Source of the DNA: Spirochaetaceae bacterium
GTDB taxonomy: Bacteria > Spirochaetota > Spirochaetia > DSM-27196 > SLAA01
Length of the DNA: 64,000 nucleotides
Direction of reading: 5' to 3'
NCBI GenBank assembly: GCA_003552985.1
Contig: PUPD01000265.1
Coordinates: 541-64,540 of the forward strand
Shown here: in pieces, positions 1 through 64,000 of the stretch
How positions within the stretch are numbered: position 1 is the first letter of the stretch
How the letters are laid out: every line of letters begins with the position of its first letter
Notes under the pieces: model-generated
Told to the model about the DNA's origin: nothing
What the model saw: only the letters and a program-made list of their open reading frames with translations
The model's database searches: none
Position numbers and translations under genes: made by a program

Positions 1-132
1 TGACATGCATCCTGTTGGTGGCACCCAACCCCCGACCGCGGGACGCGTGCCGCGCTGAGCCGCGCGCCGAACACGATCGCAAAATCTTCCGGTGGTATTT
101 CCCTCGGCGGTGGGGTAGTATCGGAGTCAACC

Positions 133-1575
133 ATGCAGTATCTCAAACGCTTTGGTCTGTGGGCTATGGCCCGTCATCATCTCGGGGCGCTGATCCTGAT
201 CGGCGCCTTCGCGGCGCTCAGCGCCTGTCAGACTGCTGGGCCGCCCCCGGCGCGCAGTGAATCGGCGATCCTCTCGCTTCTCGGGCGCTTTGAGACCGCA
301 GACGCTGCTGAGCTGCTGCAACGCTCGCATCGGCCCTTCGTGCTGGACCGGGAGATTCTGCGCCTCACCCCTGATATTGAGCTGTTCTGGGAGGGGTTGG
401 TGGACGCCGAGCTCGGATTCTCAGAGGCGCGTATTCGGTCGATACAGCCCGTGTACGACGACAGCTACCGCGATTTCGCCGATACGGCTGCAATGCGGCG
501 GCACTTCCGGTCCGAAGTGGTGGCCGAGGACTCGAGCATCGTCGAGATCGAGACGCCCGCGGGTGACCGGTACGCGCTGCTGCTCGGCGGCCGAACCCGC
601 GGTGAGCCGGCCTTGCTTGGGCTACGAGGCCCGCTCGCGCAACTGGCCTCTGTCCGTGCAGGGCGCGTGTCGCCGACCGCCGCTGGTGAGGACGGCGCGC
701 TTGAGCCGGCCGAGGATGATGAGATCAGACCGCGGGTGATCGCCTCCGGTGCCGACGATCACCGTACTCTGGATTTTCCGGGCGGACGGCTACGCTTTGG
801 GGCGCACAGCGTGGCGGCGGTTAGCGAGTATCAGAGTAACGAGCGACGGATTATGAAAGTCACCCCCAGCCTGGGCGAGTTTCGCCTCGAGATCGACCCG
901 CTGCAACCGCCGGCCGGCGGGGGCGATGCGCCGCGGGAGCAGGAGGCCACCCAGTCGGACGAGGCTGAAGCCGCCGGGAGCTCGGACTCGGCAGACGCCG
1001 ATCACCTGCGTATCACGGCTGTCGAGCTCGAGCGGTTTGGTAGCACGGTAACTGTTGTGGTCGACCGGCGCGAACATCCTGTCGGCAGGGCCGACCCTAG
1101 CAGCGAGCTGGTGGTGCTTGCCGCTTCGGACGGGGCGACGATCTTTGCGAGCGTTCGCGGCGAGTTCGCGATTCAAACCGGCGGGCGCCGTGCGAACATC
1201 GGACCGCGCGAGGCGCTTGAAGTTTTGCCCGGCGGTCGCCCGGGTGATAGGCTGCGCTGGATCGGCGATACGATCGGCTACGGCGCCTACGAGCGGGACC
1301 GGCGCGACCGATTCCTCCGCAACCCGGTTGCAGGCCTTTTGCAGTTGCAGCGCGTCATGTCGACATATCGCTCGGATGTGGCCGGTGGCGGTCGGCGCGC
1401 ACCCGGCTCCGCGCTTGCGGCCGAGGCGATGCGCGTATATATGCTGCCGCGGCTCTACGTCGCGATGAAGGTGCACCATTTCGGCGCGTTCGAGGAGCCG
1501 CAGTACCTGAGCTTCGCGGAGGTGTATCGGGCGATTACCGACGAGTACGAGGTCGGTATTGTTCCCCGCTTGTGA
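133..1575 (+). CDS. hypothetical lipoprotein
   Basis: 480-aa ORF. The N-terminus has a hydrophobic signal and a lipobox (LIGAFAALSAC). GGAG lies 6 nt upstream of the ATG. No recognisable catalytic domain. Acidic/Ala-rich linker in the middle. Confidence 0.6.
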   Translation: MQYLKRFGLWAMARHHLGALILIGAFAALSACQTAGPPPARSESAILSLLGRFETADAAELLQRSHRPFVLDREILRLTPDIELFWEGLVDAELGFSEARIRSIQPVYDDSYRDFADTAAMRRHFRSEVVAEDSSIVEIETPAGDRYALLLGGRTRGEPALLGLRGPLAQLASVRAGRVSPTAAGEDGALEPAEDDEIRPRVIASGADDHRTLDFPGGRLRFGAHSVAAVSEYQSNERRIMKVTPSLGEFRLEIDPLQPPAGGGDAPREQEATQSDEAEAAGSSDSADADHLRITAVELERFGSTVTVVVDRREHPVGRADPSSELVVLAASDGATIFASVRGEFAIQTGGRRANIGPREALEVLPGGRPGDRLRWIGDTIGYGAYERDRRDRFLRNPVAGLLQLQRVMSTYRSDVAGGGRRAPGSALAAEAMRVYMLPRLYVAMKVHHFGAFEEPQYLSFAEVYRAITDEYEVGIVPRL

Positions 1576-1651
1576 TCCGGCTTGTACAGCGGTGAGGAGT
1601 AACGTTACACTGGCGGTAAGCATAGAAGCGACAGCCGGATAGGAATGCGGG

Positions 1652-1996
1652 ATGAGTTCAAACCAGATTAGTTTTGACGATTTCTGGAAGGTGGATATGC
1701 GCGTCGGCCGAGTAATCGAGGCGGCCGAGTTTCCCGAGGCGCGCAGCCCGGCGTATCGCCTTCAGATCGACTTCGGCCCCGAGCTCGGGATCAAGGAGTC
1801 GAGCGCGCAGATTACGAAGCTGTATCGACCTGAAGGTCTGGTTGGACGGCAGGTCGTGGCGGTAGTGAACTTCCCCCCGAAACAGATCGGGCCGATGCTC
1901 TCGGAAGTGCTGGTGCTGGGCGTTGAGCTTGACGAGGGACGCGTCCCGCTGCTTACCGTTGACCGCGAGGTCCCGATCGGAAGCCGCATCTCATAA
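1652..1996 (+). CDS. csaA: tRNA-binding (EMAP/CsaA-type OB-fold) protein
   Basis: 114 aa. FWKVDMRVGRVIEAAEFPEARSPAYRLQIDFG ... VVAVVNFPPKQIGPMLSEVLVLG is the typical CsaA/YgjH tRNA-binding domain pattern. Confidence 0.8.
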   Translation: MSSNQISFDDFWKVDMRVGRVIEAAEFPEARSPAYRLQIDFGPELGIKESSAQITKLYRPEGLVGRQVVAVVNFPPKQIGPMLSEVLVLGVELDEGRVPLLTVDREVPIGSRIS

Positions 1997-2011
1997 GGGC
2001 GGCCCGGTCGC

Positions 2012-2332
2012 TCAGAGATCTTCGAGCGTCAGAATCGGAATAACGGCATAGGCCGGTTCTTCGTACGGGTGCGCTTCAATCAGCGCTTCCACGGCCGGTT
2101 TCACCAACGCCTTCGTGACCACAAGCTCTACGCGCCACTCCTCTTCCTTCTCGAGCGTTCCTCGAGATCCGATGTAGGGATCGGCACCTTCTAAGGGACG
2201 AAACTGGCCGAGGCCCTTGGTCTGCCAGGCGCAGGAGTCATACTGGTCGTACTTGCCCGCCCCGGTTGCAAAGATTGCGGTCTTAACTTCTTCCAAATGG
2301 CTCTCGGGAATGTAGAAGATCAATTGATACAT
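2012..2332 (-). CDS. small protein resembling the PII-like insert domain of NIF3/YqfO family (COG3323-like)
   Basis: Trimmed to the internal ATG (MYQLIFYIPESHLEEVKTAIFATGAGKYDQYDSCAW...HPYEEPAY). This pattern matches the NIF3 insert domain. The 13 upstream codons of the ORF track look spurious. Confidence 0.55.
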   Translation of the reverse strand: MYQLIFYIPESHLEEVKTAIFATGAGKYDQYDSCAWQTKGLGQFRPLEGADPYIGSRGTLEKEEEWRVELVVTKALVKPAVEALIEAHPYEEPAYAVIPILTLEDL

Positions 2333-2416
2333 GCGCCTACTGTACCGGGGATTGCTGAATGGCTGCAACACTGCTTATATTTATCGTGCTAAACCTATCC
2401 ATATGCGGTGAACTAA

Positions 2417-5400
2417 ATGCAGCACTACATCCTCGGACTCGATATCGGTTCTGTTTCGGTGGCGGCGGTAGCCGTCGGGAATGACGGGACGATCGTACGA
2501 CACGCATACCGGGCCCACCACGGCCGCATCGGCGCGGCCGTTGAGGAGGTCCTCCGGGAGCTGGCATTGCCGGAACCGGTGGTGGTGGTCGGCACCGGGA
2601 GCGGCACACATCTGATCGAGACCCACGCGCGGTTTCACTGGCAGACTGCGTCGGTTGCCGCTGTCCGGGCACTCTCGGCGCCCGAGCGATTCCCGGCCGC
2701 GATTCTGTTGGTGGGGGGCGAGGAGTTCGGCCTGATCGAGCTCGGCGAGGATCGCGAGTACCGCGGGGCGCGTACCAACTCGAGTTGCGCGGCGGGTACC
2801 GGAAGCTTCCTGGACCAGCAGGCTGAGCGCCTGATGCTTGACGGCGGGCCGATGCTCGCCGAGGCCGCGGCGCGCAATGCGCGTGAGAACGGCGCGGTGC
2901 CCGATATTGCGAGCCGCTGCTCGGTGTTCGCCAAGACCGACCTGATCCATGCGCAACAGGAGGGCTACAGCGTCGAGGAGATCTGCGACGGGCTGTGCTG
3001 CGGGCTTGCGCGAAACCTTGTGGCGACCCTGTTCAGCGATCAGGAGGTGCCGCAACCGTTGCTGTTCGTGGGCGGGGTAGCGTGCAATCAGGCGGTGGTC
3101 CGACACCTCGAGCGCCTGCTCGATGTGCCGCTCGAGCGTCCGGAGCGCCCGGAGCTATTCGCCGCTTACGGCGCCACGCAGGCCTACCGTGAAGCCACCG
3201 CCTCGGGGCGGCTGCCGGCGGCGGAGACCATCAGATCGGCAGACCTGTCGGCTCTGCTGCGTACCGATGCAGCCGAGCGACACGAACCGATGCATCCGGC
3301 GCCGAAGCTGCGGTTGAGTCGCTATCCTGATTTCGAGGGGCACGGACGTCGCGAGTACCCGGCCGCCGGCGAGCGCCGCGTGGAGCTTGACCTCTACGAG
3401 CCGTGGCGCGAGAACCGCCCCAGCCGAACGGGAGGCGACGGTTCGCAGGAGTCGGTGTTCCTGGGGATCGATATCGGCTCAACCAGCACCAAAGCGGTCG
3501 TGCTCGATCGCGACCGGCAGGTACTCCTCGGGCTGTACACCCGCACTGCGGGCAGGCCGATTCGCGCGGTTCAGGCCTTGTTCGAAGCGCTCGATGAGCT
3601 CTGCGCCGAAGAGCAGCGCTCCCTCCGCGTGGATGGCGCGGCAACCACCGGCAGTGGGCGCAAGTTCGTGGGCGCGGTGATCGGCGCCGATACGATCATG
3701 GACGAGATAAGCGCGCACGCGCGCGCGGCCTACGAGCTCGATCCGCAACTGGATACGATCATCGAGATCGGAGGGCAGGACGCGAAGTTCACCACGATGC
3801 GGTCCGGCCGGGTGACCTTCTCGCAGATGAACACCATCTGCGCTGCCGGAACCGGGAGCTTTCTCGAGGAGCAGGCGGCGCGGCTGAACGTGCCGCTCTC
3901 GCAGTTTGCCGAGCGGGCCGAACAGAGCGCGGCGCCGCTGGTGAGCGACCGGTGTACGGTCTTCATGGAGCGCGACATCTCCACCTGCCTCGCCCGCGGG
4001 AATACTCCTGACGAGCTGCTGGCGGCGGCCGCATACGCGGTCACCGAGAACTACCTGCAGAAGGTGGCGGTGCAGGCGGCGATCGGCGAGCGGATCTGCT
4101 TTCAGGGCGCTACCGCCAAGAACCGCGCGCTTGTGGCGGCGTTTGAGCACAAGCTGGGCCGCCCGATCTCGGTGTCGCGCTACGCGCACCTGACCGGTGC
4201 GCTCGGCGCCGCGCTGACGGTGATGGATGAACGCCGAGCGCCGGCGGAGGCGGAGGAACGCCGGCCCCGGGCGGAGGAACGCCGTGGCGAAAGCGCGGCC
4301 CCGGGCGGCCCGGGTACCGGCGATGGCGCAGCGGGCTCTGCCGGCGGCGGATCCCGGTTCCGCGGATTCGGGCTGCATAGGGAGGAGATCCCGATTCGCA
4401 CCGAGACCTGCGAGATCTGCAGCAACCGCTGCCGGATCCGGGTGGCCACCGTAGGCGGTGAGGAGGTCGCCTATGGGTTCATGTGCGGCCGCGACTATCA
4501 CAACGCGCGCTATGTTGAGCGCAACCGCTCGGGCTTCGACCTCGAGAAAGCGCGGCGCAGGGCTTTCTCCGGTGCTACCGGCGTTGAGCGCGAGCACCGG
4601 GCGGGGCAGTCTGCCCGCACCGCTTCCGGCGACGGGGCCTCAATCGAGGGTTTGACGCAGGCGGCCGTCAGGGTGGGGATCCCGCGCGGTCCGGGGATGG
4701 ACGAGGAGCTGCCGATGTGGCGGCGGTTCTTCGCGCTGCTGGGTTTCGAGACGGTGGTGCTTGACGACGGGGAGCAGGTAATCCCTGACGGCCGGCGCGT
4801 GACGGCGGCGGAGTTCTGCGCGCCGATGGTCGCCCTGCACGGCGAAGCGGCGCGCCTGGCGACGCGGGCCGAGTACCTGTTTCTGCCGGTGAAGCTACAA
4901 GACACCGATGCCAAGCGCAAGCGCAAGAACCAGTACTGCTACTACACCCAGTACGCGATGCCGGTTGTGGTCCAAAGCGGAGCCGGCTGGAGTCGTGAAC
5001 GCGTCATCGCGCCGGTGATCTCGGCCGACGGAGGACGCCGCACGCTGATCAACGAGGTGCATCGCGCCTTGCAGCGCACCGTCGTCGGTGGACTCGAACG
5101 TTCAGAGGTGGCGAGTGCCTACCGCGAGGCCTGCCGGTGGTTCACGCGCCGGCGCGCGCGGTTGCGGCGAGTGTACCGCAGCCTCGGTCCTCCCGAGAAT
5201 GACGAGGTGAGGGTTGTGCTGATCGGGCGACCCTACACGGTCCTGAACTCGGCCATGAATAAGCGAATCCCCGCGCTGTTCGGCGAACATGGCGTGAAAA
5301 CTGTTTTCCAGGACATGCTGCCGGTGAGCAGCGGAGCGAGACGCAGTATCGCCGGAGTGCTCGACGCCGTCCACTGGCATTACGCGGTGCAGGTGCTCGC

Positions 5401-7039
5401 CGCGGCAGCCGGAGCGGCGGAGACCGAGGGGCTGTATCCGGTCTTCGTAACGTCGTTCAAGTGTTCGCCGGACTCGTTCGTGATCGAGTACTTCAAGCGG
5501 ATCATGGAGCGGGCCGGCAAGCCGTACATCGTGTTGCAACTCGACGAGCACAGCTCGAGCGTCGGATACGAGACGAGGATCGAGGCCGCCGTCCGGGCGT
5601 TTCGCAATCACCGCAGCGAGGAACAGGCGCGCCCACAGGCGCCCGGGGTCAAGCTTCGTGCAATTCGCAGCGTCCCGGGGGAGCTTGGAGGGTCGGCAGA
5701 CCTTCGGGCACTGCTTCGTAAGCAGCAGGACCGCGTTGAAAAAGGGCGGATCCCGGTGAACCCAAAGCTTTCGCGCCGTCTGCGGAACAACACCGTTCTG
5801 TTTCCGAGCTGGGATCCGATCACCTGTCGGCTGCTGGTGGCTAACCTCCGCCGAGCAGGGTACGACGCGCGGTTGCTTCCTGAGACCGAGCACACGATCC
5901 GAGCGGCGATGCGGCACAACACCGGCCAGTGTCTGCCGGTTAACATCATTGCCGAAGAGTTCATGCGCTATATCCGCGAAAACAATCTCGACCCGTCTCG
6001 TACGGTCCTATGGATGGCCAACGCGGGGGTCGGCTGCAACATCCGCATGTTTCCGTACTTCATAAAGAGCATGCTCGAGCGTCACGGCAACGGGATGGAA
6101 GAAGCGGGAGTCTACACCGGCGATATCTCCCACCTCGAGCTGTCGCCGGCGTTGGCGGTAAACGCGTATTTCGCCTATCTCGCCGGAGGCTTTGTGCGCC
6201 GCAGCGCCTGTCGCCTCAGGCCGTACGAGCTCGAGGTCGGTGCGACCGACCGCGCGGTACAGGATGCGATCGAGATCCTCGAAAACGCGTTCAGCGGAGG
6301 GGAGAGTGTGGAGCGGGCGCTGCACAGAGCGGCGGACCTGTTTGCCGCGGTACCGGTGAGAGCCCACAGCGGACAAAAGCCCAAGGTGGCGATAATCGGC
6401 GACTTGTATCTGCGCGACAACGAGGTTATGAATCAGGACCTCATACAAGCCATCGAAGACGCGGGCGGCGAGGTAGTGACTACCCCGTACAACGAGTATG
6501 TGAAGATCGTGTCGCAGGCCTACTTCGAGAGGATGCGCATAGAAAAACGCTACGGCTCGTACGTCGGATACAGCGCGCTCCTCAGCATTATCGAGGCGAT
6601 CGAGCGGCGCTTGCTCGGCGAGCGGTTCAGCGCCCCGCATCCGTTTACCGATCAGCGTGAGATCGAAGCGACGCTCGAGAAGTTTGCCGTGCGCATTGAA
6701 CACACCGGCGAGACCCATGACAACCTCCTGAAAGTGATACACCTCGTGCGCGAGCATCCGGATCTCGCGCTGGTCGTGCATGCCGGCCCTTCGTTCTGTT
6801 GTCCGAGTCTGATACCCGAGGCGCTCGCCGATCGCATCCGTGAGGTCACCGGCGTGCCGGTGGTGAGCCTGACCTATGACGGCACCGGGACCTACCAGAA
6901 CGACAAGATCGCGCCGTATTTGAGCTTCGCCGCCGCAAGCGGCGACGGCACTGCGACCGGGCGCGGCCCGGCACCTGTTGGGTCGCGGGGCGGCAGTAAG
7001 GCGCCACACCGAGGGGCCGCCGCAGGCCGTCGTGCCTAA
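2417..7039 (+). CDS. giant fusion protein: two BadF/BadG/BcrA/BcrD (HgdC-like activase) ATPase modules plus a Cys-rich DUF2229 / 2-hydroxyacyl-CoA-dehydratase-like region
   Basis: 1540 aa. It has two actin-fold ATPase modules (LGLDIGSVSV at the N-terminus, LGIDIGSTSTKAV at about aa 345), each with a CAAGTGSFL motif. After a low-complexity E/R/A/G linker comes a Cys-rich region (CEICSNRC, FKCSPDSF, GQCLPVN, GVGCNIRMF, PSFCCPS) typical of the 'CoA enzyme activase uncharacterised domain' family. Confidence 0.85.
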   Translation: MQHYILGLDIGSVSVAAVAVGNDGTIVRHAYRAHHGRIGAAVEEVLRELALPEPVVVVGTGSGTHLIETHARFHWQTASVAAVRALSAPERFPAAILLVGGEEFGLIELGEDREYRGARTNSSCAAGTGSFLDQQAERLMLDGGPMLAEAAARNARENGAVPDIASRCSVFAKTDLIHAQQEGYSVEEICDGLCCGLARNLVATLFSDQEVPQPLLFVGGVACNQAVVRHLERLLDVPLERPERPELFAAYGATQAYREATASGRLPAAETIRSADLSALLRTDAAERHEPMHPAPKLRLSRYPDFEGHGRREYPAAGERRVELDLYEPWRENRPSRTGGDGSQESVFLGIDIGSTSTKAVVLDRDRQVLLGLYTRTAGRPIRAVQALFEALDELCAEEQRSLRVDGAATTGSGRKFVGAVIGADTIMDEISAHARAAYELDPQLDTIIEIGGQDAKFTTMRSGRVTFSQMNTICAAGTGSFLEEQAARLNVPLSQFAERAEQSAAPLVSDRCTVFMERDISTCLARGNTPDELLAAAAYAVTENYLQKVAVQAAIGERICFQGATAKNRALVAAFEHKLGRPISVSRYAHLTGALGAALTVMDERRAPAEAEERRPRAEERRGESAAPGGPGTGDGAAGSAGGGSRFRGFGLHREEIPIRTETCEICSNRCRIRVATVGGEEVAYGFMCGRDYHNARYVERNRSGFDLEKARRRAFSGATGVEREHRAGQSARTASGDGASIEGLTQAAVRVGIPRGPGMDEELPMWRRFFALLGFETVVLDDGEQVIPDGRRVTAAEFCAPMVALHGEAARLATRAEYLFLPVKLQDTDAKRKRKNQYCYYTQYAMPVVVQSGAGWSRERVIAPVISADGGRRTLINEVHRALQRTVVGGLERSEVASAYREACRWFTRRRARLRRVYRSLGPPENDEVRVVLIGRPYTVLNSAMNKRIPALFGEHGVKTVFQDMLPVSSGARRSIAGVLDAVHWHYAVQVLAAAAGAAETEGLYPVFVTSFKCSPDSFVIEYFKRIMERAGKPYIVLQLDEHSSSVGYETRIEAAVRAFRNHRSEEQARPQAPGVKLRAIRSVPGELGGSADLRALLRKQQDRVEKGRIPVNPKLSRRLRNNTVLFPSWDPITCRLLVANLRRAGYDARLLPETEHTIRAAMRHNTGQCLPVNIIAEEFMRYIRENNLDPSRTVLWMANAGVGCNIRMFPYFIKSMLERHGNGMEEAGVYTGDISHLELSPALAVNAYFAYLAGGFVRRSACRLRPYELEVGATDRAVQDAIEILENAFSGGESVERALHRAADLFAAVPVRAHSGQKPKVAIIGDLYLRDNEVMNQDLIQAIEDAGGEVVTTPYNEYVKIVSQAYFERMRIEKRYGSYVGYSALLSIIEAIERRLLGERFSAPHPFTDQREIEATLEKFAVRIEHTGETHDNLLKVIHLVREHPDLALVVHAGPSFCCPSLIPEALADRIREVTGVPVVSLTYDGTGTYQNDKIAPYLSFAAASGDGTATGRGPAPVGSRGGSKAPHRGAAAGRRA
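4250..4284 (+). repeat. imperfect 21-nt tandem duplication inside the linker of the giant ORF
   Basis: The core gcggaggaacgccg occurs at 4250-4263 and again at 4271-4284 (AEERRPR / AEERRGE). It is in frame and sits in the low-complexity linker. Confidence 0.6.
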
Positions 7040-7376
7040 CGAGCCTGGGTTTGGGTGCCGCGTCCGGCGAGCTGCGCCCACGAACCAGCCCCACACTGGA
7101 AAGGTAACGGCAAGCAGCACACCTGCCGGAGCGTTGCTTGGCCAAGCTGTTGCGGCCGCACCAAAGACGCCCGTCGTGCAGCGTCTCGCAGTTGGGACAC
7201 AGGACGAATTGCCGCTCGGCCGGCGGCCTTGTGCTGCGCCTGTCGATCAGGATCAGCTTCGGAACGCGCTGGCCCAGCACCAACTCGTTGAATGCCGGCC
7301 CCGGGTTGACGACCCAGTGCAGCGCATCCCATCGTTTCCAGCTTCTTAGCTCGTATCGTTCGGAATCAAACTCCAT
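6846..7376 (-). CDS. hypothetical zinc-ribbon protein (C-terminal extent doubtful)
   Basis: The internal ATG at 7376 is preceded by GGAGG (gtGGAGGcgcaATG). The first ~90 aa look protein-like (MEFDSERYELRSWKRWDALHWVVNPGPAFNELVLGQRVPK...CPNC...CAAC). The R/S/P-rich tail overlaps the 3' end of the convergent giant gene by 194 nt and may not be real. Confidence 0.35.
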   Translation of the reverse strand: MEFDSERYELRSWKRWDALHWVVNPGPAFNELVLGQRVPKLILIDRRSTRPPAERQFVLCPNCETLHDGRLWCGRNSLAKQRSGRCAACRYLSSVGLVRGRSSPDAAPKPRLVRHDGLRRPLGVAPYCRPATQQVPGRARSQCRRRLRRRSSNTARSCRSGRSRCRHRSGSPPARR

Positions 7377-7515
7377 TGCGCCTCCACATGCACTGCCCCC
7401 CTCGGCGCTGTGGGCGTTCTGTCTCGGTTCTGCCTGAACTGGCCGAGTGTCGGCATGCTCAGTGGTAACACAGCCGGAGCTCCGAAGCAGCGGCGAAAGA
7501 ACGCTGTCTACAGGG

Positions 7516-7544
7516 TTGACAAATAAAACCGTTACACTCATATT
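7516..7544 (+). promoter_or_regulatory. candidate sigma70-type promoter of the sulfur-carrier operon
   Basis: TTGACA (7516-7521), 17 nt, then CATATT (7539-7544), in an AT-rich patch 60 nt upstream of the moeB/thiF-like start. Confidence 0.4.
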
Positions 7545-7559
7545 ACGGGCATAAAGACA

Positions 7560-7579
7560 AGTAACTCAACTGAGTTACT
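7560..7579. promoter_or_regulatory. perfect 9-2-9 inverted repeat (candidate operator)
   Basis: AGTAACTCA-AC-TGAGTTACT lies between the putative -10 box and the GGGGAGGA ribosome-binding site of the operon. Confidence 0.4.
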
Positions 7580-7602
7580 GTACTATTGGGGAGGAAACGG
7601 CT

Positions 7603-8448
7603 ATGGCGTTGACTGAAGATCAGATAATCCGGTACTCGCGGCACATTCTGCTCAAAGGGGTCGGTGGGGTTGGACAGGAGAAGCTGCTCGGCTCGCGCGT
7701 GCTGGTTGTAGGAGCCGGCGGACTCGGTTCGCCCGTTTCTCTGTATCTGGCGGCTTCCGGCGTCGGTACCATCGGGGTGGTGGATGCCGACGAAGTCGAC
7801 CTGAGCAACCTGCAGCGGCAGATCGTGCACGACACCGACGACGTGGGGCGGGCCAAGGTTGAATCGGCGGCCGAACGCATCGCCGAGATCAATTCCGATG
7901 TCCGGGTCGAAAAGCATCCGTATCGGCTCAATGCCGAAAACGCGCTGGACCTGGTCAACCAGTATGACTTCATCGTTGAGGGTACGGATAACTTCCCCAC
8001 GAAGTTTCTCGTCAACGACGCCTGCGTGTTCGCCGGCAAGGCTTTCTCGATCGGCGGAATCCTTCGCTTTCAGGGTTCGACAATGACCCACGTCGGAAGC
8101 TCGGCGTGCTATCGATGCGTATTCCGGCAGCCGCCGCCCAAGGACGCCGTGCCGACCTGCTCGCAGGCCGGTGTGTTCGGCGCGGTAGCCGGCATGCTCG
8201 GGACCGTCCAGGCGGCTGAGACGGTGAAGTACCTGTTGGGTCTGGGCGAGCTTCTGACCGACCGCGTGCTTTCGTTCGACGCCCTGACGATGGAGTGGCG
8301 CCGGGTTGAGATCAAGCGCGATCCCAATTGCCCGATCTGCGGCGAGAACCCGAGCATTACCGAGCTGGTCGAGGCTGAGCAGGCGACCTGCGCCTGGCAA
8401 CCGTCCGGCGCGCGCGAGGAAGCCCAAACGGTGCAAACCGGCGTCTAA
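7603..8448 (+). CDS. E1-like adenylyltransferase, ThiF/MoeB/HesA family
   Basis: RYSRHILL..VG..GQEKL, the Rossmann motif VLVVGAGGLGS, DxDxVxxSNLQRQ, and two Cys pairs (CYRC ... CPIC). GGGGAGGA RBS. There is no C-terminal rhodanese domain. Confidence 0.9.
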   Translation: MALTEDQIIRYSRHILLKGVGGVGQEKLLGSRVLVVGAGGLGSPVSLYLAASGVGTIGVVDADEVDLSNLQRQIVHDTDDVGRAKVESAAERIAEINSDVRVEKHPYRLNAENALDLVNQYDFIVEGTDNFPTKFLVNDACVFAGKAFSIGGILRFQGSTMTHVGSSACYRCVFRQPPPKDAVPTCSQAGVFGAVAGMLGTVQAAETVKYLLGLGELLTDRVLSFDALTMEWRRVEIKRDPNCPICGENPSITELVEAEQATCAWQPSGAREEAQTVQTGV

Positions 8449-8469
8449 GCGCCGGGGGGAAGGGTAATC

Positions 8470-9555
8470 ATGGCACGAACGAAGACGGCGCTGTTCGCAC
8501 ATGCGGTGATGGCGCTTTCGGCGCTGACTCTCGTGGCGATATTTGCGTGGGGAATCGCTTCCGGCGCCTTGTCGGCCGACGCAATCGACCGTGGGGCCGG
8601 CGGTCGCGGTGAGTTGGTGCTTCAAGACGACCTGGAAGGCGGCGTTCTCGCGCTGCAGCCTGACGAGGCGGCGATCGGCGTTTTTGACCCGCTCTCCGGC
8701 GAACGCCGCGGACGCATTGAGGCGGACGGCGACCCGGGTGCGATGGTCCCGACCCCGGGCGGCGTATCGGTGTTCGTAACGCGCGACGGCTCGGCGGATC
8801 TGCGCGTGTACAGTACCACCAATTATGAGCATGAGACCACGGTCACGCTCGAGAGCGAACGACTGAGCGAGGATCGCCGCCCTGAGCATCTGCTGTTCTC
8901 CGAGAACGGCGATACGCTGTTTGTCACCTGGAAGGAGTCTCCGGTCGTCTCGGTGTACGCGCACGAGATGCTCGAGCTGGAGCTGCGGACCGAGTTCGAG
9001 ATCGCCGACTCGTTCGGACCGGTGTATCGCAACCGCCGCGCTACGCGGCTATATCGGAAGACTCCTGACGGGTTGGCGGTGGTCTATGCGCGCAACGGTG
9101 ACCACATCGAGACCGTGGAGGCGGGCGCTGAACACTGGCGCTTCAATCCGAGCTACACGCACATTTGGGGCACTGACAGCGACGGCGGGCTGTGGGTCGT
9201 GGACGAACGCTCGACTGAAGCGCGGCGCCTGGATGCGCCGCCGGTGGCCGACGTGCCCCCGGTCCTGCCGAGCGACAGCGACACCGCGCTCGTGCTGACG
9301 GCCGACCGCGAGGCGGTGCTGGCGTTCGATGCGCGCAGCGGCCGGGCGCTCGGCACCATCGAGTTACCCACACCGGCGGCGCACCTCGCGGAGTCCGGCG
9401 CCGGAACCGTCTGGGCCGTGGCCGAGACCGGTGAGGTCACCGCAATCGATCCGGTCGGGCTTCAGGTACACGAGCGGCTCACGCTCGAGGGCGGCGCACC
9501 CACCGCGGTCAGCGCTTCGATCGTGCAGCGCGACGGTAACTTCGCGTGCTTCTGA
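8470..9555 (+). CDS. exported hypothetical protein with beta-propeller-like repeats
   Basis: N-terminal signal/anchor (ALFAHAVMALSALTLVAIFAWGIASGALSADA). Then reiterated strand-turn motifs (DGSADLRVY, NGDTLFVTW, DGLAVVYA, DGGLWVVD, ALVLTADREAVLAFD, GTVWAVAETGEVTAID) reminiscent of YVTN/lactonase-type propellers. No family could be named with certainty. Confidence 0.6.
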   Translation: MARTKTALFAHAVMALSALTLVAIFAWGIASGALSADAIDRGAGGRGELVLQDDLEGGVLALQPDEAAIGVFDPLSGERRGRIEADGDPGAMVPTPGGVSVFVTRDGSADLRVYSTTNYEHETTVTLESERLSEDRRPEHLLFSENGDTLFVTWKESPVVSVYAHEMLELELRTEFEIADSFGPVYRNRRATRLYRKTPDGLAVVYARNGDHIETVEAGAEHWRFNPSYTHIWGTDSDGGLWVVDERSTEARRLDAPPVADVPPVLPSDSDTALVLTADREAVLAFDARSGRALGTIELPTPAAHLAESGAGTVWAVAETGEVTAIDPVGLQVHERLTLEGGAPTAVSASIVQRDGNFACF

Positions 9556-9594
9556 GCCGCCGCCGGAAGGCGTGCAGGACAAGGGAGGATTTGG

Positions 9595-10662
9595 GTGATG
9601 TTTGTTATCGGAGGCATAGCACTCGGACTGCTGCTCGGCTTTTCGCTGCAGCGCGGGGGCTACTGCATGAACACTGCGTTTCGAAGCTTTTTCTACGAGA
9701 AGGACCGCAGCCTGGTACGGGCCTGGGTGCTGGTGCTGTTGATCAACGTGATCGGCGTGCAGCTGCTGACCGAGCTCGGCGTGCTTTATCCGTTGGTTGC
9801 GCCGTTCTTCTGGCCGGCGATGATCGCCGGCGGGTTCATCTTCGGCGTGGGGATGGTTCTGGCCGGCGGATGCGCGAGCGGGACCTACTATCGCTGCGGC
9901 CGAGGGATGCTCGGCTCGATGGGCGCGCTGCTCGGCTTCGTGCTCGGCACGGCCCTGGTTGACGGCGGAGCGCTCACCTGGTTGCAGCAGAGTATGCGAC
10001 AGCCGACGCTCGATGTCCGTGGACAGGAGGCGACGCTGTTCAACGTCCTCGGGATCGAAACGGCGGGCCTGCGCTGGGTCCTGCTCGGGGTTCTGGCGGC
10101 GGCGGCGATGGTCTGGCTGCTGCGCGCGCCCAAGCAGCGCTTTCTGATCGGGTGGGGCTGGCAGCGGACCGGCCTGGTGGTCGGGGTGCTGGCGCTTGCG
10201 GCCTGGGTGCTTTCGGCGATGGCCGGGCGCGATTTCGGACTGTCGTTCACGCAGCCCACCGTTGCGCTCACCCGCTACGTGCTCGCCGGTGACGACTCGG
10301 GAATCAGCGTAGCGTCATACATGGTGATCGGCGTCCCTGCCGGTGCACTGCTGGCTGCTAAGGCTACCGGGGAGGCGGTGCTGCGAATACCCGACCCGCG
10401 GACGCTGCTGCGACAGTCCGGGGGAGGAGTAACCATGGGAGTCGGAGCCTCGCTCGCCGGCGGCTGCAATATCGGTCACAGCATAACCGGCATCTCGACT
10501 CTGAGCATCGGCGCAATCGTGGCGACGATCTTCATCATGCTGGGTTCGTGGACGATGACCTGGCTGATCGTGCGCAGCGAATCACGCAACGCGCAGCGCG
10601 CGCAGAAGCAGAAGCAGAAGCAACAACAGCAGCAATCACGTGCTAAGGAGGCATTCGTATGA
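9595..10662 (+). CDS. yeeE: YeeE/YedE family sulfur-compound (thiosulfate) permease
   Basis: Polytopic membrane protein with the three signature cysteines in glycine-rich re-entrant contexts (QRGGYCMNTAF, LAGGCASGTYYRCG, LAGGCNIGHS). K/Q low-complexity tail. AGGGAGGA RBS. The start is GTG 9595 or ATG 9598. Confidence 0.88.
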   Translation: MMFVIGGIALGLLLGFSLQRGGYCMNTAFRSFFYEKDRSLVRAWVLVLLINVIGVQLLTELGVLYPLVAPFFWPAMIAGGFIFGVGMVLAGGCASGTYYRCGRGMLGSMGALLGFVLGTALVDGGALTWLQQSMRQPTLDVRGQEATLFNVLGIETAGLRWVLLGVLAAAAMVWLLRAPKQRFLIGWGWQRTGLVVGVLALAAWVLSAMAGRDFGLSFTQPTVALTRYVLAGDDSGISVASYMVIGVPAGALLAAKATGEAVLRIPDPRTLLRQSGGGVTMGVGASLAGGCNIGHSITGISTLSIGAIVATIFIMLGSWTMTWLIVRSESRNAQRAQKQKQKQQQQQSRAKEAFV

Positions 10663-11588
10663 GTAGCGATATTCGGCGCAAGCCGGTGACCATAGCGGCG
10701 GCGGTAATCGTCGTCATTGGGGCGGCCGTAGCGGTCGCTTACGGAGCCGGAGTGGTGGGCGGGCCGCAGATCACGCGCACCGTACCGGAAGAGATTCTGG
10801 TCGACCCCGAGTGGGTGGCGGAACGCGCGGACCAGGTGACGATCCTCGACTACAATGGGAATTTCGATCTCTTCGCTGAAGGCCATATTCCGGGTGCCGC
10901 ATTCGTGGCGCGTGAAGTGGTATGGGACACGGTCGACGGAATCGACGGCATGCTGCCCGACCCTGAGCTTGTAGCGGCGGATCTGGAAGAAGCAGGCGTC
11001 AGCAACGATCGACCGGTGGTGGTCTACGATCAAGGCAACGGTCTCTGGGCGAGCCGCCTGTTCTGGGCGCTCGAGTATCTTGGTCATGAGCAGGTTCATG
11101 TGCTCGACGGCGGCCTCAAGGCGTGGCAGGAGGCCGGCCACGAGGTTTCCATCGAGATCGCGACCCCTGAGCGCGGCAAGTTCGAGCTCAATCTGCGCCC
11201 TGAGCTGATCGCCGACAAGGAATACGTGCTCGACCAACTGGATAACGAGCAGCTTACGGTGTTGGATACGCGTTCGCCCGATGAGTTTGCCGGTACCGAT
11301 GTACGCGCCGAGCGCGGGGGACATATCCCCAACTCGCTAAACATCGACTGGGTCAACAACGTCGGTGAGGATGAACGGTTCAAGCCGATCGCGGAGCTCG
11401 CCGAGCTATATCAGGAAGTGATCGACGGAGAGCACGGCGGTGAGGCGGTCACGCTCTGCCAGACCGGAGTGCGTGGCGCGCATACCTATCTCGTGCTGCG
11501 GGTGCTCGGCGAGGAGCAGGTCAGGGTCTACGACGGCTCATGGGCCGAATGGGGAAACGATCCCGAGGCTCCGGTGGAGTCTCTATAA
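10659..11588 (+). CDS. membrane-anchored tandem-rhodanese thiosulfate/3-mercaptopyruvate sulfurtransferase-like protein
   Basis: ATGA overlap with yeeE, and an AAGGAGG RBS. N-terminal basic stretch plus one TM helix (RRKPVTIAAAVIVVIGAAVAVAY). Two rhodanese domains, the second carrying the active-site loop CQTGVRGAH. Confidence 0.88.
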   Translation: MSSDIRRKPVTIAAAVIVVIGAAVAVAYGAGVVGGPQITRTVPEEILVDPEWVAERADQVTILDYNGNFDLFAEGHIPGAAFVAREVVWDTVDGIDGMLPDPELVAADLEEAGVSNDRPVVVYDQGNGLWASRLFWALEYLGHEQVHVLDGGLKAWQEAGHEVSIEIATPERGKFELNLRPELIADKEYVLDQLDNEQLTVLDTRSPDEFAGTDVRAERGGHIPNSLNIDWVNNVGEDERFKPIAELAELYQEVIDGEHGGEAVTLCQTGVRGAHTYLVLRVLGEEQVRVYDGSWAEWGNDPEAPVESL

Positions 11589-11607
11589 CTCTAAAGGAGT
11601 AAACGCT

Positions 11608-11856
11608 ATGGCGGGAAAAAACACGGTAGATAAGAGTCTGGACCTCAAGAATGAGGTATGCCCGTACACCTTCGTAAAGAGCAAGCTGGCGCTGGAAGAG
11701 CTCGATCCGGGCCAGGTGCTCGAGGTACACCTGGGAAACAGTGAGTCGGCCTCAAACGTGCCGCGATCAATAGACCTCGAAGGGCACGAGGTGCTGAGTG
11801 TCGATCGGCCCGAGACGAGCCACTGGGTCGTGACGGTACGTCGCTCGCAGCAGTGA
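11608..11856 (+). CDS. TusA/SirA/YeeD-family sulfur-carrier protein
   Basis: 82 aa, starting at the internal ATG 8 nt after AAAGGAG. LDLKNEVCPYTFVKSKLALEEL...VLEVHLGN... matches the TusA fold pattern. The Cys motif is CPYT rather than the canonical CPxP. Confidence 0.8.
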   Translation: MAGKNTVDKSLDLKNEVCPYTFVKSKLALEELDPGQVLEVHLGNSESASNVPRSIDLEGHEVLSVDRPETSHWVVTVRRSQQ

Positions 11857-11884
11857 GATAACCTAAGAACAAAGGAGGCACGGC

Positions 11885-12097
11885 ATGAAGCTTACTATTA
11901 ACGGGAAACCGGAAGACATCGCCGGTGAGAACTTGTCGGTCGTTGAGCTTCTGAAGGTCAAGGACGTCGAGATGCCGGACATGGTGTCGGTGCAGCTCAA
12001 CGGGGAGATCCTCGAGCGCTCAGCGTTCGAGACGACGACCGTAAAGGATGATGACGAGGTGGAGTTTCTCTACTTCATGGGTGGTGGCTCGTTATGA
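11885..12097 (+). CDS. ThiS/MoaD-like ubiquitin-fold sulfur-carrier protein with C-terminal extension (..MGGG-SL)
   Basis: 70 aa. MKLTINGK...VQLNGEIL.R..F..T.V.D.DEVEFLYFMGGGSL. AAAGGAGG RBS. The Gly-Gly is followed by two extra residues. Confidence 0.85.
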   Translation: MKLTINGKPEDIAGENLSVVELLKVKDVEMPDMVSVQLNGEILERSAFETTTVKDDDEVEFLYFMGGGSL

Positions 12098-12501
12098 TTG
12101 CGCTCTCGCAGGATATATTGGCTGAGATTGCTGCCCAGGCCGAGAGCGAGGCACCCAACGAGGCATGCGGATACCTCGCCGGACGGGATGGGGTCGCCCT
12201 CGAGCGCTACCCCATGACGAACGCGGACGCCAGCCCGGAGCATTTCTCGTTTGAGCCGCGCGAGCAGTTTGTCGCGCTCAAGCGTGCGCGGGAGGCGGGG
12301 TTCGAGCTGATTGCGGTTTATCACAGCCATCCGGCTACCCCGGCGCGCATGTCGGACGAAGACGTTCGGCTGGCGAACGATCCCGACACGATCTATCTCA
12401 TCTACTCGACGCCCGAGGACCGAATTCGCGGCTTCACCGTAACACGCGACAAGCGGGTGCTTGAGTGCCAGGTGCAGGTGACCGCCGAGACGCCGCGCTG
12501 A
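12094..12501 (+). CDS. JAMM/MPN+ metallopeptidase (prokaryotic JAB, Mec+/QbsD/HcyD-like)
   Basis: ATGA overlap with the ThiS-like gene. EACGYL (catalytic Glu) and YHSHPATPARMSDED (HxH...S..D zinc motif). Confidence 0.88.
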   Translation: MIALSQDILAEIAAQAESEAPNEACGYLAGRDGVALERYPMTNADASPEHFSFEPREQFVALKRAREAGFELIAVYHSHPATPARMSDEDVRLANDPDTIYLIYSTPEDRIRGFTVTRDKRVLECQVQVTAETPR

Positions 12502-12517
12502 GCGGCGGCGTCTCGGC
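12484..12517 (+). terminator. 13-bp perfect GC-rich hairpin at the operon end (no U-tract)
   Basis: GCCGAGACGCCGC (12484-12496) pairs with GCGGCGTCTCGGC (12505-12517). The 8-nt loop contains the JAMM stop codon. No T-run follows, so it may not be a classical intrinsic terminator. Confidence 0.4.
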
Positions 12518-12607
12518 CACAGCCTGCATTTCGCCGCCGGCTTTCCCTCGCCGCTCCCTTCGGCACCGCTTGCCAACTCAACGGCCTTAGAGTAGTTTCA
12601 AAACGAG

Positions 12608-13615
12608 ATGTCCGAACAGATCGTACCGACTCCCGAACCGCCGGGGTCCGGGCGAGTGCGGCGTGGCCGCCCGGGGCCGCGTGCGTCGAACGAAACGACC
12701 GCCGGGATGGCGTTTGCGGTTATCGCGTTCGTGACCTGGGGCTTGCTGCCGCTGTACTGGAATCTTCTGCGTGATGTCCCGGCGTTCGAGCTTCTGCAAC
12801 ACCGGATTCTCTGGTCGTTCGTGCTGGCCTGGGTGTTGGTGCGCCTCGACCGCAAACCGGCGAAGGCGCCGCGCGGCAAACGCCGCTATCTGCTGATCGC
12901 AGCCCTGCTCCTGGGCGCAAACTGGTTCACCTACGTCTTTGCGATCACGATCGGACGGGTAGTCGACGCAAGCCTCGGATACTACATCAATCCGCTGGTG
13001 AGCGTATTTCTGGGGATGGTCTTTTTTCAGGAACGCCTCACGCGGCTGCAATGGGTGGCGCTCGGATTCGCTGCCGTTGGTGTTCTGTACCTGACCCTGG
13101 AGTATGGCGCGGTACCGTGGGTGAGCCTGATCCTGGCGTTTACCTTTGGATTCTACGGGGTGATCAAGAAATCGCTTCCCGGCCTCCCGGCAACGCACGG
13201 CATGGCGCTCGAGCTGCGCTATATTGTACCGCTTGCGTTCGTTCTGATGGTCTACGGCCAGGTGAGCGGGGAGGCCGCGTTTCTGCAGAGCTCGGCCGGA
13301 ACATCGTTGCTGCTCGCCGCGGCCGGGATTGCGACGCTGATCCCGCTTTTGTTCTTCGCCGGGGCCGCCAAGCGGATCCCGCTCGCGAATGTCGGGTTTC
13401 TGCAGTATATCGCCCCTACCCTGATGCTCATAATCGGCGTGGTAGTTCTCGGCGAGCCGTTCACGCTGCGGCGGCTGCCGGGCTTCGCCGCGGTCTGGAT
13501 TGCGCTCGTGCTGTACTCCTACTCACGCCTGCCGGCGGCGGCCGGCAGGGCTGCCGGCCCGGTCACCTTCCGGGGCCCGGTCGGCGACCACCCGCCGTCG
13601 CGGGGCGAGGGCTGA
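12608..13615 (+). CDS. rarD: RarD (EamA/DMT superfamily) membrane protein
   Basis: WGLLPLYWNLL..VPAFELLQHRILWSF, GANWFTYVFAI, ASLGYYINPLVSVFLGMVFFQERL and QYIAPTL closely follow the RarD pattern. The true start may be the internal Met (MAFAVIAF). Confidence 0.85.
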   Translation: MSEQIVPTPEPPGSGRVRRGRPGPRASNETTAGMAFAVIAFVTWGLLPLYWNLLRDVPAFELLQHRILWSFVLAWVLVRLDRKPAKAPRGKRRYLLIAALLLGANWFTYVFAITIGRVVDASLGYYINPLVSVFLGMVFFQERLTRLQWVALGFAAVGVLYLTLEYGAVPWVSLILAFTFGFYGVIKKSLPGLPATHGMALELRYIVPLAFVLMVYGQVSGEAAFLQSSAGTSLLLAAAGIATLIPLLFFAGAAKRIPLANVGFLQYIAPTLMLIIGVVVLGEPFTLRRLPGFAAVWIALVLYSYSRLPAAAGRAAGPVTFRGPVGDHPPSRGEG

Positions 13616-13629
13616 AAACGGGGGCGGCG

Positions 13630-14358
13630 ATGCCGAGCGTTCAGGTTCGTGTTTTTCAGGAGCTCAACGATCATCTGCCACCGGCGCGCCGCGGGCGGTT
13701 GATCGAGGTGGATGCTGCGCCGGGAGAGACGGTGAAATCAATCGTCGAAAACCTCGGTGTCCCGCATACCGAGATCGACCTCATCACCGTGGAGGGCGAA
13801 TCGGTGCCGCTGTCGCATCAGCCGCGCGACGGGGTGCGTATCAACGTCTATCCGATGTTCGAACGCTTCGATATCTCGGGCCTGACGCGGGTGCGGCGCG
13901 AACCCTTGCGTCAACCGCGATTCGAGCTCGACGTGCACCTCGGCAAGCTTGCGCGCCTGTTGCGGATGTGCGGCCTGGACGCCGAGTATAGACCGCCGTT
14001 CGAGGACGGCGAGCTGATCGATCGCGCCCTCGCCGAGCACCGCATCCTCCTGAGCCGCGATCGCGAGCTCTTCAAGCACCGCAGAGTCACGCACGGGTAC
14101 TGGCTCCGATCGCAGGATCCCCGGCAGCAGCTCGAGGAGGTGATTGACCGCCTTGACCTGCGCCGGCACCTGCACGTCTTTACGCGCTGCATGAGTTGCA
14201 ACGGTGAGCTCGAACCGGTGGAGAAGTCAGAGATAACGAACCGCCTGCTGCCGCGCACCGCGGAGCATTACGACGATTTCAAACGGTGTACCCGCTGTGA
14301 TAAACTCTACTGGAAGGGTAGCCATTACCAGCGGATGCGCGCGCGCCTGCCGATTTGA
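13630..14358 (+). CDS. Mut7-C family RNase (PIN-like) with N-terminal ubiquitin-like beta-grasp domain and C-terminal Zn-ribbon
   Basis: Trimmed to MPSVQVRVFQELNDHLP... The N-terminal ~80 aa match the 'Mut7-C ubiquitin' pattern. Next comes FELDVHLGKLARLLRMCGLD (Mut7-C PIN-like core), then CMSCNGEL ... CTRCDKLYWKGSH. The 193-codon upstream extension in the ORF track overlaps rarD and is rejected. Confidence 0.8.
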   Translation: MPSVQVRVFQELNDHLPPARRGRLIEVDAAPGETVKSIVENLGVPHTEIDLITVEGESVPLSHQPRDGVRINVYPMFERFDISGLTRVRREPLRQPRFELDVHLGKLARLLRMCGLDAEYRPPFEDGELIDRALAEHRILLSRDRELFKHRRVTHGYWLRSQDPRQQLEEVIDRLDLRRHLHVFTRCMSCNGELEPVEKSEITNRLLPRTAEHYDDFKRCTRCDKLYWKGSHYQRMRARLPI

Positions 14359-14418
14359 CCGCCGGAGCCGCGACCGCTATCTTCAGAACGACAGATTGCC
14401 GACAAAAGGCGGAACAGG

Positions 14419-15285
14419 ATGCGATTGATTGGAGCGCATGTATCCGCCGCCGGCGGACCGCACAAGGCGGTCGAACGCGCGGCGGCGATTGGGTGTAACT
14501 GCGTACAGGTCTTTTCGGGTAGCCCGCGCTCGTGGCGGCGCAAGCCCATCGAGGAGCTCGATATCGACAAGCTGACACGCGCGCGTGAACAGCATGAGGT
14601 CAGCCCGGTGGTGACGCACGCGCTGTACCTCATCAATCTGGCATCCGAGAACCAGGACCTGATCGAGAACTCGATGCAGGCGCTCAGTTACGATCTGGCG
14701 TTCGACGCTGCAATCGGGGGTGCCGGGGTGGTGGTGCATCTCGGAAGCCATCAGGGCCGCGGTTGGGACGCAGTACAGGAAGCGGTGCTGCGCCGGGTGG
14801 CGTCGCTCGTCGAGCAGGCGCCGGCGGAGGCTACCTTCCTGATCGAGAACTCTGCCGGCCAGCAGGGGAAGCTCTCAACCGAGCTGGCCGAGATTCGCTG
14901 GATGCTCGATACGCTGGCCTCACCTCAGGTGGGCTGGTGCTTTGATACCTGCCATGCCTTCGCGGCGGGGTATGCACTCGGCAAACCGAACGGCAAGACC
15001 GACGAGGGCCGCGGCTACGTGGTCGACGAGATAGACCGGCTCGGGCTCTGGGACGAGCTGCGCTGCGTGCATGTCAACGACAGCCGTGATCCGTTCGCGA
15101 GCGGTCGCGATCGGCATGCCAATATCGGCGACGGGCTGATTCCGGCGCAGGATCTCGCGTACTTTCTGAATCTGCCGCAGATCGAGAATCTGCCGCTGAT
15201 CCTTGAAGTACCGGGTATCGATGACGACGGGCCGGACGCCGAGAACGTTCGCCGGCTGAGAGCGCACGTTGAGGACGGTGAATAG
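14419..15285 (+). CDS. nfo: endonuclease IV (deoxyribonuclease IV)
   Basis: MRLIGAHVSAAGG...CVQVFSGSPRSW..., HALYLINLAS, VVVHLGSH, LIENSAGQ, CFDTCHAFAAGY and HVNDS are all Nfo TIM-barrel motifs. Confidence 0.92.
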   Translation: MRLIGAHVSAAGGPHKAVERAAAIGCNCVQVFSGSPRSWRRKPIEELDIDKLTRAREQHEVSPVVTHALYLINLASENQDLIENSMQALSYDLAFDAAIGGAGVVVHLGSHQGRGWDAVQEAVLRRVASLVEQAPAEATFLIENSAGQQGKLSTELAEIRWMLDTLASPQVGWCFDTCHAFAAGYALGKPNGKTDEGRGYVVDEIDRLGLWDELRCVHVNDSRDPFASGRDRHANIGDGLIPAQDLAYFLNLPQIENLPLILEVPGIDDDGPDAENVRRLRAHVEDGE

Positions 15286-17426
15286 TGATGCGCGCTGAGT
15301 TCGGCATCGACGGCATGGACTGCCACGACTGTGCACGCCATGTGAAGGCGGCCATCTGCAAACTGCCGGGGATACAGCGCGCCGACGTGCTCCTCGGTGC
15401 TGAGAAAGCGATCGTGGAGGCAGACGCCGAGATCGACCGCGCGGCGGTTGCTGAGGCGGTGCGTGGGGCCGGCTACCGGATCCGCGACCTCGACCTTCCC
15501 GATGCCCGGGAGAGCACGCGTACGGATCCGGCCGCGTTCACCCGGCGCGTGCTCACGGTTGTGGGCCTGGTGTTCGGCATCGTGTTGTTCGTCGTGGTAA
15601 TCGGCGAGTGGCTCGGCGTGATCGACCGTATAACCGACGAGATGCCCTGGCCGTTCGGCCTGGCGCTGGTGGTCGCCGGCGGGTTTCCGGTGTTTCGACA
15701 TGTGCTCCGCGCCGTGCTCAAGGGGAGGGTCATTTCGCACACCCTCATGACGGTCGGCGCCATCGCGGCGATTGCGGTTGGGGAGTGGGCCACCGCGTTG
15801 GTGGTGGTGTTTTTCATGCGCATGGGCGAATACGCGGAGAGCTTCACCGCCGAGAAGAGCCGGCGTGCGGTTCGCGATCTCACCGCTTTAGCGCCGGCGC
15901 GGGCGCGCGTGTTGCGCGACGGCGAGGAGCAAGACCTCCCGATTGACGAGGTCGCGTCGGGTGACACGGTCGTCGTTCGCCCGGGAGAGATGATTCCGGT
16001 GGACGGGGTCGTGAGCGCCGGCAGAGCGACCGTCAATCAGGCGGCGATCACCGGCGAGTCGATGCCTGTAGATCGGGCCGCGGGTGAGAAGGTCTATGCC
16101 GCGAGCTACGCCACGCTCGGCAGTCTGCGCATCACGGCCGAGCAGGTGGGCGAAAGCACGGTGTTCGGCCACGTGGTACGCCTGGTTGAGGAGGCTGAGG
16201 CGAACCGAGGCCGCGTGGCGCGCATCGCCGACCGGTTCTCGGCTTACTACCTTCCGGTGGTCCTTGCGATCGCTGCCGTGGTGGTGTTGGTTCGCGGCGA
16301 CGTTCTCGCCGCGGCCGCGGTGCTGGTGGTGGCGTGTTCGTGCTCGTTCGCGCTGGCCACCCCAATCGCGATTCTGGCCTCGATCGGAGCGTCGGCTAAG
16401 CAGGGCATTCTGATCAAGGGTGGAAGCTACCTCGAGCGCCTGGCTTCGGTCGATCTCGTTCTTCTGGACAAGACCGGCACCCTGACGCTCGGCGAGCCGC
16501 GCGTGGAGCAGGTGCTGAGTCTCAATGGCGCTGACCCTCATGCGGTGCTCGCGCTTGCAGTCGGGGCCGAGCGCTATTCCGAGCACCCGCTTGCCGAAGC
16601 GGTGCGCCGGCATGCCGACTCTGTGGGAGTTGCGCCCGCCGAACCCGATGAGTTCACTGCGCTACCGGGCCGGGGTGTGCGAGCGGTGCTCGACGGCGAC
16701 GAGATTCTTGTCGGTAACCGCGCGGCGGTGCTCGGAACGGAACCGCTCACCCCCGAGTCGATGCCGGGGTTCGCCGAGCTCGAGCGCGTGCGGGAGCTTG
16801 AGGACCATGGTCGGACGGTCGTCTATGTAGCGCGAAACGGGACGGCGGTCGGGGCCTTGGCGTTCTCGGACAGGGTGCGGCCCGAGGTGCCGGGTGCCCT
16901 GGACGAGCTGCGAGCACTGGGGCTGCATGAGATAGAGCTCCTGACCGGCGACAATGCCGCCGTGGCGGGGAGGCTTGCTGAGGACCTGGGGCTGCGCTAT
17001 CGTGCCGAACTGCTCCCGGAGGACAAGATTGCCGCGGTTCGCGACTACCAGGCGGCCGGCAAGCGTGTCCTGATGGTCGGTGACGGGGTCAACGACGCCC
17101 CGGCGCTGGCGCAAGCCGATGTGGGGCTGGCGATGGGTGCGGCCGGGAGTGAGATTGCGCTCCAGGCCGGACACATGGTTCTGCTGCGTGACGACTGGAC
17201 GCTGGTCCCGGAGGTGGTTAAGATCGCGCGGCGCACGATGCGCGTGATTGTCGGCAATATCGGATTTACGACGGTCTACAACATCGCCGGGCTCTCGTTG
17301 GCCGCCCTCGGCTTTCTGCCGCCGATTCTGGCCGCCGCACTGCAGTCGCTCCCCGATCTCGGGATACTCGCGAACTCATCGCGCCTGCTGCGTACGCGTA
17401 GCGCGCGGCCGGAGGCACGTGCGTAA
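15285..17426 (+). CDS. heavy-metal P1B-type ATPase with one HMA domain and an atypical CSC transmembrane motif
   Basis: N-terminal HMA (GIDGMDCHDCARHV), TGES, DKTGTLT, SEHPLA, GDGVNDAPAL. The TM metal motif reads VVACSCSFALATP instead of CPC. The GTG start (15285) overlaps the nfo stop, and an ATG follows at 15288. Confidence 0.9.
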   Translation: MMRAEFGIDGMDCHDCARHVKAAICKLPGIQRADVLLGAEKAIVEADAEIDRAAVAEAVRGAGYRIRDLDLPDARESTRTDPAAFTRRVLTVVGLVFGIVLFVVVIGEWLGVIDRITDEMPWPFGLALVVAGGFPVFRHVLRAVLKGRVISHTLMTVGAIAAIAVGEWATALVVVFFMRMGEYAESFTAEKSRRAVRDLTALAPARARVLRDGEEQDLPIDEVASGDTVVVRPGEMIPVDGVVSAGRATVNQAAITGESMPVDRAAGEKVYAASYATLGSLRITAEQVGESTVFGHVVRLVEEAEANRGRVARIADRFSAYYLPVVLAIAAVVVLVRGDVLAAAAVLVVACSCSFALATPIAILASIGASAKQGILIKGGSYLERLASVDLVLLDKTGTLTLGEPRVEQVLSLNGADPHAVLALAVGAERYSEHPLAEAVRRHADSVGVAPAEPDEFTALPGRGVRAVLDGDEILVGNRAAVLGTEPLTPESMPGFAELERVRELEDHGRTVVYVARNGTAVGALAFSDRVRPEVPGALDELRALGLHEIELLTGDNAAVAGRLAEDLGLRYRAELLPEDKIAAVRDYQAAGKRVLMVGDGVNDAPALAQADVGLAMGAAGSEIALQAGHMVLLRDDWTLVPEVVKIARRTMRVIVGNIGFTTVYNIAGLSLAALGFLPPILAAALQSLPDLGILANSSRLLRTRSARPEARA

Positions 17427-17571
17427 CCGTTCGGCACCGCGCTCCGCAGGCACGCACGGCGCGTGCAGAACCGAGAGGGGAACCGTCACGCGCCGGCCAC
17501 CGCCTGCCGGCTGCCGCTTGCCTGCTACGCGGCTACCGCCTGCCGCCGCGCTTGGGCGCGCTTGCGATTTC

Positions 17572-17599
17572 TTGACAGCGTCCGGCGACTGTATATACT
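17572..17599 (+). promoter_or_regulatory. near-consensus sigma70-type promoter upstream of the SpoIIE-family gene
   Basis: TTGACA (17572-17577), 16 nt, then TATACT (17594-17599). The ATG is at 17636. Confidence 0.5.
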
Positions 17600-17635
17600 G
17601 AACACTAGAGTGTAAAAAGTGGTACCCGCCCGTTC

Positions 17636-19570
17636 ATGAGTGCAGCATATTCGGCCGCGAAGCTCGCGATCATTCTCGTCGGCCTGATCATCTATATCAC
17701 CCTGCGGCGCACCTTCCCGGAGCGTTCTCAGCCCATTATGGCGGGGCTCCTCCTGCTGCTGCTCGGGCGTGATCTGGCCTACCTGGCGGTCGGGGCGTAC
17801 CCGCTGCTGCCGTTGGGTGATGTCGCGTTCGCGATTGTCCTGGAACGCTGGCTTACTAGGAAGGCCGGTCACGGCCGCCGCTTGATTCCATGGGTTCTCT
17901 TCTCGCTCGTGATTGCCGGGGTGGGAGCGGCCGAGCTCATACTGGATAACGGGCTGCCGCGGCCTGTGTATCTGCTGCCGCCGGCTGTTGCCTGCGCGTG
18001 GGTGATCCTGCAGTTCTATGATGTAACCGCTGATTCAGTCGATAACTCGCGGCTCATCGCCGAGGTGCGTCCTGCGGTGGGTTACGGGCTGTTCTATGCT
18101 CAGGTGGCGTTGGCGGTTTTCGGTCACGGCTCGCCACCGTCACAGCTCGTCGTGTACCCGTTGTTTTACCTCATCCCGATCCGAATCCTCCTCGGGTACT
18201 TCGAGCGGGGTAAGCAGGATTCGGTCGAGTATGTGCGCTCGATCAGGCAGGAAAGCGAGAGTCTCTTCAGCTTCATGCGCAGGGTGAGTGCGTCGATGGC
18301 CGGGCGAGCGGACCTCGAGACTACGCTGAACGTGGTGCTCAGCTCGGCAATGAACGACACCGGGGCCGATGGGGGTACGGTCTGGCTCCTCGAGGAGGAG
18401 AACAAGGAGGAACAGCCCTTGAAGCTGCGCGCGTTGCAGGGAGTGTTCCCACCGCCGCTCGCGGTGCCTGCCGCGGTGAAGCGCAGCGCGCGTAATTTCG
18501 AGCGTTATCTACGATCGCTTTCGATAGCGGTGGGTGATACGCCAATCGGACAAGCGGCGCTGCAACGGGTTGCGCTCTTCATCCCCGATACCGTTTCGGA
18601 CTCGCGGTTTGCGGCCAACACCGAGCGCGAAGACCTGAGCTACGTCAGCTCGTTCGTGGCTTTGCCGCTGGTGCACGGTCCGCGGGTGTTGGGAGTGCTT
18701 GCCCTGGTCAAACGACGGCCCGGTGTCAGGTTCAGCGAGCGCGACTTCGAACACCTGCAAACCTTTGCCGATTACGCGACGCTGGCGATTGAGACGGTTG
18801 CCACCTACCTGGAGCTGCTGGAGAAGCGGGAGGTGGAGCGAGAGCTGGCGATAGCGGCGGGTATTCAGCAGCAGATGGTGCCCGAGCATCTTCCCGAGAG
18901 CGGTGCGGCAGAGTTCGCCGCTTCGGCTTTTCCGGCCCGTGGTGTTGGGGGAGACTACTACGACGTGGTGACCCTGAATGAGTCCTTGACCGCGGCGATC
19001 ATCTGCGACGTCGCCGGCAAGGGTCTCCCGGCTGCGTTGCTGATGGTCATGGTGCGAACGATGGTGCGCTTCATCGCCTCACCGCAGCGCGATAGCGGCG
19101 AAACCTTGACATTGATGAACGCTGCGCTTGCAGGGCAGCTTGCCGACGGCCACTATGCCACAGTCGGGCTGTTCATCCATGACGCCCAGGCCGGCGTACT
19201 CTCCTACTCCAACGCAGCCCACCATCCGCTTCTGGTCTATCACCAGGCGTCCGGGAGGCTCGCGCAGTATGATACCGAGGGACTTCCCGTCGGAATCGAA
19301 GGCGAAGTACAATACACATCGCGGATCATCCCGGTTGCCTCGAACGACCTTGTGGTGATGTACACCGACGGAATCACCGAGGCGCTGAGCCCTGAAGGTG
19401 AACAGTTCGGGTCGGCGCGCCTTGAGGGGCTGGTCAGGAACGTCGCCGCCGGCGGTGCCGCCGTAACCGCCGAGGCGGTACGGTCAACGATCAGCGATGA
19501 GGTTGCGGCGTTTACCGGTGGAGCTAGGCCGCATGACGACCGAACGCTGCTGATAATGCGGGTGCGGTGA
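17636..19570 (+). CDS. membrane-bound GAF-domain PP2C/SpoIIE-family serine phosphatase (RsbU-like)
   Basis: The N-terminal ~190 aa contain multiple TM helices. A central GAF-like region follows. The C-terminal SpoIIE domain has GGDYYDV, ICDVAGKGLPAALLM, YTDGITEA and DDRTLLIMRV. Confidence 0.88.
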   Translation: MSAAYSAAKLAIILVGLIIYITLRRTFPERSQPIMAGLLLLLLGRDLAYLAVGAYPLLPLGDVAFAIVLERWLTRKAGHGRRLIPWVLFSLVIAGVGAAELILDNGLPRPVYLLPPAVACAWVILQFYDVTADSVDNSRLIAEVRPAVGYGLFYAQVALAVFGHGSPPSQLVVYPLFYLIPIRILLGYFERGKQDSVEYVRSIRQESESLFSFMRRVSASMAGRADLETTLNVVLSSAMNDTGADGGTVWLLEEENKEEQPLKLRALQGVFPPPLAVPAAVKRSARNFERYLRSLSIAVGDTPIGQAALQRVALFIPDTVSDSRFAANTEREDLSYVSSFVALPLVHGPRVLGVLALVKRRPGVRFSERDFEHLQTFADYATLAIETVATYLELLEKREVERELAIAAGIQQQMVPEHLPESGAAEFAASAFPARGVGGDYYDVVTLNESLTAAIICDVAGKGLPAALLMVMVRTMVRFIASPQRDSGETLTLMNAALAGQLADGHYATVGLFIHDAQAGVLSYSNAAHHPLLVYHQASGRLAQYDTEGLPVGIEGEVQYTSRIIPVASNDLVVMYTDGITEALSPEGEQFGSARLEGLVRNVAAGGAAVTAEAVRSTISDEVAAFTGGARPHDDRTLLIMRVR

Positions 19571-19574
19571 TGGC

Positions 19575-19940
19575 ATGGCTATAGAGCTGAGAATCGAGGA
19601 GAACCACGCCCTACGTATCGTGCGAGTGTTCGGCGAGGTGGACCTGTACCATTCGCACCGGCTGAAGGAGACGATTACCGAGCTTGCGGCGGTGAGTCGC
19701 TCGGGAATTCTGTTGGACCTCGGCGCTGTCGGCTATATAGATTCGAGCGGCGTCGGAGTTCTCATATTCGCGAAGGCGCTCTGCGGTAAGAAGGGGATTC
19801 CCCTGCGTATCATCAATGCCAAAGGTCCGGTGCTGCGAGTCCTCGAGCTGACGAAGCTCACCAGCTATCTGCCGCTGGCCGAGTCGGAGGAGGTTGCGCT
19901 CCACGAGCTGGAGCGCGGTTGGGAGACGGGTGGGGGGTGA
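19575..19940 (+). CDS. STAS-domain anti-sigma-factor antagonist
   Basis: 121 aa. The phosphorylatable-Ser context YIDSSGVGVL, followed by LRVLELTKL. Confidence 0.85.
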   Translation: MAIELRIEENHALRIVRVFGEVDLYHSHRLKETITELAAVSRSGILLDLGAVGYIDSSGVGVLIFAKALCGKKGIPLRIINAKGPVLRVLELTKLTSYLPLAESEEVALHELERGWETGGG

Positions 19941-19996
19941 GCCGCTGCCCGGTTGACGATGCCGGCGCGTGATATACATTTACTAGAACAGAAGCG

Positions 19997-20818
19997 GTGA
20001 TGCTTATGAGCGAGCGCACCTATTATGACGTACTCGGCGTGCCCCGCAACGCCGACGACAAACAGATTAAGAACGCCTACCGCGAGATTGCCAAAGAGCA
20101 CCATCCGGACTCCAGCCGTGGTGGGGACCCTGAGCGGTTTCAGGAAGCCCACCAAGCGTACGAAGTGCTGGGGGACGAGATGAACCGCCGGCAGTACGAC
20201 TCCGAGCTTGCCGGAGAGGATGCGCGCCGCAACGCCACCGAAGCGGCGCCCGACGGCACCTTTTTCACAGATTTCGGCAGTACAGGCTTTGGTCACGTTG
20301 CGCCGGGTAGCGCCTATCGGGGGGGCTTCGCCAGGTTCGATTCCCTGTTCGCTTCAATTCTCGAGGAGCTGTTCGGTTCGGGTAGTGATCCGGTCGACGC
20401 TCCGCTCAATGAGCGGTTCTTCGAAGAAGGCGACCGAAGCGAGGAGTACGGATTCGGCGACACCAGCCGTATACATTTCGGAGGCGGTCAGCACGTGAAG
20501 GGTGGCCGCGGCCGAACGGCGTCGGCGCCGCTGAGATTGCGAGTCACGCTTTCACCGCGGGAGGTTGAACGAGGCGTTGAAGCCCATGTCGACATTCCGC
20601 TGCGGAGCGGCTGTCCGCGCTGCAGCAGCCTGGGAAGCGTCTTCGGCGGGTTCTGTCCGATCTGCGGCGGTAGCGGTTTGGTGGAACGCAACCAGCCGTA
20701 TACGCTGGAAATCCCGCCGGGAACACCGCACGGGACGCAGCGGAGCTTCCAAGTAGAGGAGGGCGGCTTGCAGACCGAGGTCGTAGTAACGGTCATGCAT
20801 GAGAGCCGCGTACGATGA
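19997..20818 (+). CDS. J-domain protein (DnaJ-like, single zinc finger, no canonical G/F-CTD)
   Basis: YYDVLGVPRNADDKQIKNAYREIAKEHHPD (HPD motif). The C-terminal part has CPRC...CPICGGSG. The probable true start is ATG 20006 (MSERTYYDVLG). Confidence 0.8.
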   Translation: MMLMSERTYYDVLGVPRNADDKQIKNAYREIAKEHHPDSSRGGDPERFQEAHQAYEVLGDEMNRRQYDSELAGEDARRNATEAAPDGTFFTDFGSTGFGHVAPGSAYRGGFARFDSLFASILEELFGSGSDPVDAPLNERFFEEGDRSEEYGFGDTSRIHFGGGQHVKGGRGRTASAPLRLRVTLSPREVERGVEAHVDIPLRSGCPRCSSLGSVFGGFCPICGGSGLVERNQPYTLEIPPGTPHGTQRSFQVEEGGLQTEVVVTVMHESRVR

Positions 20819-21381
20819 AGAAACGAACAGCACTGGCCCTGTTTGCCGTCGCTGCGGTGCTCGTGATCACCGCGCTGGCGGTGATACTGGCGATCGGCCC
20901 CAGACCGGATGCCGACCGGCCGGCCGACCGGACCGTAACGGTGTACTTTTCGAACGTGGAGCGTGATCCGGATGCGGTCTGCGACCGGGTGTTCCCGGTC
21001 GAGCGCCGGGTCACGGCGGAGGTGCCGGCGGTTGAAGCCGCACTCCGTCAGTTACTCGGCGGACCGCTTCCTGATGAGCGCGCGCAGGGCTACTCCTCGT
21101 TCTTCTCCGATGCGACCCGGTCCCGGATTCGGGGGATTAGAACCGGGGACGGCACAGTCTACCTGGACCTCGCCGACAGCCGGGCAGAGCTGGTCGGGGC
21201 TAACTCTAGTTGCGGCTCGGCGAGCCTGCTCGCGCAGCTGGAGCAGACGGTTTCGGCCAACGGCGGTTACGACCGGATCATAGTCGCTTTCGACGGCGAC
21301 CCCGAGCTGTTCTACGAATGGCTGCAGATCGGGTGCGGTGAAGCGAACGACTACTGCGACCCGAGCCCCTTCCGGCGCTGA
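20815..21381 (+). CDS. GerMN-domain (sporulation/germination-like) anchored protein
   Basis: ATGA overlap with the J-domain gene. N-terminal TM anchor. VTVYFSN....C.RVFPVER.V......EAALRQLLGGPL..E...GY.S.F is the GerMN pattern. Confidence 0.7.
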   Translation: MKKRTALALFAVAAVLVITALAVILAIGPRPDADRPADRTVTVYFSNVERDPDAVCDRVFPVERRVTAEVPAVEAALRQLLGGPLPDERAQGYSSFFSDATRSRIRGIRTGDGTVYLDLADSRAELVGANSSCGSASLLAQLEQTVSANGGYDRIIVAFDGDPELFYEWLQIGCGEANDYCDPSPFRR

Positions 21382-21407
21382 GCCGTCCGCCTCCCGGCGG
21401 CAGGATC

Positions 21408-22445
21408 TCAGTGCGCCACGGTTGTACGATTTCGTCCCGCTTGTTTGGAGCGGTACAGCGCCTGGTCGGCCCGCTTGATCAAGTCCGCGGTGGCAATATC
21501 ACGCTCAGCGTCGTATACCGCGATACCGGCCGACACGGTCACTGTGATCTCCCTCCCGTCGTGGGGAGTGACCGCGGCCGCCACCGAGCTTCGAATGCGT
21601 TCGGCGACCTCCCAGGCGGCGCGCTTACCACTGTCCGGCAGCAGCGCCGCGAACTCCTCCCCACCGTAGCGGGCGGCGATGTCGTTTTGCCGTATGCTCC
21701 CGCGCAAGGCCTCGGCGACCGTTTTCAAAACCTCGTCGCCGACGTTGTGACCATGGGTATCGTTCACAGTCTTGAAGTGATCGATATCCAGAAGCACAAG
21801 CGCAAAAGGGTGCCGATGGGTCTCGGAGCGCAGCTCGGCTATACATGTCTCAAGGCTGTGGCGCATCTTGAGCTGCGTCATCATGTCGGTGCGGGAGCGC
21901 TCGAACAAGACCGAGTTGCTGATGGCGATGCCGGCGAACAGCGCGACGCTCAAGAGATAGTCCTGCTCCTTGGGCGTGAAGGCGGACCGGTCTATGCGCT
22001 CGGCCAGGACCAGCACGCCGTGCAGCTCGCCTTTCGCCTGCACCGGCACCAGCAGGTCGGGTTCCAGTCGCGCAACCGCGCCCGGCAGACCAACTTTTCG
22101 CTCGAGCTCCCGCGGTTCGTAACAGTGCCGGTTCTCTCTCAGGAAACGATACAGCGGACTCTCCGCCGCTATACGATACTCAATGTCGTGGTCAACCTCA
22201 AAGCCGATGTAGTTGCGGTGCAGCACCAGGTCATCGCTCACCGGCTCCTTACGGGTGAACATCCCTGCGCTCAGAACGCGCATCTGCCCCACGCAGATAT
22301 GCAGAATAGAGTCGATCAGCTCGTGATACTCGAGCGTTGAGCTGAGGCTCTTGCTGATCTCAAGCAGCTGCCGGAGGTCAAAGACCTCCTTCTCAAGCTC
22401 TTCTCGAGTCGGTTGTTCGTCCGGGGCCCGGTCGTTGGTCACCAT
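21408..22445 (-). CDS. GAF-GGDEF diguanylate cyclase
   Basis: C-terminal GGDEF domain (DIDHFKTVNDTHGHNVGDEVL, RYGGEEFAALLPD) preceded by a GAF-like domain. Confidence 0.9.
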   Translation of the reverse strand: MVTNDRAPDEQPTREELEKEVFDLRQLLEISKSLSSTLEYHELIDSILHICVGQMRVLSAGMFTRKEPVSDDLVLHRNYIGFEVDHDIEYRIAAESPLYRFLRENRHCYEPRELERKVGLPGAVARLEPDLLVPVQAKGELHGVLVLAERIDRSAFTPKEQDYLLSVALFAGIAISNSVLFERSRTDMMTQLKMRHSLETCIAELRSETHRHPFALVLLDIDHFKTVNDTHGHNVGDEVLKTVAEALRGSIRQNDIAARYGGEEFAALLPDSGKRAAWEVAERIRSSVAAAVTPHDGREITVTVSAGIAVYDAERDIATADLIKRADQALYRSKQAGRNRTTVAH

Positions 22446-22466
22446 CTCCGCCGCCGCTCGTGAGTA

Positions 22467-23702
22467 TCAAAACGCCCATTCGCCGCCGCGGAAGACCGCT
22501 TCGGTTGAGCCGTCGGCCATCTCGCCGTCGATGTCAAGCTCATTGGAGCCAATCATGAAATCGTAATGCACCATGCTGCTGTTACCGCCTCGTCCCGCGA
22601 ACTGGTCGCCGGAAAGCTGCTCGCCGTCGGCAAGGCAGAAGCGGTAGGCGCGCCCGAGTGCGAGATGACATGAAGCGTTCTCGTCGAACAGCGTGTTGTG
22701 AAACAGCAGACCCGATCGCGAGACCGGCGAGCTGTCCGGGACCAGTGCAACCTCGCCGAGGCGGGCGGCACCGGGGTCGGTCTCGAGTGTTTCGCGCAGA
22801 CAGTCCGCACCGACGCGTGCCGACATATCCACAACGCGCCCGCCTTCAAAGCGTAGCGTGAAGCCGTCGATCGTTCGGCCGCTGATCGCGAGCGGTCTGG
22901 TAGCGGCAACCGTGCCGTCCACGTGTCGCCTGTGCGGAAGCGTGAAGACCTCTTCGGTCGGCATATTGGGAATAAACTCGACTCCCTTCGGTGTCCGTGA
23001 ACCGACGCCGTGCCATTGGTGGCGCTCCGGCAACCCGACCACGAGATTGGTTCCCGGCCCGCGGTAGTGCAGGGCTCGATACTGCCGAGCGTTGAGATAA
23101 TCGGTGCGACCGGCGATCTCGGCGGCATGCTCCTCCCAGGCTTCGATGGGATCGTCCAGGTCGAGTCGACAGAGCCGGAAGATATGTTCCCAGAGCCGTT
23201 GCACCGCCGTATCGGGCGCGAGGCCGGGAAACACGGTGCGCGCCCACCCGGAGGTCGGGACGGCCGCGACGAGCCAGTTGACGGCGTTGCGCATGCTGTA
23301 GCTGCGGAACTCGCTCATCGCCTGATTCTCGGCACGGACCGCATCGGCGACACGCGCGGACTCTATGCCGTCGAGCAGCGACGGGTTCGCGCCGGTAATC
23401 GCCATGAACGCATCACCGCGTTTGGCGCCTTCCACCATCGCCTCGGTCTGGTGGGGCGGATACTCGGCGAACGAATCGGCCGGGGCGAGCTCGAACCGGG
23501 TCCGGGTGATCCGGTCGTCCGCCCAGAATATCTCGACATGCCGTGCTCCCATGCGGTACGCAGTCTCGGCTAGTATGCGAATGAACTCGACCTGCTCGAC
23601 CGGGGCCTTTCGAACGAACAGCCGCTGTCCTGCCTGCAGGTTGACACCCTTACGCAGGAGGAGCTCCGCGTAAGCCTGAAGTTTCTCTCCGGATGTCTTC
23701 AT
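22467..23702 (-). CDS. M29 family aminopeptidase (AmpS/PepS-like)
   Basis: Trimmed to MKTSGEKLQAYAELLLRKGVNLQAGQRLFV... (411 aa), the typical M29 opening. The end ...HYDFMIGS..LDIDG is also typical of the family. The 171-codon upstream extension overlaps the next gene. Confidence 0.85.
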   Translation of the reverse strand: MKTSGEKLQAYAELLLRKGVNLQAGQRLFVRKAPVEQVEFIRILAETAYRMGARHVEIFWADDRITRTRFELAPADSFAEYPPHQTEAMVEGAKRGDAFMAITGANPSLLDGIESARVADAVRAENQAMSEFRSYSMRNAVNWLVAAVPTSGWARTVFPGLAPDTAVQRLWEHIFRLCRLDLDDPIEAWEEHAAEIAGRTDYLNARQYRALHYRGPGTNLVVGLPERHQWHGVGSRTPKGVEFIPNMPTEEVFTLPHRRHVDGTVAATRPLAISGRTIDGFTLRFEGGRVVDMSARVGADCLRETLETDPGAARLGEVALVPDSSPVSRSGLLFHNTLFDENASCHLALGRAYRFCLADGEQLSGDQFAGRGGNSSMVHYDFMIGSNELDIDGEMADGSTEAVFRGGEWAF

Positions 23703-25030
23703 GAAACTGCTTCCTTTAACCTGAGACTGCCCCGCCGAGCATTGTACTGCAGGTACGATATCTCGGCCACCGCGGCCAGCGTCACCGCAATCGCGCCGGT
23801 CACCGCCCCGGGAACCGGTAGGAGATAGGCGCCGCCGACGACGGCCACAAACAGAATGCCGCTGTACAATACCACCGCCTTGCCGATAGCCATGGTGTCT
23901 CTGCTGTATATATGTCGCGCCCTGAACCAAGACTTCAACGTAAGCAGAAACGGAACGAGCGACAACAACAACGTCGGCCGCTGCGTAAACGGAGCAAGCC
24001 GGGGTGTAAGCCCTGCGACGGTGGTGTACCACCACTGATTCGCGGGTGTCAGCGCAAAAGCCAGAAAGAGCGCGCTCAGGCCAAGGCCGAGCTTTATCGT
24101 GAAGCGCCGGAGCTCGCGGGCGCTGTTTCGCCGCGCAAGCAGCGCCAGCGCCACCTCCTGAAGCGAAAGCGCGAGCGACGCGAACAGGAACAGGTACGCC
24201 TTGATCACCGGCCATACGGCAAGCGACTGCAGCGGATACGGGGCGCGCGCAATCCCGACGGTGACGAGCGGCTGCGCCATCAGATACACGACCGAGGTGA
24301 GGCTAAGCGGCAGATAGAACCGCAGCAGGTGTGCCCACGAGCCGGTGGCAACATGATCGCGGTGCGGAGACTGCGCCGGCATCTCATCACTGACGACGCG
24401 CCGGACGAACACCCAGCTCGCTACCGCCGCAGCGATCACCCCAACCGACAGTGCCAGTCCCGCAAGCGCGGCACCCGGCAACGCCCGGGTCCGATACCCC
24501 ACCAGCAGCACCGCTCCCATCGCTGCAAACCGCACCACCATCGTGACCGGAATGACCTTGGTGTGCCCAAAGCGAATCAGAACGCCCTGCCACAGCCGCC
24601 GATAGGCAACAGCCGCGGTAAACGGCGTTGCCAGCAAAAAAGCGGCGCGGCTTGGGCCGATCACCTCGGTCGGGGCGCGGATGACGTGCTGCAGAATGAG
24701 CGCGTACAGAGGAGTCGCCGCCAGCAACAGGTGCAGGCCGCTGAGGCTCAGGGCTAGGACATGCGTGAAACGCATCAGCCGATCGTAATGGCGCCGGTCA
24801 TAGCTGAGTGCGGTGCCTGCGGCCAGTAGCTGTAGGATCGGACTCTCGACCGCCAGAGCCACCGCGAACATGATTCCGAACGCCGCGAGCTCGATCTCAG
24901 CCTGATCGAGCCGCGCAATCACGGCGGTCATCGCCGGCTGCTCGACGGCCATCAGAAGCCACATGGCGGCCAGAGGAACCCAGAACCAGAAGATGCCGCG
25001 TTGAGTCAGGGAGTGTTCGCTGTGGTGCAT
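23699..25030 (-). CDS. polytopic membrane protein, MATE/MOP-flippase-superfamily-like
   Basis: 443 aa from MHHSEHSL..., with about 12 predicted hydrophobic helices. Its stop forms an ATGA overlap with the aminopeptidase start (23699-23702). Confidence 0.6.
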   Translation of the reverse strand: MHHSEHSLTQRGIFWFWVPLAAMWLLMAVEQPAMTAVIARLDQAEIELAAFGIMFAVALAVESPILQLLAAGTALSYDRRHYDRLMRFTHVLALSLSGLHLLLAATPLYALILQHVIRAPTEVIGPSRAAFLLATPFTAAVAYRRLWQGVLIRFGHTKVIPVTMVVRFAAMGAVLLVGYRTRALPGAALAGLALSVGVIAAAVASWVFVRRVVSDEMPAQSPHRDHVATGSWAHLLRFYLPLSLTSVVYLMAQPLVTVGIARAPYPLQSLAVWPVIKAYLFLFASLALSLQEVALALLARRNSARELRRFTIKLGLGLSALFLAFALTPANQWWYTTVAGLTPRLAPFTQRPTLLLSLVPFLLTLKSWFRARHIYSRDTMAIGKAVVLYSGILFVAVVGGAYLLPVPGAVTGAIAVTLAAVAEISYLQYNARRGSLRLKEAVS

Positions 25031-25195
25031 CGCTGTTTCGGCGCGCCGAGCACCGGCGCGTTGCCGGCGCCAGTATACGAGAAAAAAGGCGCGCCTGAAA
25101 AGGAGCGCCGCCGGCGTCCGATCCCACCGCACCCACCCTCGCCAGCGTCTGTTCCCGCTGTCGGGTGGTCGGGGCCTGTGATATGCTCACAGTTA

Positions 25196-25633
25196 GTGGA
25201 GAGCGTATCGACGATTGCGGCCTGGATCGCCGCCGACATCGTTTTGACCATACACGTCCTGTACGTTGCGTTCGTGGTTTTCGGGCTGGTTGCCGTGGTC
25301 TGGGGTGCGGCCCGCGGCCGGGAGTGGGTGCGCAATCCACTGTTCCGGTTGCTGCACCTGGGTGCGATTCTGGTGGTGGCGCTACAGGCGATTCTGGGGA
25401 AGCCCTGCCCGCTCACGATTTGGGAGCGAGATCTGCGCGCCGCCGCCGGGCAGGACCCCACCGAGCTGGATTTCATCCCGCGTTTATTCCAGGCGGTGAT
25501 CTTTTTTGAGTTCCCTCCCGAGTTCTTCCTGGCTCTGTATCTGGGCTTTGCCGCGGTGGTGGCGCTCACCTTGCTGCTGGTGCCTCCGCGCCGACGTCTG
25601 TGGATTCACGAGGACCCCCTGCGGAGTGATTGA
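25196..25633 (+). CDS. DUF2784-family membrane protein
   Basis: LHLGAILVVALQAILGKPCPLTIWERDLR is the DUF2784 signature. There is no in-frame ATG close by, so the start is assumed to be GTG 25196. Confidence 0.6.
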   Translation: MESVSTIAAWIAADIVLTIHVLYVAFVVFGLVAVVWGAARGREWVRNPLFRLLHLGAILVVALQAILGKPCPLTIWERDLRAAAGQDPTELDFIPRLFQAVIFFEFPPEFFLALYLGFAAVVALTLLLVPPRRRLWIHEDPLRSD

Positions 25634-25701
25634 CCGAGTGCCGCAGTCATGAATATGCTTAGGTGACGTCAGCGCAAGCGGTCTGCAAGGAGGGTATTGA
25701 T

Positions 25702-26919
25702 ATGGGTGGTGCGGGATTTGATGCGGGAACAGGGCGCCGCAGGGCGCGCACGATAGCCTCGGCGGTGACGGCCGCGGCGTTCGTTGTTCTGGCGGCCTGT
25801 CCGGTGTTTGCCGGCTCCGGGGCCGGTAGCGGTTCGCCGGCTGTGGGCGAGCGTGAGCTCGAGGCGCGCATCGCAAGCGAGGAGGCCGAGTTTCGCCTGG
25901 TGGAGGTCGTCTCCGGGCTGTCCCGTCCATGGGGTCTCGCGTTTCTCCCCGACGGGCGCGCGCTGGTGACCGAGCGCGCCGGGGGCCTCTACCTGATCGA
26001 TTTAGCTGCCGGGGATGCGTCGAGCGTAAGCGGGCTGCCGCCGATTGCCGCCGGCGGACAGGGCGGACTGCTTGACGTTGCAGTGGACCCCTCATACGAC
26101 GACAACAGCTGGGTATACTTCACCTACTCGCAGGCGTACGACGGTGGGACCGGTACTACACTCTCGCGGGCGCGGCTGCGGGATAGCGCGCTCACCGATC
26201 TCGAGGAGCTGTTCCGGATGCAGCCCCCGGGGAGCGGCGGCCGCCACTTCGGCTCGCGAATCGCGTTTCTGCCCGACGACACGATCGTGATCTCGATCGG
26301 CGACCGAGGACGGCAGGACCGAGCCCAGGATTTTCAGGATCATGCCGGCAGCCTGGTGCGCCTCGAGCGTGACGGCAGTATTCCCACCGACAACCCGTTT
26401 CTCGACGACCCCGACGTACTTGACGAGCTCTATGCTCTCGGGAGCCGGAATGCTCAAGGGCTTGTCCTGCATCCGGAGACCGGTGTGCTCTGGCAACACG
26501 AGCACGGGCCGCGAGGTGGAGACGAGCTCAACATCATCGAAGCCGGCAACAACTACGGCTGGCCGGAGATGTCGCAGGGCGTGGATTACCGCACCGGGCA
26601 GCCGATCGGTCAGGGTACCGAGGCGCCCGGAATGACGCAGCCGATCGAGCACTGGACGCCGGCAATTGCCCCGTCGGGAATGGCGTTCTACTTCGGCGAC
26701 GCCTTCCCCGGCTGGCGGGGCAACCTGTTCATTGGCTCGCTCGTCGACCGGCACCTCTTGCGACTGGTCATCGAGGACGACCGGGTTACCCATCAGGAGC
26801 GGCTGCTCGACCGAACGGTTGGGAGGGTGCGCGACGTGCGTCTCGGCCCGGACGGGTATCTGTATCTCCTAGCCGATGAAGCCGATTCGGGAGTTTACCG
26901 GCTTGAGCCGGTGCAGTAG
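25702..26919 (+). CDS. PQQ-dependent soluble aldose sugar dehydrogenase (YliI/Asd-like), probable lipoprotein
   Basis: AAGGAGG lies 8 nt before ATG 25702. Lipobox VVLAAC. LSRPWGLAFLPDGRALVTER, GGQGGLLDVAVDP, HFGSRIAFLPD and GSRNAQGLVLHP...NNYGWP match the beta-propeller sugar dehydrogenase pattern. Confidence 0.85.
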   Translation: MGGAGFDAGTGRRRARTIASAVTAAAFVVLAACPVFAGSGAGSGSPAVGERELEARIASEEAEFRLVEVVSGLSRPWGLAFLPDGRALVTERAGGLYLIDLAAGDASSVSGLPPIAAGGQGGLLDVAVDPSYDDNSWVYFTYSQAYDGGTGTTLSRARLRDSALTDLEELFRMQPPGSGGRHFGSRIAFLPDDTIVISIGDRGRQDRAQDFQDHAGSLVRLERDGSIPTDNPFLDDPDVLDELYALGSRNAQGLVLHPETGVLWQHEHGPRGGDELNIIEAGNNYGWPEMSQGVDYRTGQPIGQGTEAPGMTQPIEHWTPAIAPSGMAFYFGDAFPGWRGNLFIGSLVDRHLLRLVIEDDRVTHQERLLDRTVGRVRDVRLGPDGYLYLLADEADSGVYRLEPVQ

Positions 26920-26960
26920 AGTAGGCGTTGTGGGCGCAAATGACCTGACTGGGGGCTCCT

Positions 26961-29696
26961 ATGGAAACCAAGCAAAAACGGCGACGCGAGCAGATGCTCC
27001 TGATTGTGCCGCTCGCCGTGGTGTTGATTCTGGCGCTGATGCGGCTGATTCCGGCCTACCGGAACGCCGAGCTCGGCGCGTACGATATCATGCTAAACCT
27101 GCGATCCGAGGTACCGGAGCGCGAGGAGATTCTGCTCCTCAACATCGATGACCTGGCGATCGCGCAGGTCGGGATGTGGCCGTGGAGCCGCCATATTATG
27201 GCCGACGGACTCCTGTTGCTGTCGGAGCTCGGAAGCGGCCAGGTGGTGCTCGATATCGAGTATGTGGACCGCAGCCCGATGGGCGTAGACTCCGAGATGC
27301 TCGAATACGAGATCCCGTCGCAGTTTCGTACGGAGTTCGGTGAGCTTTCGGGGCAGATTCGTGCTTTTTTCGAGGCGCTGTCGGCCGGGCAGATTCCGCT
27401 CGAAGAAGCCGCCGACTTTATTGAGGACCTTGACGGGCTGACTGCGCAGAAGCGCGACCGCCTGTTGAACCTGGTGGGCGAGATCGCGCGCGACAACGAC
27501 GAGTATCTCGGCCGCGCGGCGGCGGCAGCCGGTAACGTCTACGCGACGATCAACATGCTGCCGGATGAGATAGGGTTGCTCGCGGTCGGAGACGAACTGC
27601 GCGAATACACCCGCAACAATATCCCGATCACCGCACTTTCGAATCCCGAGCAACGCTACCGCAACCTGCGCCGGGCCGGCGACATCCAGCCTACCATTCA
27701 CCCGGTGCTGAGCGGCATGCAGGGGGCCGGGTTTCCCAATGTCGTGGTTGACCCCGACGGGGTGCGCCGCAGACTGGACCTCGTAATCGAGTACGAAGGC
27801 CGCTACTACCCTCAGCTCGCGTTCCGTCCCACCTACGACCGGCTCGGCCGCCCGGAGATCGAGATGCGGAACGACGAGCTCATCTTGCGTGACCCCGAGC
27901 TTGACGGCGAGTCGATCGGCGATATCCGGATCCCGATAGGTCCCGACGGGCGGGTGCTGATCAACTGGCCGCATAAGGGGTTCAACGACAAGTTCCGGCA
28001 TTTTTCGTTCAACAACCTGGTCCTGCACGAGCGCTATGAGAGCAACCTGTTGACGAACATCGAGATGATCGAAGGGGCAGGGTATCTCAACTACCACGAC
28101 GGTGAGTATCCCATCATGCAGCTCGTGCGTGGAGCGGAACAGCTGCGCGAGCGGCTGCTGGAGTCCCCCGACGAGACCATCCGCTCCGAGTATGTACAGG
28201 TGCGCGAAACGCTGTTCGACGAGATCGGGGTGTTTCTCGACGGGAACGCCGAGGAGCGCCTGCGCGAGGATATCTCCGCCGCGCTGGAGTCCGGACAACT
28301 GAGCGAAGCCCAGGCAGTCGAATACGAAGAGATTCTTGCCGAGCTTCCCGAAGTCTTTAGCGTGCTTGAGCGCGACCACTCGCGCCTCGTGGAGGTCCGC
28401 GAGCGTACTCGCGAGGCGGTGCAGGACGCGATGATCTTCATCGGCCATACCGGTATTTCCACCACGGATATCGGCGTTAATCCGTTCGAAGAGCAGTACA
28501 TGAACGTCGGTACCCATGCCTCGTTCGCGAACACCATTCTACAGCGCGGATTTCTGCGCGAGCTGCCCTGGTGGACCGGGCTGCTCCTTGGGCTTGCGGC
28601 GGCGCTGATCGTGACCCTATCCTCGCGCCCGCTTTCGCCGCGCGGCTCGATTGCGGTCGGCTTCGGTGGGCTCATAGTGACTGCCGGCATCGTCATCGGG
28701 GCTTTCGTACTGCAGGACATCTACGTTCCGCTGGTAACGCCGAGCTTTGCGGTGTTCTTTACGTTCCTGATCGTTTCCTTGATCAAGTTCGTGCGCACCG
28801 AGTCGGAGAAGAGTTTTTTGCGCAACGCGTTTTCGCGGTATCTCTCGGCCGATGTCATCAGCCAGCTGATCGAAGACCCCGAGCGTCTTACGCTCGGCGG
28901 GGAGAAGAAAGAGCTTTCGGCGATCTTCACCGACGTGAAGGGCTTCTCGACGATCTCGGAAACGATGGACCCGAGCGATCTGGTTCGGCTTTTGAACCGC
29001 TACCTCAGCGAGATGAGCGATATCATCCTCGACCTGCGCGGAACGATCGACAAGTACGAAGGCGACGCGATCATCGCCTTTTTTGGGGCGCCGCTTGATT
29101 TCGCCGATCACGCCGAGAGCGCCTGCTTAGCGACAGTGCGGATGAAGAAGGCAGAGGTACGTCTGAACCGGGATTTCGTCGAGCAGGGGCTCTCACCGAC
29201 TCCGCTGTACACGCGCATCGGCATCAACACCGGTGAGATGGTCGTGGGAAATATGGGAACTCCTAAGAAGATGGACTACACCATCATGGGCAACGCCGTG
29301 AACCTTGCGGCGCGCCTCGAGGGCGTGAACAAGCAGTACGGGACTTGGTCGCTCATCAGCGAAGCGACCCACGACGCGGCCGGAAACAGCTTTCTCACCC
29401 GTAAGCTCGATCGTGTGCGCGTGGTGGGCATCAACCAACCGGTGCGTCTGTATGAGCTGATCGATGAGCTCGCGGAGGTCGAGGATCGTCGGCGGGAGCT
29501 CGTGGAGGTCTTCCACAGCGGGCTCGAGCGCTTCGAACAGCGCGACTGGCCGGGTTGTCGGCGGTACATGGATCAGGTGCTCAAGATCGATCCGGAAGAC
29601 GGTCCGGCGAAGGTCTTTCTTGAGCGCGTGAAGAAGTACGAAAGCTCGCCCCCGGCCGAGACCTGGGACGGGGTGTTCAGCCTGACGGCGAAATAA
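26961..29696 (+). CDS. CHASE2-sensor class III adenylate/guanylate cyclase
   Basis: N-terminal TM plus CHASE2 (NIDDLAIAQVGMWPWSR). A TM bundle follows, then the cyclase domain (ELSAIFTDVKGFSTISE...KYEGDAIIAFFGAP...GINTGEMVVGNMG) and a short TPR-like tail. Confidence 0.9.
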   Translation: METKQKRRREQMLLIVPLAVVLILALMRLIPAYRNAELGAYDIMLNLRSEVPEREEILLLNIDDLAIAQVGMWPWSRHIMADGLLLLSELGSGQVVLDIEYVDRSPMGVDSEMLEYEIPSQFRTEFGELSGQIRAFFEALSAGQIPLEEAADFIEDLDGLTAQKRDRLLNLVGEIARDNDEYLGRAAAAAGNVYATINMLPDEIGLLAVGDELREYTRNNIPITALSNPEQRYRNLRRAGDIQPTIHPVLSGMQGAGFPNVVVDPDGVRRRLDLVIEYEGRYYPQLAFRPTYDRLGRPEIEMRNDELILRDPELDGESIGDIRIPIGPDGRVLINWPHKGFNDKFRHFSFNNLVLHERYESNLLTNIEMIEGAGYLNYHDGEYPIMQLVRGAEQLRERLLESPDETIRSEYVQVRETLFDEIGVFLDGNAEERLREDISAALESGQLSEAQAVEYEEILAELPEVFSVLERDHSRLVEVRERTREAVQDAMIFIGHTGISTTDIGVNPFEEQYMNVGTHASFANTILQRGFLRELPWWTGLLLGLAAALIVTLSSRPLSPRGSIAVGFGGLIVTAGIVIGAFVLQDIYVPLVTPSFAVFFTFLIVSLIKFVRTESEKSFLRNAFSRYLSADVISQLIEDPERLTLGGEKKELSAIFTDVKGFSTISETMDPSDLVRLLNRYLSEMSDIILDLRGTIDKYEGDAIIAFFGAPLDFADHAESACLATVRMKKAEVRLNRDFVEQGLSPTPLYTRIGINTGEMVVGNMGTPKKMDYTIMGNAVNLAARLEGVNKQYGTWSLISEATHDAAGNSFLTRKLDRVRVVGINQPVRLYELIDELAEVEDRRRELVEVFHSGLERFEQRDWPGCRRYMDQVLKIDPEDGPAKVFLERVKKYESSPPAETWDGVFSLTAK

Positions 29697-29713
29697 GGTA
29701 GCCTGAAGCCGCA

Positions 29714-30253
29714 ATGCCACTGTACTGCTCGTTTGTCGGCTGGTCGGGCTCGGGAAAGACCACGCTGCTATGCACGGTTATCAGGCGACTGACTACCGAT
29801 GGCTTTAAGGTTGCGGCGATCAAGGCGACGCATCACGACGTGCGTCTTGATACGCCGGGCAAGGATTCACACTGCTTTGCCGAGTCCGGAGCCCAGCCGG
29901 TGGCGCTTGCGGCCGGCACCGAGACAACAGTCTTTCTGCCGAGTGACGAGCGGGCCGAGAGGCGGCTGAGACGCTTGCTCGAGGACGCAGAGATCGTAAT
30001 CGGTGAGAGCCGCATCTTCTCGGAAGGTCTGCGCTTTGAGGTGGCTACCGGGGTCGGACGTCTCGACGAGCTGAAACGGCCGCACCAGGAGCTTGATGCG
30101 CTCGTGACCGACGACCCCGATCTCGCCCGGGCCGCGCGCGAGGCCGGCCTGCCCGTATTCGGCCGCGGTGAGAGCGCTGAGGTCGCCGTGTTCATCCGTG
30201 AGCGTTATGAGGCGTTCACTCGCTCGGCCGGTGGTAGCGGATTCGGGGGGTGA
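29714..30253 (+). CDS. mobB: MobB-like P-loop protein (molybdopterin-guanine dinucleotide biosynthesis adapter family)
   Basis: FVGWSGSGKTTLL (Walker A), followed by KVAAIKATHHD and PGKDS. Confidence 0.8.
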   Translation: MPLYCSFVGWSGSGKTTLLCTVIRRLTTDGFKVAAIKATHHDVRLDTPGKDSHCFAESGAQPVALAAGTETTVFLPSDERAERRLRRLLEDAEIVIGESRIFSEGLRFEVATGVGRLDELKRPHQELDALVTDDPDLARAAREAGLPVFGRGESAEVAVFIRERYEAFTRSAGGSGFGG

Positions 30254-31415
30254 ACTGCAGCCGGCGTGCCTCACGGTCGGCGTGCAGGATCGTGACGTAC
30301 GACTCGGTTTGGGCCGGGATGCGCATCTCGAGCGGAAGGGCACGGGTTGCTTCGAAGCCCTGTTTCTGAATCGAGATCTCGACCTCCACGTCACGGTCGT
30401 ATCCGTTGGCGATGAACAGCACGTAGGTATGATCCACCTGCTCGGTTCTGATCTCTATTGAGTTCGTCCGCGAGACCTCGGCGGCGTAGTCGGTGAAGTC
30501 TTCGTTCGTCAGATCTTCTCCGAACACCACCTCGAACTCCTCCCCGTTGGGGTGGGCGGCGTAGTAGAATCTGTGCTCCTCGATCGACATTGCTTCGCCG
30601 GTGTGATCGCGAACCCTGGTCGGAATCGACTGCATGGTGCCGTCTTTCTGCGGTACGCGTACATCGAAGTGGAGGTGCGGCCCGGACGACCGGCCGGTGT
30701 TGCCGCTGTAACCGATATGCTGGCCGGCCTCCACCCGATCGCCGGGCTCCACGACGGCCCCGTTGTGGTCGAGGTGCACGTAGTTCCCATAACTGCCGTC
30801 GTCGTGCTGCACGAGGATATAGTTGGCGTGGCCTTCGTAGCGTGGACTCGGGCCGCCGACGGTGGAGTCCTGTTTAACCTCAACCACCGTGCCGTCGCGC
30901 GCGGCGTGTACCGGAGTGCCGGTTTCCATGTCGAAATCAAGCGCGTACTTGTTCTCTCCGTAATGCGTGAACTCGCCGTGGTAGCCCTGGGTGACGCGAT
31001 GCTTGCGCCCATGCTCGAACGGCAGCAGATAGACGTAGTCATCGTCGTGCTCAACTTTGCGCGGGTCACCGCGCGCATAGCTGTACGAGATGCTGTAACC
31101 GCGCCGGCCTGAGCGCTCGGTCGGTTCGAGCGTGAACAGGAGCTTGCCCTCGACTCCCGGCTCGATCAGCGCCCGATACGGCAGCTCGGTATCGGCCTTC
31201 AGATTGACGAGGTTCTCGAACTTCAGGTTCAACCACACCGGTATGGTATGGGCGCTGTCGACGTAGAACTCGAACGCTCCGTCGGCGTTCTCTTCGCTGT
31301 ATACCTCAACCAGATCGAGGCCTGCCGCCGGCGCCACGGCAAGGAGCGCCAAGACCACAACGAACACGCCCGCCGCCGGGCGACCGAACCGCACACACTG
31401 ACATCGATTACTCAC
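30216..31415 (-). CDS. secreted M23 (LytM-type) metallopeptidase
   Basis: Signal peptide. The C-terminal half has HGEFTHYG..ALDF, HAARDGTV, GHANYILVQHDDGSYGNYVHL and GYSGNTGRSSGPHLHFDV. Its 3' end overlaps convergent mobB by 38 nt. Confidence 0.88.
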   Translation of the reverse strand: MSNRCQCVRFGRPAAGVFVVVLALLAVAPAAGLDLVEVYSEENADGAFEFYVDSAHTIPVWLNLKFENLVNLKADTELPYRALIEPGVEGKLLFTLEPTERSGRRGYSISYSYARGDPRKVEHDDDYVYLLPFEHGRKHRVTQGYHGEFTHYGENKYALDFDMETGTPVHAARDGTVVEVKQDSTVGGPSPRYEGHANYILVQHDDGSYGNYVHLDHNGAVVEPGDRVEAGQHIGYSGNTGRSSGPHLHFDVRVPQKDGTMQSIPTRVRDHTGEAMSIEEHRFYYAAHPNGEEFEVVFGEDLTNEDFTDYAAEVSRTNSIEIRTEQVDHTYVLFIANGYDRDVEVEISIQKQGFEATRALPLEMRIPAQTESYVTILHADREARRLQFTPRIRYHRPSE

Positions 31416-31533
31416 CGGCTATCACACTCCTGTTCCTGACAAAAATAACACTGTTCCATGCAGCCTTTCCAGCGCCGTCACTATTCGAGACCAGCGTGTC
31501 GGTGCTACTATAGGCACCGCGCCGCAACGGCGC

Positions 31534-32415
31534 GTGAGACAACACGATAAGCGAGGGACAGCGGTGGCACGAGCAGTCATACCCGAAGCGGAAGAGATCC
31601 TCGACAGACCCTTTTCGGTGCTGGATAAGGGCTTCGTGAGGTTGGTCGATTACATGGGCGGTGACGAGCGCATCGTACAGTCGGCGCGAGTGTCGTACGG
31701 AAAAGGTACCAAGAGCTTTCGTGAGGACCGTGGGCTGATCCGCTACCTGATGCGCAATCGCCACACCTCTCCGTTCGAACAGGTGGTGCTCACTTTTCAC
31801 GCGAAGATGCCGGTCTTCGTTGCGCGGCAATGGGTGCGTCACCGCACCGCGCGCCTGAACGAAATCTCCGGACGTTACAGCGTGATGCAGGATGAGTTCT
31901 ATCTGCCGGACCCGCAACAGGTTTCCTACCAAAGCAGCAGCAACCGCCAGGGTCGTGGGGAGACGCTGCCGGAGTCGGAAGCGCAGCGCATTATAGACTC
32001 CATGCGCCGTCGGCAGCAGGAGGCCTACGCCACCTATGAGGAGCTGCTTGAAGCGGGGGTGGCACGCGAACTCAGCCGTGTCAATCTGCCGCTTTCCATG
32101 TATACTGAATGGTACTGGCAGATAGACCTCAACAACCTGTTCCATTTCCTGGATCTGCGGCTAGATCCGCATGCGCAGTATGAAATCAGTAAGTACGCTG
32201 AGGTAATGTTTGAGGTGGCTAAAGCTGTGTGTCCGCTTGCCTGCGAAGCCTTTGAGGACTTCATGTTGTACGCGGAGACTTTCTCGCGCCAGGAGAGCGC
32301 CGTGCTGCGTATGCTCGTGGCGGAGCTGGGTGCCGACCGGCTCGAGACTGCCGCACGCGAGGCGGGTCTGAGCGAGCGCGAGCGTGAGCGGTTCGGCGCC
32401 AAGTTGACAGAATAA
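31534..32415 (+). CDS. thyX: flavin-dependent thymidylate synthase ThyX
   Basis: The ThyX motif RHRTARLNEISGRYS and HTSPFEQV. An alternative GTG start at 31564 follows GAGGGA. Confidence 0.92.
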   Translation: MRQHDKRGTAVARAVIPEAEEILDRPFSVLDKGFVRLVDYMGGDERIVQSARVSYGKGTKSFREDRGLIRYLMRNRHTSPFEQVVLTFHAKMPVFVARQWVRHRTARLNEISGRYSVMQDEFYLPDPQQVSYQSSSNRQGRGETLPESEAQRIIDSMRRRQQEAYATYEELLEAGVARELSRVNLPLSMYTEWYWQIDLNNLFHFLDLRLDPHAQYEISKYAEVMFEVAKAVCPLACEAFEDFMLYAETFSRQESAVLRMLVAELGADRLETAAREAGLSERERERFGAKLTE

Positions 32416-32463
32416 GCGAGTTACCCCCGAGGCGGTCGGCGGCTGCAAACAACAGGAGGTAAT

Positions 32464-32787
32464 TTGAGCGACGGTACCGAAGCTGCCGCTGATCAGCACC
32501 TGATTTTTACGCTAGGTGAGAAGCAGTATGCGGTCGAGGTGAGCAGGGCCATGGGGGTGCTGGAGTATACTACCATCACCAAGGTTCCCCGCACCCTCGA
32601 GTTCATGCGCGGAGTAATCAATGTGCGCGGGAGCGTGATCCCGGCGGTGGATCTGCGGTTGAAGTTCGAGATGAGCGCAACCGAGAAGACGATCGACACC
32701 TCGATCATCGACAAGGTGTTCAGCGGGAAGGAGATCGCCGCGGTAACGAGCAGATTGGCGACGGAGTCGCAGACAGCCTGCAGGTGA
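32464..32787 (+). CDS. CheW-like domain protein, C-terminally truncated (possible pseudogene)
   Basis: TTG start 4 nt after AGGAGG. LIFTLGEKQYAVEVSRAMGVLEYTTITKVPRTLEFMRGVINVRGSVIPAVDLRLKF is a clear CheW N-terminal half. The ORF stops at 107 aa, whereas a CheW domain needs about 140-150 aa. The next gene starts 21 nt later. Confidence 0.6.
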   Translation: MSDGTEAAADQHLIFTLGEKQYAVEVSRAMGVLEYTTITKVPRTLEFMRGVINVRGSVIPAVDLRLKFEMSATEKTIDTSIIDKVFSGKEIAAVTSRLATESQTACR

Positions 32788-32807
32788 AAAAGTAGGAACT
32801 GAATTCT

Positions 32808-35354
32808 ATGCCGTCTTCTGATACCGATCGTAGCGAGTACGAACCGGCCTTTGAGCTCGGTGGACAGCGGATCGAGGTGCGCCTGCATCCGAACGGGGCG
32901 CTGGAGTTCTTCGCAACACGCAGTCGAAACCGAAGTCGCGCCCGTTCGTTCGCGGTTCCGGAACCTGAAGCTTATCTTCCGTTGCGTGTCCGGTCCGGTG
33001 ACGGTACCCATCGCGTTGAGCCGGAGGGCTCAGCGGCTTACCCCGTGGTCGTCTGTGACGCCGAGAGCGCGGCGGTGCGTGTCGAGGATGGTACCGGCAC
33101 GCCGGTGCTCGAGTTTCTGGCGCCGCTGCTGCGGCGTGAGCTGGTACCCCGCGGCGACGGTATGGCGGGCGGCGCGGACGCTGCGGACGCCGAGCGCAGC
33201 CCCGCGGCACGGGCGGTGGGGGGGCACCGTCGCGCCGTGCGGCGCGACGGAGTCACGCTTCGGGTCAGAAGCAGTGAAAACGCATGCTTTTACGGGCTCG
33301 GTGAGCGTGTCGGCGCGCTCGATAAGCGCGGGCGGACTTACCAGATGTGGAACTCCGACGAGCCGTTTCAGCGGGGAATCACCGACCCCTTGTATCAGTC
33401 GATTCCGTTTCTGCTGCATGCACGCGACGGGCGCTGCGACGGCATATTTGTCGACTTCACCGGACGCTCGTGGTTCGACGTTGCCGACAGCGATTCCGCC
33501 GCGGTCTCGATCACGGTCGAGGACGATGCGGTGTCGTTCTTCGTGATCCCCGGGCCCGAGATGGCTGCGGTCGTGAAACGCTACTGCGAGCTGACCGGGA
33601 AGATACCGCTTCCTCCGCTGTGGGCGCTCGGGTACCATCAGTCCCGCTACAGCTACTACCCCGGTCGACGGCTCCTCGAGGTCGCACGCGAGTTTCGCAG
33701 TCGGAGAATACCGTGCGACGCGATCTACCTGGACATCCACTACATGGACGGTTATCGGGTCTTCACCTGGGACCCGACTCGGTTCCCCGACCCCGAGGGC
33801 ACGCTGGAAGCGGTGCGGGAGATGGGGCTGCGCACGGTCACGATCGTCGACCCGGGTGTGAAGGTCGACAGCGAATACGAGACATTCACCGAAGGCATGC
33901 GGCAGGACGTGTTCGCGCGCCGCGCCGACGGCTCAGTCTATCGCGGCGCGGTCTGGCCCGGCGAGGCCGCGTTCCCGGACTTCACGCGCTACGACGTGCG
34001 CCGGTTTTGGGCCGACCGGCACGCGGCTCTGTTGGGGCGTGGAGTTGACGGTATCTGGAACGATATGAACGAGCCGGCCGACTTCACCGGTGATTTCTTC
34101 GACCGCACCCGCTTCACGCCGCCGTCGGATGTGGTTCTCGACGGGGACGGAGCCCCGCGGTCGATCGACCATTATCACAACGTCTACGGGAACCTGATGT
34201 GCCGGGCCACCGCCGATGCATTTGCGCGCTTCAAGCCCGGGCAGCGCCCGTTCATCCTGACGCGGGCGGGCTATGCCGGCGTTCAGCGCGTTGCGGCGGT
34301 CTGGACGGGGGACAATGACAGCAGTTGGGACCATCTGGCGGTTTCAATCCCGATGCTTCTGAACATGGGGCTCTCAGGCATAGCGTTGGTGGGTGCCGAT
34401 GTGGGCGGCTTCCAGGGCAACGCCGAGCCTGAGCTGGTTGCGCGCTGGATGCAGGCCGCCTGCCTTACGCCGTTCATGCGCGGACACACCGCGGTTGGTA
34501 CCAAGGATCACGAGCCGTGGGCCTTCGGTTCGACCGTGGAGCGTGTTGCGCGCGAAGCAATTCGGCTGCGCTATAGTTTGCTGCCGTATCTCTACGCCGC
34601 AGTAGTGCACTCGCACCGCACCGGCGTGCCGATGATGCGTCCGCTGATCCTGGAGTACGGACAGGATGCGCGCTGCCGCCGTCTCTGGGACCAGTTCCTC
34701 TGCGGTGACGCGTTGCTCGTGGCGCCGGTGCTGCAGCCGGCCCAGGAGCGGCGGCTGGTCTACCTTCCCCCGGGCGCCTGGTACCGCCTGGGCGAGGATC
34801 AACGGCACGCGGGCCCGGCCGATACCATCGTCGAGACTCCCCTCGAATGCCTGCCGGTCTTCGTGCGTGCAGGGGCGGTCGTCGCTCGGCGCAAGGCGCC
34901 GCAGGCCACCGCCGAGCCGATCGGGGAGGTTCTCGATCTGGAGCTCTACGCCGGCCTGCCCGGGACCGGTTCGCGGACCGCAGTCTTTGATGACGACGGG
35001 CTTACCTGTGCGCACTATGACGGCGTCTACCGCGAAACCGTCATCGAGGCAAGAAGCGAAAAGCGGGCGCTGGTGCTGCGGATCACGCCGGTGTGTACCG
35101 GGTTCGAGCCCGAGTACCGCTCATACCGCTTGCTACTGTACGGGATCCCGGCCGAGGCGCGCGCGGAGTTACGGGCCGAGCTTCGTTCCGGTTCCGCATC
35201 CGACTCCGATGACGAAACCGGCGGGGATGAGACCGGCGGGGTTGGGGGCGACCACGCCGCTGCCCGCGCGCTCGAGGTCCGCGGCCGTGCAGAGCGCCCC
35301 CACGTGTTTATGCCGGTAGCGTACGGAGTGCAGGAGCTGCGGTTGTCGTGGTGA
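32808..35354 (+). CDS. GH31 family alpha-glucosidase
   Basis: Catalytic-region motifs GIWNDMNEPA, WTGDN.S.W, GADVGGF and the PFMRGH context. 848 aa with an N-terminal beta-sandwich region. Confidence 0.9.
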   Translation: MPSSDTDRSEYEPAFELGGQRIEVRLHPNGALEFFATRSRNRSRARSFAVPEPEAYLPLRVRSGDGTHRVEPEGSAAYPVVVCDAESAAVRVEDGTGTPVLEFLAPLLRRELVPRGDGMAGGADAADAERSPAARAVGGHRRAVRRDGVTLRVRSSENACFYGLGERVGALDKRGRTYQMWNSDEPFQRGITDPLYQSIPFLLHARDGRCDGIFVDFTGRSWFDVADSDSAAVSITVEDDAVSFFVIPGPEMAAVVKRYCELTGKIPLPPLWALGYHQSRYSYYPGRRLLEVAREFRSRRIPCDAIYLDIHYMDGYRVFTWDPTRFPDPEGTLEAVREMGLRTVTIVDPGVKVDSEYETFTEGMRQDVFARRADGSVYRGAVWPGEAAFPDFTRYDVRRFWADRHAALLGRGVDGIWNDMNEPADFTGDFFDRTRFTPPSDVVLDGDGAPRSIDHYHNVYGNLMCRATADAFARFKPGQRPFILTRAGYAGVQRVAAVWTGDNDSSWDHLAVSIPMLLNMGLSGIALVGADVGGFQGNAEPELVARWMQAACLTPFMRGHTAVGTKDHEPWAFGSTVERVAREAIRLRYSLLPYLYAAVVHSHRTGVPMMRPLILEYGQDARCRRLWDQFLCGDALLVAPVLQPAQERRLVYLPPGAWYRLGEDQRHAGPADTIVETPLECLPVFVRAGAVVARRKAPQATAEPIGEVLDLELYAGLPGTGSRTAVFDDDGLTCAHYDGVYRETVIEARSEKRALVLRITPVCTGFEPEYRSYRLLLYGIPAEARAELRAELRSGSASDSDDETGGDETGGVGGDHAAARALEVRGRAERPHVFMPVAYGVQELRLSW

Positions 35355-35390
35355 TCGGGGGCGTCTTCGTTCCCGTACCTGCTTGAGTAC

Positions 35391-36182
35391 GTGGCCAAGA
35401 TAGACTACGATGGTGAACAAGTGATGCAGGAATCGCTTCAAAAACGACTAGCCGTACTCATTGATGCCGATAACGCGCAACCGTCGATCGTGGACGGGTT
35501 ACTCGAGGAGATCGCCAAGTACGGCGTGGCAAGCGTCAAACGAATCTACGGCGACTGGACTAGCCCCAACCTGCGCGGGTGGAAAGAGGTGCTGGTGGAG
35601 CATGCAATTCAGCCGATTCAACAGTTCAGCTACACTACCGGGAAGAACTCCACCGACAGCGCGATGATCATCGACGCGATGGATCTCCTCTACACCAACA
35701 AGATGGATGGGTTCTGCATCGTCTCGAGCGATTCCGACTTCACACGCCTGTCGGCGCGGATTCGCGAGGCCGGTCTGACTGTGTACGGGTTCGGGCAGGA
35801 AAAAACGCCGAAGTCGTTTGTCGGGGCCTGCGACAAGTTCATCTACACCGAGATTCTCCGCAAGAAGTCCAAGGACGACTCCGGTGACGGCGATTCGACG
35901 CCGACCAAGAAACCGAAAGCAACCGAATTGCGACGCGATTCAAGGCTTGTGAGCCTGCTGCGAAACGCTACCGAGGACTCGGCCGACGAGGACGGATGGG
36001 CTCATCTGGCCGAGGTCGGTCAGAATATCGCCAACAAGAGCTCGGAGTTCGATCCGCGAAACTACGGCTACCGGAAGCTCGGTGAGCTGGTGCGGGCGGT
36101 GGGGCTCTTTGAAGTGAGCGAGCGCGCAAACGAAAATGCGCCGGGCAAGTCTATCTATATCCGCGACAAACGACGCAAGTAA
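35391..36182 (+). CDS. NYN (LabA/limkain-b1-type) nuclease domain plus OST-HTH/LOTUS RNA-binding domain protein
   Basis: LAVLIDADNAQPS, KRIYGDW, NSTDSAMIIDAMDLL and CIVSSDSDFTRLSARIREAG..VYGFG form the NYN part. The C-terminal part (WAHLAEVGQNIANKSSEFDPRNYGYRKLGELV) is OST-HTH. The start is GTG 35391 or ATG 35424. Codon usage is visibly less GC-biased than in the neighbours. Confidence 0.85.
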   Translation: MAKIDYDGEQVMQESLQKRLAVLIDADNAQPSIVDGLLEEIAKYGVASVKRIYGDWTSPNLRGWKEVLVEHAIQPIQQFSYTTGKNSTDSAMIIDAMDLLYTNKMDGFCIVSSDSDFTRLSARIREAGLTVYGFGQEKTPKSFVGACDKFIYTEILRKKSKDDSGDGDSTPTKKPKATELRRDSRLVSLLRNATEDSADEDGWAHLAEVGQNIANKSSEFDPRNYGYRKLGELVRAVGLFEVSERANENAPGKSIYIRDKRRK

Positions 36183-36194
36183 CGGTTCGGAACA

Positions 36195-36560
36195 ATGCAT
36201 CTCAACCCCTTCGATTACGTCGCGCTGGTGATTGCGGTGGCGGTCGTAGTCGGCTTCGTGGTGCTGGCATACGGGAGCACCGAGGCCGGCAGCCAGATCC
36301 GCATCCAGGGCGAGACTCGGGATTACATATACGAGCTCGCGACCGACCGCGAGGTCGAGATTCCGGGCCCGCTCGGCGATACGCTGATTGAGATTCGCGC
36401 CGGTGAGGTGCGGGTGGTTTCCTCGCCCTGCCGTGACGATATCTGCGTGGCGGCAGGCTGGGTCTCGCAGTCCGGGCAATGGATCGCCTGTCTCCCGAAT
36501 CGGGTCTTCGTGCGCGTGGAACACGCCGAAGAAGCCGATGTCGACGCGCAGACGTTCTAA
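36195..36560 (+). CDS. NusG domain II-containing (DUF1312) membrane-anchored protein
   Basis: N-terminal TM helix. SSPCRDDICVAAGWVSQSGQWIACLPNRVFVRV is the NusG_II signature. Confidence 0.75.
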   Translation: MHLNPFDYVALVIAVAVVVGFVVLAYGSTEAGSQIRIQGETRDYIYELATDREVEIPGPLGDTLIEIRAGEVRVVSSPCRDDICVAAGWVSQSGQWIACLPNRVFVRVEHAEEADVDAQTF

Positions 36561-36608
36561 GGCTTGCGTTAGGGTTTCGCGGGGCCGCCGGCAGCCGAAG
36601 TAGACCGG

Positions 36609-37184
36609 TCAGCGGAATCCCAGCAGGTAGGTCTCAAACGAGTCCTTGCGGCAGGCGCGCGGTTTGCAGGCGCGCGCGCTGCGGAACTCGGTGCGCAGGT
36701 GCCGCAGGAGTTCTCGTTCCTCGCCCCCCTGAAAGATTTTGATCGCGAGCCTGCCGTGAGGACCGAGCGTGCGCCGGGCGATCTCCACGGCCATCTCGGC
36801 AAGCGCTGCCGAGCGTGCCGAGTCGAGCGCTCGGTTGCCGGTAGTTGCCGGTGCGGCGTCGCTGAGAACCAAATCAAACGGAGCAAGGGAATCAAGCCGC
36901 TCTAGGACGTGTGGGCGAAACATGTCGTCGGCAATAACGGTAAGGTTAGGGGTTTCGGCAGGCAGTTGCAACGGCGCGACGTCCACCGCCACTACCTGCG
37001 CGGTCGGGCGTTTGCGCAGCACATACTGCGTCCAGCTTCCGGGTGCCGCGCCGAGGTCGAGCACGTGGGCGGCGTCCTTGAGCAGCCCGAACCGCCGGTC
37101 GAGCTCTTCCAGCTTGAATACCGACCTGGCCAGGTAGCCTTGTTCCTTTGCGGCGTTCGTGTAGTGATCGGGTTTTTCGCGCAC
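36609..37184 (-). CDS. rlmE: 23S rRNA (uridine2552-2'-O)-methyltransferase RlmE/FtsJ
   Basis: GYLARSVFKLEELDRRFGLL, the SAM motif VLDLGAAPGSWTQY, and VLSDAAP. Confidence 0.88.
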   Translation of the reverse strand: MREKPDHYTNAAKEQGYLARSVFKLEELDRRFGLLKDAAHVLDLGAAPGSWTQYVLRKRPTAQVVAVDVAPLQLPAETPNLTVIADDMFRPHVLERLDSLAPFDLVLSDAAPATTGNRALDSARSAALAEMAVEIARRTLGPHGRLAIKIFQGGEERELLRHLRTEFRSARACKPRACRKDSFETYLLGFR

Positions 37185-37256
37185 GGCGGTTACTCCTTCA
37201 GCTCGGCGTGCTGTGCACTGAACCCTACTCGTGACAGTACCCCAGGGTCAAGAATC

Positions 37257-37286
37257 TTGACCCTCGCTCGAGTTTGCGCGTACACT
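37257..37286 (+). promoter_or_regulatory. candidate promoter immediately upstream of the rhomboid gene
   Basis: TTGACC (37257-37262), 18 nt, then TACACT (37281-37286). The assumed GTG start lies 6 nt after the -10 box. Caveat: the TTG at 37257 is itself in frame and could be an alternative start. Confidence 0.35.
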
Positions 37287-37292
37287 AACAGC

Positions 37293-37934
37293 GTGAGTGT
37301 TACCGCAATAGTTCGTAAGCCGTTCGTGTACAAACAGTATAACGTCACCCTGACGCTTATTCTGATCAATTTCTTCATCTTCCTGGTAACGGTGGCGTTG
37401 CGCCCGGCTCTGGCGCAGCCGCTGGCGCTGAATCCGCTCGCGGTGGTTGAGCACAATCAGTGGTGGCAGGTATTCACCTACATGTTTGTGCACGGCAACT
37501 TCTCGCACATCCTGTTCAACATGCTCGCGCTGTTCTTCTTTGGAACCCAGCTCGAGTACCGGCTGGGGAGCTCAGAGTTCCTGTTGTTCTATCTGCTTAC
37601 CGGAATGCTGGCCGGACTGTTTTCGCTGGGATTGTACTGGTTTACCGGCGCGCACATGGTATTCCTAGTCGGCGCCTCTGGGGCTGTCTACGCTACGCTG
37701 TTGGCCTTTGCCACGTTTTTCCCGAACGCGCGCATCTTTCTGTTCGGTATTCTGCCGATCCCGGCGCCGGTTCTGGTAGTCGGGTTCACCTTCATCGAGC
37801 TCTTCTCGCAGATCTCGGGTGGACGCGGGAATATCGCCCATATGACCCACCTGGCCGGCTTTGCGATCGCCTTTCTGTATCTGGTTGTACGGATGGGTGT
37901 GAACCCGGTCAAAGTGTTCATGGGCTATCGCTAA
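37293..37934 (+). CDS. rhomboid family intramembrane serine protease
   Basis: WWQVFTYMFVHGNFSHILFNM, GASGAVYATL (catalytic Ser) and HLAGFA (catalytic His). The start is uncertain (GTG 37293 or TTG 37257). The long upstream extension in the ORF track runs antisense through rlmE and is rejected. Confidence 0.8.
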   Translation: MSVTAIVRKPFVYKQYNVTLTLILINFFIFLVTVALRPALAQPLALNPLAVVEHNQWWQVFTYMFVHGNFSHILFNMLALFFFGTQLEYRLGSSEFLLFYLLTGMLAGLFSLGLYWFTGAHMVFLVGASGAVYATLLAFATFFPNARIFLFGILPIPAPVLVVGFTFIELFSQISGGRGNIAHMTHLAGFAIAFLYLVVRMGVNPVKVFMGYR

Positions 37935-38014
37935 GCCTGGCCACCGGCTACGTGCGCGGACATAATCGAATAGGATTCTAAGCTCACCGCAGTCGGGCTG
38001 CCGATACTGATGGT

Positions 38015-38758
38015 ATGCGGTTCCCATCGTTCGCATGCTGTTGCGTCGTGCAAAGGCGCAGGCGCGGAATCTCCTCGGCCGGGCTCGCACTCGGGCTGCT
38101 GATTCTTCTGTTTGGGCCTGCGGCTGTGGGCACGGGCGCAGGGCCGTTGAGCGCACAGCCCGACTGGCTTGAGCATGAGTTCTGGATCGAGCTCGAGCCG
38201 GTTGCGCAGCCGACCGAAGAGTATCCCCTTGATCCGCGCGAGGCGGCCGAGCGCGTGCTCGAGGAGGCGCGCTACGTGTACTCGGCGATGGTGTTCGGCA
38301 TGCGCTTTCGCTATGTTCCGTTGGATCTCGCGCGCCGAATCGACGAAGAGTTCGAGCTTTCTCCGGTTTCCGAGCTTCCGTGGGGTGACCCCGCGATCCG
38401 CGTACGCGAGTCCCGACGGGCCGAGGGCCGCCTGTGGGCGCGAGTTCGTTACACCCTCCGGGAACACGAGCTGAGACGGCTGAATGCTTGGGCAAGCTCG
38501 CGAGTCCCGGTGGCCGCCGGTCGCGGCGAGGCGTCGCTGCTTGGCGGCTGGACCGCGAAGCGCGAAGCAATCGAGGACGCGATGCGGCTTGCGATTAGGG
38601 AGCATGTGCGAGCCCGGGTGTACAACAAGCCGCGCGAGATTCGCGGGCGACTGGCGCTTTACGAGCCTCCCCGGGTGTTTCTGCGCTCCGGGAGCTATGT
38701 CGCACAGGTTCGCGTCCGGCTCGAGATCGAAGCCGTTGAGCCGTACGCCGTGTACTGA
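38015..38758 (+). CDS. hypothetical exported protein
   Basis: 247-aa ORF with an N-terminal hydrophobic segment (GLALGLLILLFGPAAVG). No recognisable domain. Codon bias is consistent with the neighbours. Confidence 0.5.
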   Translation: MRFPSFACCCVVQRRRRGISSAGLALGLLILLFGPAAVGTGAGPLSAQPDWLEHEFWIELEPVAQPTEEYPLDPREAAERVLEEARYVYSAMVFGMRFRYVPLDLARRIDEEFELSPVSELPWGDPAIRVRESRRAEGRLWARVRYTLREHELRRLNAWASSRVPVAAGRGEASLLGGWTAKREAIEDAMRLAIREHVRARVYNKPREIRGRLALYEPPRVFLRSGSYVAQVRVRLEIEAVEPYAVY

Positions 38759-38766
38759 GCCTGCGC

Positions 38767-39660
38767 TCAGTGGACGATCTGTTGAATCGAGATCTCGGCC
38801 TGATCGAGGAGCTGCCGGAGCGGATCGTAGGCGCTGTCGTCAATCGAATCGAGCTTGTCCCAGGAATACAAACGCCGGATCAGTTCGTTGCCTTCGGGCG
38901 TCTCGATGATCTGCTTCAGCGCATTGACTATCTGGTCGCGCAACTCCTCCGGAACCTCGGGTGAGAACTGCACCCCCTCGTTCGGAATAGAGGCCGACTC
39001 CGCGAGCACCACGATGACGTCTTCCAGGTCATCGAACTCGGCTGCGAGTGCGGCCAGCCCACCGACATAGAGTGCTCCGGCATCGACATCCTGCTCGTAG
39101 ACGGCCTCGATCACCGCCGCATGGTTATCGAGATCGCGCAGATTGCTGAGGTCATCCGGATTCAGGCCGGCGGCGCGCATCATCAGGCTGGGGACGATCC
39201 ATCCGCTCGGGGACAAGGGGCCGGGACGCGCGAAGGAGCGGCCGGCGAGATCTTCAAGCGATTCCAGACCGGCATCACGGTTAGCCACCACCTTGGCTTC
39301 GTAGGAAGCGGTTGAGTTCCGCACTCCGACGAGCGCCGGCTCTACCAGCCCCTGCTCGAAGGCGGCAAGATAAGCCAATGCCGGAAGCACACTCATGTGC
39401 GCTGCGGCCGGGTCGGCCTCGAACGCTTCGAGGATGGCGGCATTGGTTTGGGCGATCATCGGCTGGATGTGAATTCCGGTGAGCTCGTAGATTTCGGTGG
39501 CGAGCTCTCCAATCGCCGCCGGGTCGTCTCCGGAAGGTTGAACGGCCCACCGCAGGGGGTGGTCTTCGGTTCCGAGCTCGCCTTCGGGAGCTCCGCCGGC
39601 GAAACTCAGACCCGACAGTACCAACAATAGCGTAGCGGTGCTGCAGACTAGCTTGTTCAC
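38767..39660 (-). CDS. PhnD-like ABC-transporter substrate-binding protein (phosphonate/phosphite family), orphan
   Basis: GTG start 6 nt after AGGAGGGA. Signal peptide (VCSTATLLLVLSGLSFAGG). The fold pattern follows PhnD-type SBPs (...FARPGPLSPSGWIVP..., IEAVYEQDVDAGA). No permease or ATPase gene is adjacent. Confidence 0.65.
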   Translation of the reverse strand: MNKLVCSTATLLLVLSGLSFAGGAPEGELGTEDHPLRWAVQPSGDDPAAIGELATEIYELTGIHIQPMIAQTNAAILEAFEADPAAAHMSVLPALAYLAAFEQGLVEPALVGVRNSTASYEAKVVANRDAGLESLEDLAGRSFARPGPLSPSGWIVPSLMMRAAGLNPDDLSNLRDLDNHAAVIEAVYEQDVDAGALYVGGLAALAAEFDDLEDVIVVLAESASIPNEGVQFSPEVPEELRDQIVNALKQIIETPEGNELIRRLYSWDKLDSIDDSAYDPLRQLLDQAEISIQQIVH

Positions 39661-39886
39661 ACGCGTTCCCTCCTGATTGCTGCCGCCGCCGACAGCTACC
39701 GACGGTGGCCGGTGGTGCTCATGCAGTCCCGGAGCTCCTGATCCGGGAGCCTGTCGAACAGCCTCCGCCGGGTGCCACAAGGCCTATGTAGGTTCATGGG
39801 TTTCTGCAACTCCATCCCGAATACACTGAGTATATCGTCGGCGGCAACTTAAGTTCCAGCGGCTGCGGGCGATTCTCGGGCAGCCG

Positions 39887-41383
39887 ATGATCTGTTACAA
39901 TCGACCAATGGACCCATCGCTGTTCCAACACAATCGCAAGGTGATCTCCGGGAGCGCCCCGGAGGATCTATGGTCTGAGTTCGCCGCGCTGGCGGCGATT
40001 CCACGCTGCTCGAAGCACGAAGCCGAGGCGCGGGAGTATGTTACGAAGCGCGCGGATGCCCTCGGCCTTGAACACGCCACCGACGCCGCCGGCAACCTCG
40101 TAGTCCGGAAACCTGCGAGCCCGGGCTTCGAGGAGCGACCGACGGTCGTGCTGCAGGCCCATCTGGATATCGTCTGCGAGAAGAACGCCGATACGGAGCA
40201 CGACTTTGCAACGCAGGGGGTACGCTTCCGTCGTGAAGGCGACCGACTCACCGCCGAGGGCAGTACCCTGGGTGCTGACAACGGAATAGCGGTGGCCGCA
40301 ATTCTGGCGGTGTTGAGCGGTGAGTATCGCCACGGGCCGCTCGAAGCGCTGTTCACGGTTGATGAGGAAACCGGGCTGACCGGCGCGCGCGACCTGGACC
40401 CCCGTCTGATCACCGGCAAGCTGCTGATCAACCTTGATTCGGAGGAGGAGGGCTCGTTCACGATTGGATGCGCCGGAGGAATCAACACCAAGGGTTATCT
40501 GCCGGTGGAGTTCCAGGATTCCGGCGGCGGGGGGACGCCGATTCGCTTTGCAGTGCGTGGGCTCTGCGGCGGGCATTCCGGGATCGAGATTCACAAGGGG
40601 CTCGGCAACGCGATCAGCCTCGCTGCGCGCGTGTTGGCGGTTCTGAGCCAAGAGCACGGCCTTGCGCTCGCCGAGCTTCGTGGAGGCGAGAAACACAACG
40701 CCATACCGCGCGAGTGCTTTACCTCGGGGGTTCTGACCGCAGGCCGATTCCAGGACGCCGAGCAGCGGGTCGGTGAGCTCGAGCGAGCGCTGCGCAACGA
40801 GTATCGCGCTGTTGAGCCCAACCTGCGTCTCGAGCTTAAGCAGATCACGGACCCGCCGACTCGAACCGTCGAGCCGGGGCGGACGGCTGCTATCGCGCGA
40901 CTGCTCAGGGTGCTTCCGCACGGGGTGCTCGCGATGAGCGCCGAGGTCCCTGAGCTGGTGGAAAGCTCCACGAATCTCGCCGCAGTGGAGCTGAAAGAGT
41001 CTGAGTTGCAGATCCTCACCAGTCAGCGCTCGTCGGTGGCAACCCGGGTGACCGAGGCGTCGGGCCGTGTGGCTGCCGCGGTGGAGCTCGCAGGCGGCAG
41101 GGCCGAAACCAACGGAGGCTATGAGCCGTGGGAACCGAATCCCGACTCGCTGCTGCTCGCCAAAGCTCGGACGCTGTATCGGGAGCGCGAAGGCAGCGAA
41201 CCGAAGATCGGAGTGATTCACGCCGGTCTGGAATGCGGCGTAATCGGGGTCAAGTGCGACGGGATGGAGATGCTCTCGTTCGGACCGGACATTCGCGGAG
41301 CTCATTCACCGGACGAATCGGTGAGCATCAGGTCGACCGAGCGGGTATTCGCGTTTCTGACGGCCTTGCTCGAAGCGCTGTAG
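39887..41383 (+). CDS. pepD: aminoacyl-histidine dipeptidase (PepD, M20C)
   Basis: LWSEFAALAAIPRCSKHE, AGNLVVRKPASPG, VVLQAHLDIVCEKN, LGADNGIA and DEETGLTGA. An alternative start at ATG 39908 lies 6 nt after a TACAAT box. Confidence 0.9.
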   Translation: MICYNRPMDPSLFQHNRKVISGSAPEDLWSEFAALAAIPRCSKHEAEAREYVTKRADALGLEHATDAAGNLVVRKPASPGFEERPTVVLQAHLDIVCEKNADTEHDFATQGVRFRREGDRLTAEGSTLGADNGIAVAAILAVLSGEYRHGPLEALFTVDEETGLTGARDLDPRLITGKLLINLDSEEEGSFTIGCAGGINTKGYLPVEFQDSGGGGTPIRFAVRGLCGGHSGIEIHKGLGNAISLAARVLAVLSQEHGLALAELRGGEKHNAIPRECFTSGVLTAGRFQDAEQRVGELERALRNEYRAVEPNLRLELKQITDPPTRTVEPGRTAAIARLLRVLPHGVLAMSAEVPELVESSTNLAAVELKESELQILTSQRSSVATRVTEASGRVAAAVELAGGRAETNGGYEPWEPNPDSLLLAKARTLYREREGSEPKIGVIHAGLECGVIGVKCDGMEMLSFGPDIRGAHSPDESVSIRSTERVFAFLTALLEAL

Positions 41384-41519
41384 GGGCTGCCCGGGCGTCT
41401 GCAAGAACTCACCGGTGCCGTACGAGCCTACGGCGTCCAGGGGCGGCGTGCGCGAGGACGAGTTGCCGGCATCGCTTGTTTATCCTTCGAGGACGTGATA
41501 ATGGTAGCAGACAGGGATA

Positions 41520-42836
41520 ATGTCCGACCTGCGTTCTAAGTCCATATTCGAGTTTGATGTCGTCCTCTTTCTCGCGACCGTGGCGCTGACCGTGATCGGT
41601 GTGATGTCGATATACTCCAGCGGCGTCACCGCCGCCGGCGCGCGTTTCTCGAGCGAATACTTCAAGCAGATGATCTGGGGCGGCATCGGCCTGGTTCTGA
41701 TGTTCGGCGCGGCGGCGCTCAACTACCGGCGGCTGAAAGGCGTATCGCTACAGCTGTATATCGCGATTCTGGTTCTGCTGTTGGTGACGGCGTTTTTCGG
41801 GCGAATGGTGTTCGGGGCCCGCCGCTGGCTCGGGATCTGGCAGCTGGGGATACAGCCTTCCGAGTTTGCCAAGCTCGCCGTCATTGTGCTCTGCGCTCGG
41901 TATCTCGAACGTATTGGAGCCCGAATCGCGACACTGCGCGGCTTCCTAGTGGGGCTTCTGCCGACTCTGCCGGTGACGCTGCTGGTGCTCCTCCAGCCGG
42001 ATCTCGGGACGGCGACGGTGTACGTGCCGGTGTATCTCTGCATGGCGTTTATCGCCGGAGCCAAGCTGCGACATATCGCGTTCGTGCTGGTCGGCAGTAC
42101 GCTACTGGTGGTGTTCGCCGTTGCCCCGTACTACGAGGAGTATGTCGCCGGGCAGCATATTACGTGGCTTGCGATTTTTCGCGAGCCGCACCTGCTGGGA
42201 TGGCTGGCAGCCTCGCTCGTGGCCGTGCTGGGGTTGGCGATCGGCGGATTGCTCGTCACCAAGCGTTCGGTGTTCTACTGGGTGGCGTACGGGTGCACGC
42301 TGGTCGTCGGAAGTCTCATCGGGTCGTTGGGAGCACGCCTGATGCTGCGCCCGTACCAGGTCACGCGGCTCCTGGTGTTTCTCAACCCTAATCTGGACCC
42401 GCGCGGCGCGGGGTGGAACACCATTCAGTCCATCACCGCGGTCGGCTCCGGCGGCCTGTCCGGGAAGGGCTTTCTCCAGGGAACCCAGACCCACTTCCAG
42501 TACCTGCCGCAACAGAGCACCGACTTCATCTTCTCGATCATCGCCGAAGAATGGGGCTTCGTCGGCTCGTTCGTGGTCTTTGCGCTATTCATGGCGGTGT
42601 TCGTGCGCGGGCTGTTCATTATCGCCTACGCGCGCGACGCCTTCGGAGCGTATCTCGCAGGCGGCATCCTCGCGCTGCTGTTCTTTCACTTCATGGTCAA
42701 TATCGGGATGGCGATCGGCGTGTTGCCGATCACCGGTATTCCGCTCTTCTTCCTCTCCTACGGTGGGTCCCCGCTGATCGCAGGCATGCTCGGCGTGGGG
42801 CTGCTCCTCAGCATCTACAATCGCAAGTATCGCTGA
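41520..42836 (+). CDS. rodA: FtsW/RodA/SpoVE (SEDS) family peptidoglycan glycosyltransferase, RodA-like
   Basis: 10-TM SEDS pattern: QPSEFAKL, LQPDLGTA, GSGGLSGKGFLQGTQT...LPQQSTDFIFSIIAEEWGFVG, GVLPITGIPLFFLSYGGS. Confidence 0.85.
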   Translation: MSDLRSKSIFEFDVVLFLATVALTVIGVMSIYSSGVTAAGARFSSEYFKQMIWGGIGLVLMFGAAALNYRRLKGVSLQLYIAILVLLLVTAFFGRMVFGARRWLGIWQLGIQPSEFAKLAVIVLCARYLERIGARIATLRGFLVGLLPTLPVTLLVLLQPDLGTATVYVPVYLCMAFIAGAKLRHIAFVLVGSTLLVVFAVAPYYEEYVAGQHITWLAIFREPHLLGWLAASLVAVLGLAIGGLLVTKRSVFYWVAYGCTLVVGSLIGSLGARLMLRPYQVTRLLVFLNPNLDPRGAGWNTIQSITAVGSGGLSGKGFLQGTQTHFQYLPQQSTDFIFSIIAEEWGFVGSFVVFALFMAVFVRGLFIIAYARDAFGAYLAGGILALLFFHFMVNIGMAIGVLPITGIPLFFLSYGGSPLIAGMLGVGLLLSIYNRKYR

Positions 42837-42974
42837 ACTCTTTTGCGATGGTGACCAATTTGCAGAATATGATACTGCGCGGTCGCGCCCCGCCGTACTA
42901 CAACTCCGAACATTCTAATCGATATTCTTGGCTCAATTGGTCGCGAGTAGCTGAGTGAGGATACGAACAAGCAC

Positions 42975-43278
42975 ATGTTGAGAAAGCTGAAGCTGGGAGT
43001 CAAGCTGCTAGGCGGGTCCGGAACTCGTCGCCGCGGTGGTGGCGATTGTGGGTGTTGTAGGGTTCCGGGGTGCGAACCGCGTGAGCGGCGACATCGTCGA
43101 GATAGGATGGATGCGGCTTACGAGCATTGCCTCGCTGCTGAGGGTCGAAGAAGCCGGCGGGCGAAGACCTGCAGGAGCGGCCTCCCGTGAGAAAGTCTGT
43201 TCCGCGCGCTGTGGGCGGCGAGCGGGTGCGCTGCGCAGTTGGGACGTGGACAACTGCGCTATACTCCACGTAGAGTAA
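42975..43278 (+). pseudogene. remnant of a methyl-accepting chemotaxis protein N-terminus (frameshifted and truncated)
   Basis: Frame 1 reads MLRKLKLGVKLLGG.., a typical MCP opening. After a shift near 43010-43020 a second frame continues ..ELVAAVVAIVGVVGFRGANRVSGDIVEIGWMRLTSIASLLRVEEA, which is TM1 plus the start of a sensor helix. There is no HAMP or signalling domain, and the next gene starts at 43282. Confidence 0.5.
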
Positions 43279-43281
43279 GGT

Positions 43282-46149
43282 ATGAGCGACACCTCGCGCG
43301 CTACACGAAGCTTCTACGAACGACTGCTCAAACAGGGGTTCAGCCGCGAAGAGATCGCCGAAGTCCATCGCCGACTCCGCGAGAAAGGGTACGGCGAGTC
43401 GCCGAGCGAAGGCGTGCTTCGACGCGAGCTCAGCTCGGTGCGCCGTGCCCGAACGGTCGATCGCCGCGGGCAGGCCGGCGCAAACGCGCCGCAGCCCACC
43501 GGCGGCCGGCGTGCAGAGGACCGCTTCCCGGTGATCCCGCCGGCGTTGCGCCGACGGATCAACGCGTATGCGCGCTCGCTGCAGCTGCCGATGGTCGGGC
43601 CGCGGGAGTTGCTGGACGATCTCCTGAGCTTCCTGCCGCTTCGTGTTCCGGACTGCATCGCCAAACGCTACGTTGAACGCCTCACCAGACAGCACGGACT
43701 GGAAAGCTTTGGCGCCGGGGAGCTGTCGCTGTATGACACGCTTCACGCCCTCTCGTACGCCGCTCAGAAGCTCAGCGGGGACCTCCTGCCGGCCGAGCGG
43801 CCCGTTTCGGGCAGAGGGCGGTCGCGGCCGGATGGCACGTTATCCGAGTCGGAGCAAGTAAGAGCCGACCTGCGCCGCCGCGATCCGTTCGGGTATCGGG
43901 TGCTTCAGGAGTTCGTGGGTCCATACGAGCAGGTCAAGAAGCATCTGGAGTATCTTCGAGTTCGGCGGGAAAGCGGCGAACGGATTGAAGCCGCCGCCTT
44001 ATCCGAGGTGGCCCAGGTTGTGTATCGGCTCTGCCTAAAGACCGAACAGGTTGATAAGCAGAGCATCGGCGCGACCTTGAGTCTTGCACACGAGATTCAG
44101 ACCGCCTACCGGCGCAGCGGCGCCTATGCCGAGGAGCTCGAGGAAGCTGCGCGCATGTTTCGTATTGCGCTCGACAATCTTCAACGTTACAAGTTCGAGC
44201 TCTACCCGGTAATGCTCAGGCTGCTGAAGAGCGATTATCCATGGCGCCCGCAGGACCCGGAGTTCGTTGAGCGCCTTTGCGCGCTGCTCGGCATCGCCGA
44301 TGAGGACATTCTCGAACGCAGGCGTTACGAACAGAGGCAGGAGCAGCTGCAGCAGGAGCAGGCGCGCGCAATTGAGCAACGCGAGCTCGAGCGTCTGGAA
44401 CGCGAGAAGAGCTCGCGGTTCCGCGAGGCCTACGCGCCGGTTCTCCGTCTACTCGGATCGCTGTTTCCGGGATCCGGGATCGAGCAGCTCGACCAGGGCG
44501 CATTCTTATTGCCGTATTCTGAGCGGGTTCTGTTTCGCGACTCGGGGCGGTTCGCTTCGGTGGAGCTCGGGTTGACCTCGTTGGCTGCGGAGGATCCGCT
44601 GGCCACGATCATTCCCCTGCATCGCATTATCGACGACTGGCTGCATTCGCTGAATCCGTATCGGCTCGAGCGCCTGCTCGGCACTGAAACGATCTCCGCA
44701 GCGCTGTTGGCGATCCGCGACGAGTGGCAAGCGGTCTACCCCGAGCTGTTCGATCTCTATCTGCGCGACGTCGCGGCCTATGCGCGCGAGATCTCCGGTT
44801 CGACGGACCGAGCGCGCGAGTTTCGGCGCAGCAGAAGCGCCTACGTGTTGCAGCGCGAGATCGAGACGCTACGGACGCGGCTGCTGCGGCGCACCGAGCG
44901 CAGCGGTCCGGTGCGTGACCGCCAGGACCGCATCGTCCTGCCGATGCTGGCCGAGCGCCTGCACGACGAGCTCATCGGGATCGGCGAGCACGTCAGTCTC
45001 GCGACGTTGCGCCGCGACGATCCCGTCGCGCGGCGCCAGGTTCGCATACTCGTCGACGAGCCGGTGATCGACTACGATCTGTACACCGATCCACGCTCCT
45101 ATGAGTATAAACCGGCTACGCGCCAGCTGCGGCGCTACATCGAAGCCCGCAAGCAGCAACCGATCGCCGAGACCGGCGCGTACGCATCGCTGTTCCCGCT
45201 CGACACGATTCGCAGCGTCTGTGATCTGTATCGCTTTCTGCTTCGCGATCCGGAGAGTTTTCTGATGGTCAGCGGCTCGCGCCTGGAAACCGCCGGGCCG
45301 TTTGAGCAGGCGGCATGGAAGGAGGCCGAGGATGATTCGCGCGATCCCGGGGCCACGCTCAGGATTGAGTTCGCGGAGGAACTGAGCGCGCAATACCGCG
45401 ATCAGCTTACCGGGCTGCGCGACAAGAACTTCTTTCTGGAACGCATGCCGGAGCTCTACAAGCGGCTGCGTTCGGACGGCAAGCCGATCACGGTGCTGAT
45501 GATTGATATCGACCACTTCAAGTGGATCAACGATCATCTGGGACACCCGTTCGGCGACAAGCTGCTTACGGCGGTCGGCGAGCTCGTTAACGCCAACAGC
45601 CGCCCGGCGGACTGGACGATTCGCTACGGGGGCGAGGAGATTCTGATTCTGATTGCGGACGACCTGAACGCCGGAGTGGTGCTCGGCGAGCGTCTGCGCT
45701 ATCAGCAGGAACAACGCATCGAGTCGGATTCGGACTACGAGGCGGTGCGCCGTCTTGCAAGCGACGGGGGAGCGCCGTGCGGCACGCTCTCGGTGGGCAT
45801 TGCCGCGTGCGGGGATCTTCCCGAGATCAAAGCTGCGGTGGAGCGAGCCGACGCAGTGCTGTATGCCGCCAAGGCCCAGCGTAACACGGTGACGGTGCTG
45901 CCTCGAGAGGTTCCGGAACCGATACCCTATGAGGAGTATCGCAACCAGCGTCTCTCGGCCCCAGGCGTCTCCGGACCGGACGTTTCCGAGCCGAATAGCT
46001 CCGGTCTGCAGGGTGGCGGGCCGCAGGGCGCCGGAGGTGAGCCGACCGACGACGACGGAAGCCCGCAGGCCGACGCGCCGCGTGAAGAACGCGCAGGCCG
46101 AAACCGGAACTCGGATCGGCAATCCGACCGGCCGGTTGACTCGCGTTGA
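43282..46149 (+). CDS. GGDEF diguanylate cyclase with ~700-aa uncharacterised helical N-terminal region
   Basis: C-terminal GGDEF (DIDHFKWINDHLGHPFGDKLL, RYGGEEILILIAD). The N-terminal two-thirds has no motif I recognise. Low-complexity G/P/D tail. Confidence 0.88.
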   Translation: MSDTSRATRSFYERLLKQGFSREEIAEVHRRLREKGYGESPSEGVLRRELSSVRRARTVDRRGQAGANAPQPTGGRRAEDRFPVIPPALRRRINAYARSLQLPMVGPRELLDDLLSFLPLRVPDCIAKRYVERLTRQHGLESFGAGELSLYDTLHALSYAAQKLSGDLLPAERPVSGRGRSRPDGTLSESEQVRADLRRRDPFGYRVLQEFVGPYEQVKKHLEYLRVRRESGERIEAAALSEVAQVVYRLCLKTEQVDKQSIGATLSLAHEIQTAYRRSGAYAEELEEAARMFRIALDNLQRYKFELYPVMLRLLKSDYPWRPQDPEFVERLCALLGIADEDILERRRYEQRQEQLQQEQARAIEQRELERLEREKSSRFREAYAPVLRLLGSLFPGSGIEQLDQGAFLLPYSERVLFRDSGRFASVELGLTSLAAEDPLATIIPLHRIIDDWLHSLNPYRLERLLGTETISAALLAIRDEWQAVYPELFDLYLRDVAAYAREISGSTDRAREFRRSRSAYVLQREIETLRTRLLRRTERSGPVRDRQDRIVLPMLAERLHDELIGIGEHVSLATLRRDDPVARRQVRILVDEPVIDYDLYTDPRSYEYKPATRQLRRYIEARKQQPIAETGAYASLFPLDTIRSVCDLYRFLLRDPESFLMVSGSRLETAGPFEQAAWKEAEDDSRDPGATLRIEFAEELSAQYRDQLTGLRDKNFFLERMPELYKRLRSDGKPITVLMIDIDHFKWINDHLGHPFGDKLLTAVGELVNANSRPADWTIRYGGEEILILIADDLNAGVVLGERLRYQQEQRIESDSDYEAVRRLASDGGAPCGTLSVGIAACGDLPEIKAAVERADAVLYAAKAQRNTVTVLPREVPEPIPYEEYRNQRLSAPGVSGPDVSEPNSSGLQGGGPQGAGGEPTDDDGSPQADAPREERAGRNRNSDRQSDRPVDSR

Positions 46150-46191
46150 CGAGTTGCCGCCGCCGCCGGTAACTCGGTACAATGAACCAGC

Positions 46192-47346
46192 ATGCAGAGC
46201 GTATACTTGGACAATAACGCGACCACACCGGTAGTGCCCGAAGCGGTTGCAGCAATACATGACTGTCTTGAACGCACATTCGGGAACCCGTCGAGCCTCC
46301 ACCGATCCGGCGTTGACGCCGATGGGATCCTTCAGAACGCACGACGAAGTCTGGCCGAGCAGTTAGGAGTGGCCGCTCGTGAGCTTTATTTCTGCTCCGG
46401 AGCTACCGAAGCGAACAATACCGTGATCAGCGGGGTTGCGCACGCCTATCGTGCGCGCGGGCGACATATCGTGACAACTGCGGTTGAGCATCCTTCGGTG
46501 ATCGAGCCGATGCGCCGGCTCGAGGAGGAAGGCTTCAGTGTGACCTATCTAAGGCCCGATCCGGTCAACGGCTTGAGCATTGAGCAGGTGCGTGAGGCCC
46601 TGCGCCCGGAGACCATCCTGGTCAGCATCATGCAGGTCAACAACGAGACCGGAGCTGTGTTTCCGGTGGCCGATATCGCGCGCATGGTGAAGTCGCGCGC
46701 CAAGACGGCCGTGGTGCACGCCGACGGTGTCCAGGGCTTCGGGAAACTCGTCTCGCCGGCGGGCGCGCTCGATGCCTACAGCACCAGCGCGCACAAGATT
46801 CACGGTCCCAAAGGGGCCGGCGCGCTGTATCTACGCAGCGGCGTACGTTGCCGGCCGCTGCTGGTGGGTGGAGGTCACGAGGCGAGCCTGCGTGCCGGCA
46901 CCGAGAACGTCCCCGGTATTGCGGGCTTCGCGGCCGCCGCCGCGGCTGCCGGAGGCGGGCGCGAAGAGAATTACCGTCTGATTGCTGCGATGCGCTCACA
47001 GCTGGTGCGAGCGGTCGAGAGCACCGGCCGAGCGGTGATGCTGTCCCCGCCGGACGCCATCGCAACCACCCTGGCAGTGGCGTTTCCGCCGATACCGGGG
47101 GAGGTCATGGTGAATGCGCTGTCCGAGGCCGGGGTCGCGGTCTCCACCGGCTCGGCATGCGCGGCTTCGCGCAACAAGCGCAGCCACGTGCTGGAAGCGC
47201 TCGGGTTTGAGCAGCGCGTCATAGACTCAAGCGTTCGGTTCAGCCTTTCACGGCTCAACACTGCGGCCGAGGTGGAGGCGGTGGGCGAGATTCTCGCAGC
47301 CACGCTGAAGCGCTTGCGGCCGGTGGCCGAGCGGGTATTGCGATGA
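46192..47346 (+). CDS. class V aminotransferase cysteine desulfurase (NifS/NifZ/IscS-like)
   Basis: The PLP-lysine context STSAHKIHGPKGAGALY, GGHE...RAGTENV, and the active-site Cys loop STGSACAA. Confidence 0.9.
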   Translation: MQSVYLDNNATTPVVPEAVAAIHDCLERTFGNPSSLHRSGVDADGILQNARRSLAEQLGVAARELYFCSGATEANNTVISGVAHAYRARGRHIVTTAVEHPSVIEPMRRLEEEGFSVTYLRPDPVNGLSIEQVREALRPETILVSIMQVNNETGAVFPVADIARMVKSRAKTAVVHADGVQGFGKLVSPAGALDAYSTSAHKIHGPKGAGALYLRSGVRCRPLLVGGGHEASLRAGTENVPGIAGFAAAAAAAGGGREENYRLIAAMRSQLVRAVESTGRAVMLSPPDAIATTLAVAFPPIPGEVMVNALSEAGVAVSTGSACAASRNKRSHVLEALGFEQRVIDSSVRFSLSRLNTAAEVEAVGEILAATLKRLRPVAERVLR

Positions 47347-48683
47347 GCGAAACGCCTGAAAGCCAGGCGGCACAGAACTCGCCGACCGAACCGCTGCGCA
47401 GGCTGGCGCTGATTGCGTTCGACGAGATTGCTCTCAAACGCGGTCAACGCGGGCGCTTCATGCAACAGCTGCGCACCAACATCGTGGCGCAACTCGGCTG
47501 TGAAGCCAAACGCGTGGTTGCGCGTCACGGCCGCATCGAGATTGAGCTCGGTGACCTGGGCGACCTGGGGGCGAACCGGCGCGGGGCCCCGGGCGAGGTT
47601 GTAGAGCGTTCCGAAGGCGATAAGGGGTCGCCGGCGGTGCACGCAGCTCACGGGCCTCGTGCAGACGAGCAGTGGCGCGGCTGGAGTGCTTCATTGCGGA
47701 GGGTGTTCGGAGTCAAGTGGTACGCGCTTGCCGAGGCGGTTCCGCTGAATCTGCAGGCGCTGGAATCGGCTGTGTTGCGTCGGGCACGCGACGCGGCGGC
47801 CGCAGGCGCGAGGACCTTCAAGCTGGAGCATTCGCGCAGAAATAAAGCGTTTCCGGTCGATTCGATGGCGCTTAACCGGCGTGTGGGCGCGCTTGTGCTC
47901 GAACGTCTGCCGGAGCTCAGCGTCGATGTGCATTCACCTGATCTGTTGATCGATGTCGAGATCCGTCACAACGAGATCACGGTCTTTGCCGACAAGCATC
48001 CCGGTGCGGAGGGCTTGCCGGTGGGAAGCACCGGGGCGGCATTGACGCTATTGTCCGGGGGAATCGACAGCCCGGTAGCGGCCTGGTATGCGATGAAGCG
48101 CGGTCTGTCGATGGAGTACGTGCATTTTCACAGCCCTCCGTACACCGGACTAAAGGCGGAGCAGAAGGCGCGTGATCTGGTGGACGCCCTGAACCGCTGG
48201 GTGCCGCAGCCGGGACGGTTGTTTCTGGTTCCGTTTGCCCGCATTCAGGAGGAAGTGGCCGACCTCGTTCCGGCAGGGTACTGGACGATCATCCAACGGC
48301 GGTTCATGCAGCGCATCGCCGGGCGGATCGCCGAACACTATCGGCTCGAAGCGCTCACGGTGGGTGACAGCATCGGACAGGTGGCAAGCCAGACGCTGTC
48401 GAACATGGCGGCGATTGATGCGGCTACCCGTCACCTGGTGCTGCGGCCACTACTCGGCTTCGACAAAGACTGGATTATGCGCACCGCCCGTGAAATCGGT
48501 ACCTACGAGATTTCGATCCGCCCGTTTGAGGACTGCTGCGTGTTGTTCGCCCCCCGGAAGCCCGCGATTCGCTGCGATGTTGCGACGGTCGAGCAGTACG
48601 AACAGCAGCTCGAGTTGGACGGGTTGGTGGAGGCGGCCCTTGAAAGCATGCAGGTTGCGACCGTTGCGGGCCTACAGTGGTAG
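47343..48683 (+). CDS. thiI: tRNA 4-thiouridine synthase / thiazole sulfur-transfer protein ThiI, lacking a C-terminal rhodanese domain
   Basis: ATGA overlap with the desulfurase gene. THUMP-like N-terminal half with a ~45-aa insert. PP-loop LTLLSGGIDSPVAAW. The protein ends right after the PP-loop domain. Confidence 0.88.
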   Translation: MSETPESQAAQNSPTEPLRRLALIAFDEIALKRGQRGRFMQQLRTNIVAQLGCEAKRVVARHGRIEIELGDLGDLGANRRGAPGEVVERSEGDKGSPAVHAAHGPRADEQWRGWSASLRRVFGVKWYALAEAVPLNLQALESAVLRRARDAAAAGARTFKLEHSRRNKAFPVDSMALNRRVGALVLERLPELSVDVHSPDLLIDVEIRHNEITVFADKHPGAEGLPVGSTGAALTLLSGGIDSPVAAWYAMKRGLSMEYVHFHSPPYTGLKAEQKARDLVDALNRWVPQPGRLFLVPFARIQEEVADLVPAGYWTIIQRRFMQRIAGRIAEHYRLEALTVGDSIGQVASQTLSNMAAIDAATRHLVLRPLLGFDKDWIMRTAREIGTYEISIRPFEDCCVLFAPRKPAIRCDVATVEQYEQQLELDGLVEAALESMQVATVAGLQW

Positions 48684-48747
48684 AGCGCGATAGTACGCGG
48701 CGGCGGGCGCGCCGCGCAGCCGATCGTTCGCTCTTGACGGCTTGCTC

Positions 48748-48776
48748 TTGACGGCAGGCCAATACTGTGTTATATA
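48748..48776 (+). promoter_or_regulatory. candidate strong sigma70-type promoter in the thiI-thiL spacer
   Basis: TTGACG (48748-48753), 17 nt, then TATATA (48771-48776). The -35 region is part of a tandem GCTCTTGACGG duplication (48731-48740 and 48745-48754). The patch is a conspicuous AT-rich block in a GC-rich genome. Confidence 0.4.
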
Positions 48777-48824
48777 TTACAGTAGAAGTAAGGTTTTGCC
48801 GGCTCGCCGGCACACTGCCTCCAA

Positions 48825-48867
48825 GGCACCTGTCGCTGCCCCCTCACCTGCGGCGGGTGCCGTTTTT
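48825..48867 (+). terminator. intrinsic-terminator-like hairpin plus T-run
   Basis: GGCACCTGTCGC (48825-48836) pairs with GCGGCGGGTGCC (48850-48861): 12 bp, including two G-U pairs. The loop is 13 nt, followed by GTTTTTGTG. Confidence 0.5.
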
Positions 48868-48911
48868 GTGACCGGCGTTTGCCGGCTCGCGTGCGCCGTG
48901 CCATCGTGACC

Positions 48912-48941
48912 TTGACCTGCCGGTCGGGGTGGACGTACACT
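48912..48941 (+). promoter_or_regulatory. candidate promoter of the TPP-riboswitch-controlled operon
   Basis: TTGACC (48912-48917), 18 nt, then TACACT (48936-48941). The riboswitch P1 helix begins about 20 nt downstream. Confidence 0.45.
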
Positions 48942-48960
48942 GCCGCACAGACATACCGTT

Positions 48961-49043
48961 CCGTTAGGGGAGCTGTTGCGGCCTGCGACGGCTGAGACCA
49001 AACCCTTGAACCTGATCCGGATAATGCCGGCGAAGGGAAACGG
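48961..49043 (+). promoter_or_regulatory. TPP (thiamine pyrophosphate, THI-box) riboswitch aptamer
   Basis: ccgttaGGGGAGC...GCTGAGAccaaACCCttgAACCTGATCCGGATAATGCCGGCGAAGGGAaacgg carries all conserved THI-box blocks (CUGAGA, ACCUGAUC.GGAUAAUGCC.GCG.AGGGA). P1 pairs ccgtt with aacgg. Confidence 0.92.
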
Positions 49044-49257
49044 ACGCGCTTGGTTGCGGTGCCCGCAGGCCGGGTGCTGCGCGGTGACGGCGGGCGCCGA
49101 AGCCCGCGCGTCACTCTGCCGTTCCGTCGTCTTTCCGTCTCGATCCCCTGTTTATTTGTCGGCTGCGGTACACCTGCTGCATCCGGTACGTCTGCTTGCC
49201 TACGCTGCCGAAGAAGGCCGGCCGGCGGCGCCGGGCGCCGGGCTGTGAAGGAGCTTT

Positions 49258-50271
49258 GTGATGACCTTGCGCGATATCGGCGAGTTCGGCTTGATCGAGC
49301 GCATTGCCGCACGGTTCTCGACGGTCGGCACCGAGGACGGCAGTCTGGGAATCGGCGATGACTGCGCCGTTCTGAGCCGCAATCGAGACGAGCTCGATCT
49401 CGTGACAACCGATCTCCTGATCGAAGGGAGCCACTTCCTGCGGGATGCGATCTCCCCGCGTCTGCTCGGTCGCAAGTCAGTGGCGGTCAACCTTAGCGAC
49501 ATCTGCGCGATGGGCGGCGAATGCCGTTCGGCGTTCCTCGCACTTGCGTTACCGGGCGAGCTATCGGTCGCCTGGATCGACGCATTCTTTGACGGCGTTC
49601 AGGAGCGCTTGCGGGAAGCCGGAGTGAAGCTTCTCGGCGGCGACACCACACGGTCCAACGGGCCGATCGTGATACAGTTCACGATCCTCGGCTCGGTCTC
49701 GCCCGCCCACCTGAAGCTGCGCCGAACGGCGCGCGAGCAGGACCTGATCTGCGTCACCGACTGCCTTGGGGACTCAGGGGGAGGTCTACGGGCATTGCTG
49801 GAAGGCGTAGCGCGGAACAGCGCCGTGGAGTACCTGATCGAACGGCACCTCGATCCATGTCCGCAGCTCGCCGAGGGCGCGTGGCTGGCCGCCTCGAGTG
49901 ACGTGCATGCCATGATGGACATCTCAGACGGGCTTGATTCGGATATTCGCCGCATTATGGAGCAGAGCCGGGTGGGGGCCCGGATTGAGGTCGAGCACCT
50001 GCCCCTTTCGTCCCAACTGCGCGAGGTCGCCGCAGAGCAGGCATGGTCGGCCTGGGAGCTCGCGGTGAGCGGAGGTGAGGACTACGTCCTGCTGTGTACC
50101 GTGGCCCCGGAGCGCCACGCCGCGCTCGCAGAGGCTTTTCAGCGCCGGTTCGGCCGGGAGCTTAGGGCCGTCGGGCGGATAACCGACCGGCCCGGACAAC
50201 TGGTGTACCTGCGTGACGGTGTGCCGATGGATCCGAGTAAGCTCGGGTTCGACCATTTCAGGACCGAGTGA
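49258..50271 (+). CDS. thiL: thiamine-monophosphate kinase
   Basis: LRDIGEFGLIERI, GIGDDCAVL, TDLLIEGSHF, NLSDICAMGG and GGDTT. GAAGGAG RBS. The start is GTG 49258 or ATG 49261. Confidence 0.9.
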   Translation: MMTLRDIGEFGLIERIAARFSTVGTEDGSLGIGDDCAVLSRNRDELDLVTTDLLIEGSHFLRDAISPRLLGRKSVAVNLSDICAMGGECRSAFLALALPGELSVAWIDAFFDGVQERLREAGVKLLGGDTTRSNGPIVIQFTILGSVSPAHLKLRRTAREQDLICVTDCLGDSGGGLRALLEGVARNSAVEYLIERHLDPCPQLAEGAWLAASSDVHAMMDISDGLDSDIRRIMEQSRVGARIEVEHLPLSSQLREVAAEQAWSAWELAVSGGEDYVLLCTVAPERHAALAEAFQRRFGRELRAVGRITDRPGQLVYLRDGVPMDPSKLGFDHFRTE

Positions 50272-50286
50272 AGTATCGAGACTCAA

Positions 50287-51141
50287 GTGTCGAGCGAGGG
50301 AGAGGATATGAGCGGCAGTACGAAACAGTATCGGCGCGTGTGCACAATCGCCGGTTCGGACAGCGGTGGTGGAGCGGGAATCCAGGCGGATCTCAAGACC
50401 TTCTCGGCTCTGGGTTGCTACGGGGCGTCAGTCATCACCTCTTTGACCGCACAGAACACGGTTGTGGTTCGCGCAATTCACACTCCGGCCGCTGAGTTCA
50501 CGGTGGCTCAGATCAACGCAGTGTTTGAGGATATCGGCGTGGATGCGGTCAAGATCGGGATGCTCGCCAACGCCGAGATCGTACAAGCCGTGGCAGAGCG
50601 CCTTCGTCATTTCAAAGCCCGCAATGTGGTGATTGATCCGGTCATGGTGGCGAAAAGCGGGGACCGGCTCCTCAGACAGGAGGCCGAGCAGACCATTCTC
50701 GCCGAGTTGCTCCCGCTCGCCGATGTGATTACTCCGAATATACCGGAGGCGGAGGTACTCGCCGGGATGCGGATCGGGCCCGGGGATAACGAGCGTCGGG
50801 CGGCATGTGAACGGCTGCTGGAGCACGGGCTGCGGGCGGTCCTGCTCAAAGGCGGGCATGGTACCTCGGGAGAAAGTGCCGACCTCCTGGCGGTACGCAG
50901 CGACGACGGCGAGATCCGCTATCGATGGTATCGCGGCGGCAGGATAGAAACGGAGAACTCCCACGGCACCGGGTGCACGCTCTCCTCCGCGATCGCAGCG
51001 TTGCTGGCGCGTGGCCGGGAGTTGGAAGACGCAGTCGAGGGCGCCAAAGAGTATGTCACGCAGGCATTGCAGGCAGGGGCCGCGTATCGGCTTGGGAAGG
51101 GCCACGGGCCGGTGCACCATTTCCACGCATGGTGGAGCTGA
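50287..51141 (+). CDS. thiD: hydroxymethylpyrimidine/phosphomethylpyrimidine kinase
   Basis: [58 protein letters not shown] and [12 protein letters not shown]. Confidence 0.92.
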
Positions 51142-51205
51142 TTCGGCCACCGTTCCGCGCGACGATTGTTGTTGACAGGTATCTGCCGCGGGATTACAAG
51201 AGTAT

Positions 51206-52315
51206 ATGGAGTTCGCCTGCGCCGTCTGCAACCGCCGATACACCCCTGATCCTGCTATGTTTCGCTGCCGCTGCGGCGGGTATCTGGAGTACCGCGAGCA
51301 GCGGATCTTTCCATCGGCCGCGCTGGTCGAGCGCGATCACAGCATTTGGCGTTATCGCGAAGCCTACGGTCTTCCTTCGGAGTGTCGACGCATAACCCTG
51401 GGCGAGGGGCGCAGCCCGATAACGCAGCTGCAGGTCCCCGAAGGGGCCATGACCGCCAAGCTCGACTACCTGCAGCCCTCGGGCTCGTTCAAGGATCGGG
51501 GCGCGGCGGTCCTGATCTCACTTCTCGCGTACCTCGGAGCGCAGGATGTCGTCGAGGACTCTTCGGGCAACGCCGGAGCAGCGGTTTCCGCGTATGCCGC
51601 CGCTGCCGGTATGCGTTGCACTATCTATACTCCCGACTACACTCCTGAAGGCAAGCTTCTGCAGATGCGGCTCTACGGAAGCGAGGTGCGCACCGTCGCC
51701 GGTACGCGGGACGACGCGCGCAAGGCCGCCGAGCAGGCCGGGACACGCACCGCTTATGCCAGCCATCTGTGGAATCCGGCGTTCGTGCTTGGACTCCAGA
51801 GCACTGCGTTCGAGTTGTGGGAGCAGCTCGGCGAAGAGCTTCCGGCGACGATAGTGGTACCGCTCGGCTCGGGGGGGGACGTCGAGGGTCTGCACCGCGG
51901 GTTTGAGGTGCTCCTCAATGCCGGGTACCTTCGCGAAGCGCCGCGCCTTGTGGGCGTGCAGGCCGCACACTGCAGCCCGGTGCACACCGCCTTTGAGCTA
52001 GGTCAGGAGCACCACAGCGAGGTCGAGGTCGCTCCGACAATCGCCGAAGGCATTGCGGTGCAGAATCCACCGCGTTCGCCGGCGGTTCTCGACGCGCTGC
52101 GGTCGAGCGGCGGGTTCACCATTGCGGTCACCGAGGAGGAGATCCGCAGCGCCACCGTCGGGCTCCTGCAGCGTGGAGTGTTCGCCGAGCCCACAAGCGC
52201 GGCGGCCTATGCGGCCTGGCGGAGACTGAGCCGTAGCGAACGCGCTGAATCGGTCGTGGTCCTCACCGGCCACGGGCTCAAACAGCTCACAAAACTGAAG
52301 GACCTCGTCGGCTGA
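51206..52315 (+). CDS. threonine-synthase-like fold-type II PLP enzyme with N-terminal zinc ribbon
   Basis: CAVCNRRY...CRCGG (Zn ribbon). The PLP-lysine motif QPSGSFKDRG, EDSSGNAGAA and VVPLGSGG. It could be an authentic short ThrC or a paralogue, and its position in a TPP-controlled operon is unusual. Confidence 0.8.
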   Translation: MEFACAVCNRRYTPDPAMFRCRCGGYLEYREQRIFPSAALVERDHSIWRYREAYGLPSECRRITLGEGRSPITQLQVPEGAMTAKLDYLQPSGSFKDRGAAVLISLLAYLGAQDVVEDSSGNAGAAVSAYAAAAGMRCTIYTPDYTPEGKLLQMRLYGSEVRTVAGTRDDARKAAEQAGTRTAYASHLWNPAFVLGLQSTAFELWEQLGEELPATIVVPLGSGGDVEGLHRGFEVLLNAGYLREAPRLVGVQAAHCSPVHTAFELGQEHHSEVEVAPTIAEGIAVQNPPRSPAVLDALRSSGGFTIAVTEEEIRSATVGLLQRGVFAEPTSAAAYAAWRRLSRSERAESVVVLTGHGLKQLTKLKDLVG

Positions 52316-52337
52316 GCATACTCGTCGGCTAAGCATA
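52304..52337 (+). repeat. 17-nt tandem duplication spanning the thrC-like stop codon
   Basis: CTCGTCGGCTGAGCATA (52304-52320) is directly followed by CTCGTCGGCTAAGCATA (52321-52337), with one mismatch. Confidence 0.8.
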
Positions 52338-52367
52338 ACCGTGGGTGGCAATGCTTGCCGGGGCTTC

Positions 52368-52799
52368 CTAAGCCGTGCCGCTGCCTATGATGGTTACCAC
52401 GACCCGGCGGGCTCCGCCGCTGTTGCGATGCTCGCAGAGGTATATTCCCTGCCAGGTTCCGAGGTTGAAACGCCCGTTCGACACCGGCAGCGTGAGCCCG
52501 GCTCCCAGCAGCGAGCTCTTGGCGTGCGCCGGCATATCGTCCGGGCCTTCGAGGGTATGCTGATACTCGGGGCGGTTTTCCGGCACCAGGGCGTTAAAGA
52601 TCGTTTCCATGTCGCGCCGCACGTCGGGAGAAGCGTTCTCGTTCAGCGTGAGGCCGGCCGAGGTGTGTTTCAGAAACACGTGGGCGATACCGCTTGTGAC
52701 CTTTCGTAGCGCAGGGATACCGTTTTCAATCTCAGAGGTGATAAGATGGAACCCTCGAGACCTCGGTGAGAGTTTCAATTCGTGTTGGCTGATCTGCAT
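52368..52799 (-). CDS. yjbQ: YjbQ/UPF0047 family protein ('secondary thiamine-phosphate synthase' family)
   Basis: Trimmed to MQISQHELKLSPRSRGFHLITSEI... (143 aa). HTSAGLTLNENASPDV..D and GPDDMPAHAKSSLLG are family signatures. The 181-codon upstream extension runs antisense through the flavin reductase gene. Confidence 0.85.
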   Translation of the reverse strand: MQISQHELKLSPRSRGFHLITSEIENGIPALRKVTSGIAHVFLKHTSAGLTLNENASPDVRRDMETIFNALVPENRPEYQHTLEGPDDMPAHAKSSLLGAGLTLPVSNGRFNLGTWQGIYLCEHRNSGGARRVVVTIIGSGTA

Positions 52800-52859
52800 G
52801 GGGCGTATCCTACGCAGTTCGGCTGTCGTTCGCAAGCGTATAGATGGAGGGAGCGCGAG

Positions 52860-53492
52860 GTGGAGATAGAACCGGCCCGACACCAGCCCAAAGAACTCTA
52901 CAAACTGCTGATCGGGTGCGTGGTGCCCCGTCCAATAGCCTGGATCACAACGGTAGGGCCACAAGGCGAGGTCAATCTGGCGCCGTTCAGCTTCTTCAAC
53001 GCCGTTTGCTCGAGCCCGCCGACGGTTTCGGTTGCGTTCAGCTACAACCCCGACACGGCCGACCACTGCAAGGACACGCTCGTGAACCTGCGCCGCGCGC
53101 AGGAGTTTGTCGTAAACGTGGTCGCCGAACCCTACGAAACCGCGATGACCGCCAGCTCCGCCGATTATCCTCGCGGAGTCTCCGAGACCGAAGCGCTGGG
53201 GCTTACGACGGTAGCGGCCAAACGGGGCAACACACCTCGATTGGCGGCGGCGCCGATAGCGCTCGAGTGCGTCCCGGTGCGTGAGATAGCGGTGGGAGAG
53301 GGGCCGGGGAGCGCCACGCTGGTGTTGGCCGAGGTCGTGCATCTTACGGTCCGCGACGAGCTGATCGACGAGCGCATGCGGATTGACCTCGATGCGCTGC
53401 GCCCGATCGGACGTCTGGCCGGCAACCGGTACTGCTACGTGCGTGAGATCTTCGAGATCGAGCGTCCGCGTTACCGGCCTGGCACGTGCTAG
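52860..53492 (+). CDS. flavin reductase-like (FMN-binding split-barrel) protein
   Basis: GTG start 6 nt after GGAGGGAG. LYKLLIGCVVPRPIAWITTVGPQGEVNLAPFSFFN is the Flavin_Reduct pattern. Confidence 0.8.
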   Translation: MEIEPARHQPKELYKLLIGCVVPRPIAWITTVGPQGEVNLAPFSFFNAVCSSPPTVSVAFSYNPDTADHCKDTLVNLRRAQEFVVNVVAEPYETAMTASSADYPRGVSETEALGLTTVAAKRGNTPRLAAAPIALECVPVREIAVGEGPGSATLVLAEVVHLTVRDELIDERMRIDLDALRPIGRLAGNRYCYVREIFEIERPRYRPGTC

Positions 53493-53502
53493 CCTTCGGG
53501 CG

Positions 53503-54240
53503 TCACATCAATCCCGAATACCGTCGTTTGACCACACTGGAGTAGACGAAGTCGATTGCGGTGACGAAATCAAACACCGGGAGACCGAACGCATCGTGAA
53601 CAGCTGCTCCGTAGGGTGGGAGCAGGCTGCATTCGAGCAGAATCGCCCCGAGCTCGCGGTCGCGGCGCAGCAGCCCGTCCACCGCGGTGACGACTTCGCG
53701 CTCTACCAGCTCGGTGTCGAGCGTATCAGCGGTCTCGTATACCGCGACCGGCGCAAAGTGTTCGGTGTGTTCCAGCCCGGCAACCACAACGCGGTCGCTC
53801 GAGCTCACTCCGGCGCGCTGCAGCAGCTCGCCGGTGAGTGAGCCGGCGTTGGCGGTCACCACTCCGATGCGGCGCTCGGGGCCGATGATAGTGCTGATCA
53901 ACGGAATTTGGATCAGGCTCGACATCATCACCGGTACGCCAAGCTCGCGCGCCAGGTCCTGCTGATAGAGCGCCATGAAGCCGCAATCGCTAGTGACGGC
54001 GCGCACGCCGTTCTGCACGAGTGAGCGGGCGCCGGCGAGCACCGTCTCGTACAAGCTACGGTCGTGCCGGAAAAGACGGGCCGGCGTCAAACCTTCGACG
54101 CGTTGGAAGCGCACCGGGTATGCGTATGTCGTAGCGTTCGCCACGTCTCCGGGAACGAACGGGCAGTGATCCTGATCGAGAAGCAGAATGCCGATCGGCT
54201 CGCCGTAACTCACCTGCCCGTGGCGTGCTCTGTAGACCAT
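53503..54240 (-). CDS. Asp/Glu/hydantoin racemase-superfamily protein
   Basis: 245 aa. GILLLD..., VRAVTSDCGF and AILLECSLLPPY give two Cys-containing half-sites typical of the aspartate/glutamate racemase / arylmalonate decarboxylase family. Confidence 0.65.
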   Translation of the reverse strand: MVYRARHGQVSYGEPIGILLLDQDHCPFVPGDVANATTYAYPVRFQRVEGLTPARLFRHDRSLYETVLAGARSLVQNGVRAVTSDCGFMALYQQDLARELGVPVMMSSLIQIPLISTIIGPERRIGVVTANAGSLTGELLQRAGVSSSDRVVVAGLEHTEHFAPVAVYETADTLDTELVEREVVTAVDGLLRRDRELGAILLECSLLPPYGAAVHDAFGLPVFDFVTAIDFVYSSVVKRRYSGLM

Positions 54241-54407
54241 GAACTATCCTCCGGAAAAGGCAGCCGAATTCTTGCCCGCCGCCTTCAGGACCTCTGAGCT
54301 TTCGTGCCTAGACTGTACCACCGATCGGACATCTCGCTCCAGCGGCCGGCCGCAGGATCGCCTGCCCGGCGAACGCGGAGCCGCCGATGCATAGAGCTGG
54401 GTGACGG

Positions 54408-55622
54408 TTGCGCCGGTATGGTAAGATGCCGTGCATGAACGCCCAAGCAAACCCTGATCAGCTATCGTTTCGCGAGAGTCTCAAACCGGTGTGCTTTGTG
54501 GTCGCGGTCTTCGTGTTCGGGATGCTGGGGCGCTCGATTCTGTCTCCGCTCCTTCCGCCCATCCGTGAGGCGTTCGACGTTTCGCATGCGCGCGCCTCGC
54601 AGCTGTTCATCGTGCTCAGCCTTGGCTACGGTGCAGCGATGCTGCTTTCGGGGTTTGTCTCCGCGCGATTGACTCACCGTCGTACGATTGTGCTCTCGGC
54701 CTGTGTGATGAGCGCCGCGCTGGCGTGGATGGCGGTTTCTCCGGCGTTGGGGATGTTCCGCGCCGGCGTGGCGATCCTTGGCGCGGGGTTCGGCCTGTAT
54801 CCGCCGTCGGGCATCTCCACCGTTACCGACCTGGTGCGCCCTGCTGACTGGCAGAAAGCGCTCGCGATTCACGAGCTCGGTCCGCATCTGGGCATGATCG
54901 GAGCTCCTCTGTACGCGAACGTTCTCCTGATGCTGACCGGATGGCGGGTCGCACTGGCGGTGCTTGCGGTGATGCTCCTGGCGGTAGCGTGGGCGTTCTC
55001 ACGGGGCGTGCCGCCGCGAGAACGCTACGGCGAGGCTCCGACGCTGCGGACGCTCGCGCCGATCTTGACGAAGCCGCGCTTCTGGATTCTGGTGCTGTTG
55101 TTCGGTATGGCGCTCGGCAGTACCGACGGCATCTACCTGATGATTCCGTCCTTCCTCGTAAGCGAAGCCGGGTTCTCGCTTGTGGCTGCCAACAACGTTT
55201 TCGGGGTGTCCCGCTTCCTGCCGATTGCGGCGCTGCTGTCGGCGGTCTTCATTGTGGACCGAATTGGGCGGCGGACGGCGATGTTCGTTGCGTTGGTCGG
55301 GACCGGGCTTGCGGTGCTGTTGATCGGGCTTTCGAGCGGCGCGCCGCTGATCGTCGCGGTCTTCCTGCAGCCGAGTATCGGGGCTCTGTTCTTCCCCGCC
55401 GGGTTTGCTACCTTATCGGCGGTTGCTCCGCCGCGCTCACGCAACGTTGCGGTCTCGGTGGCGTTGCCGTTTTCCGCCCTCATCGGAATCGGGCTGATCC
55501 CCGCGTGGTTGGGCCTCATGAGTGACCTGGCCGGATTTCGCGAAGGATTCGTGCTGGTGGGGACGGTGATCGCAGCCGCGGCGTTGCTTACGGTCGCGCT
55601 CGGCCCTGTGCGCGATTCGTGA
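54408..55622 (+). CDS. MFS transporter
   Basis: 12-TM pattern with the MFS loop motif (VDRIGRRTAM). The TTG at 54408 comes from the ORF track, and ATG 54426 or 54435 are more likely starts. Confidence 0.8.
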   Translation: MRRYGKMPCMNAQANPDQLSFRESLKPVCFVVAVFVFGMLGRSILSPLLPPIREAFDVSHARASQLFIVLSLGYGAAMLLSGFVSARLTHRRTIVLSACVMSAALAWMAVSPALGMFRAGVAILGAGFGLYPPSGISTVTDLVRPADWQKALAIHELGPHLGMIGAPLYANVLLMLTGWRVALAVLAVMLLAVAWAFSRGVPPRERYGEAPTLRTLAPILTKPRFWILVLLFGMALGSTDGIYLMIPSFLVSEAGFSLVAANNVFGVSRFLPIAALLSAVFIVDRIGRRTAMFVALVGTGLAVLLIGLSSGAPLIVAVFLQPSIGALFFPAGFATLSAVAPPRSRNVAVSVALPFSALIGIGLIPAWLGLMSDLAGFREGFVLVGTVIAAAALLTVALGPVRDS

Positions 55623-55750
55623 GCGGGTTGCGCCGCCGGGGTCGTTGTCCACAGCAGGCTTGTTTGTCCGGCGCGTTTGTCCCCGCTGGGGATCGGTGAT
55701 AGGATGGGCGGCGCCGGTCTTTCCGGTAACTGAGTCACAAGGAGTGCGCT

Positions 55751-56737
55751 ATGCAGCTGAGTAAAGATACCGAGAGACTGCTCCTCGAAGCCTCGCGTCC
55801 CGGAAAGTGGGTGCCGGACGAGTACGATGTGAGCCTGGGCGATATCATGGTCGATTGGCGTCAGGCCGAGCACGCCGATATCGGCATTGTCGGCATACCG
55901 TTCGACACCGCGGTGACCGGCCGGCGCGGGTGCCGGTTTGGACCCGACAGCATCAGGAATGCGCTCGTGTTCTCGGACGTGTATGAGCCCGGCCTGGATA
56001 TCGATCTCTCACAAGACTTCTCCGTGACCGACTTCGGGAACATCGATGTTCTGGTTACCGATGTTCTGGGAACGCACGCGCGCGTGGAGCAGGTCGTCAC
56101 CGAGATATTCAAGACCGGTGTGACTCCGGTCATCATCGGCGGAGATCACTCGCTTGCCTATCCCGACGTCTGCGGCCTGCTCAACAGCGTCGAGGGCGAT
56201 GTAGGGGTGATCAATATCGACGCGCATCTCGATGTGCGGGTCTCTCATCATGGCGAGGTTTCGAGCGGAACCCCGTTCCGAAGACTGCTCGAGCGTGCGG
56301 AGAAACCGCTCAAACCGCAGCACTTCGTCGAGCTGGGAACAAACGGGTGGCTGAACTCGCGCTATTACATGGACTACTGCCGTGAGATGGGGATTCGCGT
56401 GATCCCCTGCCGGGAGATTCACAAACGCGGCATCGAGGCTACCGTCAACGAGGCGCTCGAGCGGGTCAGCGACGGAACCGATGCTGTGTTCCTGAGCTTC
56501 GATATTGATGCGCTGGACCTTGCCCACGTGCCCGGGACCAACGTGCCGGGAGTCGGCGGGCTGAGCTCGCATCAGGCGCTCGAAGCGGTCTGGATGATTG
56601 GGCGGCATTCGCTATGCCGCGGGATAGACCTGGTTGAGGTCGCGCCTGCGCTCGATGCAGCGGGAGTGAGCTCGATGATGGCGAGTGCCCTCCTGATGCA
56701 GTTCATGGGTGCGACGAAGAAGCGTCGCGACGGATGA
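55751..56737 (+). CDS. ureohydrolase (arginase/agmatinase/formimidoylglutamase family)
   Basis: Mn-binding motifs GGDHSLAYP, NIDAHLDV and SFDIDALD....PGT..P..GGLS. Confidence 0.85.
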   Translation: MQLSKDTERLLLEASRPGKWVPDEYDVSLGDIMVDWRQAEHADIGIVGIPFDTAVTGRRGCRFGPDSIRNALVFSDVYEPGLDIDLSQDFSVTDFGNIDVLVTDVLGTHARVEQVVTEIFKTGVTPVIIGGDHSLAYPDVCGLLNSVEGDVGVINIDAHLDVRVSHHGEVSSGTPFRRLLERAEKPLKPQHFVELGTNGWLNSRYYMDYCREMGIRVIPCREIHKRGIEATVNEALERVSDGTDAVFLSFDIDALDLAHVPGTNVPGVGGLSSHQALEAVWMIGRHSLCRGIDLVEVAPALDAAGVSSMMASALLMQFMGATKKRRDG

Positions 56738-56801
56738 GTGAACCCCGGGAGATGCTCTGCCGCTACGCGCGGGAGCTGGAGGTCCCGATACCGGAGATGC
56801 C

Positions 56802-58064
56802 ATGATCGATATCGAGCGCTTGTGGAGTGATATCGAAGCGATGGCTTCTATCGGCCGCCGGCCGCAAGGCGGGGTGTCGCGAGGGGCGTTTTCACCGGTG
56901 GAACAAGAGGCGCGCGGTTACCTCATCGAGCGCATGCGCGAGTGCGGGCTTGCGGTAGTGACAGACGCCGCCGGTAACATCTTTGGACGGCTGGACGGTG
57001 AAGGTGCCGGCGAAGGTGCTGCAGTGATTGCCGGGTCGCATATCGACAGCGTAGAGGGCGGCGGCGATTACGACGGGGTGCTCGGGGTGTTCGGGGCGCT
57101 TGAATGCGTGCGCACGCTGCAGGATCGCAAGGTGCCCCTGCGGCGGCCGGTTGAGGTTGCGGCGTTCGCCGACGAGGAGGAGCGTTTCTACGGGTTCCTC
57201 GGAAGCTACGCCTTCACCGGCCGCCTGGAGTATTCCGATATCGCCGAAGTGAGGGACGCGGACGGCGCGCGGCTCCTCGATGCAATGCAGGCGCTTGGGC
57301 TCGACCCGTCCGTAATCGCAGACGCGCGACGACCGGCCGAGGAGATTCACGCCTTCGTCGAGCTTCACATCGAGCAGGGACCGACCCTCGATCGCGAAGG
57401 GCTCCCGATCGGGGTCGTCGACCGGGTTAAGGGCAACTACCGCTTCAACGTGCGGGTTGAAGGACGCTCGGATCACGCCGGGGCGCCGCCTGAGGGGCGT
57501 TGCGACGCGTTCATGCTGCTGCACCGGTTGATCGCCCGCCATCTGCGCCGGCAGGCCGAGAGCGGTGATCCGGAGCTGAGTTGTACGATCGGGCGAGTTA
57601 CGGTCGAGCCGAACATCGAAACGGTGCAGCCGGGGGTCGCGGAGTGTTCCGTCGACCTGCGCTCGAGCGTGCCGGAGGTCCTGCGGAACGCACAGGTGGA
57701 GCTCGAGCGCGCCGCTGAGGAGTTGGCCGCCGAGCACGGGGCGGCGATCCGGATCTCAAGCATTCTTCGCGAAGAGCCTCTGCAGTTCGATGCAGCCGTC
57801 GTGGCGGCAATCGACACTGCTGCCGGCGAGCTCGGTTACGCGCGTCGGTTTATCGCGAGCGGCGCGGGGCACGATGCGCAGGTGATCGGCCGCTACGCTC
57901 CCGCCGCGATGATCTTCGTTCCGAGCGTCGGCGGTCGAAGCCACTGTCCGGAAGAGCTTACCGGCCGAGAGGATATCGAGCGCGGAGTGAATGTGCTCTA
58001 TCGTACGCTTGTCGCGCTGGCCGGCTATCGCACCCTGCAGGGCGGTGCAGGCAGAACCGGCTGA
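56802..58064 (+). CDS. M20 Zn-dependent amidohydrolase (allantoate amidohydrolase / N-carbamoyl-L-amino-acid hydrolase family)
   Basis: DAAGNIFGR, GSHIDSV..GG.YDG..GV, FADEEERF, and the C-terminal SGAGHDAQ...MIFVPS.GG.SH.PEE. Confidence 0.85.
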   Translation: MIDIERLWSDIEAMASIGRRPQGGVSRGAFSPVEQEARGYLIERMRECGLAVVTDAAGNIFGRLDGEGAGEGAAVIAGSHIDSVEGGGDYDGVLGVFGALECVRTLQDRKVPLRRPVEVAAFADEEERFYGFLGSYAFTGRLEYSDIAEVRDADGARLLDAMQALGLDPSVIADARRPAEEIHAFVELHIEQGPTLDREGLPIGVVDRVKGNYRFNVRVEGRSDHAGAPPEGRCDAFMLLHRLIARHLRRQAESGDPELSCTIGRVTVEPNIETVQPGVAECSVDLRSSVPEVLRNAQVELERAAEELAAEHGAAIRISSILREEPLQFDAAVVAAIDTAAGELGYARRFIASGAGHDAQVIGRYAPAAMIFVPSVGGRSHCPEELTGREDIERGVNVLYRTLVALAGYRTLQGGAGRTG

Positions 58065-58166
58065 GCTTGCGATTTCCGCGCTCATCGGATATGGTTTCTA
58101 CCAAGTTCCACTTAACCTGACTACGCAAGTCGTGTAGTCAATCGGGACAGGGCGGAACTGGTTCTG

Positions 58167-59525
58167 ATGCTCATAGCACTCGTAGGAATTGATCATGAAA
58201 CTTCACCTCCGGCGATGCGCGAGCGAGCCGCCGTGGCGCGGCAGTCGCTGCCGAGCGCCCTGAGCGAGCTGCGCGCCGTGCCGAACGTTGAGGCGTGTGC
58301 GATACTCAGTACCTGTAATCGTATTGAGCTGTACGCGGTGCTGCGCGAGCACGCATCCGGCATGGAAGCGCTCAATCGTTTCCTTGCCGAGCGCGCCGGT
58401 GTCTCGATCGCTGAGCTCGCGTCGCATCGTTATATCAGGACGCGTTCGCATGCCGCGCGGCACCTGTTTCGTGTGGCAGCCGGGCTGGAATCTATGGTGC
58501 TCGGCGAAGACCAGATTCTTGCGCAGGTCAAAGAGGCCTACGCGGCAGTGCTCACGGCACAATGCGGCGATGCGGTGCTCCACGAGCTTTTTCTGCGAGC
58601 CATTCAGGTCGGCAAGCGGGTGCGCACTGAAACCGGGATCGCCCGTCACCCTGCCTCGCTGAGCTCGCTTGCGGTTGAGCTCTGCAGCGTTGAGCTGGAC
58701 GGACTGCAGGGCCGGCACGTGGTGGTGCTGGGTGCCGGAGAAATGGCGCGTCTGGCGGTCGAGAACCTCACCGCGCGCTGTGCTGCTCGTGTCACGGTCG
58801 TGAACCGTTCGGTCGAACACGCGCGGACGCTTGTCGAGGGTGTCGCCCGGAAGCAGCAGACGCAGGGCGGTGCGCTCGGCATCGCTTCCCTTGATACGCT
58901 CGCCGAACAGCTGCATACGGCCGATGCGCTTATCACGGCAACCGCCGCTCCGGCGTGGCTGGTGGACGCCGAGACACTGTACACCGTCACTCAGCATCGC
59001 GGCGGCGAGCAGTTCGTGGTTATCGACCTCGGGCTTCCGCGCGACGTAGAGCCCGGCGCCGAGAATCTCGACGGGGTCAGGGTGTACCGAATCGACAGTC
59101 TCCGAACCATCGCCGCTGAGAACCGCCGGGCGCGGGCGGGGCATCTGGAGCAGGCCGCACGAATCGTCGACGCAGCCCTGCCGGAGTTCCTGGAGTGGCT
59201 TGAAGCCCGCTACGTGGTGCCGACCGTCTCAGCGCTGCAGCGCCGTGGCCGTGAGGTGCTCGAGCGTGAGTTGCAGCGCGCGATTAATCGCCTCGACGAC
59301 GAACTGGGGGCGCGTGAGCACCGCGTACTGCGTGAGATGGGCGACAGCATCGTCAGGCAGCTGGTTAATACGCCGATCAGCCGACTCAAACAGCAGTCTG
59401 CGGTCGGCGAAGGGCGCTTGTATGCCGAGATCGCATGCGAGCTATTCGGTCTGCGGCCTGAGACTGAAGCCGAACACGAGGACGAGCCGGCGGCTGGTAC
59501 GGATCGAGGTCACGACTCTGCATGA
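58167..59525 (+). CDS. hemA: glutamyl-tRNA reductase
   Basis: GIDHETSP, ILSTCNRIELY (catalytic Cys), GLESMVLGEDQILAQVK and VLGAGEMA. Confidence 0.92.
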   Translation: MLIALVGIDHETSPPAMRERAAVARQSLPSALSELRAVPNVEACAILSTCNRIELYAVLREHASGMEALNRFLAERAGVSIAELASHRYIRTRSHAARHLFRVAAGLESMVLGEDQILAQVKEAYAAVLTAQCGDAVLHELFLRAIQVGKRVRTETGIARHPASLSSLAVELCSVELDGLQGRHVVVLGAGEMARLAVENLTARCAARVTVVNRSVEHARTLVEGVARKQQTQGGALGIASLDTLAEQLHTADALITATAAPAWLVDAETLYTVTQHRGGEQFVVIDLGLPRDVEPGAENLDGVRVYRIDSLRTIAAENRRARAGHLEQAARIVDAALPEFLEWLEARYVVPTVSALQRRGREVLERELQRAINRLDDELGAREHRVLREMGDSIVRQLVNTPISRLKQQSAVGEGRLYAEIACELFGLRPETEAEHEDEPAAGTDRGHDSA

Positions 59526-61189
59526 ACGAGGTGCGAATGAACAGCGGCGTTATCTACCTGGTGGGGGCCGGGCCCGGCGACCCGGGACTCTTGACCTGCC
59601 GCGCGGTGGAAACGCTGCAGCAGGCTGACGTCGTGTTGTACGATCGCCTGCTCGACAACCGGGTGCTCGAGCACGCGACGACGGCCGAGCTCGTGTTCGT
59701 CGGAAAACGGCCCGACCGCCACCCGGTCCCGCAGGAGGAGATCAACGCCCTCCTGATAGCGCGCGCCCGGCGCGGCGAGACGGTGGTGCGACTGAAAGGC
59801 GGCGATCCGTTCGTGTTCGGCCGTGGGGGCGAGGAGGCGCTTGCGGCGCGGGCGGCCGGATTGCAGTGCGAGATCGTGCCCGGGATCACCTCCGCGATCG
59901 CCGCGCCGGCGTACGCCGGCATACCGGTTACACACCGCGGCCTTGCGACCGGAGTGACGATCGTGACCGGCCACGAAGACCCCGCGAAGCCGGACTCACA
60001 GGTTGATTGGCAACGACTGGCGGCCGGAGAGGAGACGCTCGTTGTTCTGATGGGTATGGCGCGGTTGAAGACGATTGCGCAGACGCTGATCGCGCACGGC
60101 CGCGCAGCCGATACACCGGTGGCGGTGATCGAGAACGGCACGCACCCGGAGCAGCGCAGCGTGGTGGGCACGCTTGCAAGCATCGACGAGCAGGTGCAGC
60201 GCGTCGGGCTCGGGAGCCCGGCCGTTGTGGTGGTCGGAACGGTGGCTGCACTGGCGCAAGAGCTTGCCTGGCTTCCCGAGCGTCCTCTTGCCGGGCGGCG
60301 GGTAGTCGTAACCCGCGCGCAGGCTCAGGCCGGAAAGCTCGCGCGGCTTCTGCGAAACAGCGGCGCTTATCCCATAGAGGTGCCGGTTATCGAGACCGCG
60401 CCTCCCGAGGATCCCGGTGCGCTCGACGCTGCACTGGGCAACCTCGCGGGGTATGACGCGGTCGTGTTTGTGAGCGTGAATGCCGTCGAGGCATGCTTTG
60501 AGCGGATGCGCGGCGTACACCGGCTCGATGCGCGCGCCCTAGCCGGTCTTGAGATATGGGCGCTGGGGTCGCGCACCGTTGAAGCCCTGAAGCAGCGCGG
60601 TATCGATGCCGACCTCACCCCGCATGACCATGACCTCACTTCGTTGTTCGAGCGGGAATCGGCGCGCGCCCCAAGCGGCCGCCGCTACCTGCTCCCGCGC
60701 GGCTCGGCACCGACGGGCGAGGGTGGAAGCCTTGCGATAGCCGAGGCTCTGGCAACGCGTGGAGCGCGGGTCGATGAAGTCAGCGCCTATCGCAGCGTGC
60801 CGGTGGCCGGCGTGCGCCGGCGATTACAGCGGCTGCTCGAGGAGAAACGCATCGATGCGATCACCTTTACAAGCTCCTCGGCGGTGCAGAGCTTCGCGGC
60901 TGAGTTCCCGGCGGCCGAGCTTGCCGAGCTGTGCTCGCAGTCGGCGATCGCATCGATCGGACCGCTTACCAGCGCCACGGCGCGTGAGGTGGGGCTTCCG
61001 CCGAAAGTCGAGGCCGCAGACAGCACGCTGACGGGGCTGCTCGAGGCGCTGATCGCGCATTGTGCAGCCGACACGCGAGGCGCGCCGGCCACGCGAGGCG
61101 CGGAAGCCCCATACCACGCGCCAGACGCAAGCGACGCGGGCCCGTCGTCGGCAGGTACGGTTACTTCCAACGAAAGGGACGGAGCATGA
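59522..61189 (+). CDS. bifunctional uroporphyrinogen-III C-methyltransferase / uroporphyrinogen-III synthase (CobA-HemD fusion)
   Basis: ATGA overlap with hemA. The N-terminal part is SUMT (VYLVGAGPGDPGLLT, RLKGGDPFVFGRGGEE, VPGITSA). The C-terminal part is HemD-like (RRVVVTRAQAQAGKLARLL...). Confidence 0.9.
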   Translation: MNEVRMNSGVIYLVGAGPGDPGLLTCRAVETLQQADVVLYDRLLDNRVLEHATTAELVFVGKRPDRHPVPQEEINALLIARARRGETVVRLKGGDPFVFGRGGEEALAARAAGLQCEIVPGITSAIAAPAYAGIPVTHRGLATGVTIVTGHEDPAKPDSQVDWQRLAAGEETLVVLMGMARLKTIAQTLIAHGRAADTPVAVIENGTHPEQRSVVGTLASIDEQVQRVGLGSPAVVVVGTVAALAQELAWLPERPLAGRRVVVTRAQAQAGKLARLLRNSGAYPIEVPVIETAPPEDPGALDAALGNLAGYDAVVFVSVNAVEACFERMRGVHRLDARALAGLEIWALGSRTVEALKQRGIDADLTPHDHDLTSLFERESARAPSGRRYLLPRGSAPTGEGGSLAIAEALATRGARVDEVSAYRSVPVAGVRRRLQRLLEEKRIDAITFTSSSAVQSFAAEFPAAELAELCSQSAIASIGPLTSATAREVGLPPKVEAADSTLTGLLEALIAHCAADTRGAPATRGAEAPYHAPDASDAGPSSAGTVTSNERDGA

Positions 61190-62370
61190 TCAGTCTGAGC
61201 AAGCTGCTGCTTGATACCGAGACATACGGTGATCGGCTGCGCTACAGCGATGACACGGGCGGGACCCGCCACGGCACGCACGCGGGCCACGGGCCGGTAG
61301 TGGTCTGGAACTGCACCCGCGCCTGCAACCTGCTCTGCAAGCACTGCTACTGCGCTGCCGACGGGGGCCCGGCCGCCGGGGAGCTCACAACCGCCGAGGC
61401 GGAAGCCTTTATCGACGACCTGGCGCAGTACCGCGTGCCGGTGCTGTTGTTTTCCGGCGGCGAGCCTACGCTGCGGCGCGATCTGCCGCACCTGATTGAG
61501 TTCGCGCGCGAGCGCGGGATTCGCTGCACGATATCGACCAACGGCACGCTGATCTCCCGCCGGCGGGCTGAGCAGTTCCGCGCGCTCGGGGTGAGCTATG
61601 TGGGCGTTAGTCTTGACGGCATCGGTGCCCGCAACGACGCATTCCGGGGTCGTGAGGGCGCGTTTCAAGATGCTCTCACCGGAATCAGAAACTGCCGCGA
61701 GGTCGGCCAGAAGGTAGGGTTACGTTTCACCATGAGCCGCGATAACCTGACCGAGCTCGAGGAGATCTTCACGCTGGTTGAACGCGAGAACATTCCCCGC
61801 ATCTGCTTCTACCACCTGGCGTACGCTGGTCGGGGAGCCGAGATGATGACGGCTGCGCCGACGCACGCCGAGACCCGCGCCGCGCTCGACCGCATTATCG
61901 CCTGGTGCGAGCGCATGGCGGCCGACGGCTCGCCGCGCGAGGTTCTGACCGTCGATAATCACTGCGACGGGGTGTACCTGTACCACAAGCTGCGGCGCAG
62001 CGAGCCCGAGCGGGCCGAGCGGGTGCTTGAGCTCCTGCGGCGAAGCGGCGGTAACCGGAGCGGCATCGCGATCGGCCGGGTCGACTGGCTAGGCAACGTG
62101 CATGCCGACCAGTTCACGCCCGGCCACACTTTCGGAAACATCCGCGAAAGCCGCTTCTCACAGATCTGGAGCGAGGCGAAGCATCCGGTGCTCGCCGGCC
62201 TGCGCAACCGCAAACCGTTACTCGGCGGGCGCTGCGCCGAATGCCGCTACCTCGATATCTGCAATGGAAACCTGCGCTCGCGAGCCGAGGCCGCCCACGG
62301 TGACTTCTGGGCGCCGGACCCGGCCTGCTATCTCGACTACGAAACCGAGGTTATGGAGAGCGACCGATGA
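61186..62370 (+). CDS. radical SAM/SPASM protein of the NirJ/AhbC/AhbD family
   Basis: ATGA overlap with cobA-hemD. Cluster motif CNLLCKHCY, SGGEPTL, and C-terminal SPASM-like cysteines (GGRCAECRYLDICNG...PACY). I cannot tell AhbC from AhbD by eye. Confidence 0.8.
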   Translation: MISLSKLLLDTETYGDRLRYSDDTGGTRHGTHAGHGPVVVWNCTRACNLLCKHCYCAADGGPAAGELTTAEAEAFIDDLAQYRVPVLLFSGGEPTLRRDLPHLIEFARERGIRCTISTNGTLISRRRAEQFRALGVSYVGVSLDGIGARNDAFRGREGAFQDALTGIRNCREVGQKVGLRFTMSRDNLTELEEIFTLVERENIPRICFYHLAYAGRGAEMMTAAPTHAETRAALDRIIAWCERMAADGSPREVLTVDNHCDGVYLYHKLRRSEPERAERVLELLRRSGGNRSGIAIGRVDWLGNVHADQFTPGHTFGNIRESRFSQIWSEAKHPVLAGLRNRKPLLGGRCAECRYLDICNGNLRSRAEAAHGDFWAPDPACYLDYETEVMESDR

Positions 62371-63371
62371 TCGTATCCTGGAACACGACCAACGAGTGCA
62401 ATATGTACTGCGACCACTGCTATCGCGAGTCGGGACCGCTTGCGCCGCGCGAGCTTACCACCGCCGAGGCGCGCACTATGATCGGCGGCATCGCCGCCGC
62501 CGGATTCAAGATCATGATCTTCAGCGGCGGCGAGTGCCTGATGCGGGGCGACCTCGAAGAGCTGGTTGCGCATGCCACCGCTTGCGGCCTTCGCGCCGTC
62601 CTCGGTACGAACGGGAGCCTGCTGAGCCTGGAACGCGCGCGCGCGCTCAAAACCGCCGGATGTCTGGCCGCCGGCATCAGTCTGGATAGCCTGGATCCCG
62701 CCAAACACGACGCCCTGCGCCGGTATGAGAACGCCTTCACCGAGGCGTTGGAAGGAATGCAGGCCTGCCGCGAAGCCGACCTGGCGTATCAGATTCACAC
62801 GACGGTGATGGATTGGAATCGGGAGGAAATTCCGGCGATGGCCGATTTTGCGGCGACGCAGGGAGCGCGTGCCTTTCACGTCTTCTTCCTTGTTCCGACG
62901 GGACGCGCGGCGGAGATCGAGGAGAGCTCGCTGCGCGCGGCTGAGTATGAGGACCTGATCGAGAAGCTCATGCGCAAAGCCGAAAGCGTTCCGATCGAGA
63001 TCAAACCGACCTGCGCGCCCCAGTTCATGCGCATCGCGCTGCAACGGGGTCAGAAGCCGCGCTTCAGCAAGGGTTGTCTTGCGGGGACCAGCTACTGCAT
63101 CATCGGACCAAGCGGGAACGTGCAGCCCTGTGCGTATATGAATCTCAGCGCCGGAAACGTGCGCGAGCAGCCGTTCGAGGTGATCTGGCGCGACAGCCCG
63201 ATGCTGAAGCGCCTGCGCAGCGAGGAGTACAGCGGCCGCTGCGGAAGCTGCGAGTTTCGAAAGCGTTGCGGCGGTTGCCGAGCGCGAGCGCTTCACTATC
63301 ACGGAGACTTCATGGCTGAGGAACCGTGGTGTCTGTACCGTGCGCCGGTGGAGGAGACAAGCGTTGGCTGA
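62367..63371 (+). CDS. radical SAM/SPASM protein of the NirJ/AhbC/AhbD family (second paralogue)
   Basis: ATGA overlap with the previous gene. CNMYCDHCY, SGGECLM, and C-terminal GRCGSCEFRKRCGGCRARA...PWCLY. Confidence 0.8.
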   Translation: MIVSWNTTNECNMYCDHCYRESGPLAPRELTTAEARTMIGGIAAAGFKIMIFSGGECLMRGDLEELVAHATACGLRAVLGTNGSLLSLERARALKTAGCLAAGISLDSLDPAKHDALRRYENAFTEALEGMQACREADLAYQIHTTVMDWNREEIPAMADFAATQGARAFHVFFLVPTGRAAEIEESSLRAAEYEDLIEKLMRKAESVPIEIKPTCAPQFMRIALQRGQKPRFSKGCLAGTSYCIIGPSGNVQPCAYMNLSAGNVREQPFEVIWRDSPMLKRLRSEEYSGRCGSCEFRKRCGGCRARALHYHGDFMAEEPWCLYRAPVEETSVG

Positions 63372-64000
63372 CGCGAGTAGCGAGGAACACGCCGGCGGAG
63401 GGCATCAGGAGGCCGGGGAGCTCACTCCCTGGGACCGCGTTCTGCTCGACCGCACCCAACAGGGCATTCCGCTCGAGGGGCGCCCGTTCGCGGCGCTTGC
63501 GCGCGAGCTCGGCGTCCCGGGGGGCGAGGAAGAGGTGATCGAACGCCTCGCCGGACTGCGGGCCGCGGGTCTGCTGCGTCGCGTCGGTGCGGTCATGGAT
63601 TCGCACGCTCTCGGGTACACCGGAACGCTGTGCGGGGCGGAAGTGGAGCCGGAGGCGATAGGGGCGCTGGCTGCGTACATCGGCTCATACCCGGGGGTAA
63701 CGCACTGCTACGAGCGTGAAAATCGCTACAACCTGTGGTTCACGCTGCTTGCACCGCATCGGGCGCTCATCGAGCAAGTTGTGTCCGGGGTGTCCGGTCA
63801 AGCCGGGGTGCGGGAGCTCGTCGAGCTTCCGATTGAGCGTCGGTATAAGATCAATGTGGCCTTCCGGCTCGGGGCGCGCGGTTCTTTGAGCTCAACGGCT
63901 CCGGAGGCTGCTCGCGCTTCGGCGGGACCGGACGCGCGCGAGCGGGCCGTCATCCGGGTGATTCAGAATGAGCTCCCGCTGGTTCCGCGCCCGTTCGCGG
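63364..64000 (+). CDS. siroheme decarboxylase-like protein (fused AhbA/AhbB, NirD/L/G/H family), 3'-truncated by window end
   Basis: The frame is open to the window end. GRPFAALARELG..E.EVIERL..L...G.LRRVGAV......GY.GTL.........PGVTHCYERENRYNLWFTLLAP matches the family pattern. A second repeat starts at ..ERAVIRVIQNELPLVPRPFA. The start is uncertain (TTG 63364, 7 nt after GGAGGAG). Confidence 0.75.
   Translation, partial: MADASSEEHAGGGHQEAGELTPWDRVLLDRTQQGIPLEGRPFAALARELGVPGGEEEVIERLAGLRAAGLLRRVGAVMDSHALGYTGTLCGAEVEPEAIGALAAYIGSYPGVTHCYERENRYNLWFTLLAPHRALIEQVVSGVSGQAGVRELVELPIERRYKINVAFRLGARGSLSSTAPEAARASAGPDARERAVIRVIQNELPLVPRPFA

Follow-up and report, generated by a model that had tools for sequence, protein, structure and literature searches.

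A 64-kb stretch of soda-lake spirochaete DNA (the window) carries an operon in which an import core (propeller-YeeE-rhodanese-TusA) is joined to a carrier triad (E1, ThiS, and JAMM); judged from gene content and order, the operon is a composite of two modules. The best explanation, to which we assign a reasonable but far from complete confidence, is that the two fused modules bring in external reduced inorganic sulfur and hand it on, as a protein thiocarboxylate, to the synthesis of sulfur amino acids; most likely, the operon represents a version, supplied with its own sulfur, of a methionine-sulfur pathway that is known but seldom found. The genetic link between YeeE import and the formation of a thiocarboxylate appears to be new, according to a literature search which lacked most subscription journals and may have missed earlier descriptions.

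Operon layout and flanking elements

All seven same-strand ORFs are real according to ORF and translation analysis (Table 1), and their coordinates confirm the tight packing described in the first-pass annotation: two ATGA overlaps (10659-10662 and 12094-12097) and remaining gaps of 19-39 nt; YeeE may start instead at the ATG at 9598 (the NCBI gene call), which would extend the preceding gap to 42 nt. The profile searches proposed there bear out all domain assignments: six genes match named Pfam families, and gene 2, read as an exported protein of unnamed family, matches nothing in Pfam or NCBIfam. This set of seven genes, in unchanged order, was found again in other MAGs (propeller identity 52-61%), so the arrangement is not due to chance; the earlier view of the operon as a unit is supported.

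Table 1. Coordinates of the operon genes and flanking elements within the window.
Feature	Position	Strand	Remarks
Promoter-like site TTGACA-17 nt-CATATT	7516..7544	+	10/12 consensus matches
Perfect 9-2-9 palindrome AGTAACTCAACTGAGTTACT	7560..7579	.	20 bp, between -10 element and RBS; candidate operator
E1-like adenylyltransferase (ThiF/MoeB/HcyF type)	7603..8448	+	281 aa, without rhodanese domain; Pfam ThiF 9e-80
Seven-bladed beta-propeller, exported or membrane-anchored	8470..9555	+	AlphaFold2 fold; no Pfam/NCBIfam match
YeeE/TsuA-family sulfur transporter	9595..10662	+	Pfam Sulf_transp 2e-78
Tandem-domain rhodanese, exported, N-in signal anchor	10659..11588	+	Pfam Rhodanese, two domains, 3e-34
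TusA-family sulfur transferase, cytoplasmic	11608..11856	+	Pfam TusA 2e-17
ThiS-fold sulfur-carrier protein precursor, HcyS-like	11885..12097	+	Pfam ThiS 6e-11
JAMM/MPN+ metallopeptidase, HcyD/Mec+-like	12094..12501	+	Pfam Prok-JAB 8e-23
13-bp perfect GC-rich hairpin over JAMM stop codon	12484..12517	+	Outer stem extends to 12471-12530

The promoter proposed earlier fares unevenly: one match of this quality is expected by chance in the region, but its position is conserved: five relatives (L010, L015, L016, L019, and L021) have a TTGACA or TTGACG -35 element at the corresponding site ahead of E1. The palindrome downstream of it recurs as AGTAACT-N6-AGTTACT immediately ahead of the first gene, in seven-gene loci (L012/L021, L015, L016, and L019) as well as in four-gene loci (L005, L006, L008, L024, L027, and L028). 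Its arms are conserved in sequence and show no covariation, which suggests a candidate site for protein binding; the presence of the palindrome in the two variants is taken to reflect a probable shared regulation of both. At the other end, the perfect stem of the hairpin said to close the operon is there, and its extended form is unusually stable (dG -45.6 kcal/mol, z -4.7; equal folding in 0/200 shuffles), with the JAMM stop codon in the loop; however, no U-tract follows the hairpin, which is at best a putative terminator.

Two modules and their combinations

Within the import core, YeeE aligns with Spirochaeta thermophila YeeE (PDB 6LEO, 3.7e-45) and their three conserved Cys motifs match up, but its scores of 221 and 184 bits against the NCBIfam TsuA models do not reach the respective cut-offs (400 and 645); TusA is likewise below the TsuB equivalog cut-off. 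The single conserved Cys18 of TusA lies in EVCPYTFVKSK, and its best PDB match is TM0983 (50 bits), with S. thermophila YeeD at only 30 bits. By homology to TsuA, the substrate may be thiosulfate, as proposed earlier, but sulfane sulfur or polysulfide would fit just as well. The propeller gene is immediately upstream of YeeE in all loci examined. Its model is confident (AlphaFold2 pLDDT 88, pTM 0.79); residues 2-30 form an N-terminal helix, and YVTN/YncE-type propellers are the best PDB folds. Its invariant motifs are PTPGGVSV, FSxxG, H165, NRRATR, and a C-terminal FACF; the window protein ends in G-N-F-A-C-F, and G-x-[FY]-A-C-F ends 49/49 full-length family representatives fetched. In this family the penultimate Cys is invariant, and one motif is rich in Arg. 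This exported propeller is an uncharacterised family, new here, and any role given to it is pure conjecture.

Where does the rhodanese act? Its active-site loop is CQTGVRG, and its N-terminus, MSSDIRRKP, is followed by a hydrophobic stretch. Homologue N-termini carry export signals in all operonic rhodaneses and propellers; the operon-encoded rhodaneses have a signal peptide, a TM anchor (N-in), or a lipobox in every case, and the divergently encoded second rhodanese of four-gene loci is without any export signal. Because the operonic homologues are so equipped, the rhodanese would not belong to the cytoplasmic relay to ThiS in which the first-pass annotation had placed it; it is predicted to work outside the cytoplasm, upstream of YeeE.

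In the carrier triad, E1 aligns with E. coli ThiF (1ZFN), sharing two Zn CxxC motifs and a Cys equivalent to ThiF C184, and is under all NCBIfam equivalog cut-offs. The window ThiS ends in FMGGG-SL, an invariant EFLYFMGGG followed by the two-residue tail SL; FLYFMGGG is common to about 36 distinct members of the subfamily, in which 0-8 variable residues come after it, and these variable tails mark ThiS as a precursor. The closest PDB entry, 2K5P/3CWI, has the tail GGGKL. JAMM carries HSHPATPARMSDED, an HxHx7Sx2D motif, as well as NEACGY, an N-terminal motif in which Glu and Cys are invariant.

The core is not bound to the triad: it occurs without E1, ThiS, and JAMM in ~17 spirochaete MAG loci, and most relatives have the core alone. 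The earlier picture of a self-contained seven-gene pathway gives way to that of an independent conserved unit to which the triad is sometimes joined. Joining has taken at least three different gene orders across lineages: E1-core-ThiS-JAMM (the window, L010, L015, and L049), E1-core-ThiS-MetY-JAMM (L016 and L021), and ThiS-MetY-E1-JAMM-core (L035, L041, L047, and L054). In L038, JAMM is fused to a TusA of the window's subtype (99 bits), and TusA is found in 17/22 adequately flanked metagenome loci. The co-occurrence in three orders, across lineages, and the JAMM-TusA fusion argue that sulfur import and the ThiS-like carrier system are functionally linked; counting against this reading, YeeE is present in only ~7/80 metagenome ThiS-MetY-E1-JAMM loci. 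The neighbourhood survey suggested by the first-pass annotation brings core and triad together repeatedly, but with the core mostly on its own.

The acceptor and the proposed pathway

If the operon makes a thiocarboxylate, what consumes it? The earlier statement that no acceptor enzyme is encoded there holds: a MetY or CysM homologue is found neither in the operon nor elsewhere within the 64-kb window. The sole PALP protein of the window, considered as a CysM-type acceptor, is threonine-synthase-like. The end product, left open before, can be approached through relatives, whose operons include a gene for an O-acetylhomoserine sulfhydrylase of MetY type (L016, L021, and L035); the window operon has lost MetY. 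JAMM homologues (53-65% identity) lie in ThiS-MetY-E1-JAMM clusters, the arrangement seen in 4/4 looked-up contexts, and MetY is present in 23/31 metagenome loci with enough upstream flank. The operonic MetY has TIGR01326, of the OAH/OAS sulfhydrylase subfamily, as its best NCBIfam match, and Thermotoga maritima MetY, followed by Wolinella succinogenes MetY (3RI6), as top PDB matches; the Wolinella enzyme works with the thiocarboxylate of a carrier protein (PMC8191291; PMC6225789). Given these triad clusters and the MetY genes inside relatives' operons, an O-acetylhomoserine sulfhydrylase, the type of acceptor in the HcyS pathway of Wolinella, is the most likely acceptor; since the search covered the 64-kb window only, its identity in this genome is extrapolated from relatives. 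The first-pass annotation had allowed that relatives might reveal a standard acceptor route; in spirit they do, the route being most likely the homocysteine pathway by way of a protein thiocarboxylate, which is known, if uncommon.

Computation yields the gene families, conserved motifs, export signals, and patterns of co-occurrence and rearrangement; each chemical step, the substrate, and the acceptor in this genome we infer as follows. In the periplasm, two proteins, the tandem rhodanese (exported) and the propeller (tethered to the membrane), would capture or present sulfur from thiosulfate or polysulfide, of which soda lakes hold plenty. YeeE would move the sulfur across the membrane to Cys18 of cytoplasmic TusA, which would play the part that YeeD has beside the YeeE of S. 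thermophila. JAMM would trim the SL tail of ThiS to expose a Gly-Gly end, E1 would adenylate this end, and the TusA persulfide would turn the adenylate into a thiocarboxylate. MetY, which is presumably encoded elsewhere in the window's organism and lies inside the operon in relatives, would use the ThiS thiocarboxylate in homocysteine synthesis, and a CysK/M-type enzyme may be a further consumer. JAMM would then cleave the amino acid off its carrier; the HcyS/HcyF/HcyD/MetY pathway of Wolinella is the model for this.

Could the modules be mere neighbours, the core serving general cellular sulfur and E1/ThiS/JAMM serving thiamine or molybdenum-cofactor synthesis? The ThiS protein exceeds the NCBIfam thiamine thiS equivalog cut-off (56.5 vs. 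37.45 bits), ThiF and MoeB are the best solved relatives of E1, the core is usually alone, and the operon lacks an acceptor gene. Yet ThiG/H/O/E or MoaE lies beside the triad in 0 of ~100 loci, with MetY there instead; classical ThiS and MoaD have neither a C-terminal tail nor a dedicated JAMM protein; the window's TPP riboswitch (48956-49055) is 36 kb off, upstream of ThiL-like and ThiD genes instead; and the linkage recurs in three orders and a fusion. This reading is quite unlikely. A thiocarboxylate destined for cysteine (CysO/CysM/Mec+-type), instead of or besides homocysteine, is also unlikely: MetY is far commoner than PALP beside this ThiS/JAMM subfamily and is the only acceptor seen inside propeller-clade operons, and the window has no CysM-like gene, even though a cysteine-synthase-like PALP gene lies directly upstream of ThiS, with MetY, in L053, L080, L082, L087, L089, and L119, and some JAMM homologues bear the JGI name CysO-cysteine hydrolase.

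It is highly improbable that the ThiS-like protein is a ubiquitin-like modifier (SAMP/TtuB-like), conjugated by E1 and removed by JAMM, with modification tuned to sulfur supply. SAMP-activating UbaA is the second-best NCBIfam model for E1 and desampylase the sole NCBIfam match of JAMM, but both score well below cut-offs (318 vs. 450 and 69 vs. 130 bits, respectively), E2-like or target genes are absent, and the consistent partner genes (MetY, CysK/M, TusA, and DsrE) are metabolic. Another chalcogen or purpose, e.g., selenium uptake (YedE/YedF-like) or polysulfide detoxification or dissimilation rather than assimilation, would suit the exported rhodanese, the polysulfide-rich soda-lake habitat, and weak NCBIfam matches to YedE, YedF, and the selenite-operon rhodanese ExtH; this, too, has a low probability, because YeeE scores far higher against TsuA than against YedE (101 bits), the linked genes (MetY, CysK/M, and a biosynthetic carrier) speak for assimilation, and no respiratory or oxidative sulfur enzymes adjoin the operon.

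Relation to known sulfur systems

Protein-thiocarboxylate-dependent homocysteine synthesis by HcyS/HcyF/HcyD/MetY in W. succinogenes (MetY structure, 3RI6) was reportedly described by Krishnamoorthy and Begley in 2011; its sulfur is said to come from sulfite reductase. The window shares with this system a ThiS-fold carrier with residues past Gly-Gly, an adjacent JAMM peptidase, and an E1 without a rhodanese domain; a MetY gene in the cluster, with W. succinogenes MetY as second-best PDB match, is shared by the relatives only. Unlike the Wolinella system, the window has no MetY in cis, its gene order is rearranged, and sulfur would be supplied by a YeeE importer, TusA, and two exported proteins.

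The import side resembles YeeE/YeeD (TsuA/TsuB) thiosulfate uptake in E. coli and S. thermophila (6LEO, 8J4C; PMC11073785) in pairing a Sulf_transp protein that has three pathway cysteines with a one-catalytic-Cys TusA-family protein in the same operon. There, the Cys of YeeD receives sulfur that stems from thiosulfate, and the downstream acceptors are stated to be unknown (PMC11073785); here, both proteins are below the TsuA/TsuB equivalog cut-offs, a rhodanese gene separates YeeE from TusA, two extra exported components (propeller and rhodanese) are always present, and a cytoplasmic acceptor is encoded alongside. The module proposed for SoxT1A/SoxT1B of Hyphomicrobium denitrificans (PMC11582611), which combines a YeeE-like transporter with sulfur transferases and a Cys protein of the periplasm, follows the same logic: a periplasmic protein whose extreme C-terminus has a Cys motif presents sulfur to the transporter, with rhodanese and TusA downstream. 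In that case, however, the periplasmic partner is a DsbA-like thioredoxin, the rhodanese is cytoplasmic, and sulfur goes to dissimilatory sHdr oxidation or signalling rather than to a biosynthetic thiocarboxylate. Finally, the carrier/E1/JAMM trio, in which JAMM processes the carrier C-terminus or a carrier-product adduct, is also found in CysO/MoeZ/Mec+/CysM (cysteine synthesis in Mycobacterium tuberculosis) and QbsC/D/E (thioquinolobactin synthesis); unlike these systems, E1 here has no fused rhodanese domain, CysM and siderophore genes are absent, and the acceptor in the window's relatives is MetY.

Organization of the operon and its modules

The seven ORFs of the operon lie on one strand, with intergenic gaps of 19-39 nt and two ATGA overlaps. 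The families proposed by the first-pass annotation from the sequence alone were recovered in Pfam at strong E-values for six of the seven genes (ThiF, Sulf_transp, two-domain rhodanese, TusA, ThiS and Prok-JAB), and gene 2 has no match in Pfam or NCBIfam. The E1 protein (Pfam ThiF, 9e-80) is 281 aa long and consists of the ThiF domain only; in an alignment to E. coli ThiF, the two zinc CxxC pairs are retained, as is a Cys matching ThiF C184. The JAMM protein, whose gene overlaps that of the ThiS-like carrier by ATGA, has an intact HxHx7Sx2D site (motif HSHPATPARMSDED), and the carrier itself terminates in FMGGG-SL, i.e., its Gly-Gly end is masked by extra residues. YeeE (Pfam, 264 bits) aligns over its full length to Spirochaeta thermophila YeeE (6LEO), and the three signature cysteines noted at first pass are kept in this alignment, in the motifs GGxC, AGGCASG and AGGCNIGH. 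The YeeE C-terminus is extended by a low-complexity tail, QKQKQKQQQQQSRAKEAFV, which is absent from S. thermophila YeeE.

How is this arrangement represented in relatives? About 35 loci encoding gene-2 relatives were looked up or fetched, and their six-frame ORFs were scanned with the seven window proteins. The gene-2 family is encoded in 24 species-representative genomes, every one a spirochaete MAG of soda-lake or hypersaline-lake origin; the window, too, comes from a soda-lake MAG, GCA_007129905.1. Two modules make up the operon: an import core, propeller-YeeE-rhodanese-TusA, and a carrier triad, E1, ThiS and JAMM. The import core is found in all loci long enough to show such a block, and stands alone in ~17 of them (propeller 23-45% identical to that of the window), most of which also have a divergently transcribed second rhodanese. 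The seven-gene architecture is likewise not confined to the window: the full order recurs in the related loci L010/L014 and L015 and in the metagenome locus L049, with partial copies in L012, L019, L043 and L044. In the relatives L016 and L021, a 426-aa gene is added between ThiS and JAMM, and the distant locus L035 reads ThiS, a 436-aa gene, E1, JAMM, propeller, YeeE, rhodanese, TusA.

The first-pass annotation had placed control signals at the two ends of the operon. The promoter-like element is a single, well-placed match, in a promoter and terminator scan whose counts are at chance level; the 13-bp hairpin is present and unusually stable (z = -4.7) but spans the JAMM stop codon and has no U-tract. 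A perfect 20-bp palindrome separates the -10 element from the ribosome-binding site (Table). Other seven-gene loci have the same AGTAACT-N6-AGTTACT element immediately before their first gene, and so do four-gene loci, in which it lies between that gene and the divergent rhodanese. The arms keep their sequence and do not covary, which suggests a candidate protein operator. A similar element, AGCAAC...GTTACT, precedes the Rrf2 gene heading related ThiS clusters in L069 and L070. Rrf2 genes head many related clusters; none was found in the window. Because the palindrome is common to the four- and seven-gene variants, it supports one regulated unit, and suggests that E1 was inserted behind the import core's own control region.

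Features in the window and in related loci
Feature	Sequence	Position	Strand
1540-aa fusion gene	window	2417-7039	+
231-aa ORF	window	6846-7541	-
Promoter-like element	window	7516-7544	
Palindrome, AGTAACTCAACTGAGTTACT	window	7560-7579	
Seven-gene operon	window	7603-12501	+
YeeE C-terminal tail	window	10590-10662	
ThiS-like carrier	window	11885-12097	
Hairpin	window	12484-12517	
Mut7-C RNase gene	window	13675-14358	+
TPP-riboswitch region, genes	window	46192-52315	
TPP riboswitch	window	48956-49055	+
PALP protein	window	51206-52315	
Palindrome	L005	9930-9949	
Palindrome	L006	9955-9974	
Palindrome	L024	3149-3168	
Palindrome	L021	9103-9118	
Palindrome	L015	319-338	
Palindrome	L016	111-130	
JAMM-TusA fusion (P0078)	L038	8001-8693	

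Upstream of the operon, a 1540-aa fusion combines two BadF/BcrAD-type ATPase domains with DUF2229 (CoA-enzyme-activase-like); a 231-aa ORF overlaps the 3' end of this gene by ~190 nt, with its start abutting the operon promoter region, and its precomputed label, DUF8250, was not confirmed by a Pfam scan at E <= 1e-5. Two genes past the end of the operon, a Mut7-C RNase is encoded whose N-terminal domain is the ubiquitin-like Ub-Mut7C (Pfam 4e-50, 2e-21), making it another beta-grasp protein near the ThiS, E1 and JAMM genes; relatives such as L010 do not keep it next to the operon, so its closeness here is probably a coincidence. A second sulfur-trafficking neighborhood, 36 kb from the operon, surrounds a TPP riboswitch that scores 67.5 bits, over the gathering threshold. 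Just ahead of the riboswitch are genes for ThiI and a NifS/IscS-type cysteine desulfurase; after it come a ThiL-like AIR-synthase-family gene, ThiD and a PALP gene. The latter encodes the only PALP protein of the window; considered as a CysM acceptor, it proved to be threonine-synthase-like instead.

MetY as the probable acceptor in related clusters

The end product, listed as unknown at first pass, is largely resolved by MetY, the O-acetylhomoserine sulfhydrylase, in the operons and clusters of relatives. The proteins encoded by both extra genes match TIGR01326 best (O-acetylhomoserine/O-acetylserine sulfhydrylase subfamily; 338 and 395 bits), and their top solved relatives are Thermotoga maritima MetY and Wolinella succinogenes MetY (3RI6); MetY is thus encoded with the carrier system in L016, L021 and L035. 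Wolinella MetY is the enzyme known to draw sulfur from a carrier-protein thiocarboxylate (PMC8191291; PMC6225789; PMC5764234).

The same association is seen outside the propeller clade, where the closest JAMM homologs are 53-65% identical and all four looked-up contexts have ThiS-MetY-E1-JAMM. In L040 this cluster is plain and headed by an Rrf2 regulator gene; in L041 it continues into propeller-YeeE-rhodanese-rhodanese-TusA; in L042 it includes DsrE-TusA and continues into YeeE-rhodanese-TusA; and in L038, another soda-lake MAG (SKQU01) with no YeeE nearby, ThiS-MetY-E1 ends with a 230-aa JAMM-TusA fusion whose TusA domain is of the window's subtype (99 bits). A metagenome scan added 80 loci: among the 31 with at least 3.5 kb upstream, MetY is present in 23 and ThiS in 27; TusA, often with DsrE, occurs in 17 of 22 adequately flanked loci, and the YeeE module in ~7 of the 80. 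The thiocarboxylate route appears to be frequent among environmental bacteria, in most cases connected to TusA/DsrE sulfur relays.

In the window itself, tblastn with two MetY sequences found no homolog in 64 kb (E > 1). The simplest history starts from an ancestral ThiS-MetY-E1-JAMM-propeller-YeeE-rhodanese-TusA cluster, surviving in L035, L041, L047 and L054, followed by rearrangement in soda-lake spirochaetes and then by loss of operonic MetY in the window's sub-lineage. In the sharply defined carrier subfamily (~36 distinct members), FLYFMGGG is invariant and 0-8 variable residues come after it, as expected if a JAMM peptidase must unmask the Gly-Gly end. MetY may not be the only client: a cysteine-synthase-like gene is located directly upstream of ThiS in L053, L080, L082, L087, L089 and L119 and just after JAMM in L057, often in clusters with a divergent Rrf2 regulator, and its presence beside carrier genes in many clusters suggests that one carrier may serve both cysteine and homocysteine synthesis.

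Exported rhodanese, propeller family and a proposed sulfur path

The initial scheme implied that rhodanese relays sulfur to ThiS in the cytoplasm. This is contradicted by the N-termini of the operon-encoded rhodaneses, all of which begin with a positively charged segment followed by a hydrophobic stretch, in some cases with a lipobox (LIGC, LAGC, MIGC) or a twin-arginine-like motif (RRFRAFF); the divergent second rhodanese of the four-gene loci is a catalytic domain right from the start. These export signals argue that the tandem rhodanese acts outside the cytoplasm, upstream of YeeE.

Gene 2 is modeled with high confidence as a seven-bladed propeller preceded by an N-terminal helix and disordered linker (AlphaFold2, pLDDT 88, pTM 0.79). 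Its nearest structures in Foldseek are 1L0Q (1e-14) and YncE (3VH0, 2.5e-12), at only 12-18% identity; thus, it shares the fold of YncE/YVTN propellers, but no membership in their sequence families was found in Pfam or NCBIfam. Searching 1.84 billion cluster representatives with a profile gave 95 family proteins at E <= 1e-10. Twenty close relatives share invariant PTPGGVSV, FSxxG, one His (H165), an Arg-rich NRRATR and a C-terminal G-[NS]-F-A-C-F; each of the 49 full-length, single-domain members that were fetched terminates in G-x-[FY]-A-C-F (with one residue more in three of them) and possesses a signal peptide, lipobox or anchor. In every locus examined, the propeller gene is immediately upstream of YeeE.

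From gene content, motifs, export signals and co-occurrence, which are observed, we infer each chemical step of the following path. The periplasmic rhodanese would draw sulfane sulfur from thiosulfate or polysulfide; the propeller would either bind the anion through its Arg-rich face or carry sulfur on its C-terminal Cys; and YeeE would pass sulfur inward to TusA Cys18, much as S. thermophila YeeD receives it, with downstream acceptors stated as unknown (PMC11073785). In the cytoplasm, JAMM would trim SL from the carrier, E1 would adenylate it, and the TusA persulfide would convert the adenylate into a thiocarboxylate, to be used by a MetY encoded elsewhere and possibly also by a CysK/M-type enzyme; JAMM may then free the amino acid from the carrier.

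A more specific version, which we hold tentatively and consider rather unlikely, pairs the exported rhodanese with the propeller, whose penultimate Cys is invariant, for persulfide capture in the periplasm; from this pair, sulfane sulfur would move to the YeeE cysteines, then to TusA, and directly onto the adenylated ubiquitin-like carrier. If true, the operon would encode an unbroken Cys-to-Cys relay that carries environmental sulfur through the membrane and ends in a protein thiocarboxylate, and the propeller would be an unrecognized, obligatory extracytoplasmic partner family of YeeE-type transporters.

Relation to known systems

The type of pathway is already known: the thiocarboxylate homocysteine route has been shown in Wolinella and, in a 2017 report, was noted as missing from MetaCyc and KEGG (PMC5764234). 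It may be more widespread than assumed, which bears on genome-based prediction of methionine prototrophy. A literature search, with most subscription journals outside its coverage, found no link between YeeE and thiocarboxylate and, among the papers listed, no description of MetY/ThiS clusters that are connected with TusA, DsrE or YeeE. Three features appear undescribed: the direct genetic link between YeeE import and formation of the thiocarboxylate, the exported rhodanese, and the conserved propeller family with its C-terminal cysteine. To the question of the YeeD acceptor (PMC11073785), these operons nominate an E1-activated ThiS-like carrier that feeds MetY. The propeller and exported rhodanese beside YeeE also suggest that some YeeE proteins have periplasmic accessories, missing from current transport models. 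A precedent is SoxT1A of Hyphomicrobium denitrificans, whose proposed model has a periplasmic protein with an extreme C-terminal Cys motif (PMC11582611); as with the propeller, the gene of this protein adjoins a YeeE-like gene.

Which of the characterized systems does the operon resemble? Its importer belongs to the YeeE family, yet scores under the NCBIfam equivalog thresholds for TsuA (221 and 184 with two models whose cut-offs are 400 and 645, respectively) and, for the TusA-like partner, TsuB/YeeD (30.8 against 147.5). Thiosulfate as the transported substrate is suggested by homology only, and the exported rhodanese and soda-lake habitat make sulfane sulfur or polysulfide possible substrates as well. 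A thiamine assignment would draw on the carrier's score against the ThiS equivalog model TIGR01683 (56.5 against a cut-off of 37.45) and on its 79-bit match to 2K5P/3CWI, a structural-genomics entry labeled thiamine-biosynthesis ThiS. But 2K5P/3CWI ends in FMGGG-KL and is a member of the tailed, JAMM-associated (HcyS-like) subfamily, not a classical ThiS; the NCBIfam thiS equivalog model accepts this tailed subfamily too, and since the window carrier passes it, mis-annotation is likely. Thiamine ThiS/ThiF systems have a free Gly-Gly end, a thiazole context (ThiG, ThiH/ThiO) and TPP control, whereas the window carrier is tailed at its C-terminus and comes with its own JAMM protein. Related loci, screened only with the seven window proteins, MetY, DsrE, a PALP protein and Rrf2 or by precomputed Pfam labels of looked-up contigs, showed no ThiG, ThiH or ThiO; and Rfam places no riboswitch ahead of the operon, either in the window or in five relatives, its sole match being the unrelated TPP riboswitch.

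The CysO/MoeZ/Mec+/CysM system differs in its CysM-type PALP acceptor and its E1 with a fused rhodanese: the E1 of the operon has the ThiF domain only, and the window has no CysM-type PALP protein. Against the equivalog models of the SAMP system, the E1 and the JAMM protein score below the cut-offs: 317.7 against 450 for UbaA and 68.8 against 130 for desampylase. The HcyS-type homocysteine pathway of W. succinogenes fits best: the window has the tailed carrier, the adjacent JAMM and the clustered E1, and differs in having no MetY in the cluster. We conclude that the carrier triad belongs by subfamily with HcyS/HcyF/HcyD and would work like them in a putative homocysteine-forming chemistry.
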